Below are positions 1 through 64,000 of a stretch of 64,000 nt of DNA, in pieces. The stretch spans positions 3,604,398 through 3,668,397 of the forward strand of contig NW_003314266.1 in NCBI RefSeq assembly GCF_000143415.4, given 5' to 3'. The translations under genes were made by a program, and so were the position numbers. Position 1 is the first letter of the stretch; each line of letters starts with the position of its first letter. This DNA comes from Selaginella moellendorffii. Its lineage: Eukaryota > Plantae > Lycopodiophyta. Under the pieces are notes generated by a model, which saw only the letters and a program-made list of their open reading frames with translations, was not told the origin of the DNA and did not search any database.

Positions 1-1690
1 TCGGAGTACCTGAAAGGTTCCATCTCCAATGCAAGCGATAACACGCTTCTCTTTCGCACCTTGTCCGTGCCAAGCACGGCACCGACAGAACAGCCAACAG
101 CTCCGTATTGCATCTGGAATTCATATCTGGAATAAATCCGAGTGATAGAAAACAAATGAAGAAAATATTACAGTTCTCACCCGCAACCATCCGGAAGTTT
201 CAGCTTTTGACAATTAAACCAAGAACCACCCGTTTCAGAGATCACTGCCGTATCCTTTGATAGCATTCCCTGTAGAGACAAGAGAGAAAGAAAAGAAACC
301 ATTGAAAGAAAGGTGTAACCTGTATGTGCTTGAAGAATACATTAACTCGGAGCCTTGCGCCAGAGTTTTCCTCGCCGCCAACTTTCGCCAGAGGCACCTA
401 AAGTCTCACGAAGTTCTCGTAGGAGGTCGCGTGCTTCTTCACCTTAGCCGCGAGGCCGTGGAGGAAGTCATTCATGAGCACGCATCCAAACGAGAGGCCT
501 CCACCGATGGTCACTCTCTTGAGCTCGACCATGATAGCTTTCTCCTTCTTGATCAGGAGTGAGTATCCCACGGAGCTGTAACCGTTGAAGATCGGCCCGG
601 CAAAGAGATAAGCGTCGGCCGACTCGACAACTTCGCAGCAGCATGGAGAGCTCACAGCTCCCCAGTAAGTCCCGATGAAGCGTGGATGTGTCTCCGGCCG
701 ATGGCATCACAGCAGTGGCATACTCGCACGAGTTTGCGAGCTCCACAGTGGCTTTGGCTACTCGAAGCTTTGGACCGGCAACGAGAACTGGCTGTGCGGA
801 TGCATTGAGGAAATTTGCAGCAGCATCAATGGCAGCATGCAAGCTGTTTTGATTCCTCAGCCTAGTTTGTCGATCACGAAAAGCTGGAAGTTAAATTGGT
901 TTTCCATTGAGAAAAGTTTGTATACCTCTCCCCGATGCAGTATGGAACTGGATCTTTGCCGAAAGATGGATACTTTGCTGCGGCTAGATTGCAGCTTACG
1001 CTGATGTAAACCGGTTTGCTCCCTCGAAGAGCGGTGGCTATGGCGTAGTCGATCAACTCGTGAGCATCCTCCAGGTCCTTGACAACAACCTGTGAAAGAA
1101 AAATACATGGAGAAACCAGCCAAGTTCCACAAGTGCCTATAAAAGCTTTGTCTTGGTTCCCATAAAGCTATGAAAACAATGCTTGTGTTGTGTCAGCGAG
1201 GAGAGCACGAGGATTTCCAAACAAGCACAAAACAACAAGAACAAAGTACTGCAGGACAAAAATCTTCCACGCAAAAACCATCAAAACCATTGATGAGAGA
1301 TTCCATGCTCCACAAAAATCCAAGTTTTCAATCGCAAGATCTTGATAAATGAATTTTTGCTACCTGAGCACAAGTAACTTGCTTGAAGCATGCGAGCTCC
1401 TGAGTAAAATCCGCGACTCCAGATGAAGAACTCGATTGCTCCCATAGTCATTCGAATTGGGGCCTCCAACGACGCAAATCACCGGCAAATTCTCGCCGCG
1501 ATGGCATTGCCCCCCAACAGTGAACGTCACGACGCAAGCTCCCACGCCTTTGGCCCGCGCGTAGCCATCGGCGGCATACCCAGCATTGAGCTCGTTGCAA
1601 CAGCCCACGAAATTTAGCCGCGGCTCGGCGATGAGCTAGTCGAGTAGTAGCAGATTGAAATCCCCCGGCACGCCGAAAAGCTCTTCGGCA
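1..1690 (-). pseudogene. PDC: Pyruvate decarboxylase pseudogene (copy 1, frameshifted; continues beyond window start)
   Basis: Translated pieces GCCNELNAGYAADGYARAKGVGACVVTFTVGG, NLPVICVVGGPNSNDYGSNRVLH, PVLVAGPKLRVAKA and ESADAYLFAGPIFNGYSSVGYSLLIKKEKAI are plant PDC motifs, split by deletions and frameshifts. Confidence 0.9.
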
Positions 1691-1754
1691 AGAACCCTAA
1701 ATCTCTAAGAACTTGACAAGTGTCAGAGACACGTGGACAATTCATTAACTTAGA

Positions 1755-1815
1755 TAACGTATGGCCGAACTGGTCTAAGGCGCCAGATGGTCTGCAAGGG
1801 CGTCGCACTCTCAAC
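1755..1815 (+). pseudogene. tRNA-Leu pseudogene (anticodon and T-arm deleted)
   Basis: atggccgaactggtctaaggcgccaga..tggtctgcaagggcgt..cactctcaaca aligns with the intact tRNA-Leu at 17631-17711, with internal deletions. Confidence 0.85.
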
Positions 1816-1839
1816 AAAAAAACTGTGACTTTTTGGATG

Positions 1840-2150
1840 CAATGCAAGAATCTCAGTGTAGAAACGATCGATCCAATTCTCCAAGTCAATCTTGGGTCGA
1901 TTTAGAGGCTTGTGGACTTTGCGATATTTTGGTTGGAGTTCTTCTTTCTTCCGTGACTTCTGGGGCTGTATCAAGCGTGAATCGAGAAGCCAAAGAAAGA
2001 CCAAAATTCTTCCAGGTACCAAAGAAAGACCAAAATTCTTCCAAGTATCAAAGCTCGCGCTCTACGAGCTCTGGTACGAGCGCGTGAAAATTCTTTGACC
2101 AGCTATAACTAGAAATGCGATCCACACCGGAAAGAACCACGATTTTGGGA
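1840..2150. repeat. Segment X, copy 1 (other copies at 16286-16600 and 17730-18180)
   Basis: Shared atgcaagaatctcagtgtagaaacgatcgatcc...gcttgtggactttg...ctataactagaaatgcgatccacac. Confidence 0.85.
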
Positions 2151-2164
2151 AGAAAATCTATAAA

Positions 2165-2320
2165 GAACGAAAACAAGGACACAGGAGACACACACAAAAA
2201 AAAGGAGCGTACGAACCTCTTGTCCTACGTTGAACGGCTCACGTAAATACATTGAGAGTCAACACTCCCAGTAACCTACAGCAGCGAGAGAGAATTCTCA
2301 TCAGCCATTATCGAAGTCCC
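2165..2320 (-). pseudogene. Deleted fragment of the bHLH gene at 18.96-19.26 kb
   Basis: ccagtaacctacagcagcgagagagaattctcatcagccat and aaaacaaggacac..agcgtacgaacctctt are near-identical to 18961-19257. Confidence 0.8.
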
Positions 2321-2960
2321 TCAGAAGGAATTACTGATTCTAAACAATCTTCCCACAGTCGATCGCGGCATACTTCTAGATCGAGGTCACCAGGCAATGG
2401 AAATAAATCGTCTTTGCCAGACCCAGCCTCCATGAGAGGATTCAACCATGAAAACGTTAGTGTTCTCCAGATTGAGGACTCTAAAAAGGACATGAAGTTT
2501 TTGAAGGGAAAAGATCCTTGAGACAAGCACACCTGAGATGACGATGAAGCAGACTGTAGCCCTGTCTGATCCAAGCAAAGATAGAACCATGCTGGGAAGA
2601 CTCGAATCAATCCTTCCCGAGGAAACCACCTCGATTACCTTCACGAGGAAAAAAAAGGCAGCGATCGCCCGATCAAAGCACTATCACAGCTTACCAGCAG
2701 CTTGAGAGAGGAACAAATCCTTTGCTCCTGAAGAAGCAAGAAAAGCTCAAGCTTCTTAAAACGGAAAATCTAAAACCGTCACTTACCTCGGGCCAGGCAT
2801 CATACATTGTAGCTCAAAAGCAGACTGATAGCTTCCAAATGAGCTCAATAACAAGCACATACAGTTACAAACCATAAAAAAAACTCTCGGATGATGACAA
2901 AAGGGAAATCGTACCTGTGCGCACAAAGAGATTCCTGACGCTGATGGATCCATCCCCCGA
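2308..2960 (-). pseudogene. ABCC/MRP transporter N-terminal fragment
   Basis: SIWRTLTFSWLNPLMEAGSGKDDLFPLP is the ABCC L0/lasso signature (TFSWxNPLMxxG..DLxxLP); it is joined to the bHLH fragment and has no NBD. Confidence 0.7.
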
Positions 2961-3112
2961 AAAACACCACCCTAGCGCCCAGAACGCGCTTTAGGTGGCA
3001 TTTCCTGGGCCGAGAATCGATCCGGCCTTTTTCAAAAAACTATTGTATTATGAAGGTCAAAGGCAAGGTCAACTGTCAAGTCAAGCCTATCTATCTTAGA
3101 ATGTTTAGGATG

Positions 3113-3638
3113 TCAACTTGACTTCACTCTGGGTTTGGTCTTCACGGAGATCACGTCATAGTCTACCCGTGGCTCGACAAACTCAAAACAACACATCCTG
3201 GAGATTAAATCCAGCACTTGAGAGTGATCAATCCAACCAAGAACCATAGACTTACCGTCTTGATCTGGCAGACACAAGGTAATCCGCACCCACCGCTTTG
3301 GCTTCACTGTTGAGCAAATCCTCAATGCCAAACCTGGGCTCAAACCGCACCGTATAGTGAATAGTGAGCTACAACAATGTAGATGTCCCAAGAATCAACA
3401 AAAGATCCCATCTTGTTTTGGATCATACCTGAAGTTCCTTTTTTGCACTTTGGCAGAGCGCTTTAGCTCTCACGAAAGTATTCATCACCCATGGATCACG
3501 TGGAAACCCAATACATACAAGGTAGATCGTGTCCTTGGCGTGCAACCGGTTATCCCCAAGAACCCATTGCAAGGCTTTGAGTTCGCTCTTGACAGCCACA
3601 ACCCAGACCTTCCCTTCCTTCTTCCACGCTTCTGCCAT
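3113..3638 (-). CDS. Divergent universal stress protein (USP)-like protein, copy A, 3 exons, about 135 aa
   Basis: Exon1 KVWVVAV..ALQWVLGDN..DTIYLVCI..KKELQ (CAG|GT); exon2 from 3368 LTIHYTVRFEPRFGIEDLLNSEAKAVGADYLVSARSR; exon3 MCCFEFVEPRVDYDVISVKTKPRVKSS*. GT-AG introns join in frame, and the pattern matches USP beta1/ALxW, ADxLVxG and the terminal VxxVK. Confidence 0.7.
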
Positions 3639-4283
3639 TGCTAGTATAAACGATATATGGTTTTCAATATATATAGTCTAAGCTCTAGGCTAAAATTTCG
3701 TTTGCTATTTTTTATTCGAAAAAAGGCTAGTATTCCTTAAGCTTAACTATTTTAATTGATGTTAATCTATGGAGCGCGAACTTGGGTAAGAACATATATA
3801 TATTATAAGTGTAAGGGGCTGTATCTCCTTGACATTAACTCTTTCACAGTAGTAAATCTTGTACAGAGAATTAGAAGAAAAAGATCCTTGTAAAAGTATC
3901 GAAGCTGTATCAAAAGGTGGCCACTTATACAAGGTGCTCAAAAACAGCGAATGAAACGACTTGAAGTTTCCATCTCAGCCATTTGACTCGACACTATCCA
4001 ACCATAAACGATGCCGACTAGGGATTGGTAGATGTTATTTGGATGACAGATGAGAAATTGGGTTCCAACTATCACGAAGACTCTTCCAGAAAAAAGACAG
4101 TGACTACCACAATACTGGCGCGAGATAATTTTGAAAGGCTAGAACTTTAAAAACAACTTCAAACCATACAAAAACTCCGGGATCCGGCACACGTGATGAT
4201 CCTTTTCCTCGGCGCACCAGCTTGATTGGTCAGCAAGGGTCGTCAACTTTCAAGTCAAAAAATTAATGAAATTAAGATTGATC

Positions 4284-4894
4284 TTAGAACCACCCTTTCG
4301 GGGATTGCGATCCTTTTGGGAGTTGCGGTTGCGATGCTTTCACTCTGGGTTTGGCCTTCACGCAGATCTCGTCATATTTTTCATAGTTTTCCAATTGACT
4401 GACCGGCTTAAGAAATTCAAAACAACCCTCCCCCTCCCTGAGATCAAATGGACAGCAATTGAGTGATCGATCCAATCAAGAACCACAGACTTACCAAGGT
4501 CTTGATCTGGCAGACACCAGGTAATCCGCACCCACGGCCTTGGCTTCACTCTCGAGCAACATCTGAACAGGGTTGTCACCAAAATACCGCGCCGTACAGT
4601 GAATAGTGAGCTACAACACCCCATGATCATGAATCAACAAAAGGGGGATTTGGATAATCATACCTGGAGCTCTTTCTTTGCATTTTGGCAGAGTGCTTTA
4701 GCTCTCGTGAAAGTATTCATGACCCATGGATCCTGTGGACATCCAATACATACAAGGTAGATCGTGTCTTTGGCCTGTAATCGGTTTTCTGCCAGAACCC
4801 AATGCAAGGCTTTGAGTTCGCTCTTGACAGCCACCACCCAGACCTTCCCTTCAACCTTCTCACCAACATCCTCAAGGCACACGCGGATTCCCAT
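4284..4894 (-). CDS. Divergent USP-like protein, copy B, 3 exons
   Basis: Paralog of 3113-3638 with the same intron positions; exon2 ...LLESEAKAVGADYLVSARSRPW, exon3 EGEGCFEFLKP...EICVKAKPRVK..GWF*; joins in frame. Confidence 0.7.
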
Positions 4895-5124
4895 TGCTCT
4901 AAAATTATACTTTTGGTTTTATATAGTCTTGCCATGGCTAAAATTTCGTTTGCTATTTTAGTATATGCGATAAGATAATTTGTTATAATCAATATTATTG
5001 AGAAAATTCATATATAAGTGTAAGGAGTGGTTTATCCAAAAAAAAGAGAAAAATTTACCAAAATGGTATTTCCGGGTTAATCCTGGCCCCTCACTTATTG
5101 TTAACATTTTTACATCGCAAAATG

Positions 5125-5705
5125 GTGACAAACTTGGGAGATCATTCGTGTAATCGCAGTTTTTTATCTTGTTGTAGGGGCCGTTGTGGATTTCCACTTC
5201 GATCGTGTAATCAGGAACATGAGCAACATGGTACCAACATCTTGTGCTGAGAGACAAACAAGAAAAAAAAGCCTCTTTTTCTTGTACTTGTGGAAGACTT
5301 AGGAGTGCCTGAAAGCTTCCATCTCCAATGCAAGCGATCACACGCTTATGCGTACCCAAGCAGTGCACCGACGGACCAGCCATCACCAACCATCTAGCAG
5401 CTGGAAGTTTCAGCTTTTGGCAATTAAACCAAGAGTCACCGGTTTCAGAGATAGCTAAAGAAACATTGAGAGAAAGCATTTTTGAGAAAGAAACCATTAG
5501 ATTGTAACCTGGATGTGCTTGAGCCACGAAAAGTCTCTGTAGGAGGTCTTATTCACCTTTGCCACGAGGCCGTGGAAGAAGTCTTCATACTCTCTCCATG
5601 ATAGATTTACACTGAGCTGTAAATCGTTGAGGATCAGGCGGCCGACTCGGACAGCTTCGCAGCAGCATGGAGAGCTCACAGCTCACCAGTATGTCCCGAG
5701 GAAAC
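5125..5705 (-). pseudogene. PDC: Pyruvate decarboxylase pseudogene fragment (central/C-terminal)
   Basis: [30 protein letters not shown] (ThDP-binding GDG motif), YTIEVEIHNGPYNKIKNCDYT. Confidence 0.85.
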
Positions 5706-6339
5706 GTTTTTGGTCGACCAGTGCATTTTTTTATTGGTTTTTTATGGTTTATAGCTGCTTGTTATTCTGAATTTTCGTCTTTATATTATATTTTCAAGTC
5801 AAAGAAAAGGGAGACGATCGTCAACTTGAAGCTTTGAGGGATTGCGATGCTTTCGCTCTGGGACTCGCAAGCTAGATGTGACAACAAAAAAAACAAGCGG
5901 GTTTTTTATAAAGTCTCAATTGATCAGAAGAACCCTAATGCATTAGCATTTGAATCATTCATTCATTTACATGGTCTTGTCGTGCCTCCCAAGAAACATG
6001 AGACCAAATAAATTGCCAGGATCGTCTGGCAGCTACTTGACTCCTCCTGGGTTCTAGGTCTCTTGTGCTTCCTCCTTAGTGAAGCTGCAAGTGAGGGCTT
6101 GGCGTTTGAGTTCCGGTATCGTCCATCTTATACCGCTGAGGATGACATAGGTTGGAACCCCAGGATAAATGGCCTGCAGAGGTGTTTATATTTCGGACAC
6201 GTCCTCCACCAAGACAGGCGAAGCAAAAACATTTTAGTATTCATACCGCCAGATCTATAGTGTGCAACCCAGACCTAAATTAATTATGTTTATGGTTTAT
6301 CCCAAAACCAAAAAAGAAACCAAAATGGTACCCATTCGA

Positions 6340-6940
6340 AAAGCTCCTTGCTCGCGATGCTCATTGCTGTGGAAAGCGTTCACCACTCCAGTGTAATCTT
6401 TATCTCGTCCGTCAGCCACCGTTGTTAATCAGGAATATAATGCTCCTTTGGCCGGAAAGAAGTTCCACAAAAGAGCCAAGTTCCTATAAAAGCTTTGTCT
6501 TGGTTCCCATAAATGCTTGTGTTATGTCAGCACAAGGGTTTCCAAACAAGACACAAATCTTCCACGCAAAAACCATCAAAATCATTGATGAGAGATTCCA
6601 TGCTCCACAAAATAAACAAGTTTTCAATCGCAAGAACAATGGATGTTCCACACAGAAAGAAGAAAAAGAGAGAAAAAATTTAGCGTCCTCAACGCCATCG
6701 CGGGCTCCTACAGCGAGAATTTGACGGTGATTTGCATCGTTGGAGGCCCCAATTCGAATTCTTTCATCACAGGTAAAAGTCCCCCAACAGTGAAGGTCAC
6801 GGCGCAAGCTCCCACGCCTTTGGCCCGCGCGTAGCCATCGGTGGCATACCCAGCATTGAGCTCGTCGCAATAGCCCATGAAATTCAGCAGATTAAAATCC
6901 CCCAGCACACCGAAGAGATCGGTCACGCCGCTCTCTGGCA
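6340..6940 (-). pseudogene. PDC: Pyruvate decarboxylase pseudogene fragment (N-terminus joined to a C-terminal piece)
   Basis: GVTDLFGVLGDFNL..DELNAGYATDGYARAKGVGACAVTFTVGGL and GQRSIIFLINNGG; includes a small inverted piece at about 6680-6760. Confidence 0.85.
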
Positions 6941-7178
6941 AATCTCGGCAAATCTCTAAGAACTTGACAAGTATTATAATATTAATACTTAAAATATTAT
7001 TAAAACATGTAAACAATAGCGAACTATTGTGTACAAATGTCATGAACAAATGGTACTCATCTTTAATGATTTTTATTATTTAAAACTAATAATTAAAAAA
7101 TTTGAGAAAAAACACATGGCAAACTAAAACTCTATAAAATAGATATATAGTTTAATTGCTTATTTCTTATTTGTAATA

Positions 7179-8108
7179 ATGAGCTTTAAAATTTTATTAT
7201 TAGTCATTTTTTATTTTTCTTTTATTGAAAGCTATTATGCACAACCACCAGAAACAAGAGCAATCGGAGGTTTATACCATTTTGGCAATAGACACATTGG
7301 TAGAATTATAAGTGAACTTAGAAATTTAATAGGAAGAATTGACATACCAATCAATCCTGGGCCAAATGAATATTTTATTCAAGAATCAATAAGTGTTGCT
7401 TATCAACAAGTTATTATTCGAATTTATATATTTCGTGATGCTTTAAGGGGTTTTAATTGTAGATCACTTCCTGAAGGCTATGCATTTACTGCACGATATT
7501 TACAAGAAACATTTACTCAAATATTACGACTTGTAGAATATCATGCACGCATTTATGGTTTACAAGAAATTATTACTGTTTATAGACACTTTATAATTGA
7601 TTATTTTGCTAGTGGACCAAGTAGAAGAGATCCTAATGATCCAATACCTTCTTTAGAATATCCAAAAAATTTACCTGATGATAATAATCCACCTAGAGAT
7701 ATTTTAAATGGTGATTTTGATACTTCACAATGTTGGGCATATAGAACACAATTAATAAGTGGATATAAACATAGAATTGGTACATATATAATTAATGGCA
7801 ATGCTTTAGTATCATCAAATAATCATTATAGAGCAACCCTTATCAATTGTAATTTAATAATTGAAAGTATTCCTCATGAACAAAGTATATGGTCTACAAA
7901 TTCAGAAAAATTTGATGCTTCTTGTTCTTTACATCTTCAATATAGTGGTCGTTTACTTATAAATGAAGATGATAATATTATATGGGAAAATGATAATTAT
8001 TGTTTAGAATGCATACTTTTTGCTTTATTAACAGTTGAAAATAATGGAAAATTAGTTGTATCAAGTCATATTGGTAACTCAAAAAATATAATTTGGAAAA
8101 ATAATTAG
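7179..8108 (+). CDS. Secreted chimeric protein: signal peptide + unknown N-terminal domain + C-terminal bulb-type (GNA/B-) lectin domain, 309 aa, intronless
   Basis: Hydrophobic N-terminus MSFKILLLVIFYFSFIES; C-terminal LVSSNNHYRATL-NCNLII-IWSTNS-CSLHLQYSGRLLI-IIWE-LTVENNGKLVV-IIW is the three-fold B-lectin repeat; TATAAAA at about 7133; open 930-bp frame despite very high AT content. Confidence 0.75.
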   Translation: MSFKILLLVIFYFSFIESYYAQPPETRAIGGLYHFGNRHIGRIISELRNLIGRIDIPINPGPNEYFIQESISVAYQQVIIRIYIFRDALRGFNCRSLPEGYAFTARYLQETFTQILRLVEYHARIYGLQEIITVYRHFIIDYFASGPSRRDPNDPIPSLEYPKNLPDDNNPPRDILNGDFDTSQCWAYRTQLISGYKHRIGTYIINGNALVSSNNHYRATLINCNLIIESIPHEQSIWSTNSEKFDASCSLHLQYSGRLLINEDDNIIWENDNYCLECILFALLTVENNGKLVVSSHIGNSKNIIWKNN

Positions 8109-9517
8109 AAAATTCATTATAATATATAAATTTATAGTAATTTATAAGATTAAAAACTTAATTTGATGCATATTGCACAGAATAATGTGTGGTTTCTTAT
8201 TCCTGTTTAGTAATGCAATTGACCAATATGAAGTTTATAATTATAAATATATTTGTAATTTATAGCTACAAGATTAATCTTATTGCATAAGATGGTAGAA
8301 TAAACTACTATATACTAAAAAGTGTTTAGGAAAGTTTATAATTTATAAATGCAAAATTAATCGAAATGAATAGTAACTTTAGATGGTAGAATATCCTAGA
8401 ATGTCTAAGCATATTCTAGGCATATTCATTACCAACCAAATTATAAGTGAAGTTTACATGACTCATGAAAAGAGGAAAAGAAAGAAAATAATTTAATAAA
8501 AGTTATAATATACATCAATTTAAACTTGGCAAGCTTTGGCTTTCAAATAAGAAAATTTATATTGTGAGATCTAGATGTAATACGACAATGCTATATATTA
8601 TTATTAATATAGTGGGATTTTGGTAACAATCAAACTCTTTTCAATCTAGACCACTTACTCTTGTATATAAGTTAAGGGTTTTGGGTTTTACCATGGGTTT
8701 GTACATTATTATTGTCTAAATATGTCAATTCTTTTGTTTCTTAGAGAGTTCTTATTATGTGTTTTCCATATTGTTAATGATAAGGGGCACCTTTGATTGT
8801 ATATGATGAGTGTTTTGATTTGTGCTTTTGGTTTAGATCTACCTTTTTTATTATCTAGATCTTTTTTTTATTTTTATTTTTATTTTTTATATAGCTTTTC
8901 AATTTTTTCTCTTTTTTTTTCTTCATTTCATTCATCTTTATGGCAAAGTAGTAGCCTTTTTCACCTCCTCTGGCTCTAGAGTAGCAATTGGTGTAATTAC
9001 TGAATGCTGTATGGTTATAGTTGATCAATTAAACTCATTTTGATAATGGCATTTACAATGTGTGGTGCATTTTTGTTACCAACTATTGTGTCTAACTGGA
9101 GTTTTTATTTGGGAATTTTAGGGATGATGTGTACTATTGGTTCAATCATTTTATGATGGTTACCACTTATCATTCTTGGGATGATGCTCAACATTTATTC
9201 AAGTTTCCCATGTCTCTAAGGGACAGTATTATAGTGGTATAATGGTTTAAGCATAGCCACTTATATGGATTAAAGCCTTATTTTAGACATATTTAAACAT
9301 GCATTTGAATTTGTTAATGATTGTGATGATGCAATTTAACAATTGCATCATCTCCTTCAAAAGCTATCTAAGTTAGTGATGTAGTTTGGTATTTTCTTTC
9401 GAAGCCAATTACTTCATGTGGAGCTAAATATGCCAAAGCAAATCAAGTTAAGAATGTTATGGCTAGTGCTCCATTAAAATTTTATGAACTTTATGCATGT
9501 ATTTGCTCCTACCATCC

Positions 9518-9714
9518 TGTAAGCAACTAAAGAAAATGATTCAAGAGATAATTCATAGAGGTTCAAATATAAAGGCAAAAGGGCTTATGAATAAAAATGC
9601 ACTCTTTTTTTTCGATCGGTTAAATGTCTTGGGATATTTGAGGTTAAATATCCTTGGGTTTGAATAGTATTGGGTTGAATAACCTCCCAAAAAGTCCAAA
9701 TCCAAAAGCTTACA
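9518..9714 (-). mobile_element. Short (about 190 bp) solo-LTR/TRIM-like element, copy 1, inserted in gag
   Basis: TGTAAGC...GCTTACA termini; flanks catcc/cacct are a decayed TSD of the caccc found in intact gag; reverse orientation relative to copies 2 and 3. Confidence 0.75.
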
Positions 9715-9817
9715 CACCTTTAATAACACTCTTTGATTAATATAACATTATGAGATATTACCTTTTCCACTTATTGTTGTACAAATTTATAACATAGCTA
9801 TAAATGTAGAACCATTA

Positions 9818-10002
9818 TGTAAGCTCTTGTTTTAGACTTCCCAGTAGGTCACTTAACCCCAAACCCAAGGACAATTAACTCTAAATATCCCAAGACCTTT
9901 AACCAATTGAAAAAAGGGGTGCACTTTTGTTCATGGGCGTTTTCTTTTTATATTTAAACTTTTATGAATCGTTTCTCGAGTCATTTCTTTTGATTAGTTA
10001 CA
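9818..10002 (+). mobile_element. Short solo-LTR/TRIM-like element, copy 2
   Basis: TGTAAG...TTACA with a perfect 5-bp TSD CATTA. Confidence 0.8.
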
Positions 10003-10352
10003 CATTATTTGAGAGAATCTACTCTAGACAGGAATACTAGAACACAACTCAATTAAGGAGGTATCCAATGGTAAGCATAAATGCACTAGCAAGAGCACTA
10101 ACTTCTATTGAGCAAGTTAAGTAATCAAAATCAATAATAATATATTCATTGCTAGCAATTAACTATAGAAAGTGCTCCATCAAATTAAATGCTACCAACT
10201 CAAATAGATGGGAAATTGTAATTAGCTTTAACAATCTTTTTGTAACACAAGAAGGAGTATTATGAACTTGGTATCAAACACAATAAATAATATCCTCACT
10301 AGTTCGGGCACCCTAGTGGCAGAAGGTGGGGGGAGTATCCATTAGGCTTACA

Positions 10353-12016
10353 TGTGAGACACAAATCCCTAAGCCCCAAAGTAAAGCTGAAAGGGTGCCA
10401 TGTGATAGTGGTTGAAGCAAAAACCAAATGAGCGTAACACATTTGAACTAAAAGCTCTAACTTGAAAAGTCGAGAGCAGGAGTGGAACTCTCAATGAAGT
10501 GCTTAAGGAACGAGTACGAAGCAAGAAATAAGTGAGATTTTAGAAAAGGGACACAAGAGAACCAACACATGACACGTGGAAGTGTCGAGATGGAGTCCAA
10601 GATAGACCCGAGATGGAGTCTGAGATGGACCCGAGATGGACCTGAGATGAACTCGATATGGAGTCTGAGATGGAACTAAGACCAAGACTGAAACTGAAAT
10701 TGAAACCAAAACCAAGTCTGAGTCCGAATACTAATACAGGTTATTAGGTGAAAGCCCAAAGTGATCATCCCCTAGAGGGGGAGGGGGGGGAGTTGCAAGG
10801 GGTTCCAAAAGTATAGTACAGAGAGTGTGGGGGTTGGACCTTAATGGAGCTAGTTTGGTTAGGAAAGGCTAGTGTGTCCCAATAAAGTTATGCCCATGTG
10901 TTAAGTGATGATATATCCACTAAGGAGTCCAAAACTAGAGTGAATACGGATAGACAAGCGAGGAAGCTTGGTGAAGTGTTCAAGAGCCGACTTTAATTCC
11001 CCCAGGAGATCGAATGGTTGATGCTCCTACTCCAAGCATAGGTGGTACTATTTACTTGGATACCTAGCGTGGCTTAATGGAACCTCGTTCTAAGCCCATA
11101 GTTATAGCACCCAAAAGTGGAAGGTGAAGAGAGTATCCATAAGGCTTGCGTAGGGCCACAGTGTTCCAACATGTTATCCCAAAGTCCTGGACTGTGGAAA
11201 GGAAGAGGACTATGGGACTTGGTGGTTGGGCCTATGGGCTTTGACTTAGTGGCAATGTTGATGAACACAACCTTGGATAGAAAAGGACTTGGTGGGGACC
11301 GAAAAAGGGATATTGGGAAAGACTATTCCCTATGTTTGCAAACATCCTAAGGATGTTAAAGAGTGGATTTAGGATGATCACTCATGGATAGAAAGGGATT
11401 TGATAGAGACTGAAAAAGGGATATTGGGAAAAGCTATTCCCTATGTCTGTAAGCATCTAAGGATGCTAAGGAGTGGACTTAGGATAATCACTCATGGATG
11501 GATGGCCTAATCTTTGTGCTAAGGAGTGGATCTAGGATAATCACTCATGGATGGATAGCCTAATTTTTGAGAGACAGGGGCATGGCTTTAGCATAATATG
11601 TTGATATGTCGGTGGTACGTTTGGGTGTTGGTTATAAGATTGGACATGTGAAGCACTTGGACAAAGTGCAAAGGTTGAGTGGCAAGGTGTAAGCTCATGA
11701 ATTTAAATTTCCCAAAAAGTTACACAACCCAATACTATTTAAACCCAAGGACGTTTAACCCCAAGTATCCCAAGACCCTTAACCAATTGGAAAAAGGGGT
11801 GCATTTTTGTTCATGGGCCTTTTTCCTCTATATTTAAACCCTTATAAATCATCTTTTGAGTTGTTCTTTTTTATTGTTTACGCATGGATGCCATTCTTGG
11901 GGCTAGCAAGCCCCAAGTCTGGAATAGAACTTATCGAGGTTGTAAGTGAGACTCCTCCAAGTGGTTAGAGGTGTAGTTAAATGATTAAAGTAGAATGGAA
12001 AATTTAATTGTTCACA
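10353..12016 (-). mobile_element. Degenerate solo LTR (family of 44388-46062)
   Basis: Reverse-complement homology to 44388-46062, including the tandem-repeat core; TG..CA ends; flanks ttaca/ttgca (TSD with one transition). Confidence 0.85.
11688..11882 (+). mobile_element. Short solo-LTR/TRIM-like element, copy 3, nested in the solo LTR
   Basis: TGTAAGC start, homology to 9818-10002; flanks caagg/catgg; target catgg is present once in the intact LTR. Confidence 0.75.
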
Positions 12017-12994
12017 TTGCATTGGGTTGCAGTGTTTTGAAATGTTGTCTCAGAGTCATTTAAACCTTCAAAGGGATGATTATGAAGTATGTGAATTTTT
12101 AATATTCGAATTGGGATAGTTATTTGTCATTTCTTCAATATGCATATATTATAGTGAGACAACTTTTTTTTGTGATTCACTATATAAACTCTTACATAAT
12201 CATGATTTAATATTGCTAATAGAGTTCAATTTACCTTTGCAATCATTATAAGATGCTAATGCTGTAGTATACCTAAACTTGGAGCTAAACTCTAATTCTG
12301 TTGTGTTACGAAATAAGGGTCTGATACACACTTAATATCCCCTACAAACATCAATTCCCCATATCCAACTCTTATATGTCAAACGTTGTTAGATGGAGTT
12401 TACTATTTGACAAGCATTTTTCTATTGGTTGAAGTGGAGTTTATTGAACATTTGAGTTGCATACAAGTGGGATAACAATGGTGCCATAACTCCCATTATC
12501 ATCAACTTCTAGAGTTTAAAGTGGATAACTTGGTGTAATTCATTTTCCCAATCTTTCAATATATAATTTGTTTAAAGGTTTTTTGCTCATTTAAAGGGAC
12601 TATATTGAGTGTTGTAGCAAGTTAGACCATAACTTTACAAGGTTCAATATAACATTCGACAATCCAATCCTTAAGAAATTATGCATATATAGCAATTGAA
12701 ACATTTTGTACAAAGGGATCAAAAACAATTAACACTACCTATAGATACATTAGCTCCTACTATTGATGTATCCTAGCCCATCAACTAAAGAGAATTTTAA
12801 TTGCCTTTTATCCTTTCAAGAGGAAGGGATAATATGAAGCAGATATATAGCTATAATGTTACTACTATTAACATAGTGGGATTTTAGTAGTTATTAGATT
12901 GGTTTTAATCTGGACCATTCGCTTTTATATATAAGCTATGGTTTTTAGGTTAATTAAATATGTATATTTTTATATTTCATTTCTATATTCCATC

Positions 12995-15900
12995 TGTGAT
13001 TGCATGGAATATGGAACAAGAATACAAAAAATATGCATATCAATTAGCCCAAAAAACCCTAATTTATATATACGAGCAAGTGTCAACAGCATACCAAAAT
13101 CCCACTACACTAATATTAGTATATAGCATTATAATTGTACACTAATATTATCCCCTCCTCTCGGAATGATGGAAGGCCATTAGGGTTCTTTTATGGATGG
13201 GTCAAGATCTTGAGGAACATTAGGAAGAGGCATCAATGGATTTATAAATAGTGTTAATTATTCTTGATCCCTTTATACGAAGCGTTTCAGCCACAACACA
13301 TGCACAATTTTTGAAAAATTGGCCTATTGAATGTCATGCCGAATCTCATAAATTTGTGATTCAACTTGCCATAACACCTGATATGGTCTTTTCCATTGAG
13401 CAAAAAGCCTCTTAAATAAACCACGTACCGTAAGATGAGGAAAATAGACTAATACAAAATCATTCACTTTGTACTCCATAAGTGGACAATGATGACAGTT
13501 ATAGCACCATTGATGTCCCACTTGTACATGACTTAAGTGTTTAGCAGACAATGTTCAGACAAGTGGAAAAATGTTTGTCAAATATTGATCCTACGACCTA
13601 ACATTGGCAACCTGTGGCAATCATGAAGGTAAACCCAACTTCATTGGCAATATTACATCATGACCATATAGGAGTTTATATGATGAAGCACCAACAAAAC
13701 TCTACACCCTTGTGATATACGCATACTGAAGAGATGGAAAATAACTATCCCAATCAAAATGCTGAAAGTTCATATACTTCATGATCATCCTTTTGAAGGT
13801 CCAAACGAGTCATTCTATTAAACCGTCTTATTGTGAATGATAAGAATTTGTAAATTTGTGGCGTATCCCTAACCAAGACATCAAAACATAAAATGCCTTA
13901 GCCATAAATGCGGGACCATTATTTGAAAGAATCTGCTCCGGACAAGAATGCTGGAACACCAATTTATTGAGGAGGAAGCATCCAACAACAGTTGTAAATG
14001 CGTTAGTAAGAGCACCAACTTTCACTCAGTAAGTCAAGTAGTTAGAAGCAATAATAACATACTCATTGCCAACAGTCGATCATGGAAAAGGTCCTATCAA
14101 ATCAAACACCCTATATTCAAACAGATGGGAAATTGTAATTGACTTCAACCATCCTTCCATAGCACGAAGGGGAATATTACAAGCTTTGCACCAAACGTAG
14201 CTATGCATATACTGAATAACATCACGTTGCATCTTTAACCAATAAAAAAAGTTTATGCAACTTCTTGGTCACACAACGATGTTTTATATGCCCACTTAGA
14301 ATAGGGGAATCATGGTAGGTGTGGAGAAAGTGTTGAATAAGTATTGAAGGCACCAACAACTGTAAATGATCATTAAAATTTGTCTCTACAAAATAAAGAA
14401 AATTATCCTCAAGGTAATATTGAGAATGTAAATGCCAAAATGGTAAGTCATTAGTAAGTGATCTGGGATTCTTAAACCCATCACAAAGCATTTGAATCCA
14501 TAGCTCAATATTTTGAACTACATGAACCTTGTCAAGAAAAGGTAAATCCTACTCTGCACCTTGTGGATATTGAATGTCAAGTAACATCCGCTAATGGCAT
14601 GGAATCCTCATCCAAAAAATCCATAGATGTTAGAACAACAAGTTCGACAAAAATTAAAAAGAGAGCAAAAAAGGGAAAGGAGTTCGAGAAAGGGTATCAA
14701 CATCATCTATAGAATTCCCCGAGTGATAAACAACATCAAAATTATATGTTTGAAGCTTCAAAACCCACCAAATAGTACAACTAACCAAGTTTTTGGTGTC
14801 TAGACTTTCCACTGCAACAACACCAACAGAACATTATTAATGCGAAGGTTTCCACCCAAGAAATAAAGGTCGTTAATCTAGAAAATGCCAACAACATTGA
14901 TAAATGTGACCAACTTCATCACACACTTAAGAACAGACATCATGGCCACGACTATGTCTTCACTCTTGTCCTTAAACTTAGGCAGCAACAACATCAACTT
15001 TCATTGGAACATGACCATCTCCCGTACAAAGTGGAGCTGGAGGACATGCAGCGAAAAGTGGAAGAGGTAATGTCTTATAATGTTGTGCCAAGCAAAGGGC
15101 ATCATCAAAAATGGTTCGAGGAAGTGCATGCACAAGTCATACAAAATCTTAATAAAGTGCTAATCATAACATCTTTAGCTTGATCCGCTCCAACATATTT
15201 GGCTCTGCACGAAGTAAGAGGCTTTGGAAATGAATGCAAAATTGCATCACCGACTTAGATGGCACTTGACGAAGACAATACAATTGTTAAAAGGTATCAT
15301 CACAATTGTCAGTATGTTCAAATGCACATTTAAAGATATTTAAAAGAATACTCCAATCTTCACTAATGGCTACACTCAAACCATTGTATCACTATAATGC
15401 TGTCCCTTGGAGACATATGGGAAATTCATACAAATGTTGAGCATCATTCCAAAATGATATATGGCAATCACCATAAAGTGATCACACCAATAGTATATAT
15501 CATCCCCAAGATTCCCATGGAAGAACTCTAGCCAAATGTGAGGATTGGTAGCAAAAGTAAAAAGAGTTAGACTAAATACTACCATCAGCTGAGTCTGATT
15601 GTTTATTTGCAATCACATAGCATTAGATAAGTGCACCAACTACTACTCCAAAATCAAATGAGGAGGAGGCTGCTACTTTACTATGAAGATGAATAAAATT
15701 AAAAAAAAAATAGAAAAGAAAAACTTGAGAAAAGCTAAAAGAATAGAAAAATCTAGACAATGTAAAAGTTAGATTTAAACCAAAAATCTCAAATCTTAGC
15801 ACTCCTCAGGTACAATCAAGGTTGCCCTTTACCTCCACTAATGTAAGTGTATAAAATATGGAAAAAGAATATAGAAAATATATATATTAATTAACCCAAA

Positions 15901-16017
15901 AACCCTAGTTTATATATAGGAGTGAGTGGTTTAGATTAAAACCAATCTAATGGCTACTAAAATTTCACTATGTTAATATTAGTATACGGCATTGTAGCTA
16001 TACACTTAAACCTCACA
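12995..16017 (-). mobile_element. Internally deleted Ty3/Gypsy copy (gag + integrase only), inserted in the 3' LTR of the + copy
   Basis: LTRs at about 12995-13147 and 15842-16017, PPT complement atcccctcctctc at 13150, integrase remnants (WKRPYQV, QILSNNGPAF), gag remnants; 4-bp TSD CATC at 12991-12994 and 16018-16021. Confidence 0.85.
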
Positions 16018-16285
16018 CATCAATTTTAATGATATTTATTTTGGTACTTATGGTTTAGAAGTTTTATCGTTATTTGTTATGGTAAATAGCCTTTAACAAT
16101 ATTACAAGTCAATTTGGGAATAAAATCTTTTTTAAAAAAAATTATGTGGTAAGGTAGTCATGTTTAGATACTGTAAAGTAAACATCTTTACTACTAAGAA
16201 AGCAATTAAAAGATCATTGCAATTTGCAAAAATAAGAATAAGGAAATCTAATCACAGTAATAGATGTGGCACCTAGATGTGGGGC

Positions 16286-16600
16286 ATGCAAGAATCTCAA
16301 TGTGAAACAATTGATGTATCCATTTGGAGGCTTGTGGACTTTGAGATCTTCTAGTTAGAGTTATTCTTTCTTCAGTGATCTCCATGATTGTTTCGAGCGT
16401 GAACCCAACCACATACACCTCTTCGAGAAGCCAAAGAGAGACCAAAAGTACGAAAGCACTCTTTAACAAAGTGCAAAAATTCCTTAACCAGTTATAATTA
16501 GAAATGCGCACTAAGAAGAAAATTCTATAATTCAAACGTTCTTATTTTTCACAAGCAAAGTTATCCAAATCACAAAGTCCTCCTCCTAGGTATTTCTTCT
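16286..16600. repeat. Segment X, copy 2 (decayed)
   Basis: atgcaagaatctcaatg..ggcttgtggactttgag..cgagcgtgaacccaaccacatacacctcttcgagaagccaa matches 17730-17900. Confidence 0.8.
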
Positions 16601-16829
16601 TGAGGGAGATCTAGCAAAGCAGGCACATATCATATATGTGCAAAGGGGAAAAAATGAATGTTGTGTTAAGTGTCGTCCTAGGGTTTGTAGATCCAGCAAG
16701 TGAGGAGGGGTCAACGCAAGTCATCTATTACCAAATCGATTGAATGCTCGCAAGACAACCTTCAGCTATCATGCCCTGTAGAAAAGAAAGAAGGAATTTC
16801 AGAAAATGAAAAGCTGAAACCTCGACGAG

Positions 16830-17560
16830 AGAGTCTAGACCTGGAAGAGCACATTAACTCGAAGCTTTGCACCAGAGTTTTTTCCTTGCCGCCAACTTCC
16901 GCCAGAGGCACGTAAATATGGCGTAGTCGATCAACTCGTGAGCATCCTCCAGGTCCTTGACAACCACCTGTGAAAGAAAAACTACATGGAGAAATCAGCC
17001 AAGTTCCACAAGTGCCTATAAAAGCTTTGTCTTGGTTCCCATAAAGCTATGAAAACAATGCTTGTGTGTGTTGTGTCAGCGAGGAAGAGCACGAAGATTT
17101 CCAAACAAGAACAAAGTACTGCAGGACAAAAATCTTCCACGCAAAAACCAGCAAAACCATTGATGAGACAAAAAACCAAGTTTTCAATGTAATGAGGTCA
17201 CGGAGAAAGAAAAAACGAATGGAAAGAAAGAAAGAAATTTTGGTACCTGAGCACAGGTAACTTGCTTGAAGCATGCGATCTCCTGAGTAAAATCCGCGAC
17301 TCCAATCGTGTGATGAAGAACTCGATTGCTCTCATAGTCATTCGAATTGGGGCCTCCAACGATGCAAATCACCGGCAAATTTGCAAGCTCCCACGCCTTT
17401 CGCCCGCGCATAGCCAGCTCGTTGCAGCAGCCCACGAAATTCAGCCGCAGCTCGGCGATGAGCTCGTCGAGCAGCAGCAGATTAAAATCCAGAGATCAAT
17501 CACGCCGTTCTCCGCCAGGCGCTGCGCCAAATGCCGCCCGGCAGTCTCCATTCCTGGCAA
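16830..17560 (-). pseudogene. PDC: Pyruvate decarboxylase pseudogene fragment (copy in third unit)
   Basis: NLPVICIVGGPNSNDYESNRVLHHTIGVADFTQEIACFKQVTCAQ; 16920-17180 is nearly identical to 1040-1330. Confidence 0.85.
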
Positions 17561-17630
17561 GAACCCTTAAATCTCTAAGAGCTTGACAAGTGTCTCAGAC
17601 ACGTAGACGATTCATTAACTATAGCGTTAA

Positions 17631-17711
17631 GTTGAGATGGCCGAGCTGGTCTAAGGCGCCAGATTAAGGTTCTGGTCCGCAAGGGCGTGGGTTCGAATCC
17701 CACTCTCAACA
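17631..17711 (+). tRNA. trnL-AAG: tRNA-Leu(AAG)
   Basis: GTTGAGA/TCTCAAC acceptor stem, CCAGA-ttAAGgt-TCTGG anticodon arm, variable arm and GTTCGAATCC T-loop. Confidence 0.95.
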
Positions 17712-17916
17712 AAAAAGATATCGCATGCAATGCAAGAATCTCAGTGTAGAAACGATCGATCCACTTCTCCAAGTCAATCTTGGGTCGATTTGGAAGCTTG
17801 TGGACTTTGCGATGTTTTTGGTTGGAGAACTTCTTTCTTCCGTGATCTTCGGGACTGTTTCGAGCGTGAATCCAACCACACACACCTCTTCGAGAAGCCA
17901 AGAGAGACCGAAATTC

Positions 17917-17961
17917 TTCCAAGTACCAAAGCTCGTAGAGCACGAGCTTTGGTACTTGGAA
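17917..17961. repeat. Perfect 20-bp inverted repeat with a 5-nt loop
   Basis: ttccaagtaccaaagctcgt-agagc-acgagctttggtacttggaa. Confidence 0.95.
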
Positions 17962-18469
17962 ATCACGAGGGCGGGAAAATTCCTTGACTGGCTATAACTA
18001 GAAATGCGATCCACACTGGAAAGAATCACGACTTTGGGCATGCAAAGGAAGAAAACCTATAATTCAAACATACAAACCTAAGATCGTGAGGAATATAGCA
18101 TCATGACTTCCATGTCATGTTTCTATACTTTTTCGGTGTTTTTTCCGCAAACGAAGTCATGTCCAAATCACAAAGTCTTTGATCAACTTAAGCACGCACA
18201 TATAAATACATTAATATTTTAATCATATATATATAATATAATACAAGGACGCCAGGCCGCAACAAAGAAGCTATGTAGTTTCAAGTGTACACTGGCACCG
18301 AAATGGCTCAACTTTTCTTCTCCTTTGAGGCAATTCGCGTTGATCCATCCCGGTCGCAGCACTCGGCTTGTCCAAATTCTTATGTATAGCGCTGAGCTTA
18401 TTGTCGCAAGTAGATACATAAAATACCTCCCTTCCTCGCTGGTGTTGTGAGTAATCTTCTCTTCTCTAG

Positions 18470-20755
18470 TCTGGTTAGCAGCGGTACGAACAAAATAATT
18501 GCAAGAAATAATCTTCAAGGACCTGGCAAGAAATCAAAGGAGTTTAAACTTTAGAGAAGCTGAGGCTATAAACTCTTTCACTGACCATTCTCCACAAAGC
18601 CCATCATGTGAACGATGTTCTGTAGCTCCCCATCCCAAACACTTGATGTCTACAAGCCAAAAAAATGAGGAAAAGTTTAGAACTTTCAAAGCTTCTACTA
18701 CGCTTTTGCTTTTATTCTTTGGTACCTGTGAGGCGGGATCACTGTATGGATCGAGGCACGGGAAAGCTCCTCTTCGCATAGCAACTTCTTGTAAACCGGT
18801 CAGTGTTCTCAAGTCGAAACCGGCAAGTTGCAAGGCACTGTGTTGTGCTTGATGCAGCTGCTGCGAATAGCTTTGGGGCCCCAGGACAAAATTTGTTGGA
18901 GAGGCCCGTCCATGCGGCACCTAAGCCGAGGAGAACAAATCTAGACTTAGCCTCAAGAACTAAAACAAGGACACAAGAAAAAAAAAAAAGGATTTTTAGC
19001 AGCGTACGAACCTCTTTTCCTAGTAGACTTTCGACGTTGAACTCCAGGCGGGGGTTCACGGCTGCCAGCTTCATTGACAGGAACTGGTTTAAAGAAAACT
19101 CGCGTAAATACACTGAGAATCAACACTTCGACGAGCTGTACCTCAACTTGACGCTGGAGCGACTGGACGTAGTTAATGATTTCATCAAGCATCACGGCTT
19201 TTCCAGTAACCTACAGCAGCGAGAGAGAATTCTCATCAGCCATCATCGAAGTCCCTGGCAAATGCATTGAAACTTACTTTGTTACATCCGGGTACTAGAT
19301 CCTGCAAGAACTTCATACGCTCGCTGATTTTCTCCCTTCGAACCTGGTACAGAAGGAATGGGAATTTTAAGTGCGATTGAAATAGAGAAATGCACGAACT
19401 CTCGCAATTAAAGTTCACAGGTAGCTTACCCTTTCAGCGAGGCTATGACTATCGGTTGCTTGTCCCCTTCGAGCTCTCACATGAATGTAGTCCTTGGGAG
19501 GCTCGGGTGGTTTTGTGTTCTCCTTGACTGACTTGGGGCTTGTGCTTCCAGAGTTGTCACTGCTGCTTCGATCGGCTTTACCATTACCATGCTGTTTTGA
19601 CTCTTCCTTCGCGTTTGGATTCCTCTGTCGCTTGCCTTTAACTTGCTCTCCATCCTGTCGAGACACAAGAACGACGCTTAGTTGGGAGAAAAGAGAAAAG
19701 GAAAGAAAAGCCGCGAATTCTTGTTAAAAGAATCACGGACCTTGATACCGCTGCTGGTCACACACGAAGAACCGTCTTTGAGCTTGTCCTCGGACAATGT
19801 CCTCCGCTTCCTTCCGGTGGATTCCTTGACAATCGACGCCTGACCTGCGGGAAAAAGGAAAAGGAAAAACCAGATTTTTGAGACACGGAACAAACTCGGC
19901 CAATTGCAATCGCTTACTTGTTTCTTGCGCGCTCTTGGCCCCACTGGTGTCATCCACAGATGCCTCAACTTTCGTCTCAACAACTGGCAACTTACTTGCA
20001 TCAGCCTGGCAAAGTGGGATCGCAACACCAGATCTGATGTGATCTTTGTTCTCGTCAACCAACGCAAAGACGGCTTGACTTAAGTGAGAAGCAGTAGCAG
20101 CAGCGGCGGCGTTACCGTTCCCAAACGAAATGAAACCATGAGTCCCGTGATGCTGACTTGCCGCCTCCACTGGAGAATTCCATCCACTTTTCGCCTCGGA
20201 CGCCAGGAGATGAGGACTCGATCTCATTGAAGAGTTTGTGCTCGCACTGGTGGAGAGACACCCCCCTATCCGTCCAATTAGCTCCACCATGGTTCCATCG
20301 GACAATGCCGCTCCTTGAGCTGTAGTAGCAGTTGTAGTAGTGCTCGAGGGAGTTAAACCAGAGCCTCCACTCCCAAGGGACGACGCAAAATCTCCCATTT
20401 GCTGCCAGTCGACGAGAATTTCATGCTGTTCTCCTCCGGTGAGATGATGCGAGGAGTGTATACTCAACACCTGTGCTGCTGCATTGCCGCTGGACGTGAA
20501 GAAGTGTGTGTCGGCATTCTGCTGCTGCGGCTCCCAAGAAGAGGAAGACTGTCCGACCAGCTGAAAGCTCGACGAGGCGTAGCTTGGAAGTGATCTCTCC
20601 AAAGTAAACTTGTCGTGGAAATCAAGGGACATAGGCGTGGAGAAGCCGTGCTGCTGAGCGGTGGTGACGACTCGAGGCAGTGCTTGAGGATGCGAGACGT
20701 CCATGCCCTCATGGAATAGGGACTCGGCAGACGATACGTGTGGTACAGCAGCCAT
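18470..20755 (-). CDS. bHLH transcription factor, CIB1/BEE-like subfamily (multi-exon; 3' end approximate)
   Basis: [21 protein letters not shown]|[22 protein letters not shown]|..[17 protein letters not shown]|[13 protein letters not shown] across GT-AG introns. Confidence 0.92.
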
Positions 20756-23700
20756 GTATCACGCACGCGTTGTAATCGATAGAATTCTCGGAATGTAGGC
20801 CTTCAGTAGCTAGCTTAGGAGACAACGATGACATCCAGTGATTGGAAGGCCGGAAGAACGAGCACGAGCCATTGTGTGATATCTCCTGCTCGATTCTGTC
20901 ACAGAAACAAGCACAATTCAGCATCAGAATCGTTCTTTTTGTCGCGGCAAGCAATGCAAGATGACTCTTACGCACACACATTGCAATAGCCCAAAACAAC
21001 CACTTACTTCAGTCCTCAAACACCATTCTACCATCATTCCAAGAGACAACAATAACGCTCAACTGGATAACTTGGAGCAATTGTGTAATCTAACACAGAG
21101 GGGCAGCGAAGCGAGAGGTATAGAGCGAAAGTAGGGTCGTTTGATTGAAATTTTCACACGGGCAGCAGGAGAAAGCTGCAAAGGATAAAGAGAGGCTTGA
21201 AGAAATGTCGCAAAAGAGCACCCGAGCCTGGTCGAGCAGTTGCGAGTGAGAAAAGAGGGAGAGTCTAGAGCCGCTCATAAATCAAGAGTCTAGCCAGCCA
21301 GTACAAAGAGAAACAGTGAGTTGGAATCACCTGGCAAGAAAACAAGAAGCCCAACAATGGAAGCATAGCAGCACAAAGGGCCCACTCCTCCTAAACACAC
21401 CAGCATACTTAGCAAAGGGCAAGAGGAGGAGAGGAAAAACCTGATGGAGCGAGCAATGCACCTGTGCTGGTCCTGGGCAGCAGCAGCAGCACACACAGAG
21501 AGAGCAAAAGGAAGGCTGTTTTTGCGTATCTGGCAGTTCCCCAAGTACACGAAAAGAAGCACAGGCACAGCCCTGAACAAAAGCAATGGAGGAAAAAGAG
21601 AGCACCAGTGCAGTGATGTGCAGATGCAATACTATACTATACACTAAGCTTAAGTTATAAAAAAGAGAGAAAAAAAATAACAGGATCAAAAAAGAAAGAA
21701 AAAAAACTCAAAGGTGGACTGGAACAGCGTAACACAAGCTATAGACGCACGAGCAAGAGTACAGCAGCAGCAGCCGCAGCCGCAGCGGCTCGAAACACCA
21801 ACACGTTTCCCTGGGATGAAAATGAGTGCAGAACAACTCGCAAGGATCTTATAACAACTAGATCAGACCGACTGAATCGACAGACATACGCGTTGAGTTA
21901 GCAAAAGCTATGCCGGGAGGAATGCAATGGCACAGAGAAGAAGAAAAGAAAACAAAGGATAAAGAGAAAGATCAATGCCTGGGGGGGACGAACGAACCAA
22001 ACGAACAGGAAGCAAGGAAGCAACGAGGCGGCAACTCTAGCTTCCAATTGCGTGACTGAAACCCGCAAAGCATTAAGAAGGGGACCTCCTCCTTATACTT
22101 TTTATCTCTCTCGCGTATTCTAATGCCGCGGAGGAGCCGGAAATGACCAGAAGCTGCGTACACCTATAATGCCCGTGGTGAAGACGAAAGAACGAGGAGA
22201 GGGGAGAAAAAAAAACACTCCCTTTCACAGCCAGGAAGAGGAAAAAAAATAACCTTTAAAAACACAAACTGGCTATGGCAGACAGAGTTGCACAGCTCGA
22301 TGAGTCACTGAAAGGACCACAAAGAATTCAATCCAGGGGTGGTCAGCAGCGAGCGATCGCTTGCTTGCACAGTAGTGTTCTCTTCTCTCTCTCTCTCCAT
22401 TTCTTTTTTTTTTTTCCCTCTCTTTTTCTTTGGCAGGGATAGAGGCGCTGCGCTTGTCTCTTACAGTACCCAAGGACACGCGAGTTAGAACTTAAAGCAC
22501 ACTGTTGCCGGCTGGCCAAGGGGGAAAGCGAGTGTTTGCAAAAACCGATAATGCCGGAGGAAGTGATCCCAAGGAGATGGAAACAAACAAGAAAAGGAAA
22601 ATTCGCAGAGAATCTCAAAAAAACTTTGCCAAAGGATCACTCGCTCACAGAAGATACGACCACCACCAAAGCGCTCTCTCTCTCAAAAAATAAGCGAAAA
22701 CAAAACAAAAGCAAAAAAATGAGAAAAGAACGCATAAAAAATGCGAGAGAGAGAGAAGAATTCTCTCCATTTTCATCTCTTCCAACGCTTGAATGAATGG
22801 CATGGACCGGATGAAAAGCTAAAAAGGACCACGCAACAACGCAAGCCGCCAAACTTCTCCCCCAGATGGGCAAAGAAAAAAAAAGGGGGGGAAAATCCCT
22901 CCACTAACAGTTCCAGTACTCGCTCGGGAATGAGTTTAAAACGCTAGCTAGAGTGAAGAGCGCCGAAAATACATACCGGAAAAGAGGGCCAAGCATTGGC
23001 ACCGCTGGCCCGCCCACGGATTCCACCGTCGTCCTTGCCGCCATAGCCCACGAATTTTTAGGGCTCTTGCTTAAACCCTAACCCCCCGTAAATGATTCCC
23101 GAATATTCTCCCATGCAACGTGGCGGATCTCCGATTCCTCCGTTCTTCTGTGGAACTTCTTTTTTGTTCAATTGGGTTGGATTGGATGGATTCAAAGCGG
23201 GGTGGCGGAGCTAAGATAGGGGTCACGGACAAGTTCTTGGGGGAGTCGTGATCCCAGTTGGAAGCAACCAATTGTTTGAGTTCACGAGACAAGAAAGAGG
23301 ACTTTCCTGGTTTGCGAGCTTGAGTTGCTTCCCAGGCAAAATATTCCTTCTAAGGCGTTCCCCCCGGGAACTTACAGTTTGACTTGAACAGCTTCCTGGA
23401 CATTCACGTGAATTTCACCACCTTTGCCATGCTTAATGCATAATGTACTAATTAATCGCTAAATTATCATCGAATACAACCCTGCAGGAAAGATTAGAGC
23501 TAAAAAAGTTAGCTAGCTAGAGCTCTACCTATGTTTCTACAGGGATGATCCATCCAGGGGTGTCGTAATCCCACCCAGAAAAAACTTAGCTAAAGTTTGC
23601 TCCAAGGAATCAACCAGATGCCAATTTTTAATCCGCACGATGGATCAACACGAACTAACAACAAGGGAGCAAACACACAGCATGATTCGAGTCAGTCCTT

Positions 23701-24911
23701 TTGCTTTCGTCCCATCAAAGCGTGATCAGCTAAACAGTAGAATTTGCAAGAACAACCACAAACATTATGGCCCTAGAATAATCACCCCGGCTGCGTTTCC
23801 GCAAAGAAAACGCATTCTTTCTTTCACTCCTCTCCAAGCACAACGCAGGGACAAATTCAACCGTGACACTTCCATTGACACGACAATCCAAGCAAACAAG
23901 TCCGCGTCGCTTTGTTTTGTCCTAAACCAGCTCATTTGGGTTAAGTAAATGATGTGTTTTGGCCATAATATGATTTAACTAATAGGATGATGGAAGCTCG
24001 ATGAATGTGGACGATCACCAAACACAGAGCTCGAATTCTTTAGTCCTGGGAAGCTTTGTCCACGGGAATCTGGGTTGCTTAAGCATATGAGCATGGGTTT
24101 CATCAAGGATCGTTCGTTGAACTCCAAAGCTCGCTCGTTTTCTGGTGTTTGTTGTTGGTTGCCAGGGATCTCACTCGTGCCTCCGACCATAAACAATTCA
24201 TTGGTCAATCATTAAGCATATGGCTGGGACAGTTTAGAGATGGAAAGGAAGGGACTCAAGGAGGAGACCTGAGATGATTCACACTATTCTGATCGGAGAT
24301 CTCCCAAGAAATAGAGAGATCCCCGGACAGCGATGTTGTTTCAGAGATATCAAAGTTTTCGAGTAGCATCCGGTTGTTGGTCTATCACTCCATCCAAATA
24401 TCAATCTCCAAAGTTATAGAGCTTTCACACATTCATTCATTTCATTCACCTTGCACGAAGAAACAAAACCACTTGCTCAAAACAATGATAAGAAAGAAAG
24501 TACCAGCACATGCAAATGCTTGTAGTATTTGACAAACAAATCGAAGGGGTCATTTGGATCGTCTCCTTCCATGGTTTGTTTAGACTCTCCCTTGGTATTA
24601 TTCCAGGAACTTGGCTATGCCTACCAGGCTATCTAGTAACTAGCTCTATAAAGATTCCCGCTCTATATTCTTCCAGTTTCTTGAGTAAACTTCCTCCATA
24701 TCATACATTTGAGAATTGCTATTGTAGACTTGGAGATAAAAAATGGAGAATGTTGCCAAGTTCTGCAATCACAATCTTAGAAAGCTAGAAAAGATCCCTT
24801 GATTACTATGACAAGAGGAAAAAAATATCAAGGCTTGCCATGTGCTTCTACCATTGGATAGTAGAACTTGACGCAAGATTTGAAGAAAAAAAGGGCAGTG
24901 ATATCAGCGTT

Positions 24912-24982
24912 GCACTGCTGGTCTAGTGGTAGAATAGTTCCCTGCCACGGAACAGACCCGGGTTCGATTCCCGGGCAGTGCA
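24912..24982 (+). tRNA. trnG-GCC: tRNA-Gly(GCC)
   Basis: GCACTGC/GCAGTGC acceptor stem, GTTCC-ctGCCac-GGAAC anticodon arm, GGTTCGATTCC; T-run terminator at about 24991-24999. Confidence 0.95.
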
Positions 24983-25046
24983 TAGATTGCTTTCTTTTTA
25001 ATTTATGTTTTTCCCTAATTAGGTCAGTTGGAATCGTCGATTTGCC

Positions 25047-26292
<1,246 letters not shown>

Positions 26293-27257
26293 CCCCTCCT
26301 CCTTTTGTTGGTTGGATCTGGCGAAAGCTTTCAAGGAATCAATCCCAAAAGCGAGAAGAAACTTGTTGGAAAGGTGTGTTCCAGGACAGAGAACGAAAAA
26401 AAATACTTCCTTGAAGCTTTAAAAAATTGTCTAGTGGTGGCCACAATCCTTGGATCCAACAAGCGCAGCCCACTATGAGCTCGCATCATTGGCAAGAAGG
26501 ACGAGTGTGAATTCCATCCAGCTGTGGCTTTCCTCCATTTTTTATTTATGCCGCTCTATGAAAGGAGCGTCTCTCCAAAGATTTGGACACAATCCATGGC
26601 TGGATCTTCGTTTTCTAAGCTTTCCACTTCTATGTTTGTGATGGTGAAGTTAAAAGGGGTCCAATTTAAATTTAAATTCTAGAAAGCGCGGGAATTAGGG
26701 CTTGGGGTTTGTAGGGCGATGGCGATCGTCGCGCTGCCGGCCCGCATTCCACCAGATGGAGTCCCCTGCGGTAAGTCGCGGAAGAGGAATCTCGAATTCC
26801 AGTCCATGGCGCAGGTCGGTCGGTCGCGCGGATCAAATTGGCCAGTCTATGGGGATGAACAGGAGTCGCGACTAAGAACTAAGAGGAAACGACAAGTAAG
26901 CGCGTTTATTCTCACCCAAAGCAAAGAAAAATACGTTTTTTTGTTTCCCTGTTGGTGTAGAAGCGTTGAATCTGCTGTGCCGTTCGAGAGGGTTATGTCA
27001 TTGCCTCGTCTCCTTCGGAAGAAACGATGCTTGGAGTGCGCAAAAAAAGCGTTTTTTCTTCTTTCGTTCCACCAGTTTCAAAGAAAGGAAAGCAAAGAAT
27101 TCCAGGTGAGCTTTTGACAAACAGCTACAGGGATTAGTAAGCAAGATTCCATCCATCCGGCTGGAAGAAGAAAAGGAGGAGACGCGGAGGACGAGAAGGG
27201 AAACTGGATAATTGGCGGCAGTGGAACAAGTAACTCTGGTGTCAGATTTTTCCGAGG

Positions 27258-29222
27258 ATGAGTCTAGAGGATAGTAACAGCAGGCACAGGCTCCAGGATG
27301 ACTACATAATTGGTCCAGTTTTGGGGTATGGAGGATTCTCGGTGGTGAGGAAGGGAGTTCACAAGGAAGATGGTACTGAAGTTGCCATAAAGACTTTGAG
27401 GAAGCAAGGCTTTGGCTATGGTGACAAGAAGAATGGTGGAAGGCCTTTGGCAGGGGCTACTAAGCGAGGCAGGGGTTCTAGAGGCAGGAAGAGCACGGCA
27501 GGGCCAACGCAGGACAGCTTAATTTCCGAGGCACTGGTCGCGAATGAGATCATAGTAATGCAAAGGATTGTGGAGAATGTGTCACCGCATCCAAACATCG
27601 TCCACTTACACGACGTTTACGAGGACGAAGCAGGCGTGCATTTGGTGCTGGAGCTTTGCTCCGGAGGGGAGCTGTTTGACAGGATAGTTGCTCAAGAGAA
27701 GTACTCGGAAGCTCAGGCGGCTAAAGTTGTCAAGGAGCTCGCGACTGGATTGTGTAGCCTTCATGATGCTGGGATCGTCCACAGGGATCTCAAGCCGGAG
27801 AATTGCCTCTTCCTGACCCCGGAAGAGGATAACCATCTTAAGATCATGGACTTTGGTTTGAGCCAGATTGATGGAGCAACGAGTCCGATCGTTGGAATGT
27901 TTGGATCAGTTGACTACGTTGCTCCAGAGACTTTATCGCATCGAGACGTGCTTCCTGCGAGTGATATGTGGTCCTTGGGGGTGATTCTCTACATCCTTCT
28001 GTGCGGGTAACCATGCAAACTTTCATTTTTCTTCAACCTTGTGTAATCGTGTTATCTTCTTTCTTTGGGTTAACCAGGTATCCACCATTTCATGGAACAA
28101 GTAACAAAGAGAAGCTGGACCTCATTCTTGCGGTAGGCATTGACTGCCTTTGCTAATAAATCTAAGCTTTCTTCCTTCCAGGGTGATGTGAATTTTGAAG
28201 AGTACACTTGGAAAACTATTTCCAGCCATGCCAAGCAGCTCATACGTGACTTACTGGCTGTCGATCCGCATCGAAGGCCGTCAGCCAAGGCGGTAATGCT
28301 TTATATGCTGCCTTTTTCTCTTGTTTGAGCCTCTTCCTGCTGAGAATCGAAAAGTGTTTGTGCAGCTGGTTTCAGATCCATGGGTGCGAGGAGACATTGC
28401 AAAGCAAGACCGTCTACCCGAAGAAGTCATACGCCAGCTACACTTCTTCAATGCTCGTCGAAAGTTTCGAGCAGCAGCTTTTGCTAGCATCGTCAGCAAC
28501 AAGTTCTTACACCTTACCAAGAACTTGAAGAGCCTGGTCGGTTCACGGTCTCTCAGCGGTGACGAGCTCCAGGATCTCGTCAGCCACTTCAAAAAGCTGT
28601 AAGATAGACTCATCCTGGAGCGCTGGTAATTACTCTACTGATATGACTGCTTGACAGCTCCACAAACGGCGTGGACGTCGCACTGGGTGAATTCGAAGCG
28701 GTTCTGGAGGCAATGAAGATGAGGTCCTTGCTTCCTCTGGCACCTCGCATTTTCGACCTGTTCGATCACAACAGGGACGGCGCGGTCGACATGCGTGAGA
28801 TCGTCTGCGGCTTCACGTCACTCAAGCAGTCTCACGGGGACGAAGCTCTCAAACTCTGCTTTCAAGTAAGATTTTCTTTCGTTCTTCCTTTTTTTCTTTC
28901 CGAGCGACACTAGAAATTCTCTCAAACTCGGTCGTAGATGTATGACTCGGACGGCTCTGGCTACATTTCCAAAGACGAACTGGCATCGATGTTGAGAGTA
29001 AGCACAACTTAGAGCTCTTTAAACCTTACTCGCTTCTATCTTTTCCAGGCTCTTCCGGAAGAATGCTTGCCGGGGGACATCACCGAGCCAGGGAAGCTGG
29101 ACGAGATGTTTGATCGAATGGATGCTAACAGCGATGGTCGGGTAAGCTTTGACGAGTTCAAGGACGCAATCCAGATGAACAGCTTCCTAAGGGAGGCCGT
29201 GCTCTTTCCTTTGCGTGCGTAG
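27258..29222 (+). CDS. CCaMK: Calcium- and calmodulin-dependent protein kinase (CCaMK/DMI3), about 7 exons
   Basis: ALVANEIIVMQRIVENVSPHPNIV, HRDLKPENCLF, MDFGLS, CaM-binding FNARRKFRAAA, and three EF hands (DHNRDGAVDMRE, DSDGSGYISKDE, DANSDGRVSFDE). Confidence 0.93.
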
Positions 29223-29747
29223 AAGAAATCATATCTCTTTGCAAGAGATTTTTATATCCTGCAGCTTTTTGTGAAGATCCCACTCAATATAAAATACCGA
29301 GTGAAAAGCTCTCCTTTAAAATCTTTCTCCAGGGAAATCAAAATCCGGGACGGTAAAGAAGCAAAGATAAAAGCTTAGAAAACTCGTCCCAGGATGATAT
29401 CTTTCTTTGTACTTGGCGTAAAGAAGTTTTGTCCCGCTTTTGTTTCGTCCTGATCTTCTTCGTACTGGGCACTGCAAATGCCTGGCGTGGGCATTTGCTG
29501 CTCAGCTGCTTTAAAACGTTCTAAAACCTACAATTTTTTCCTTTTTTTTTCTTTTCTTGTGGATCCATTGTCACACTCGCCTGAGTTGACGTTGCAAAGA
29601 TTGCAAACATCAGCACTTCCACATGGAGCTAGAAAATGTGATGCTTTGATACCAAATTCGCGATGTTTGTATTACACCTCTCTCTTTTTCTCAGTAGCGT
29701 AAAGGCTGGGCACGTCTGTTGGGGTCAGCCAAGTTGTATTCTCATAC

Positions 29748-30317
29748 GTACGCGTACTGTAGAGCGACAATCGAGTAGGATTGGATCGGCACAACTTGGC
29801 GATGCGGGAGGAATTTCAGTGTCATGTGTCAATCCTAGAAAAAAAGCCAGCTAAGTTGTCCGCCAACTTTTATAAGCAGGGGCTCCAGCGCAAAAAAGGT
29901 GGCAAAACAAGGTTGTATATGTTGCAGCAGCCTGCCTAGCTAGATCCTCTCATGTGATGCTCGACAACGAAATCTCGGTCAAGAACAGCAGACTTTCCGA
30001 AGAAAAAACTCTCTGGGAAATTTCGGGCGGTGGTGGAGCGCCGAAAGTGACGCATTTCACGTTCAACCCCCAGACAAGTTGCGTAGAAACCGTACCAGCC
30101 CTAATATTCCAGGGGATATACGCGCACATGATCGTACTTTGGCCTTCACGAGCGTACGGTACGTCTCGCGGGACTGTTTTCGTACAGGGAGAGTTCGTGA
30201 AGTTCATAATGAGACGCCACCACCGCATGGATCGTATCGTCTCGACCAATTAGGGCTCCTGGCAGCTGGAGTGGGTGTTTCTAGATTCGGTATTTTTCAT
30301 TCGTACCAAGTACGTAC
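29748..30317. promoter_or_regulatory. Cluster of GTAC (mostly CGTAC) motifs; candidate SPL/SBP-box binding module
   Basis: GTAC at 29748, 29754, 30092, 30134, 30154, 30159, 30182, 30303, 30310 and 30314. Confidence 0.4.
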
Positions 30318-32307
30318 GACGGGAAAGAGAAGCACCGAAGCTAACACCAAAGCTTCTTCTGGGTTTTTGGACGATCTGCGAAATCTCTCACGAGAAGACC
30401 TGTATTTAATTGTAATTGCCCAACGTTGGGATTCCAAGGGTGACGACGGTGGAGACTTGTTCGTCTGCCCCGGAATTTATGGCCCCTGCGGCTGCGGGGA
30501 TACAAAGTCGCGATTTTCCTGCGACCATGTAGAAGATTTCAGGAACAAGAGACAGGATATTCGCGGTAATCTTCTTCGTGGCCGGGAAGATGCCAAATTC
30601 CCCATTTCCATCCATTGTGAGCTAACTCCATGAGTGTTCACGCCTCTCAATGCAAATGCCTGCCAGTACGCGGGCCGAGTACTTGAATCCGCTCAGGAAT
30701 CAAGCGAGAGTCGTGCTCCAAGGTCCCTGTCCTCTCTCTCTCTCTCCCAATCCATCTTTCTTTTACTCGTCTCCTTTCTTTCGCGAACAACAAAACGCTT
30801 GTGTTTGTTCCAAGGCTTTGCATTGTTCGTCGGGCTTGCGCAGTGAGGCAGCAGCAGCAGCAGGGCTTATTTTTGCTCCCCCCCTCTCTCTCTCGAATTC
30901 CGGATTCGTGATTTCTGAGCGGCTCAAGGAAGGGATTCATTCGCCCACGCCCACACACGGGTGTGTGCATGACAGCCGGGGTAGCAAACAGCCTTGAAAA
31001 AAGCATCAGGGCATGGCTTCGAGCGTTACTGCACGTGGGCTTCTGCGTATAATCGCACCCGGCACAGCCCACAAGGCGAAACCATCGCGACCGTCGGATT
31101 CCCAGCAAATACCGCAGCACGGCAAATGCTGCTCGTTGAAGATTTGCGTGCAACAAAGCGGATTCCGAGCACGGCAGACTGGGCGCGCCTGTGAGAGCAG
31201 GGCTTGGAAATCTAGTCCTTGTTTTGTAAGGTTTGGGATGGAGAAACAGTACTGGAGTTTGCATTTGCCAGGTTCAGGCATCTGTGGATGGATAAAGCGG
31301 TTTCTCTTTGTCTTTAGCGGCGGTGTCACGGATTTGTTCTTGCTTTTGTCAGAAAGAGGAATCAAAAATCGTTCAAACACTTGATTTGAAATCGCAGCGA
31401 GCGAGAGGAAAGATTGATGCTCGCGGAATTCTTCGCAATTGGTGTCCAATCTCGTACCATAACTTTGGCGGTTGGGTTGCTGGGTGGCTGTGCAGGCTAA
31501 AAAAGTAAAAGCAGCCGCGTTTTCTCCCCCATTTTTCCTTGTCCTTTTTTCTCTCCATTCGATCAACTCCAAGCCGACAGCTTGTCGATCGATCGATCAT
31601 AATCGACCCATTCGCCCTCCGTTGGGACTTAGATATCAATCTGCCTCACCTCCACACTCTGGTCCTGGACGATTATGTCCTACACAAAGAAAGCCTTTCA
31701 CTTTGACCACGTATAAAAATCAAATCTCAATCAAAGGCCAAAGAAAGGAACCCAAACAAGACAAAACAACCAAGGAATGAGCAAAACACCAACATGTGTT
31801 GGTATCAAGCTGATGCAGACGGAGCTTGTCGACGATTTCACGCGAAAGAAAGCCGAAAATCCCAAGTGATTAGTCCCCAAATCTTTGAGGTAATCGATCC
31901 CTATCAAGATGCCCAAGAAGGGCATTTGCTGTCGCCATAAGCGTGCTTAGTCCCAAGGAATGCGGCCAGAGCGCAGGCGGTGACAGGGGGCAGGAGCAGA
32001 CGTTAGAATCCCACCACTGCCATTTTTTGGACCAACGAGTACCGACAAGCTTCACGCTCGCTAATTAATCCGGTCACAAAGACGCCATTAATTAGCAATA
32101 ATCAATGGCGACAATGAGGAAAACTTGGGCATTGTTTTTCTTCCCATCACTGTTTCTAGGATTCTTGGAGACGAGCAGGAAGAGAGGTTCTTTTACTCAC
32201 AGCTTAGAGAGGTTTTTCTCCTTTTTTTTTGGCTAGAAAGATCACAAGCTAGAGTTGGAAATGGATCGTCTTGCAGCTTAGAAACTGTTCATGGGTTTCC
32301 ACAGATT

Positions 32308-32346
32308 CTTCTTCTTCTTCTTCTTCTTCTTCTCCTTCTTCTTCTT
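32308..32346. repeat. (CTT)n microsatellite
   Basis: cttcttcttcttcttcttcttct... with one interruption. Confidence 0.9.
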
Positions 32347-33309
32347 GAGATGAATTCCTCCTCCTTGCACCCTCACGGATTGATGAACAGGAGCTAGAGT
32401 TTTGCTGGATCGATCCATCGAAGAGAGAGGGAGCGGAGCTTAGCGATGGTGGTGCTGTTTGCAGCAAATGGAGATGGATCCAGGAGGAGCTGCTCGTCCT
32501 CGCCCTGTGGATCATGATAGCGTGATCGATGATCGCAGTACGCTGCCTTGGGAAATGGAGATGGTGATTATAAGTCCATGGATAGAGGATGATAGATTTC
32601 CATAGCCTGGATAGTACCTATAGCGGTAACTTGTAGCAAGGAAGAACTGGAAGGGAGGAGATCATTCGCTCATAGCTAGACAGACATAAGTTCTTCTCTT
32701 TCTTTCTTTTTTTCTCTCTCTCTTTTTTCCTCCTCCTCAGTAGCAGCAGTGAGTGTAGCAGCAGTGAGAGCGAGCAGCGCTTTGTCCAGGCCCAAATTCA
32801 TCGCTGCGACCGTGGGGCATTCTTGTGTCATGCTGCGGTCACTTGGTACTCACTCACAGCATTGACATCGATCGATCGCGCGGATCACTTCACTTACTGC
32901 TACTTCGTTGTTGGTTCTTCTAAGTTCTTCTCCTCCTCTCTTCTTTCTCGCTATAAGAACTTTTCCTCCTTCATCCAGTCCATGGCCGGCGCTCGTCCTT
33001 CTCTTTCTCTCTTCGGCATCGTCCCACCAGTGGAAGCTTCCAAGATCTTCCACGAGGAGCTTAGTTTGAACAGTGGTATATAGTAGCATAGAGAATTTTA
33101 TAAACTTTGGCGCAGCCAGGAGGAGAAGAGAGCGAGAGAAAGAATCGCTGGATGATCCGGCCGGAATGATCAGGAATTCTGGGTGGTAAGCAAAACAAAG
33201 GAGAGATCTTTGGGTGGTTCTTTCTCTTGGGTTTCATCGACCATCACCATCATCGAGAGAGAGAGTGAGAGATAGACATATCGATCGAGGAGTGAGGGAA
33301 AGAAAGAGG

Positions 33310-33526
33310 ATGAATCCGTCCAGGTTTCCAGCGGCATTTCCATTCCAGCAGATGCTCGAGCTCCACCACCAGCACCAGCAACAGCAGCAGCAGCAGCAGC
33401 AAGAAATTCCTCCACACCAGCACTCCGAGGACGAAGATAACAGCAGCAGTGGGAACAAGGAGCTAGAACATCCACACCACCACCACCTCCACCACCAGAT
33501 TCACCACCACCACCAGCAACAGCAGC

Positions 33527-33557
<31 letters not shown>

Positions 33558-34503
33558 TCAGCACCAGCAAAGCCCGCAAGCCCAGAAATCTCCCGGCGGA
33601 GGTGGCGGAGGTGGCGGCGGTGGCGGTGCTGGATCCGGCGGTGAGGTGGTCGCCCCCGTCCGCAAGCCGCGAGGCCGCCCGCCGGGATCCAAGAACAAGC
33701 CCAAGCCGCCCATCATCATCACGCGCGACACGGGCTCCGGGATGCGCCCCCACGTCCTGGAGATCGCGCCCAACACCGACATCGTGGACGCCATCGCCAC
33801 CTTCGCCCGCAAGCGCCAGCGCGCGCTGTGCGTCCTCTCGGCGCGTGGCACCGTCTCAAACCTAACGCTCCTCCGCCACTCCCCCGCCTCCTCCACCGCC
33901 TCCGCGCCGCCCTCCTCGCCGCCATCCTCCTCCGCCGCATCCACCGGCGCCACTCCCTCCTCCTCCCGCGCCGCCGCCGCCGCCACCTCCACGGTCTCCT
34001 TCCAAGGCCGCTTCGAGCTCATCTCCCTCTCCGGGGCATTCCTCCAGCAGCAAATGCCCAGCGCGGGCATCTTGGGGGCATATTCCGGGCTAGCGGTGTC
34101 CGTGGCCGGGGGACCGCAAGGACAGGTCCTCGGTGGAAATGTGGCCGGTCCTCTGGTGTCGGCCTCTCCAGTGATGGTCATCGCCGCCTCCTTCGTCGGC
34201 CCAGCGTTCGATCGCCTGCCACTGGACGATCAAGATGGCGAGATTCCGGAAGAACAGCCAGCCGCGGGGGCGGCGGCAAATCCCAGTCCCAATTCCACTT
34301 CCGGCCAGTTGGGTCTGCCGCAGCACGGGAATTCGTCGCCCCCATCGATCCCGATCCACCAGCTGATGAACGATCCATTTGGGCTGGCGGCGGCGGCGGC
34401 GGCGGCGCACCACCACCACCACCACCACCAGATCCCGCCGCCGGAATTGCTGGCTTCTTGGGCGGCCGCCGCTGCCGCTGGAGCTACCAGGCCGCCAATG
34501 TGA
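33310..34503 (+). CDS. AT-hook motif nuclear-localized (AHL) protein, intronless clade A type
   Basis: RKPRGRPPGSKNKPK AT-hook plus PPC domain (HVLEIAP, GRFELISLSG, GGNVAGPLVSASPVMVIAASF); polyQ/H/G tracts. Confidence 0.95.
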
Positions 34504-35355
34504 TCGCCATCGCCGCCAAGAGGTTCTTCTCTCTTCCCTCTCTCTTTTGCTACTTGGAAAGAACAGTGTTCTTGGTGGATTGGATGGAGAATTGGTCTCT
34601 CTCTTGTTCCTCGTCGTGGAGGTGAGATTTTTCTTTCGTGGGATAGGATGATCGTCGTCAGCATTTCGATTGCATCGAATTTTTTTTTGGGGTTTGGTCG
34701 CGGTGATTTCTCCACCGCCAATGCTCATACGATTTCTGTCATATAGAGGAGAAACAAACATATATGGAGCTCTGGCAATTCATTTATGTATCATGCGCAA
34801 TGGTTCGTGTTCACGATCATCAAAAGAAGCTTTTTTTTTTTGTTGATTTCAAAGCTTTTCCTTTTGCTGTAGATTCATGGAGTAGATTCATGGAGTGAGC
34901 GGCGGCAACGCTGGAACAAAACGTAAGTAAGCAGGAATCCTGGCCGACAAACTAAGAAAACTCACTGTTTTGTTTGCATTGGAGTTTGCGATGGCACGTT
35001 TCCACGACCCGAGTGTGTTTAGTCCGTGTCTCTTCCAGTCCTGCCCAACAAACACAAACAGCAAGCGTGCGTGATTAAATCGAAGAAGCAGCCACGCTTT
35101 GCTTTGACTGATCCGATCGATGAAACTAAGTGATAATAAAAAGGAAAGAAACTCACCTAGGTAGCCACCGGCGGACACGCTATACGTTTTTGCTATACTG
35201 ATCCGGTGCTCGCGAGCGGGTCCTTGAGTCCGTATATAAAAGCTCGAGCCATTGATTCAACCATCTCTTTCTCACTGCGCGAAAGAAAAGCCCACCAGGA
35301 AAGAATCAATCATGCATACACATTAAGGCACTCACAGGCTGCTGCTGAATCTCCC

Positions 35356-35383
35356 TGCTGCTGCTGCTGCTGCTGCTGCTGCT
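35356..35383. repeat. (CTG)n microsatellite
   Basis: About nine ctg units. Confidence 0.9.
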
Positions 35384-36644
35384 ACTGGGGCTGGCAATCT
35401 CTCCACTTCGTGGCCGGCTACATAGCCTTCCAAGAAGAGGAGGCTGGGGTCAAGGCAAAGACCAGGTCCACTTACAGCCAAGGTCTCTCTCCATTCCTTC
35501 ATTGATAGACTGCTTCTCTGGCCACCTTCCTGCGAGCACCTGCTATAGCTGCTATCTGTGAGGAACCTGCCAAAATGTCACCAAAGGAATCAGATCAGGC
35601 AAGGCAAAGGAGTGCTTCCTCTCCTCACTCTTCCAGGCTAGAAAAGGAGGGATCAGAAAGAGCGAACAAGGATTTTTACCATTTCTCGCTGTCCCGCCCC
35701 GGTCCTTGCCTTGCGCTCCGCTGCTCCGCTGCCTGTAATTACAAACTTCGTCCATTTGTCAACAACGTAGTAATCATCACTCACCACCCTGCTGACGGTG
35801 GAAAAAAAAAATGCTTATTTTTCTCCTTCCTTGCCTTTCGATATGAAGCAGTCACACGTTCTCATGATGTTGAGAAGCGACACCCGGCTTTGTCCATATT
35901 CATGGCCTGCCTCCAGCTTTATCTGCTTCGCAAAAGTAAAGATCAGATCCAGAAAAGCCTGGATATTCGAATACAAACGAAGTATGCAAGTCTTACCTCT
36001 CTATCCGGCTCATAGTCGTCCGTGGAATGATAGGGTGCTGATTCTGATGAGAGAGCTTCATAACCTCGGAACAACACGTAACAGACGCCATTACTACACA
36101 GCGGTTTGCAAGTAAAGTCAGTGATTGCGTTCATCACACCATGCCATTAAGCATAAACCGCGACGCCAGATCGAGGGGCCCCGAGGCGTTCCGACGACAT
36201 TTTTCTCACCAATGAGTACTTCCCTGGAGGAGCAAGAGAACTCCAAGGTGGCATACGCAGTCCATTGAATACTCGCACACTCTTGAGAGCTAACGGACTC
36301 ACGATCCAGCACAGGAGGATTGTGTGTACCTTCACATCACTCCCCACAGGCACTTTGCGGACAAGCTGCAGATGAAACACGGGAACGAGTCAGCAGTGGC
36401 AGCGAAAAAAAAAGGACTCGCACCTCAAAACTTTGAACCACGTTTTCTCAAAGGTGTAGCACGTGTGCTGACGCTCCTCGTCCCCCCGGTTTAAGCACTA
36501 AATCAAATCTCGTCCGTTAGCTTTCTGGAGAAACGCACACGCACAGCCTCGGCTTACCTAGGCTGACATGCGTACTCGAGCGCCTCCCAACTCTCGTGTT
36601 CATCCCTACACGTAGCTCGAACCTATAGATCTCTATACCTCTTA

Positions 36645-38123
36645 TCAGCCGGAACGATGAATGAAAGTCCCCGTATCATTCCAAGGGCGCTCGGAGTAAG
36701 ACTTCCCAATGATACTGCGCGCGGTGTTGACAGTACCGTCCTCGCACCTGTACTCGGGGAAGTACTCCGTGAAGGAACTGGTGCCGAGGTCATGCAGTCC
36801 ATTGAACAGAAACTCGTGGATGTAATGCTGCATGAAACGAAGGTTATTTGGCCCAGCGAAACAATTCACAGTACCTCGCATCGATCCTCTCCTAGAAGCC
36901 TTCTCAAGACAGGCCGTCCAGGATCCTGTAAAACAGGTGTTGGTCGATAGGAATCTCCGAAAAGCTCCATACCTTCGAAGCACGCCATGTCAAGTAACGG
37001 TGGTGAGCCACTTTGTTCCTACAAGTCGCATCGATATCGGTCTCACTTGTGGCAGCACCTATAATCCTTGTCCACGCCTGCGAGTTGGACCCAGTTCAAC
37101 ACCCAAACCATTGGCAATTCTATGATGCTTTACCATTATATAATCTTGAAACGCCAGATAGATAGCTTCGTCAACTTCCTTGTTGCTTTCGGGCTTTGAC
37201 CACAAAACGATCGGCGAAAAGAACTGCAACGATTCCCCAGTAAGTTTCTCACCCCATGGAAGCAGCTGCAGCCAGGTGCTACACGTTAAAGCATTGACAA
37301 AATCTTAGAAGCTTGTGAAATCACCTTGCTATGCTTTTTAACTAACGGCAGGAGCTCACTGTAGTACTTGTCCTTGTAAGCTTTGTCGGCTTCGACGTTA
37401 TACAGCGGATTTAAATCCCTATAGAAGCAGAGGGAAAAGCCTAGAATGAAAATGGAATGAAAACACAATCACGAAACATAGAGAACCTAACGAGGAAAAA
37501 GAAAGAACCTCCAAACCGCAAGAACTTACAAGACGAAAATGCTCCTAGACGACGAAGTGAAGAAATCCGCGCAGAAGATAGGCAGATCGAAGCAGGGCCT
37601 TGGAAAAATGGCCATGTTAAACACCTGCAAAGAACCAAGTTGATCACAAGCTATGTCTTCCTTGTTCTTCTTACCTGCATTGCCTCTCCACCATCAATAA
37701 CAGCCGAGCGAAGCATCCGGATTTTTTTCGACTGGTAAGCATGGCTCTTGATGACAGTTCTTCGATCTTCCGCGAGAATTTCCCCTACATGATTCTGGAA
37801 AAAAAGAAGAGAGAAATCCGAATGATACTCTAAATTTTTCCACCATACCTTGACAATCTCATCCGGCTCCACGAGCTGCTCGAACCGAGAGACGCTATCC
37901 ACCGCGAAATCCACGAACTTGTCATACAAAGCGGCTGCTCTTAGAAGAACAAGCCGCTGCCGCTGCCGAAAGACCTGGAATGATCGATTTCTACTCATCG
38001 ATTCTCCGAAGCAAATCCCATCTCTACCTTCAATCTCGCCGCGGCAAGGAAGATCCTTCGATCCGGAGGAAATGTAGCTCCCGGCTGGAAGAAGGCGGCA
38101 ACGTCCGGCGCGCGATGCTCCAT
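36645..38123 (-). CDS. HY2: Phytochromobilin:ferredoxin oxidoreductase (HY2), multi-exon
   Basis: FDLPIFCADFF, DLNPL, LPWGEKLTGESLQFFSP, HHRYLTWRASK|DPG, FLFNGLHDLGTSSFTEYFPEYRCEDGTV..RSIIGKSYSERPW. Confidence 0.9.
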
Positions 38124-38199
38124 AGCAACAAAACCCTAAACCTCTCGTTGTGGTAGAGCCCTAAAAAAGTAGAGTGGAAACGGAGGGGAGGAAGCGGCT

Positions 38200-38560
38200 A
38201 TGGCGACGGCAGCTCGTTCCATCGCTTCAAAGCTCGCGCGCCCGGCATCCTCGCCTCACCAGATCATCCCACGCCGGATGATGTCCGCGGGAGGTATGGG
38301 CAAAATCTTTGAGAACATCTAGAGCGAGCGGTTTGTTCGCTTTTCCAGGGCACGACGATGTGCACAGAGTGAATTGGTACCAGGCGCCGCTCAGCCCCAT
38401 GTCTTGGAAGGAGCACCAAGTAAGAAATCGTGATTTCCCCTTTCCATCGATCGATCGAGCCATTTCTTTTCTTTCCCCTTCTTAGATTGTGCTTGGAGTG
38501 ATCTTTGGATGGGGAGTTGTGGGCTACAGTGGATACAAGTTTTTCACCAGGAAGAAGTAA
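38200..38560 (+). CDS. Small mitochondrial single-pass membrane protein, 3 exons (resembles a plant complex I accessory subunit)
   Basis: MATAARSIASKLARPASSPHQIIPRRMMSAG|GHDDVHRVNWYQAPLSPMSWKEHQ|IVLGVIFGWGVVGYSGYKFFTRKK*: presequence-like N-terminus, one TM helix, in-frame GT-AG joins. Missed by the ORF track. Confidence 0.7.
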
Positions 38561-38684
38561 GCTTTGTGGAGGTGGAGTTTGGAGTTTGGAGTTTCTTTTT
38601 TTCTTCTCTCTTTGTTCCATCTCTTTGAGAATAACGAGTGGACATGAAACTCTGGAGAACGAAGAACTCCAAGAGCTTTTTCGT

Positions 38685-40868
38685 TTAGCCAGTGTTGCAC
38701 TGCCATTCTCGGCTATCGATTTCTTTGAGCAGTGCTTTTTCCAGCTCGAGCTCATGGATGATCTCGTCATATATCTTGTCTTCTTTATCACCTGAGTGAG
38801 TATCACAAAGAGCTCAGCGGATAGAAATCATACCGACGATTACTTCCACAGATTTTATATACTTTTGGTTGATGAGAACTTGAGAGATCAATCACCTGCT
38901 GGAGTTTGGATCGTCACGATAAACCCCTTTTGCCTTAGCTCGATCTCGGCAGCCTCTCGGTTGTAAGTCTCAACCTCGAAACTCAGAGGCTCGGGTGGCG
39001 CATCTCCCTGTATAACCAAGAACGTTTAGCGAGCTTCCCGAAACGAAACGAAAAGTGTAAGAACCTGTTCGTATCGATCATAAGGAAGCACTGTTGGATC
39101 CAAACGCCATCCAGAAACTCCTTGTTTGTACACATAGCACCTAGAAAGAGCATGACAAGCTACTTCTTTTTCTATTCCTCTATTGATTTTACCTTGTTAT
39201 GCCAGCATCCGAGCACAACTGGGCCACCCACATTGCTCGCTTCGACGTCCTGCCTAAGCACAAGAATGACAAATGATGAGGAAAAAGAGTTGTAAAGCTA
39301 AAGTGGAGACTCACTGTATAGGATCACCACGTCGTTCTCCTCAATCTTTGGAAAATGATGATTGTTCTCCCAATCGCTCGCACTCATAGCCAAGCCTTTA
39401 GGCCATTCTTCCACTGCAAGTTCCAGCTGTTTAGAAGATTACAGTGAGTACGAATTTGGTACCTGGAATGTGTAAAGAGCCAGGAATGTGGCCGTAGAGG
39501 GACCTCTCGTCATATCTGCGAACGTCTATCAACAGAGGCCGGATGCCTGGCTGCTGCTCTTTTGCGTTAAATCCCGCCTCCTGCAGTACGAATGCAACAG
39601 CATCCCTGGATCACCTACACAGATGAGGTCTTGCATGACTCACCAAGCGGCAAGAAAGCATCCAAACCTTCCCAGAAAATTGATGTAGGACCTTCCGGCA
39701 TCGGACATGTACGCTTGGATTCCTCCAGAAAGAACACAGCATCTATAAATGCCGAAGAGTAAGTCGTGACACAAAGAATAACGTTTGTCTCTCACCCGTT
39801 AAAGCCAAGCTCAGCAGCAACAGTAGCAGCCCGTTGTGCTCGCTGTCCTCTCGTCGAAACAAAAACCAGAATAGCGGTTCTCGTCGGTTGCTTGGCTGCT
39901 GGAAACCGGCTATCCCATACGCTTTCTACGAGTTGTAAGCAGGCTCTCACTTCACTTTCTGCATTACTAGAACGTCAATTTCAGGTGTAAAAGCCCGAAA
40001 AACAACACCGACAGAAGCCAACAGTGAAACAAGGGACAAGAAACATCACGAGCAATAAAGAAAAGGAACACAAACAAAGAAAGTAAGAACAAAACAACCA
40101 AACGAAAGAAACACAAAGAAAGAAAGAACAAGCAAGCCAAACAAACAAGAACAAAAGGTGGAAAGAAGTACCTGGAATGTTGATCACGTACTCGAGCGAG
40201 AAGGCGCTGGCACGAACAGCATCCGGATGCCTCACGTCGATGAGCAAGAAGGGCACGCTATCCAGCTCCGCGAGCTTCCTCACCGCCTTGGGACTTAGCA
40301 TCGCGTAGAGCGGAGAATCCACAGGCCTGAAAGGAAGGCTATTGATCCTCGCCTCGCTCACCCCTTGTCCATCTCTAAGCATCTGTCGCCGCCGAGCCAA
40401 GACCCTGCGAAGCTGCCTCACGCTCCACGCAACCACGGCGATCTGGAGCAAGAACGTGATGGAGCCGCCCACGTAGTGGATCAAAAGCCGTCCCCGTTCC
40501 TCGCCATTCTCGCCATTCTCCCCATTCTCCCCATTCTGGGAAGGCGATGGAGCTAGAGCTGCTGGAACCCCAGCGATTCCAGATATTTCGGGGATTCTTT
40601 CGATTGGCGCTGGCTCCGCCCCAAGACTGCCGAAATCCAGGCTGAGCGTGCTGTCCATAAGCTCTGAGGGCATCGTCGGTCGATCCCAGCGCTCGCCATA
40701 GCTGCCGCTGCCTCCGCCATCACCGCCGCTGCCTAATCCTACTCCTGCTACCGAGAATGACAGACCTTGCCGTGGATTCGAGGATGCCGATGGCGGCTGC
40801 GACGATGGGAGCGCCGCCGCAAGCTTCTCCAGGTCGGCAACCATGTCCTCCATTGGAGACGAAGCCAT
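38685..40868 (-). CDS. Membrane-anchored tandem rhodanese-domain protein (multi-exon; ends approximate)
   Basis: TM segment, LLIDVRHP..YVINIP, ILVFVSTRGQRAQRAA..LGF, CVLSGGIQAY, and a second repeat ending CYVYKQGVSGW. Confidence 0.75.
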
Positions 40869-41564
40869 AGCTGGGAGGAGCCCTAATAAAGTAATAAAAG
40901 AAGAGAAAAATGCCAAATCCAAAATGTTTGGATTATAGACCAAATAGAATATGCTTCCAATTTAAAAGCTCTTATACCACCTCCAAGGAGTGTAAACCTT
41001 TCCCTGGACATAGCAAACCATCCAAACGGTATTGAGCTCGAAATGCTAGCCCTGGGAATCTCTCGGGCATAAACTTCGTAGGGTGTTCCCAGATTCTTGG
41101 ATCGCGTCCCATGGCCAAAGTAAACAACGCAGTGCCTTTGGGAATGTGATAGCCGCGGATCTTGCAAGATTCGTCAGAGCTGCGAGGGATGAGGAGTGGA
41201 CCTGGAGGGCAAATTCTCAGAGTTTCCGTACCTTCGGGGCATTGGTGACGAGAGCTAGTATGATAAGTGTAGTTCGCGGTGGCTTGTAGTTGTGATCACA
41301 ACCCCGGGTTTTAGAGAAATCCCAGAAGAACTCAACCTTGCCGAAGATCCACTTTTCTGCCAAACGCTTGTGCTCATGCTCACGGACGAAGACATCACCC
41401 AGATTCCAAGGTAAGGTTTCAAGCTTTCGAGGCCTGGGCTCACGAGTCAGAGCAATCAATAGCCTACCTTCCAGGCCTGTGAGTTAGAGGTCTTAGGTTC
41501 TTGACCAACTTTAGAGCTCTCCGTCCTTTAGAAATGCCGGGGTTGGGGACATCGCATTGGATCC

Positions 41565-41760
41565 TTGTTATGCCAGTATCCGAGCACAACTGGGCCACCC
41601 TCATTGCATGCCTTCAAACAAGAATGAAATGTAAATCTCAAAGAAGAAACTTAAAGAGTTATACAAGCTAAAGTGGAGACTTACTGAATGGAATCACCTA
41701 ATTGCTCGCACTCATAACCAAGACTTCCAAAGTTAGAGAAGTAGAAATTTGGTACCTATG
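41565..41760 (-). pseudogene. Partial duplicate of rhodanese gene exons (39195-39465)
   Basis: ttatgccagtatccgagcacaactgggccaccc and aagctaaagtggagact match 39196-39315. Confidence 0.75.
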
Positions 41761-41846
41761 GAGAAGCCTTAGAAATCATTACTGAGTGAAAAGCGTGATC
41801 GATGCTCGTCTTAAGTCCTCGATGCTGGTATGTTGACCAACGTTGA

Positions 41847-43558
41847 CTAAGTCTGGGGAGCTTTCCCCTGAATGGTCAGAACCGAGAAATCGCCAACGCA
41901 GTAGTGATGGATCGTCTTCCTTGGGTCTAGAGCCACGCCATTATAGCAAAGCTGCCACTTCTTCTCGTTTGATACAAGCTCATGTGCTACCTTTCTCTTG
42001 ATCGCTCTCACGCTCGCGTTGCTTGGAAACATCGCTGTGTACGAGCTCCCTGTCGTGGGCGAGACCACCGTGATCCATAGCTGTGTCTCCGGCGATGATC
42101 TAGATTGATTCCGAGCTCAGGAAACACTTAGAGAGTATTCTAGAGTTTTTCTTACCTTTTGGATCTCTTGTTCTTGCGAGAAAGCTGATGCTGATTTCGC
42201 TGATGCTCGCATTCTTCCTCGCTGGTGGAATCTTGATCGCTCGAGGACGTGGGTATGTCGAAACAGTAGCTACATTTCCTCTTGATCTTCATGTCGAGAA
42301 GACGCATCTCTCTCCTGAAACTTTGGAGCAGATCGAGCTTGTCCAGTACGACGCTCTCAAGCTTTAACTCGAAGAGTTTAGCGCAGTCCACTTTGGCCAA
42401 GAGTTCCCGGAGCTTCTCCCTGTCGAAGTCCTCGATGCTGGTCATTATAAACCTGTTGATCTCCTGGCAGAGAATGTCGTGACCAGTCGATCGATCGGAG
42501 ATGAAGCCGGCGACCTCCAAGAACTCGTCGAGATTCATCTGCCCTGGACACGACTCTTGCAAGTAGACTTCCATGAAGTGGACGGCGAGCCTTGTGTATT
42601 CTGGCTGATGCCTCGCAAAGTTTCTAGCGAGAGATAGAGCCGAGATGGAATCAGGAAAACCAGTTCTTCGACTCTGATCGCACGGAAGGAGATTCCCAAA
42701 GAAGTCGATCTGCAAGGCCTTGATCAAGTTGCGGTCGATCTTCTTCAGTCGTGAACTAGAAGCAGCCAGGAAATCCAAAAGCGCAAGAGCTGGAAAGATG
42801 GCAAGCAAGCCGTCGAGGGTGTCGTCCACATTGCCTCGATCAGGGAGTTTCCTCATGTGTTCTTCATGGAGATCTACTTTTTCTTGGAAATGCTTGAGCA
42901 GAAACTCGGAGAAAAGCCCGGCGTTGCGGCAAATCTGGAGCCTTTGCACACATCCAACCTTGAAGATGAGCTTGTGTAGAGCAGTGACGAAGGACTTCGC
43001 GACCCCCCAGAGAACAAAGGCACCATACGGGAGGACTTTTTTCTCGAAAAAGCAGGACAGGAACAAGGAGAGAAGCTCGCTCGATAGATGAAACATCACC
43101 TTCTCGAAAACCTTGTCGAGCGATTCCTCCAGCATCGAAAGAAATCTCAAAGCATCCGAGAAGAAGAGCGATACCTCGGCGTGGGTGGACAAATCTGTCA
43201 ATGTAGGCAGGGCCTTGTCGAGGAGCTTGGCAATGGCGTCGCCATCTCTAGACTCGCGAATCCATAGCAGGTCACACCATCGATCTAGGAGTGGGATCTC
43301 CAAGAAGCTGGAGGCGGCACGAAGAACTGCAACGTTGGACCCGTCCACCCGATTGTCACGCTCTTGCAAGGCCTTGAGAAGTCTATCAAAGCCATCTGAG
43401 CCTCCCGGGAAGTTTGGAAGATCCACAAGCAGGCGACTGCCTCCTCCAGCATCCAGTGCACATTTGCAGATCTTTCGGAAGAATTCAGCTGCTTCCAAGT
43501 TGAACTTATCATCGACAAATCGTTCGCCTGCCACGAAGATCACTACTTCCGGGGCCAT
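41847..43558 (-). CDS. Divergent BTB-NPH3 (NRL-like) protein with a C-terminal ubiquitin-like domain; 2 exons (intron 42155-42100), about 551 aa
   Basis: BTB: VIFVAGERF..LPNFPGGSDGF..SNVAVLRAASSFLEI; NPH3-like HDILCQEINRFI..LLAKVDCAKL; a phase-2 56-nt GT-AG intron joins in frame to LWITVVSPTTG..SVRAIKRKV..QLCYNGVALDPRKTIHHYCVGDFSVLTI. Confidence 0.8.
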
Positions 43559-44387
43559 CCATATAAGAGCTTGGAAGGGTAAAAGAATGACATTAAAGTA
43601 TAACCATTTTAGAATATTCTCTTCTTAAAGAAGGGTTTATTTATATAATTACAATAAACCAATGACATTTTTCAAGAATATAAATAACAAGTAGATAGAA
43701 GGTTTTGAGCCATTTAAGCATAAAAGATAATTACAAAATTGATACAAATAACTGATATTAAAATAAAATAAATAATTTAAAATATTTCTAGAAAAATATT
43801 TTATTACACTTAAATTAATTTTAGCATGTAATTATTTATTATAATACTATTCAGTTGTCATTTCATTCTACATTGTTTAAAATTTTATTTACAAAAAAAG
43901 GATTTATAGTTTTCTAGATGTGACACTTTGATGTTACATATCACACACTTTTTTAGAACTTTGTACTCAGAGTATTCAAAACATAATTAACTTTATATTT
44001 TTTATAAATTAATAAAATATTTGAAATTATTGTAAAATCTTCAACTTTTTTTCATAGTATTATGACTCTTTATATACTAGGCTTATTTAAGTTTAATTAA
44101 ATCTACTATTTACTAAAGTTTTTATTTTTTAATACACAGATTGAAATTTACACTTTTGCTATATCAGTTGCTCAACTTGGCATTTTTATAATTTGTCAAT
44201 GAAGTTTAATGCTTCTAGCTGATGCCACAGATGCCAATCTTAATAAATTTTACATAACAGTTCCATGATAAATAAATGAGTGTTTTTGTAAGTTATGATC
44301 AATGTTGTCGTTTTCCAGCCCCTTAACATAAAGCTTAAAAAGATTTAAAACGACATCCAACAACTCAAAAAGAGTGTTAGAGGTATG

Positions 44388-45507
44388 TGTAAGCGACTAA
44401 ATTTTCCATTCTACTTTAGTCACTTAACCACACCTCTGACCACTTGGAGGAGTCTCATTCACAACCTCCATAAGTCCAATCCAGGACTTGGGACTTGCTA
44501 GCCCCGAGAATGGCATCCATGCCACTCAACATTTGCACTTGGTCCAAGTGCTCCACGTGTCCGATCCCATGACCGACACTCAAAGGTACCACCGACATAG
44601 CAGCCCGTTACGCTAAGGCCATGCCCAATCACCTTTGCCACACTGGTAGTCCAATACCACTTGCATCACCGTCTTGGCTCTCCAAGACTAGGAAAACCAT
44701 CCGTGAGTGGTCATCTCAGATCCACTCCTTAGCATCCTTAGGATGCCCACCGACAAGGGGAATAGCCTTCCTCAATATCCCTCTGTCAGTCCCCACTAAG
44801 TCCCTTTCTGCCCCTGGCCGTGTTTGCCAACACTGCCACTGGATCGAGACCCACAGGCCCGACCACTAAGTCCCACGGTCCTCTGAGACTTCCTCACCAC
44901 ACGACTGTGTCCTTGGTCACTACCCCAGAGAACTGCTCCTCTTCCTTTCCACAGTCTGGGCCTTTGGGACAACATTTCGGAACACCGTGGCCTTACGCGA
45001 GCCACCTGGGTACTCTCCTCGCCTTCTGCCCTTGGGTGCTCTAGCCATGGGCTTAGAGCGGGTTCCGTTGAGCCACACCAGGTATCCAAGTAGGTAGTGC
45101 CACCCACACTTGGACTGGGAGCATCGGCCAGTCGATCTCCCGGGGGAACTAGAGCCGGCTCTTGAACACTTCACCAAGCTACCCCGCTTGTCGGTCTGTG
45201 TTCACTCTAGTCTTGGACTTCCCAGTGGGCAGCTCATCACCCAACACTGGGTCCGGCCTTCCTGGGCCAAACTGGCCTTTCCTGGCCAAACTGGCTCCAC
45301 TGCAGTCCTCCCCCTACTATACTTTTGGAGCTCACCAAACCCCCCAGGGTCTGGGAGACGAACGCTTTGGGCTTTCACCCTCTCAGGCTCCGGACTCGGA
45401 CTCGGACTCGGACTCGGACTCGGACTCGGACTCGGACTCGGACTCGGACTCGGGCTCGGGCTCGGGCTCGGTCTCGGCCTCGGGCTCGGTCTCGGTCTCG
45501 GTCCCGA

Positions 45508-45542
<35 letters not shown>

Positions 45543-46062
45543 ACTTCGGACTCCATCTCGGACTCCATCTCGGACTCCATCTCGGGTCCATCTCGGGCTC
45601 CACTTCGGACTCCAACTCGGGTCCATCTCGGGTCCACCTCGGACTCCACTTCGGACTCCATCTCGGACTCCATCTCGGGTCCATCTCGGACTCCACTTCG
45701 GACTCCAACTCGGGTCCATCTCGGACTCCTCTTCGGACTCCAACTCGGGTCCATCTCGGACTCCACTTCGGACTCCAACTCGGGTCCATCTCGGACTCCA
45801 CTTCGGACTCCAACTCGAGTCCATCTCGGACACTCCCACGTGTCATGTGTTGGTCCTTTTGGGTCTCTTTTTAGAGCCTCGCCTTTTGCTCCCTTCGTGC
45901 TCGTTCCTTGAGCACTTCGTTGGGAGTTCCACTCCCGCTCTTGACTTTTCAAGTCGGAGCTTTTGGTCCAAACGTGTTACACTCGTTTGGCTCTCGCTTC
46001 GGCCACTACCATGTGGCGCCCTTCCGGCTCCACTTTGGGGCCTAGGGATTTTGTGTCTCACA
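44388..46062 (+). mobile_element. Solo LTR (1675 bp) with internal tandem repeat
   Basis: TG..CA termini flanked by a perfect 5-bp TSD GTATG (44383-44387 and 46063-46067). Orientation assignment is tentative. Confidence 0.88.
45389..45830. repeat. (CTCGGA)n hexamer array grading into 12-bp and 36-bp higher-order units
   Basis: ctcgga > ctcggg > ctcggt runs, then repeated ctccatctcgga / ctccacttcggactccaactcgggtccatctcgga. Confidence 0.95.
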
Positions 46063-47053
46063 GTATGTAGTTCTAGGGATAATATGCACAAAGATATAGT
46101 GCATCAACAATCAACTCATGAAAGAAAATATAGAGCTTCATAATGAGATTTACACTCTCAAGGCAAAGGAGCTTATAATAATAGAAAATGACAATAAAAA
46201 TGAGTATAACAAAGAAAATGATGATAATGAGAAGTTCCACCAACTCAATAAGTTCAAAGTTAAATTCACAGGAATTTAGCATTAACAAAGCTAACCAACA
46301 CAATCGAATAGTAAGAGTCTTAAAACAAAGTTTCATTCAATCATGGGAGATTGAAGCACAACTAAACAACCATGTATTTTGGCGTTTTCTTGATAGTTAG
46401 GATTACAATTTTGACACTCAATGTTATAATTTTAATAATCATGATTCAGGAAGAAATGACAATTGCTACCATATAAGAATAGTTTTTATATAAATTATAT
46501 ATGGCGAGTTTTTATATAGATTTTTAAAAAATTTAATTAGGAGACAAAGCTAAATGGTACAAAATCTTTTGGAATTATTTGAATGTAATAATGGCAAACA
46601 GTACAAGTTACAAAAATATTTAAATTTTCTTAAATAAATTTAAAATCTTAAATAATAATTGTGGTTAATATCATATTTTTTTAGAAAAATATTTATTTTT
46701 TATAAATAATTTTTAAATAATAAAATTTAATGGGGCATATAATTTTACATTGCACCAAGTGATGGGATGTTATAGTAATATAAACAATATAAACTATATT
46801 TTTATTTTTATTTATAATTTGCTGTAGATTTTGTTATTATAAGTAAAATTAATATACATACACCAAAATTTTAAAATATTTATAATTTAAATCTCAAATC
46901 TCAAACCTTCCAACAATTTTTTACTTATGTATTTACTTTAACATAATAGAGCCTTTTTATACTATATTTTATATTATTGTTAATCATAATTAAATTAAAA
47001 TATGTTTATATACCATAAGATACTGACATGTTTACTTTTATTTATTATTATAC

Positions 47054-50000
47054 TGTGAGGGCCAAGTGTACGGCTACAATGCCGTATACTAATATTAGCG
47101 TAGTGGATTTTGGTAGACGTCAGATTGGTTTCAATCCGGACCACTCGCTTCTGTATATAAACTAGGGTTTTTGGGCTAATTGATATGCACATTTCTATAT
47201 TCCCTTTCCATATTCCATGCACTCATATTGGTAGAGATGAGGGGCACTTTTGATTGTCCTTAGGGAGTGCTTGGATTTGGGATTTCGGTTTAAATTTAGC
47301 TTTTGCATCGTTTAGATCTAGCTTTTTCCATTTCCTTTCTTTTGTTCTTTCCTTTTAGGATTTTGGTTTAGATTTAGCTTTTTGCATTGTCTAGATCTAC
47401 CATTTCTTTCCAACTTTTTTGTCATTTCTCTTCTTTTGCTCTTTCTTTTTCGTTCATCTTCATGACTGATCCGCAATCTCCTCCTTTGACTCTAGAGCAA
47501 CAGTTGGTTCAATTGCTTGATGCTATGTGCTTGCAATTGAACAACCAAACTCAGTTGATGGCGGCGTTCATGACACATGGTACAACTCCTCCTGCTCTTG
47601 GTGCCAATCCTCGCGTTTGGCCGGAGTTCTTTCGCGGGAATCCTAGGGATGATATATACCATTGGTTCGATCACTTTACGGTGATTGCCACATATCATTC
47701 TTGGGATGATGCTCGACGGTTGCGTGAGTTTCCCACGTGTCTCCAAGGGACGGCATTGTAGTGGTACAATGGTTTGAGCGCAGCCACTTGTGGGGATTGG
47801 AGTGTTCTCCCGGACGTCTTCAAATGTGCCTTCGGACATGCCGATGATTGTGATGATGCTTTCCAACAATTGCATCATCTTCGCTAAGGGCCATCTGAGT
47901 CGGTGATGCAATTTGGCGTTCGTTTCCGAAGTCTTTTGCTTCGTGCGGAGCCAAATATGTCGGAGCGGATCAAGCTAGGAATGTTGTGGCCAGCACTTCG
48001 TCAAGATCTTGTCAGACTTGTGCATGCACTTGCTCTTGTCACCCTTGACGATGCTCTTCACTTGGCACAACGTTATAAGACGTCGCCTCTTCCACTTCTC
48101 GCTGCATGTCCTTCCACTCCACTTCTTATGGGTGATGGTCCTGTTCCAATGGAGGTTGATGCTGTTGCTGCTCGAGTCCAAGGACAAGCGCGAGGACGTG
48201 GTGGTGGCCGTGATGTTCGCTACTGGGCGTGTGATGAAGTTAGTCATACTTATTGGCGTTGCCGTCGTTTTCCGGATTGGTGACCTCCATTTCCTGGGTG
48301 GAGACCTTGGCGTCAGCAACGTCCTCTGGGTGCTGCTGCAATGGAAGGTTTGAACACTGAGATGCATTTGGGAAACGAGGAATCGCGCGAGTAACGGAGG
48401 GACCTTGCGTGAATAAATCAGTGACCCCTCCATCTTTCTTTCGGGAGTATCATCAAGGGGTTCACTCGGCACCAGTTCATCCAGTGTTTACTTTCCAAGC
48501 TCGTTTTATTATTCTCTTATTATTCTCTCCGTGTTGGTTGATACAGGTTCGAGTTTATCTTCTATTGCTCGACCTGTTGCCACACGTTGTCGTCTACACT
48601 TGCGTCGTGCGGCAGAACCAGTTTTCATTCTTTATGGCAACGGCCATACACATGCATGTGCACGGGATGAGGTGGACCTGGTTGTACGTGTGGGCGATCT
48701 CGAGCTTGAGTTGCAGTCGTTGCGGGTGGTGCCGAGTCAAGCTTTTGACTTCATTCTTGGTATGGATTGGTTGCAGCGCAATCATGCCAAGTGTGACTTT
48801 GAGGCTTCTCCCATTTGTCTCATACTTCCTTATATTTCATCCATTCCTCTCACTTCCATACCCCTTCATCCCTATAATTCTACCTCTGCTTCCATTACTT
48901 TTGTTCCCCCACTCTTTCCTTCTGTGTTTCCATTTTGTTCTACTTTTCCCTTTTCCAATCCCTCCAACGCTCTTTGTGTTGCAGTAGTTGACCGGCTCAT
49001 GAAGGAGTATTCTGATCTGTTTGAATTTGACCTATCGTTTGGGGCCAAGATTGCCACATGTCATCCGATTCCAACCGGGGATGCTCGTCCAATCAAGGTT
49101 CATGTTCGTCGTCAGTCACCTAAGGAGATCAAGATTTTACGAGCAAATGTCAAAGAAATGCTGGAGAAGGGTGTTATTCGGAAGTCGCGGAGTCCTTGGG
49201 CATGTGAACCTCATCTTGTGACCAAACCTGATGGGAGTATTCGTTTCTGCATCGACTATCGTCCGTTAAACGAAGTGACGATCCCAGATGTGTATCCTCT
49301 TCCTCACACTGCTGATCTCTTGGATCGTCTGGGGCGAAGTCGTTGGTTCACCAAGCTAGATCTTGCTTCTGGGTATTGGCAAGTACCGATGGCCGAAAAA
49401 GATATTCCTAAGACTGCTTTTCGTACACCATTTGGTTTGTACGAGTTCTTAGTGATGCCGTTTGGTTTGAACAATGCTCCAGCAACTTTCCAGCGGATGA
49501 TGGACGAGGTTCTTTGCGATATACCAGAGGTGACTGCTGACTTCATTGATGATGTCTTGATCCACTCGGAGGGGACGTGGGAGGAGCACGTTCGTGATGT
49601 TTGTAAAGTGTTGGATCGGTTACGTGATGTTGGTTTAAAGCTGAAGCGGTCAAAGTGCGTGTTTGGGTCCAAGGACACAACTTATCTTAGGTACTGTATT
49701 TCTTGTGAGGGTTTGCAAGTTGATCCGGACAAACTTGTGGCTGTTCTAAAGTTCCCTACTCCGAAGTGTGTGAATGATGTGCAGCGCTTTTTGGGTAAGG
49801 TGCAGTATCTCGGTCGTTTTGTGGATCATCTTTCCGATCACACTACACCATTGCAAGCGTTGCTGAAGTCATCAACGTCATCTTTCATCTAGTGTCCGGA
49901 TTGTGAGTGGGCGTTTGTGGATCTCAAAGAGCTATTGACGACTCCTCCGGTTTTGGCATATCCTGACTACACTCGACCTTTTATTTTGCGCGTGGATGCT

Positions 50001-52057
50001 TTTGACATTGGTCTTGGAGGTGTGTTGATGCAAGAGAGCTCGAGTGTGCCTGGTCAGCACCATCCCATTGCATACATAAGTTGTACATTACAACCAGCAG
50101 AGATGAACTACTCCACGATGGAGAAGGAGTGTTTAGCAGCAGTCTGGGGTTTCGAGAAACTTCATGCATATCTACATGGTTCTCAGACGTTACTTGAAGG
50201 TGACCATGCTGCTATTACTTCATTATTGAAGCGGAAGAACCTGGTTGGTCATACGGCTCGATGGGCTTTGAAGCTTCAGATATATGATTTCGATGATGTT
50301 CATCGCCCAGGGAGTTCTATGGCTGATGCTGATGCCCTTTCTCGAGCTCCTCTTCCTTCTCCACTCACTTCTCATGTTTCTGACGAACCTGTTGTTCCAG
50401 CGTCTATGGATTTTCTAGATGAGGATTCTATGCCGTCAGCGGTTGCTGTCCTTGATGTTCAGTGTCCACAGGGCGCAGAGCAAGATCTACCTTCTCTTGA
50501 TGAGGTTCGCGAGGCTCAAAAGATTGAGCCGTGGATTCGAAGGCTTCAAGATGGGTTTGAGAATCCTGCATCACTTGCTGATGACTTACCTTTCCGGCAT
50601 TTACATTCTCAATATCGCCTTGAAGATGGCCTTCTTTATTTTGTGGGGACGGATCCTGATGATCATTTACGGTTGGTGGTGCCTTCAGTGTTTATTCCGC
50701 GGTTTCTTCATGCCTACCATGATTCTCCTGTTCTAGGTGGGCATATGGGACACCGTCGTGTCACTGAGAAGCTGCGCAGGTCTTTCTATTGGCCGAAGAT
50801 GCGATATGATATTATCCAGTATGTGCATAGCTGTGTTTGGTGCCAAGCTCGTAATACTCCCCCTTGTGCTGCGGAAGGACGGTTGGAGTCAATTGCAGTT
50901 TCCCGTCCATTTGAGTTTGTGGCATTTGATCTTATGGGACCTTTTCCACGATCGACTACTGTCAATGAGTATATTATTATTGCTTCTGACTACTTGACTC
51001 ATTGGGTGGAAGTTGGTGCTCTTGCTAGCGCCTCTGCAACTACTGTTGGATACTTCCTCCTCAATCGAGTGGTGTTCCAGCATTCTTGTCCAAAGCGGAT
51101 TCTTTCGGATAATGGTCCTGCATTTATGGCTGAGGTATTTCATGTTTTGACATCTCGGTTGGGGATACACCACACTTTTACGAGTGTTTATCATCCACAA
51201 TCAGATGGTCTGGTGGAACAGCTCGTTTGAACATTCAAAGGGATGATTGCGAAGTATATGAACTTTTAGCATTCAGATTGAGATGGTTATTTGCCGTCTC
51301 TTTGGTATGCCTATGTCACAAGGGTGCAGAGTTCTGTTGGTGCTTCATCATATAAACTTCTATATGGTCATGATCCAATATTACCAACAGAGTTGGGTTT
51401 ACCTTCGCAATTGCCACGAGCTCCTGATGCTAGGTCATGGGATTAGTATTTGACAAGCATTCTTCCACTTGTCCAAGCAGAGTCTACCAAACACTTAGGC
51501 TGCGTACAAGTGGGACAACAACGACGCTACAACTCCCATCATCGTCCACCTGCGGAGTACAAAGTGGATGATTTGGTGTTAGTCCGTTTTCCCCATCTTA
51601 CGGTACGTGGTTTATCTAAAGGGCTCCTTGCGCAGTGGAAAGGACCGTATCGGGTGTTGCGGCAAGTTGGACCGCAAGTTTATGAAGTTCGGCATGACGT
51701 TCAGCAGGCTGATCCTCCGGAGATTGTGTATGTGCAGCGGTTAAAACGCTTCATACAAAGGGATCAGGAGCAGTTAATACCGTCTACAGATCCGCCGATG
51801 CCTCCTCCTGATGTTCCTCCAGATCCCGGCCCATCTACAAGAGAACCCTGACGGCCTTCCATTATTCCGAGAGGAGGGGATGATATGAGGGCCAAGTGTA
51901 CGGCTACGATGCCGTATACTAATATTAGCGTAGTGGATTTTGGTAGCCGTCGGATTGGTTTCAATCCGGACCACTCGCTCTTGTATATAAGCTAGGGTTT
52001 TTGGGCTAATTGATATGCACATTTCTGTATTCCCTTTCCATATTCCATGCACTCACA
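47054..52057 (+). mobile_element. Near full-length Ty3/Gypsy LTR retrotransposon (non-chromovirus-like), 5004 bp, several in-frame stops
   Basis: 174-bp LTRs at 47054-47227 and 51884-52057 (about 9 differences); TSD ATAC; PBS tggtagagatgagggg (tRNA-Ala-like); PPT gagaggagggga; gag from 47462; pol order PR (LVDTGSS), RT (FIDD), RNase H, INT (HxxH..CxxC, ILSDNG, WKGPYRV); no chromodomain. Confidence 0.95.
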
Positions 52058-52653
52058 ATACCTAAAATTTTCTTTTTGTTGAATTTGCATTTTATTTTTT
52101 AAATGATACATTAAAAGTAATAAAATAAGTGCTAAATATTCACTAGGTAAAGTAAAAGAAGATTAAAAAGAAAAGGTGCCATATTTAATTCTAGAAATAT
52201 TTATTCTAATAAGGGGAACAAAAAACTTGTGTTTTTAAAAATATTTAAGCCAATAAAATTTTTCTTCTTTTTCTAAAAATAATAATGTTTTTTTCATTAG
52301 ATAAATGTGTTTTCTTTTCTTCCTTTCTTCTATCTATTGTCATTTTTTATTTCAAAGTTTTATATCACTTGATATATTCATTTTTGTCAACCAAATCTTT
52401 TTTCCTTGTCGATGGAATTTGACGAAGTACAGGTGTTGGTGACCAAACAGCGTGTATGTTTTTTCTATTGCTAACGTGGCGGAGTCCTGTCCGCTAATAC
52501 TTTGCATGGGTAAATCGACGGTCCAGATGCTATCTAGAACCGACGGCATGGCGAGGCGCTTGCATTGTCGAAGGTCATAGATTGGAGGGCTCGCTCCAGA
52601 TTCTAGGAGGAAGGAGGAGCTTGGGCGAAGGAGAGAGCTCCCGTTTCTTGGAT

Positions 52654-54023
52654 ATGGCAGCAGCGGCCATGGCTCAAAAGGTTTTGGTGCCTTGTTCTTC
52701 GTCTTCCTCTTGCGGGAAAGCCCAGTTCTCTCCAAGCCGAGGTAGGATCTTCTTTCGTTTTGGAAGGTTTTGGATCGAAAGCTTTTGCTACAGTTCACAC
52801 CCATGCCATCGCATTTGGTGGAGAGTTGTCTCAGAGTTCTAGCAGGAAGAACAAGAGCCTAGCGCTAAAAGCTGTCGCGGTAAGTTCTATCTCCTCTCCA
52901 TTTGCTTTCGTCGTCTCAACGTTTCATGCTCGCAAAGGGTGCAACATCCGCTCCAGTTACTGCAAAGTCTGGGTGAGCTTCTTTCTTCCACAGTTCTAAA
53001 ATCTTTTCTTGCAAAGCTTGATCATATCTTTTGTTTCCCAGGCACGAGATCTTGCTCTTCGATGCTCTCCGCGAAGGTCTCGAGGAGGAGATGGCGAGAG
53101 ATCCCACAGTGTGCGTCATGGGAGAGGACGTTGGCCACTACGGCGGCTCCTACAAAGTCACCAAGGGGCTGGCCGAGAAGTTTGGCGACTTGCGTGTGCT
53201 GGACACGCCGATTTGCGAGAACTCGTTCACGGGAATGGGGATCGGCGCTGCCATGACGGGACTCCGGACAGTGGTAGAAGGCATGAACATGGGATTCTTG
53301 CTGCTGGCCTACAACCAGATCTCCAACAACGCTGGAATGCTCCACTATACGTCGGGTGGTCAGTTTAAGATCCCGGTGGTGATCCGCGGCCCCGGTGGGG
53401 TTGGAAAGCAGCTTGGAGCCGAGCACTCGCAGCGTTTGGAGTCGTACTTCCAGTCAGTCCCGGGCTTGCAAATGGTGGCGTGCTCCACTCCATACAACGC
53501 GAAGGGACTGATGAAGGCCGCGATCCGGAGTGACAACCCGGTGATCCTCTACGAGCACGTCCTTCTCTACAATCTCAAGGAGAGGATCCCCGACGAGGAG
53601 TACGTGCTTTGCCTCGAGGAGGCCGAGCTTGTTCGTCCGGGAAAGGATATCACCATCCTGACTTACTCGAGGATGCGGCACTTCGTGCTCCAGGCTGCCA
53701 AGACGCTGGTGGAGCGAGGGTATGATCCGGAGATCATCGACATCAGGTCGCTCAAGCCTTTTGATCTTTTCACGATTGGGAACTCGATCAAGAAGACGCA
53801 CAAGGTTCTCATCGTGGAGGAGTGCATGAGAACTGGCGGGATTGGAGCCAGCTTGAGAGCTGCGATTGTTGACAACTTCTGGGACTTCCTCGATGGCCGG
53901 CCCGAGTGTTTGTCGTCACAGGACGTCCCGACACCTTACGCTGCAACGCTGGAGGACGCGACGGTGGTACAACCGGCGCAGATAATTGTGAAAGTGGAGC
54001 AAATGTTGCAAGGTCTCATCTAA
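52654..54023 (+). CDS. pdhB: Plastid pyruvate dehydrogenase E1 beta subunit
   Basis: Transit-peptide exons, then [61 protein letters not shown]. Confidence 0.95.
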
Positions 54024-54471
54024 AACTCCGGATGGGACAATCACGACAAAGACAAACGCTCTTAAATTCCCCCATAAGAGTAGGCGAGAGTGGAAGTTCT
54101 TCGAATCCATTCTTACAATAAGGAAGAACATTGCCAGTTTTTCGAGTTCATACCTGGAAAAAAAATTCTTTTTGAGTGGCTTCGAAAGGATGGCATGGAA
54201 ACCATTGAAGAACACAAGCCTTATTAAATATCCAGCTGTTTTTTAAGCTCATAGCCATTGAAAAAAACCTCTTTTCTGGAACCATCCTCTCGCCGGACAA
54301 GCCAGGCATGACTGGGTCTACTTATATGGTGCCGCCTCTTCCTCTACATTTGCCACAAGGAACGATCTTCCCAAGTGGCTTACACTACTACCAAAACCCC
54401 CCTCTTGCTTGTATTTAGAACTCGTGGAACCAAAGCATATCTGAGAACAGCACTGGAGAATGTGATGATGG

Positions 54472-54622
54472 CTTACTGGATGGCATTCTTTGTCTGCGAT
54501 CTGTGAATGTTGTCTGAGGCTTACTAGATGGCATTCTTTGTCTGCAATCTGTAAATGTTGTTTGGAGAATGTGATGAGGGTTTACTAGATGGCATTCTTT
54601 GTCTGCGATCTGTAAATGTTGT
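54472..54622. repeat. Three-copy direct repeat of about 42 bp
   Basis: ttact(g/a)gatggcattctttgtctgc(g/a)atctgt(g/a)aatgttgt three times. Confidence 0.9.
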
Positions 54623-55699
54623 ATTAGGATGTGGAGTCTGAAGTTTCTATTGAAATCACTTAATTCAAAAACTGAAGATAAGTGAATTTGCCACTTCGTT
54701 CATTGTGCATTAATAAGTATATTCTTTATTTAGTAAGGCACAAAAGAATCCACTAGTACAGGTAAATGATTAATTACTTCATATGAAATAATTAATTTAT
54801 ATAATATTGTAAGTGACCAAGTTTTTCATTCTAATTTAGTCATTTAACTACATTTTTAACCACTTGAAAGAGTTTTTTTCATGTCTTCATCCTAATTTTA
54901 AGTATTTGCTAAGACCTCTAAAGTGACTTTCAAGCCATATTACCTTTGTAGTTGGTCCAAATGCTCCACATTTCTGAGTCCCAAAAGTATTACTAATAAA
55001 CTAATATGTGACATTAAAGCTGCACTAGTTTAATTAGTAGTTTAAAATTGCATTGCATCTTCTTAATTTCTTCTTCTTCCCCCTCCTTTTCATCAAACAA
55101 TTTTAGAAGGTTTCATTTATATTCTCTCCCTCTTTGAATTACACTCTCTATTCATTGTTATAACCATACCACGGTTCTATCTTTCCAAAACGAAATTATC
55201 AATCTATGAGTGGTCATCCTTTGATTATTCTTTATTATTCTTAGAATGCCTTAAAATATGGGGTATTTTCTCAATTCCATCAAATCCTTCTCTTTGTCTA
55301 TAACAATATTTGCCAATATTGCCAGGTTCAAAAGCCCATCCACCAACCTTTGAGATTTTTCATCATGTAACCATATTTTTGGTTACTAAATAAAAAGACC
55401 ATTCTTCTTCCTTTTCACAATTAATAACTTTAATATAACATTTCAAAGCACCATAGAATAATATAAGTTTTATAAGTACTCCCCATCACTTAGAGTGCCC
55501 CAACTATAAGGCTAAAACAAGATTTTAGTAAGTCATGCAAAATATTCAAATAGGTAATACCACCTGCACTTAAATATTTTAGAAGAGTTAGAGTTAGTTT
55601 TTGAACATTTCACTAAATCACCTAATTTGTCCATCTATATACACTTTTGGCATCCTTAGTGTTTATATCATTATTCATATAAGTGTTTCATGCTTATTT

Positions 55700-55820
55700 T
55701 TCAAGCATTTTTTTAGAGTTTTATTCTTGCTTTCAATTTTTTGAGTCAAAATTTTTGGTTTAAACATGTTACACTCATTGGACTTTCACTTTGGCCACTA
55801 CCACATAACTCACCTTTAGG
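55700..55820 (+). mobile_element. Decayed fragment of the 44388-46062 LTR family
   Basis: tttggtttaaacatgttacactcattggactttcactttggccactacca corresponds to 45961-46010 with C>T/G>A changes. Confidence 0.6.
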
Positions 55821-57823
55821 ATTTAGCATACAAATAATAGATTTAATATCAAAATGGAGGTGTAATTTCCCCTTAGATCAATAATGGTTGTTAAACATTG
55901 GGGAGTAAAGCATATATAATTATGAAATAAGATTTAGATATACTATTATTGTAAAATTCTTGGAACTTGATTATTCCAAATTTCTTTATAATAGTCCTCA
56001 ATAGAATTTATAATATCCTGATTCCTTAATGCACATCCAATGGCCTTCCACAATACTTGCACTCCCTAATAGTTGCTGCCTTATTTCCATATATTACACA
56101 TGAAGGATTTATTTCCTTTTTCTTTGGAACTTGGGGGATAAATGGGGATAAAATAGCTATTAAATGCTTTTTCATTAAGCAATTGTAATTACCTTCAAGA
56201 GAGAAAAATGTTGATTTAAAATATAATATACCTTTGAGTAAGGTACATTTCTTCAATTAAAATTAAAATTGTACATATTAGGCATCAAGGAGTATGTTTT
56301 TCATCTAGTAAGTTATTCATAAATGAAAGGATCTATCATGGGATTGCAGTATAGTTGAATGATTAATTACTTCATATGGAATAATTAATTTATAAAATGG
56401 AAGAATTAATAGATTTATTGCAGAAATAAAAGTGCTAATTCCCCTTAGATCAATAGGGGTTGTTAACATCTTTAAAGGGGTGAGTGTTATACTATCACTA
56501 TAGATCCTTAGAATTATAAGGGATAAATGGAGATAAAATAGCCATTAATGTCTCTTTTATTAAGTAATTGCCCATTTTTAATAAATGCTAAATTGCATTA
56601 TTAACTTATAAAACCCCTAACAAATACAATGCAATTGCTAAAAAACAATATTATGATTATCTTCATAATTAAATACAAACTTTAAATATTTCCCTAATTT
56701 AAGAAACCTTATCTAGCTATTGCAATGCCATACTTTTAAGATAAATGGGAAACTTATATAAATGTTGAGTATCATCTCAAAAACGACAAATTACAATCAT
56801 TATAAACTAATCAAAACCAAATGTCAAAAAATCACTATCTAGATAAGGGATGAAATGTTTTTTAATGAAATACTAAAATAATAAAGAAGAAAAAATGGAT
56901 TTGTGTTGAATACTCTTAAGTACAAAGCTTCTAAAACCCTAATTTTATAAGGGCTCTAAAAACTAATATAGTAGCTAATCCAAAAATTTAATTTGGTGCT
57001 AATCCCAAATGCCTATTTATATGTATAGCAAATTTTGAGTTCAAATCCCATAAGCAAAGGTTTATTATTTAGTGAATATACTCCTCAATAAATATAAAGA
57101 AATGACAAATACATGACACCAATGGTATTTTCAAGATTCCCATAGCCAAAAAGAAGGAAATAGGAGGAAAAGCAAGAATGAGTTGTGAACTCCACAACTA
57201 AGTTTAATTATACAACAAAGTGTAGAATTTAAGCTTAGACCCAAGATGAATGTAGAATAAGCACATGCACACAAGTGGGAGTTAGATTATACTTAGCTAT
57301 AAAAACAAGATAGATCTAGACAATCCCTCACACCATTATTTTATATCAGACCTTTGAGTAAAAAAGGCAATTATTTAATGAGGAAAGCCTTAATGATATA
57401 TACATATTTATTCCAAGGATATATAGATTTATTATCCCATACTGGGTAAAATCATCAGCCAAAAAGACAACTTCTAAATTAAAATAATTATGCAAAATTA
57501 ATGCACAAACATGATGAGTACATATTCCACCAACTAACAGGTTATAGAAGACCCTAAATCAAACTCTAGAGCATGCAATATTAATTTAAACACATGTACT
57601 ACCTTAGATTGCCAAAGAAAACAAAAAAGAGCATTCCACTATGCTTGAATTCTTGTTTTGAAAATTTTATTGATGTGCTCTTTTTTAAGATGCATGTTAT
57701 ATTTTACGCATATTTTTAATTCCATCATTGTAAATTTATTTTTTTTCACCACATCAAATTCTCTTACAATTAATACGTGGGTTTTTAGGTCAAGAAGAAA
57801 GAAAATCGTTTGAGGATTTTTCT

Positions 57824-59007
57824 ATGGCAAGTAGCAGCGCTCTATCGGCAGCAGCGACGCTCACAAAATCCGCCAATTCCTTCGCCTCCAGCAGCAGCTC
57901 CAGCTCCGCCTCCGCCCCCTCCAGGAAATCCGGGAGCTTCAAATGCGGTACGCGATTCTTCGCCTCCATTCCCTTCACCGAAATATTGACAGATTTTGGG
58001 TCGCAGGGATGAGAATCCGGGCCGAGAGCGACGGCAGCAAAGGATCTACGACAAAATCTCCCCCACCGGTGGAATTGGAGCGCTCCCCGGCCGATAAGCT
58101 CGTGGATGGAATGTCGTTCGGCCAGCTGTGCGATGAATTTCAGTGCATAAGCAGCCCCTCCGTGGAAGCTACGTGCCGTCAGCTCGCGAGAGATATCCTG
58201 GAAATTCGAGATGGGAATAGAGCTCTGGGAACCCTGGCCTACTTTGTCAAATACAAGGTAAGCTCTTCCTTCTTTCGCTTTACACGACTAGTTAGATCTC
58301 TTCTCTCTTTTCTAGGATCCATTGAGGTCTTTCCAAGGACGATTGAAGTACAATAGGCCGTCGTGGACGAGAACTGCCTTGGAGAATCCAACAGTGGTAC
58401 GTACGTGATTGGTTTCTTTGCTTGCGAGCTTTTCATATTCATGCAGTGGTACTTTGGCGGTGGTTCCATTTGCCTCCTCAGGCAGTGCGTCAAATGGAGA
58501 TGGTGTCGACGAGCGTGCTACGAATCCAGTGCACGATACAAGGAAGGCCAAAACTTGCTGCTGCTTCCTTCGTTGGCGATGTTCGTGTCAACGTAACGTC
58601 GACTTTCACTCTCAACCAGATCAGTGGCCAGGTTCTGGAGCACCGAGAGGAGTGGGACCTCTCCGGCAACTCTCCTCTGGCTCAGGCATACTTTTGGTTC
58701 TCCAGGATTGCGTACTCCACAGTAGAAGCTGGCAAGGATACGTCGGAGCTAGTCCAAGGGGTATCCAAGGTTATTGACAAGAACTTGGGCGATGACAGCA
58801 ACATCTACGTCGATCCGACCGATCCAAAGAAGGTCTGGTTGTTTCTCTTTTCTCATAGAAATAGTTTATATCGATCTTCACGACTTGGCAAATTGTTGTT
58901 TGCAGTTCTTCCAAGTGGATGATAATCGCCAAAAGGACATTTACCAAGTTGGCCTGGTGCTTGCGCTGCTCTACCTCCTTGTCCAGTTCTTAAAACTCAC
59001 ACTTTGA
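57824..59007 (+). CDS. Chloroplast DUF2358/NTF2-SnoaL-like protein with C-terminal TM helix (multi-exon)
   Basis: Ser-rich transit peptide; LVDGMSFGQLCDEFQCISSPSVEAT, YK|DPLRSFQGRLKY, TLNQISGQVLEHREEWDLS, YVDPTDPKK|FFQ. Confidence 0.8.
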
Positions 59008-60076
59008 CCATAAACCGGTAAGACAGCCTTGTGAAACGGGTCTTACAAGCATGTGTTTTGGCAGAACTTGATTGTATAGAACCGTTTTGACTGCGCAAGC
59101 GACTTGTAAAATGCCTTCGTACACTACAGATAGTAACAGGATTATCGTCTTAAACACGTTCTTCTTTGTTTTCTTTGCTTTTTCTCTTTTCTCCCTTTTT
59201 TTTCTTCTCTTGAGCCTTCCGTGGCGTGTTCGCCAGGTACTGCTAGTTTCTTCTTTTCTTTCGTTGTAAAGTTCTTCACATTTTGTAGCTGGCAAAGTCG
59301 TGATCCTCGCCCCTTCCTCGCATCCTTCCGGGTCGTAGTGCTTAACAAATCGAAGTCTCGTCTCTGACCACGCACAATATAACAGCCATCAGGTTTGGAT
59401 TGATAGATTAATTCCATGGCAGATCACAAGCTGGTTTCTAAGTTGCAGAAGGCCCTCCGCGGACACCAAAAGCTACGACTCATCGAGAGTGAAGATCCAG
59501 CAATCACTCACATCCGCAACCTCCTCAGTGATGACTGTGATTACTACGGCGATGAGCAGCAGCAATTGACAGAGCAATCAAGGATTTTCTATCAGCGCTT
59601 CCTAGAGGATCTCACGAGAATCGTCCAAGCCTCTTCTCCTCCTCCTCCTCCTCCTCCGCCCTCTTCTGCCAGTGTGAGCATCACGAAAGAGACGATAGGA
59701 AATTTTCCTTTTGATGCAAGGCTAAGTAACAATGCCTATTGTCTCTACAGGCGTTGAGAGAAGTAATTTGGTTTTTTGGTTAGAACACCAGCAAAACCAT
59801 TGTGAGATCTGATAGAATAGTTTATAAAAAGGGGTAGAAGTTTTACAGTGGGAGATAAAAAATGGTCAAAAAAACGTTTCATACTTGCCAATAGTTATGT
59901 ATGCTAAACACACAAAAACATATGTGAAACATGTTACTATAACTCTGTTAGAAAAGAGGTATATTGGGATGTCCTCAGCATGTTGGCAATGCCACATATG
60001 ATGACTGGAAAGTATTCATGGTATTCTCCCTCTTATGCATGGACCAATGATTATTTGAAAGATGAAGTGAAGGATG

Positions 60077-60840
60077 CTACTTTATAAGGTGGCCAGCAAC
60101 AAGTTCAACATGATCATAAATATTATTTGATCCATAGGTCTGTTTAAGTCTGCAGTAATGTTGACATTTGTGTAAGATGTGGTGCTTTTTACCTCCTAGA
60201 TTGTTAACTCTATAGCACTTATAAGCACTTTCCCATGTTTGTGTTACCTCATCCAGAGGAAAAGATCGCCAATACCAGTAACTTCGGCTTTGAGCCATTG
60301 ACAAAGTACGTGATTTCTCGGCGATAGCATGATCCAGAATAACAGTTGAACCTCCAATGCTTCCCTGAATGCGGGAGTAACTCTCATCCAAGACATTGAT
60401 AGTGAACTCCATATGATTCATCCTTTGACACCTTAAACTAGCACATATGATAAGAAATCATACCTCGTCAAGTATCTCAGCAAAAGTTTGACCCCAGGCT
60501 CAATCAGCTTGAGATTACCAAGTTCTCTCCGTATCTCCTGCGAGCCAGTGGCAGCGCAAATTTTGTCCAGGAATTCCGTTGATGGAAACTCCTCGTACTC
60601 AAACTGGAGAACAAAAAGGTTACAACAAAGAGAACTCTCACCTACCACTGCACGATCAATCCGGAGTTTCAAGAGCTGGACATCAGGATCATCCTTGAGA
60701 AAGTTGACGATCTTTCTGCCACTCTCCAAGTTACAGTTCCCATGATTGCAGATGTGCACTAGTAGACACCCTTGTGGCGGAAGCTCACGTATATGCTTTC
60801 TCAACTAATCTACCGCCACCTTTTGATAAGTCATAGCCAT
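60077..60840 (-). pseudogene. Two-exon ORF of unknown function (about 230 aa) with an in-frame TAG just after the start codons
   Basis: ORFs 60433-60804 and 60077-60421 join in frame via a short phase-2 GT-AG intron; upstream ATGs (60840, 60834) are cut off by TAG. Confidence 0.4.
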
Positions 60841-60874
60841 TTTATTAAGGAGAAACTACGGAGCCTTGAAAGGA

Positions 60875-62620
60875 TTAGCTAAAACCTTGATAGGCCTTTT
60901 GGGCGAGCTGTACATCCGTTTGCTTGTTGAGCCCATTTGCCGGATGAAGAACTGGAAACCTCTCGTCGCGCTGCCGCTGGATCACGACTTCCGGCATTCC
61001 AATCCCGACGAAAGCTGGCCTGTTCTCCTGCTGCTGATGGAAGTGCTGCGGCTCGGAGCGATCGCTAAACTGCCTGTGTACCTGAGGATGGTGAGCAGTG
61101 GCAGTGGCAACCGCTGGAATCTCCACGGCCTGCTGCAGCATTGGAGTCGACACCGGTCGAGGGATCGCGTGCTGCTCCAGGAGTTTCCTGTGAAGAGCGT
61201 CACTGCTGGGAGCGTAGAATTGATGCCCAAGAGTAGCAGCGGCTACTGCTGGAGGACGAGCCAAAGCCTCCAGTCCCATTGGAACAAGCCGCTGAGGCAA
61301 CCCGTTCGTCTTGTGCACGTCTAGCAGCTCGCCTCTCGGGATGTGCTGAACGAGTAGCTTCTCTTGAGGCCTCTCCGCCACCTTGAGCTTCTCGAAGTCC
61401 GAGAGAGTGGCGTCCAAAGCTCTCCTGTCCATGGCGTCGCTCTCCCCAGAGTCTCGTCGATCCATAGCCAGCGAGCTCATGTCGGTTAGCTGGCTGCTGC
61501 TTTGCGACGACACGGAGTCCGAGTGCTCGTCCTCCACGGAGTACTGCCTGATCACCATTCCCTTGGGCAGTATACCCCGTGAAACCTCCACCAGAGGCAC
61601 GTAAGTCGACGATGGCACCACGGCTCTCGACGCTGCCATCACCTGAGGCACTACCGATCGAGCAGCCACTACTTGCGGAACCAGAACTGGCGATGCTGCC
61701 TGAGCTCCGGGAACAAGTGAGGGAGTTCCAGGCGCGTAAATTCGAGGGGGCGTCGCGGCTGCTGTCAAGTTCTTGGTTGGAACTGTGACGAGGTTCACTG
61801 GAACGGATGGTGGCAAAACCTGGGGTGATACTACTGGTGGCACAACGCTTGGAATCAGAGGTGACGCTGCCGCTGGAGCTAGAGCTTGGGCTGGAGATGC
61901 TGCTGCTGGAGCTAGAGCTTGAAGTGGAGTTGGGGCTGGAGATGCTGCTGCCGGGGCTGGAGGAACTAGAGCTTGAACTGGAGCTGGGACTGGAGCTGGT
62001 ACGATTTGAGGTTGTAGAACTTGAGGTAGAACCGCAGGAGGAACTGCTACAACTTGCGGTGCTGCCATAGGCATGGCTGGACTTTGCTGTGCTACTAGAG
62101 GTGGCGCCGCCTTGTCGACCAAAACCACAGGTTTTTTGTGCTGCTCCTCCAAAACCACGTTGGCCTTCCTATAAACTCCATTCACAGCCTCGACGAACTT
62201 GTGCTCCGGATCGCCAGCATTCTCGTGACCCGGTGGCTGCTTCGCGGACACCGGAAAGAGAAAGAGCCTCAGCCTCGACGATGAATCCTTGGATTCCATC
62301 CTGTCATACTCCTCCATCATGTTCTCCAGGTCCTCCTCCGAGATCACCGAGACCAGCGCGTCCAAATCTTCGTTTGGCAGCTGGTACTTGAGGATAAAAC
62401 TCTCGTATGGACAGATCTTTCGGAGCTTCGTCATGAGATCGATCACTGAGACGCCCCTGTGCACCGAGAGAATTCTCGTCTCACCACCCACGTAGCGGAG
62501 CTGGGAGTCGTGCGGGCGAGGCATGATTCGACCACCATAGCTGCACAGGAATTTGGCGCGTCCCGTGAGCGAATCCTCCGACTTGACGGATCCCTGGTCC
62601 TCTGCAAAGGCCGCACACAT
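60875..62620 (-). CDS. PB1 (octicosapeptide/Phox/Bem1p) domain protein with Pro/Ala-rich tail
   Basis: KFLCSYGGRIMPRPHDSQLRYVGGETRI..LKYQLPNEDLDALVSVISEEDLENMMEEY..RLRLFLF; likely 5'UTR intron at about 62703-62633. Confidence 0.9.
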   Translation of the reverse strand: MCAAFAEDQGSVKSEDSLTGRAKFLCSYGGRIMPRPHDSQLRYVGGETRILSVHRGVSVIDLMTKLRKICPYESFILKYQLPNEDLDALVSVISEEDLENMMEEYDRMESKDSSSRLRLFLFPVSAKQPPGHENAGDPEHKFVEAVNGVYRKANVVLEEQHKKPVVLVDKAAPPLVAQQSPAMPMAAPQVVAVPPAVLPQVLQPQIVPAPVPAPVQALVPPAPAAASPAPTPLQALAPAAASPAQALAPAAASPLIPSVVPPVVSPQVLPPSVPVNLVTVPTKNLTAAATPPRIYAPGTPSLVPGAQAASPVLVPQVVAARSVVPQVMAASRAVVPSSTYVPLVEVSRGILPKGMVIRQYSVEDEHSDSVSSQSSSQLTDMSSLAMDRRDSGESDAMDRRALDATLSDFEKLKVAERPQEKLLVQHIPRGELLDVHKTNGLPQRLVPMGLEALARPPAVAAATLGHQFYAPSSDALHRKLLEQHAIPRPVSTPMLQQAVEIPAVATATAHHPQVHRQFSDRSEPQHFHQQQENRPAFVGIGMPEVVIQRQRDERFPVLHPANGLNKQTDVQLAQKAYQGFS

Positions 62621-63040
62621 GATTGAAAGCTCCTGGAGGGACAAAGGAAAAAGCTCGCTTTCAACACTGTACACTTTAAACAGAAAAAAAATTCCCAACT
62701 TACTCAAAGCCTTTCGAATCTTTGCCTTTCCGTTGCCTCCATCGCTAGATCGCGCCGCCAAGCTCACAAAAGCCCCATTCCCGCGCAGGCAAGGATCAAT
62801 CTAGGTCAAAAATGCACCTGAGAGAATCTAAGCGCCGATGCGCCGGAGCAGTGCCGCCGATCCAAATCACATAGCCAAAACGCTCCCCGTGAGCGCCAAG
62901 AAATCAGGGCTCTCCAAAACCGCCATAGCTTGACCTCCAAAACGTGCCAATGACATGCCCACGTTTACCCTACTTTTCTGACGCGTTTACCTCTCTATGT
63001 CTAGCCACCTATAGCCGGTTAGCCCGCCACTATTCAAACT

Positions 63041-63312
63041 ACCGGTCACGATCTCCTCGAACCTGGACGCTCCAGATCTCTTTCCTGTCAGGGGATATGG
63101 CGCTGCCCAATGGGAAACCAACGCGTGTTCTCCAATGGACCAACGACATTGACCATATTGACCGAGCGTTGACAAACAAGCTGACCTAAAGATATTCTAA
63201 GACGAATATTACCGCGCCACGCCATTTACAAATCCACCGGTCACGATCTCCCCGCACCTGGACGCTTCAGATCTCTTCCTTGTCGATATGGCGCTAGCCA
63301 ATGGGAGGCCAC
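63041..63312. repeat. About 80-bp direct repeat (63041-63120, 63236-63312) in the divergent PB1/PsaG promoter
   Basis: accggtcacgatctcc..cctggacgct.cagatctc..gatatggcgct..ccaatggga..cca occurs twice. Confidence 0.85.
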
Positions 63313-63515
63313 CATTTTGGATTGCACCACCCACACCACTGGGTTGCTAAGCTGACTATCTCGCTTAGCTTAGCAGCTTAATCTAATCCCAGTAGGACTA
63401 CTTTCCCTTGTCACTGTAGCTAGAGTTCCAGAGCTCTTCCTCATCCTCTCTTCCAAAACTCCAGATTTTTGTTCTTCGCGAGAGCTTGGAGATTTTCTCC
63501 AGAGGAAGAGGATCC

Positions 63516-64000
63516 ATGGCTTCTACTTGCGCAGCAGCGTCTTCTTCCTGCATCGTCGCGGGGCTTCCCAGCATCAAGAGCTCGAGCAGCAAGAGATCTG
63601 TGGTCGGTTTCTCTGGATTCCGAGTCGCCAACAAGCTCGACGGCCTCTCAGCAGCAGCTCGGTGCTCCAGTTTCGAGAGCAAGACGGGCTTCGCGAGATC
63701 TATGGCTCGGACCACCTGCCTGGAGGCGCCGATCATCATCAGCCTGTGCACTGCTGCGTCGCTCGCCATGGGACGGTTTGTGTTCCTTCCTTTCCAGAGA
63801 GAGCAGATTGCCAAGGCCGGGTTGCCGCTCCAAAACGGTGTAAGTCACTACGAGGCCGGAGACACCCGGGCTCAGGAGTTTGTGAGCTTGCTCAAGACGA
63901 ACGATCCCGCTGGCTTTAACATCGTCGATGTGCTCTCCTGGGGATCCATTGGTCATATTATTGCCTACTGGATCCTGGCAACTTCAAGCAATGGTTATGA
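63516..64000 (+). CDS. psaG: Photosystem I subunit V (PsaG), truncated by window end
   Basis: Transit peptide, then IIISLCTAASLAMGRFVFLPFQRE..GLPLQNGVSHYEAGDTRAQE..NDPAGFNIVDVLSWGSIGHIIAYWILATSSNGY. Absent from the ORF track because the stop lies beyond the window. Confidence 0.95.
   Translation, partial: MASTCAAASSSCIVAGLPSIKSSSSKRSVVGFSGFRVANKLDGLSAAARCSSFESKTGFARSMARTTCLEAPIIISLCTAASLAMGRFVFLPFQREQIAKAGLPLQNGVSHYEAGDTRAQEFVSLLKTNDPAGFNIVDVLSWGSIGHIIAYWILATSSNGY

What the first reader, a model, noticed from the sequence alone, without database searches (positions are those of the whole stretch)
41847..43558. BTB-NPH3 protein fused by splicing to a C-terminal ubiquitin-like domain
Seen: the 468-aa ORF ends at AG|GTAAG (42156/42155), and a 56-nt intron ending ..ctag (42100) joins it in frame to a clear beta-grasp Ubl (LWITVVSPTTG..SVRAIKRKV..QLCYNGVAL..KTIHHY.V..SVLTI) with no terminal GG. 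Known: NPH3/RPT2-like proteins are BTB substrate adaptors for CUL3 ligases and normally end in a coiled coil/14-3-3 motif, while integral Ubl domains typically dock on the proteasome or Cdc48. Inference: a fast-evolving, lineage-specific adaptor that could couple CUL3 substrate recognition directly to proteasome delivery, or act as a decoy. I know of no described NRL with this architecture. The NPH3 part is intronless and divergent, and there is a basic NLS-like linker (RKNKRSKR).
Basis: partly seen in the sequence, partly recalled or inferred. Interest (0 to 1): 0.8.

Follow-up and report, generated by a model that had tools for sequence, protein, structure and literature searches.

The report
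Spikemoss BTB/NPH3-like gene ending in ubiquitin-like exon
A spikemoss gene for a very divergent relative of the plant NPH3/RPT2 light-signalling adaptors seems to carry, on a small final exon, a built-in ubiquitin-like domain; a second copy of the gene has the same layout, but no RNA evidence yet shows the two exons joined.

Summary
There is a 468-codon ORF (43558-42155, minus strand) ending in AAAAG|GTAAG. A 56-nt GT..AG interval follows, then an in-frame terminal exon (42099-41847) encoding a ubiquitin-like (Ubl) beta-grasp domain without a C-terminal GG.

The strongest support is comparative. Among 1.84 billion representative proteins the only relative is Selaginella moellendorffii SELMODRAFT_425024/421407, at 31-34% identity. 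Its locus has the same layout: an intronless ORF, a polybasic end, a 50-nt GT..AG intron and an in-frame Ubl exon that scores 35 bits against Pfam ubiquitin. The public models of that gene read the Ubl exon out of frame, so the architecture does not appear in databases.

The N-terminus is an NRL-type BTB domain (hhalign E 1e-7). The NPH3 domain is not detected by Pfam. It is supported only by a marginal profile-profile match (P about 0.01) and by protein-language-model similarity.

RNA evidence is lacking: two RNA-seq runs show no reads on the gene, and nothing spans the junction. The ubiquitin L8/I44/V70 patch is not conserved, which weakens the proteasome-docking idea.

Verdict: this is probably a real, lineage-specific, fast-evolving NRL-like plus Ubl architecture, whose function is unknown. 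Another first-stage note (s1-420915) reports the same thing on another piece of this genome, probably the other haplotype.

The parts
42156..43558 (-). Exon 1: intronless coding body (467 full codons plus 2 nt). ATG at 43558-43556; the exon ends AG at 42157-42156.
   Evidence: aligned end to end with the S. moellendorffii paralog ORF L001:6001-7443 at 34% identity
43259..43546 (-). NRL-type BTB/POZ domain (residues about 5-100), with the motif L..FPGG..F....K...(N)V..LR.A..(Y/F)LE(I/M)
   Evidence: hhalign of A1 against 32 NRL proteins: prob 94%, E 1e-7. NRL-derived HMM: 15.9 bits here and 17.8 bits in the paralog, against a maximum of 3.5 for 400 shuffles. The paralog passes Pfam BTB at 21.1-21.6 bits against a cut-off of 20.5. 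The window protein itself has no Pfam hit.
42374..43231 (-). All-helical middle region (residues about 110-395), a candidate highly divergent NPH3 domain
   Evidence: AlphaFold2 predicts helices, pLDDT 50-79. ESM Atlas features for residues 115-430 alone: every top hit is a PF03000 cluster, score 0.90, 185 shared features. No PF03000 hit in Pfam.
42344..42589 (-). Best-supported NPH3-core match (residues about 324-405): LAVHFMEVYLQE...EFLEVAGFIS...HDILCQEINRFI...REKLRELLAKVDCAKL, aligned to the NRL consensus LMESYLAEIA..KFI.LAELIP...DGMYRAIDIYLK...ERKKVCSLMDCQKLS
   Evidence: hhalign 73 columns, score 27.9, P 0.009; 0 of 200 column shuffles reach it (mean 16.3, sd 3.0, max 27.2). An HMM-to-sequence search finds the same place but scores only 1.2 bits.
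42266..42361 (-). Long C-terminal helix (residues 400-431), in the position of the NRL coiled coil
   Evidence: AlphaFold2 helix H400-431, low confidence. Position compared with the NRL domain order given in PMC8531357.
42245..42280 (-). Motif RKCSYCxDIPTS (residues 427-438), conserved between paralogs (11 of 12 residues identical); function unknown
   Evidence: invariant columns R427-S438 except position 433 in alignment A1
42155..42178 (-). Polybasic linker RKNKRSKR (residues 461-468); the last codon spans the splice site
   Evidence: the paralog has KHKKKRKK at the same place
42100..42155 (-). Predicted 56-nt GT..AG intron (GTAAGA...ATCTAG), phase 2. If it is retained, the frame stops at TAA 42154-42152.
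   Evidence: the paralog has a 50-nt GT..AG intron at the equivalent place (L001:7444-7493), with both splice dinucleotides kept in both alleles. No RNA evidence.
41847..42099 (-). Terminal exon 2: 83 codons plus TAG (41849-41847). It has no in-frame ATG ahead of the domain.
   Evidence: tblastn against the paralog exon L001:7497-7715, E 1e-7, 37% identity
41865..42083 (-). Ubiquitin-like beta-grasp domain core (WITVV...VLTIQG). No GG; hydrophobic patch not conserved.
   Evidence: Pfam PF00240 24.1 bits here and 35.4 bits in the paralog; AlphaFold2 pLDDT 85.7; Foldseek against PDB; alignment to ubiquitin

Best explanation
This is a real two-exon gene of Selaginella moellendorffii that is absent from the protein collections searched here. 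It is one of two dispersed paralogous loci of a lineage-specific, fast-evolving offshoot of the NPH3/RPT2-like (NRL) family. The predicted 551-aa product has these parts in order: an NRL-type BTB domain, a helical region that is most likely an NPH3 domain diverged beyond HMM recognition, a coiled-coil-like helix, a conserved RKCSYCxDIPTS motif, an acidic/Ser-rich stretch and a polybasic linker. After a 56-nt intron comes an integral, non-conjugatable ubiquitin-like domain. This domain sits where canonical NRLs have their tail with the RxS 14-3-3 site. Shown here: the sequence geometry, the Ubl fold, the NRL-type BTB, and conservation of the whole layout between paralogs that are only 31-34% identical. 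Inferred: (1) the intron is spliced; (2) the BTB dimerises and binds CUL3 as in NPH3; (3) the Ubl is a protein-interaction module that changes what the adaptor complex binds or how it is turned over. Because the ubiquitin I44 patch is not conserved, I think a specialised partner or an in-cis regulatory role is more likely than classical docking on proteasome ubiquitin receptors. Retaining the intron would give a Ubl-less isoform ending ...SKR*, so splicing could switch between the two forms.
For: Geometry and in-frame join. Only relative: P0001 = SELMODRAFT_425024, E 1e-25. Its locus L001 has an ORF ending KHKKKRKK|GTACGT, a 50-nt intron and an in-frame exon NRMWITVVAPQTSSS...TLTIRN...*. That exon scores PF00240 35.4 bits and Rad60-SLD 27 bits, both above their cut-offs. 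The body and the Ubl exon are each 34% identical between paralogs. The window's Ubl exon has no in-frame ATG and follows an AG acceptor, so it needs an upstream exon. Both introns have lengths that are not multiples of 3 and carry early stops, yet splicing restores the frame in both. The alleles L001/L002 keep the ORF, GT, AG and Ubl frame intact; coding divergence is 2.0-2.4% against 5-9% in the flanks. BTB. NPH3-like region. Ubl fold.
Against: No RNA support. Two raw RNA-seq runs, each with about 12% of the run read, give zero reads over 41706-44500 while the neighbouring gene has 12-23x depth, and no joint was found. Only short low-depth contigs from runs of unknown type touch the ORF and the Ubl exon. 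No transcript-derived protein of either paralog is in the collections. Intron phase differs between the paralogs (2 versus 0). Pfam NPH3 does not hit, and the NRL HMM scores the NPH3 region at noise level. The AlphaFold2 model of the body is poor (pLDDT 54). Between alleles 21 codons differ nonsynonymously and 12 synonymously, giving a rough dN/dS of about 0.5, which is only moderate constraint. CUL3 binding is entirely inferred.
Confidence: 0.6

Rival explanations
1. The ORF is translated without splicing and ends ...RKNKRSKR* at the TAA inside the GTAA donor. The Ubl exon is then a separate relic or an untranslated downstream sequence.
For: No junction-spanning read or contig. The stop lies immediately after the donor. 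The public models of the paralog do not use this splice.
Against: The Ubl frame stays open and recognisable in two paralogs that are only about 34% identical, and it passes Pfam in one of them. In both it lies 50-56 nt after the ORF, behind canonical GT..AG sites that restore the frame. The window copy has no ATG of its own. The public model removes a segment conserved at the protein level (RKCSYCxDIPTS) and reads the Ubl exon in a frame with no homology.
Confidence: 0.12
2. The locus is a silent, recently inactivated or dispensable lineage-specific gene, intact by sequence but not used, so the architecture has no present function.
For: Zero reads in two RNA-seq runs. No protein in the collections searched comes from this locus. 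The family is tiny and fast-evolving, with a rough allelic dN/dS of about 0.5 at the paralog. A retroelement and microsatellite-rich DNA lie nearby.
Against: A 468-codon ORF plus an 83-codon exon without a single stop cannot survive by chance over the divergence seen between paralogs (31-34% identity). Both sampled raw runs come from a single study. Short exact contigs from two other runs, X1 and X2, lie on the ORF and the Ubl exon at depth 2-13; X2 behaves like RNA at the neighbouring gene.
Confidence: 0.15
3. It is a BTB protein with a C-terminal Ubl, but the helical middle is not an NPH3 domain (for example a BACK-like or novel helical domain). In that case it is not an NRL at all.
For: No PF03000 hit at E<=10 in any of the three proteins. 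The NRL HMM scores the region within the shuffle range. hhalign probability for the region alone is only 4%. The fold search of the poor model gave nothing.
Against: The BTB is specifically NRL-like, and after the paralog the best hits of the profile word search are BTB+NPH3 proteins, though not significant at E 0.24 and 0.83. The weak NPH3 match is collinear, falls on the most conserved NPH3 core (YL.E...DC.KL) and beats all 200 shuffles. Language-model neighbours are NPH3 clusters even with the BTB removed.
Confidence: 0.2

Closest known systems
NPH3/RPT2-like (NRL) proteins of land plants (NPH3, RPT2, NCH1/SR1IP1, NPY, At3g22104-like)
   Same: An N-terminal BTB with the NRL signature (..PGG..F....KF....(N)V..LRCAAEYLEM), followed by a helical domain with a recognisable YL.E...F..LA..IP...D..YRAID.YLK...ER..(C/L)..(M/V)DC.KL core, then a long helix where the coiled coil sits and basic residues near the C-terminus.
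   Different: No Pfam NPH3 hit. The main ORF is intronless. There is no C-terminal RxS 14-3-3 site; the NRL alignment A3 ends ..KDRRHSIS, and this protein ends in a Ubl instead. It has an extra conserved CSYC-DIPTS motif. It is restricted to Selaginella as far as the databases show.
SELMODRAFT_425024 / SELMODRAFT_421407 (EFJ12837.1, EFJ16990.1), S. moellendorffii hypothetical / 'BTB domain-containing' proteins
   Same: The only detectable homologs (E 1e-25). The locus has the same layout, including the short intron and the Ubl exon.
   Different: 31-34% identity and a different genomic neighbourhood, so this is a dispersed paralog. The public models splice L001:7273-7468 and read the Ubl exon in the wrong frame, so neither shows a Ubl. 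Intron phase is 0 rather than 2.
Integral Ubl domains of UBL-containing proteins (Ddi1, Rad23/Dsk2, UBL4A, BAG6)
   Same: A beta-grasp fold that is part of a larger protein rather than processed or conjugated. The best structural matches include the Ddi1 UBL and UBL4A, and weak sequence matches include BAG6 and UBL4A.
   Different: It is C-terminal rather than N-terminal. The L8/I44/H68/V70 surface used by UIM/UBA/Rpn receptors is replaced by polar residues. It is attached to a BTB adaptor.

Membership tests
NRL (NPH3/RPT2-like) family | N-terminal BTB/POZ domain | tested here: met
   hhalign against 32 NRLs: E 1e-7, prob 94%. NRL HMM: 15.9 and 17.8 bits against a shuffle maximum of 3.5. The paralog passes Pfam PF00651 at 21.1-21.6 bits against 20.5. 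The window protein alone does not reach Pfam.
NRL (NPH3/RPT2-like) family | Central NPH3 domain (Pfam PF03000) | tested here: inconclusive
   The formal Pfam criterion is not met: no PF03000 hit at E<=10 in the window ORF, P0001, P0122 or the L001 ORF, and HMM-to-sequence scoring is at noise level. Support comes only from profile-profile comparison (73 columns, P 0.009, 0 of 200 shuffles) and from ESM Atlas neighbours that are all PF03000 clusters (0.95 for the whole protein, 0.90 for residues 115-430).
NRL (NPH3/RPT2-like) family | C-terminal coiled-coil region | tested here: inconclusive
   AlphaFold2 predicts one long helix at residues 400-431, but at low confidence. No coiled-coil predictor was run.
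NRL (NPH3/RPT2-like) family | C-terminal RxS phosphorylation / 14-3-3 site (present in many NRLs but not all) | tested here: not met
   The spliced product ends ...LTIQGKAPQT and the unspliced one ...NKRSKR. The NRL alignment A3 ends ..RRHSIS. The feature is described in PMC8531357 and PMC8531446.
NRL (NPH3/RPT2-like) family | CUL3 binding / substrate-adaptor activity | not testable with these tools
   Needs interaction assays. Reported for NPH3 by Roberts et al. 2011, as cited in PMC8531357.
Ubiquitin family (Pfam PF00240), integral Ubl type | Significant match to the ubiquitin profile | tested here: met
   The window exon scores 24.1 bits, E 3.1e-5, just under the 25.4 cut-off. The homologous paralog exon scores 35.4 bits, E 9.4e-9. 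The two-sequence profile hits single ubiquitins in the PDB at E 4.5e-6.
Ubiquitin family (Pfam PF00240), integral Ubl type | Beta-grasp fold | tested here: met
   AlphaFold2 pLDDT 85.7 with b-b-a-b-b-3/10-b topology. Foldseek TM 0.77-0.83, prob 1.00, to ubiquitin, NEDD8, ISG15 and the Ddi1 UBL.
Conjugatable ubiquitin-like modifiers | C-terminal di-glycine exposed or exposable by processing | tested here: not met
   The tails after the last strand are QGKAPQT* here and RNTTKRPR* in the paralog; no GG.
Proteasome-shuttle type Ubl (Rad23/Dsk2-like) | Conserved L8-I44-V70 hydrophobic patch | tested here: not met
   HMM alignment to ubiquitin gives L8->T/Q, I44->C/T, H68->T/T and V70->Q/R for window/paralog.

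The most novel reading that the evidence does not exclude
A CUL3 substrate adaptor of the NRL lineage has swapped its phototropin/14-3-3-regulated tail for a built-in ubiquitin-like domain, so that one polypeptide couples substrate recognition to a downstream ubiquitin-system partner (proteasome, Cdc48 adaptor or deubiquitinase). Retention of the 56-nt intron would switch between the Ubl-bearing and Ubl-less isoforms.
Probability: 0.12. Interest if true: 0.7.

Novelty: new variant of a known kind. Interest (0 to 1): 0.45.

Why it matters
If the splice is real, this is a domain architecture (NRL-type BTB adaptor plus integral C-terminal Ubl) that I could not find in the literature or in the protein collections. 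In those collections it is hidden, because the only annotated relative is modelled with the Ubl exon out of frame. It would show that the regulatory C-terminus of NRL proteins can be replaced by another module in a lycophyte. It would also give a small natural system for asking what an integral Ubl does on a cullin adaptor. Its reach is limited. The family is known from one species, expression is unproven, and the Ubl lacks the surface used for classical proteasome docking. On the practical side, it flags one locus absent from the protein collections and two probably mis-modelled S. moellendorffii genes.

Tried and rejected
(1) Pfam on the 468-aa ORF gave nothing at E<=10.
(2) The word-index homolog search with the ORF gave nothing.
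(3) phmmer against PDB sequences gave nothing for the ORF.
(4) The AlphaFold2 model of the 468-aa body from a two-sequence alignment had pLDDT 54. The ESM-Atlas fold search on it gave only TM<0.5 matches to unrelated bacterial helical proteins, which I discarded as meaningless.
(5) An NRL-derived HMM against the NPH3 region scored 1.2 bits, inside the shuffle range.
(6) RNA evidence: the single read-laying run showed no reads in the two raw RNA runs and no joints.
(7) Exact look-ups of window proteins, meant to reach the other haplotype, found nothing on record.
(8) tblastn of the ORF and the Ubl against the window found no further copies there.
(9) The spliced 551-aa protein was never submitted to any search or fold.
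(10) The 45-nt RNA-covered stretch at 41563-41607 is not a further exon of this gene. The reads carry a fixed mismatch and run on at both ends into sequence that is not in this region.

Full report
OBSERVATION. On the minus strand an ATG-initiated ORF of 468 codons runs from 43558 to 42155, with its stop at 42154-42152. It ends AAAAG|GTAAGA, and the TAA stop is part of the GTAA donor. The next 56 nt (42155-42100) begin GTAAG and end CTAG. Joining 42156 to 42099 gives 1403 + 253 nt, that is 552 codons including the stop. The junction reads ...QHQLSRKNKRSKR|SSPETQLWITVVSPTTG...VLTIQGKAPQT*. The other nearby AG acceptor (ACACAG|C) would be out of frame. The downstream frame has no ATG ahead of the domain. 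It therefore looks like a 3'-terminal coding exon that needs an upstream exon.

THE UBL EXON. Pfam gives PF00240 (ubiquitin) at E 3.1e-5 and 24.1 bits, just below the curated 25.4. AlphaFold2 on a two-sequence alignment gives mean pLDDT 85.7 and the classical beta-beta-alpha-beta-beta-3/10-beta order. Foldseek against the PDB returns only ubiquitin-fold proteins (Ddi1 UBL, ubiquitin and its variants, NEDD8, ISG15, UBL4A, TINCR) at TM 0.77-0.83 and probability 1.00. There is no C-terminal GG. The HMM alignment to ubiquitin, read together with alignment A2, places T/Q at L8, C/T at I44, T/T at H68 and Q/R at V70 (window/paralog). The hydrophobic patch used by most ubiquitin receptors is therefore not kept.

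THE 468-AA BODY. Pfam finds nothing, even at E<=10. The word-index search finds nothing, and neither does phmmer against PDB sequences. An exhaustive phmmer over 1.84 billion representatives finds exactly one relative, P0001 (E 1e-25, 31% identity over residues 5-402). P0001 is SELMODRAFT_425024 of Selaginella moellendorffii. Its 90% cluster also holds SELMODRAFT_421407, which lies on another scaffold and looks like the other haplotype's allele. Earlier follow-up notes of this scan name the window's genome as S. moellendorffii. I did not verify that independently. If it is right, the window gene is a dispersed paralog that is missing from the protein collections.

BTB. P0001 and the L001 ORF pass Pfam BTB at 21.1-21.6 bits against a cut-off of 20.5. 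A profile of the two paralogs (A1) aligns to the BTB of 32 SR1IP1/NCH1-type NRL proteins (A3) with probability 94% and E 1e-7. The alignment covers the NRL signature around FPGG...F...K...NV..LR.A..LE. An HMM built from those NRLs scores the N-termini at 15.9 and 17.8 bits, against at most 3.5 bits for 400 shuffled sequences.

NPH3. PF03000 is not detected in any member. The NRL HMM scores the region at noise level, 1.2 bits. Three weaker lines point the other way.
(a) hhalign of the BTB-less parts gives a collinear 73-column match on the most conserved NPH3 core (YL.E ... F..A..I ... D...I..(Y/F)(L/I) ... (E)(R/K)..L..L(M/V)DC.KL). The score is 27.9 and P is 0.009. None of 200 column-shuffled controls reaches it (mean 16.3, sd 3.0, max 27.2).
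(b) After P0001, the best hits of the A1 profile search are two BTB+NPH3 proteins, but at E 0.24 and 0.83.
(c) In the ESM Atlas, 34 of the 40 nearest clusters are NPH3/BTB clusters (0.95, 208 shared features). With the BTB removed (residues 115-430), the nearest clusters are still all PF03000 (0.90, 185 shared).
I read this as a probable (about 0.75) but unproven, extremely divergent NPH3 domain. The AlphaFold2 model of the body is all-helical but poor (pLDDT 54), and the fold search on it was uninformative.

THE DECISIVE COMPARATIVE RESULT. At the paralogous locus L001, the ORF (6001-7443) ends ...RKCSYCMDIPTSEEEE...KHKKKRKK|GTACGT. A 50-nt interval (7444-7493) ends TGTAG. The next exon (7494-7742, including the stop) reads NRMWITVVAPQTSSS...DFATLTIRNTTKRPR* in frame. 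That exon is 34-37% identical to the window's Ubl (tblastn E 1e-7). It passes Pfam ubiquitin at 35.4 bits and Rad60-SLD at 27 bits. So two genes whose bodies are only 34% identical both keep a Ubl exon 50-56 nt downstream. In both, the exon sits behind canonical splice sites that restore the frame, and after a polybasic stretch. The two alleles L001 and L002 keep the ORF, GT, AG and Ubl frame. Coding divergence between them is 2.0-2.4%, against 5-9% in the flanks. In the body, 12 codons differ synonymously and 21 nonsynonymously, a rough dN/dS of about 0.5.

The public models of both alleles use a different splice (7273-7468). That splice deletes the segment conserved with the window protein (RKCSYCxDIPTS, the acidic tract and the basic tract). 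It then reads the Ubl exon in a frame that gives a tail with no homology (...RAHIRLCVEPDVDHGRG...). This explains why no BTB/NPH3+Ubl protein is visible in the databases. One discordance remains: intron phase is 2 in the window and 0 in L001, and the junction lies 7 versus 3 residues before the conserved W.

RNA. The raw runs, each with about 12% of the run read, gave zero reads from 41706 to 44500. The neighbouring gene at 40500-40900 had 12-23x depth in the same runs. No joints were reported. Contig sets X1 and X2 hold short exact pieces on the Ubl exon and 3' flank (41768-41995, depth 12.9) and on the ORF (42740-42916, depth 8.4; 42407-42664, depth 2.1). None bridges 42100-42155. X2 behaves like RNA at the neighbouring gene, so these pieces hint at low expression, but they prove nothing. 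Splicing and expression therefore remain unshown.

MECHANISM (inferred). By analogy with NPH3, the BTB should dimerise and bind CUL3, and the helical domain should bind the substrate or partner (PMC8531357). Canonical NRLs end in a coiled coil, basic membrane-binding motifs and an RxS site. Phosphorylation of that site recruits 14-3-3 proteins and releases the protein from the plasma membrane (PMC8531357 and PMC8531446). The NRL alignment A3 ends ..RRHSIS. Here the basic stretch is kept (RKNKRSKR / KHKKKRKK), but the RxS tail is replaced by a Ubl. The Ubl cannot be conjugated and lacks the I44 patch. I therefore favour a dedicated protein-interaction or in-cis regulatory role over classical proteasome-receptor docking. 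Retaining the intron would give a Ubl-less isoform. The intronless body in both paralogs fits an origin by retroposition of an NRL mRNA followed by capture of a 3' exon; this is speculation, and NRL intron content is from my own knowledge.

NOVELTY. Literature searches for NPH3/BTB together with a ubiquitin-like domain found no description of such an architecture. I rate it a new variant of a known kind: an NRL-like BTB adaptor with a new C-terminal module. Interest is moderate. The family is tiny, confined to one species as far as the data show, unproven at the RNA level, and of unknown function. Another first-stage note, s1-420915, reports the same title and the same 1712-letter span on another piece of this genome. 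It is probably the other haplotype, and I have not checked it.

LIMITS. The spliced protein itself was never searched or folded, because no reference exists for it. The window's species assignment rests on earlier notes.

Noticed in passing
L001:6001-7742 and L002:3001-4750 (GCA_000143415.2 GL377636.1 / GL377616.1): The public gene models SELMODRAFT_425024 and SELMODRAFT_421407 probably use a wrong 3' splice (L001:7273-7468). That splice removes a conserved segment and reads a Pfam-significant ubiquitin-like exon out of frame. An alternative 50-nt intron (7444-7493) gives an in-frame Ubl.
   Followed up: yes
window 41563-41607: This 45-nt stretch is covered by many minus-strand-type RNA reads in X12, X13 and X2. 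The reads carry a fixed T>C at 41577 and run on at both ends into sequence not present in 40500-44500. It looks like a fragment of a highly expressed gene that lies elsewhere, not an exon of the gene studied here.
   Followed up: partly
window 42245-42280 and L001:7297-7332: The motif RKCSYCxDIPTS, with a CxxC, lies between the coiled-coil-like helix and the acidic tract. Apart from one position it is identical between paralogs that are otherwise about 34% identical. I could assign no function.
   Followed up: no
window 39981-40943 (-): The neighbouring multi-exon gene (MASSPMEDMVADLEKL..., with a GENGENGEN repeat) is expressed at 12-23x depth. It shows apparent allelic variants in the RNA reads, including a 3-nt GGC insertion after 40599 in about 60% of reads. 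The long ORF has no Pfam hit.
   Followed up: partly
window 40972-41127 (-): A short ORF reading ...DPRIWEHPTKFMPERFPG... resembles, by eye only, the C-terminal region of cytochrome P450s. It may be a gene fragment or an exon. Not tested.
   Followed up: no
window 45110-46143: A GC-rich (0.60) low-complexity/microsatellite block gives long spurious ORFs in all frames (GLGLGL, SDSDSD, RTRTRT repeats).
   Followed up: no
window 48531-51230 (+): Ty3/gypsy-type retrotransposon pol region (aspartic protease, RT, RNase H, integrase), split over two ORFs.
   Followed up: partly
window 60875-62767 (-), 33214-34503 (+), 27258-28010 (+): Other genes in the window: a PB1-domain protein, a PCC/AHL-type (PF03479) protein and a protein kinase exon.
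   Followed up: partly
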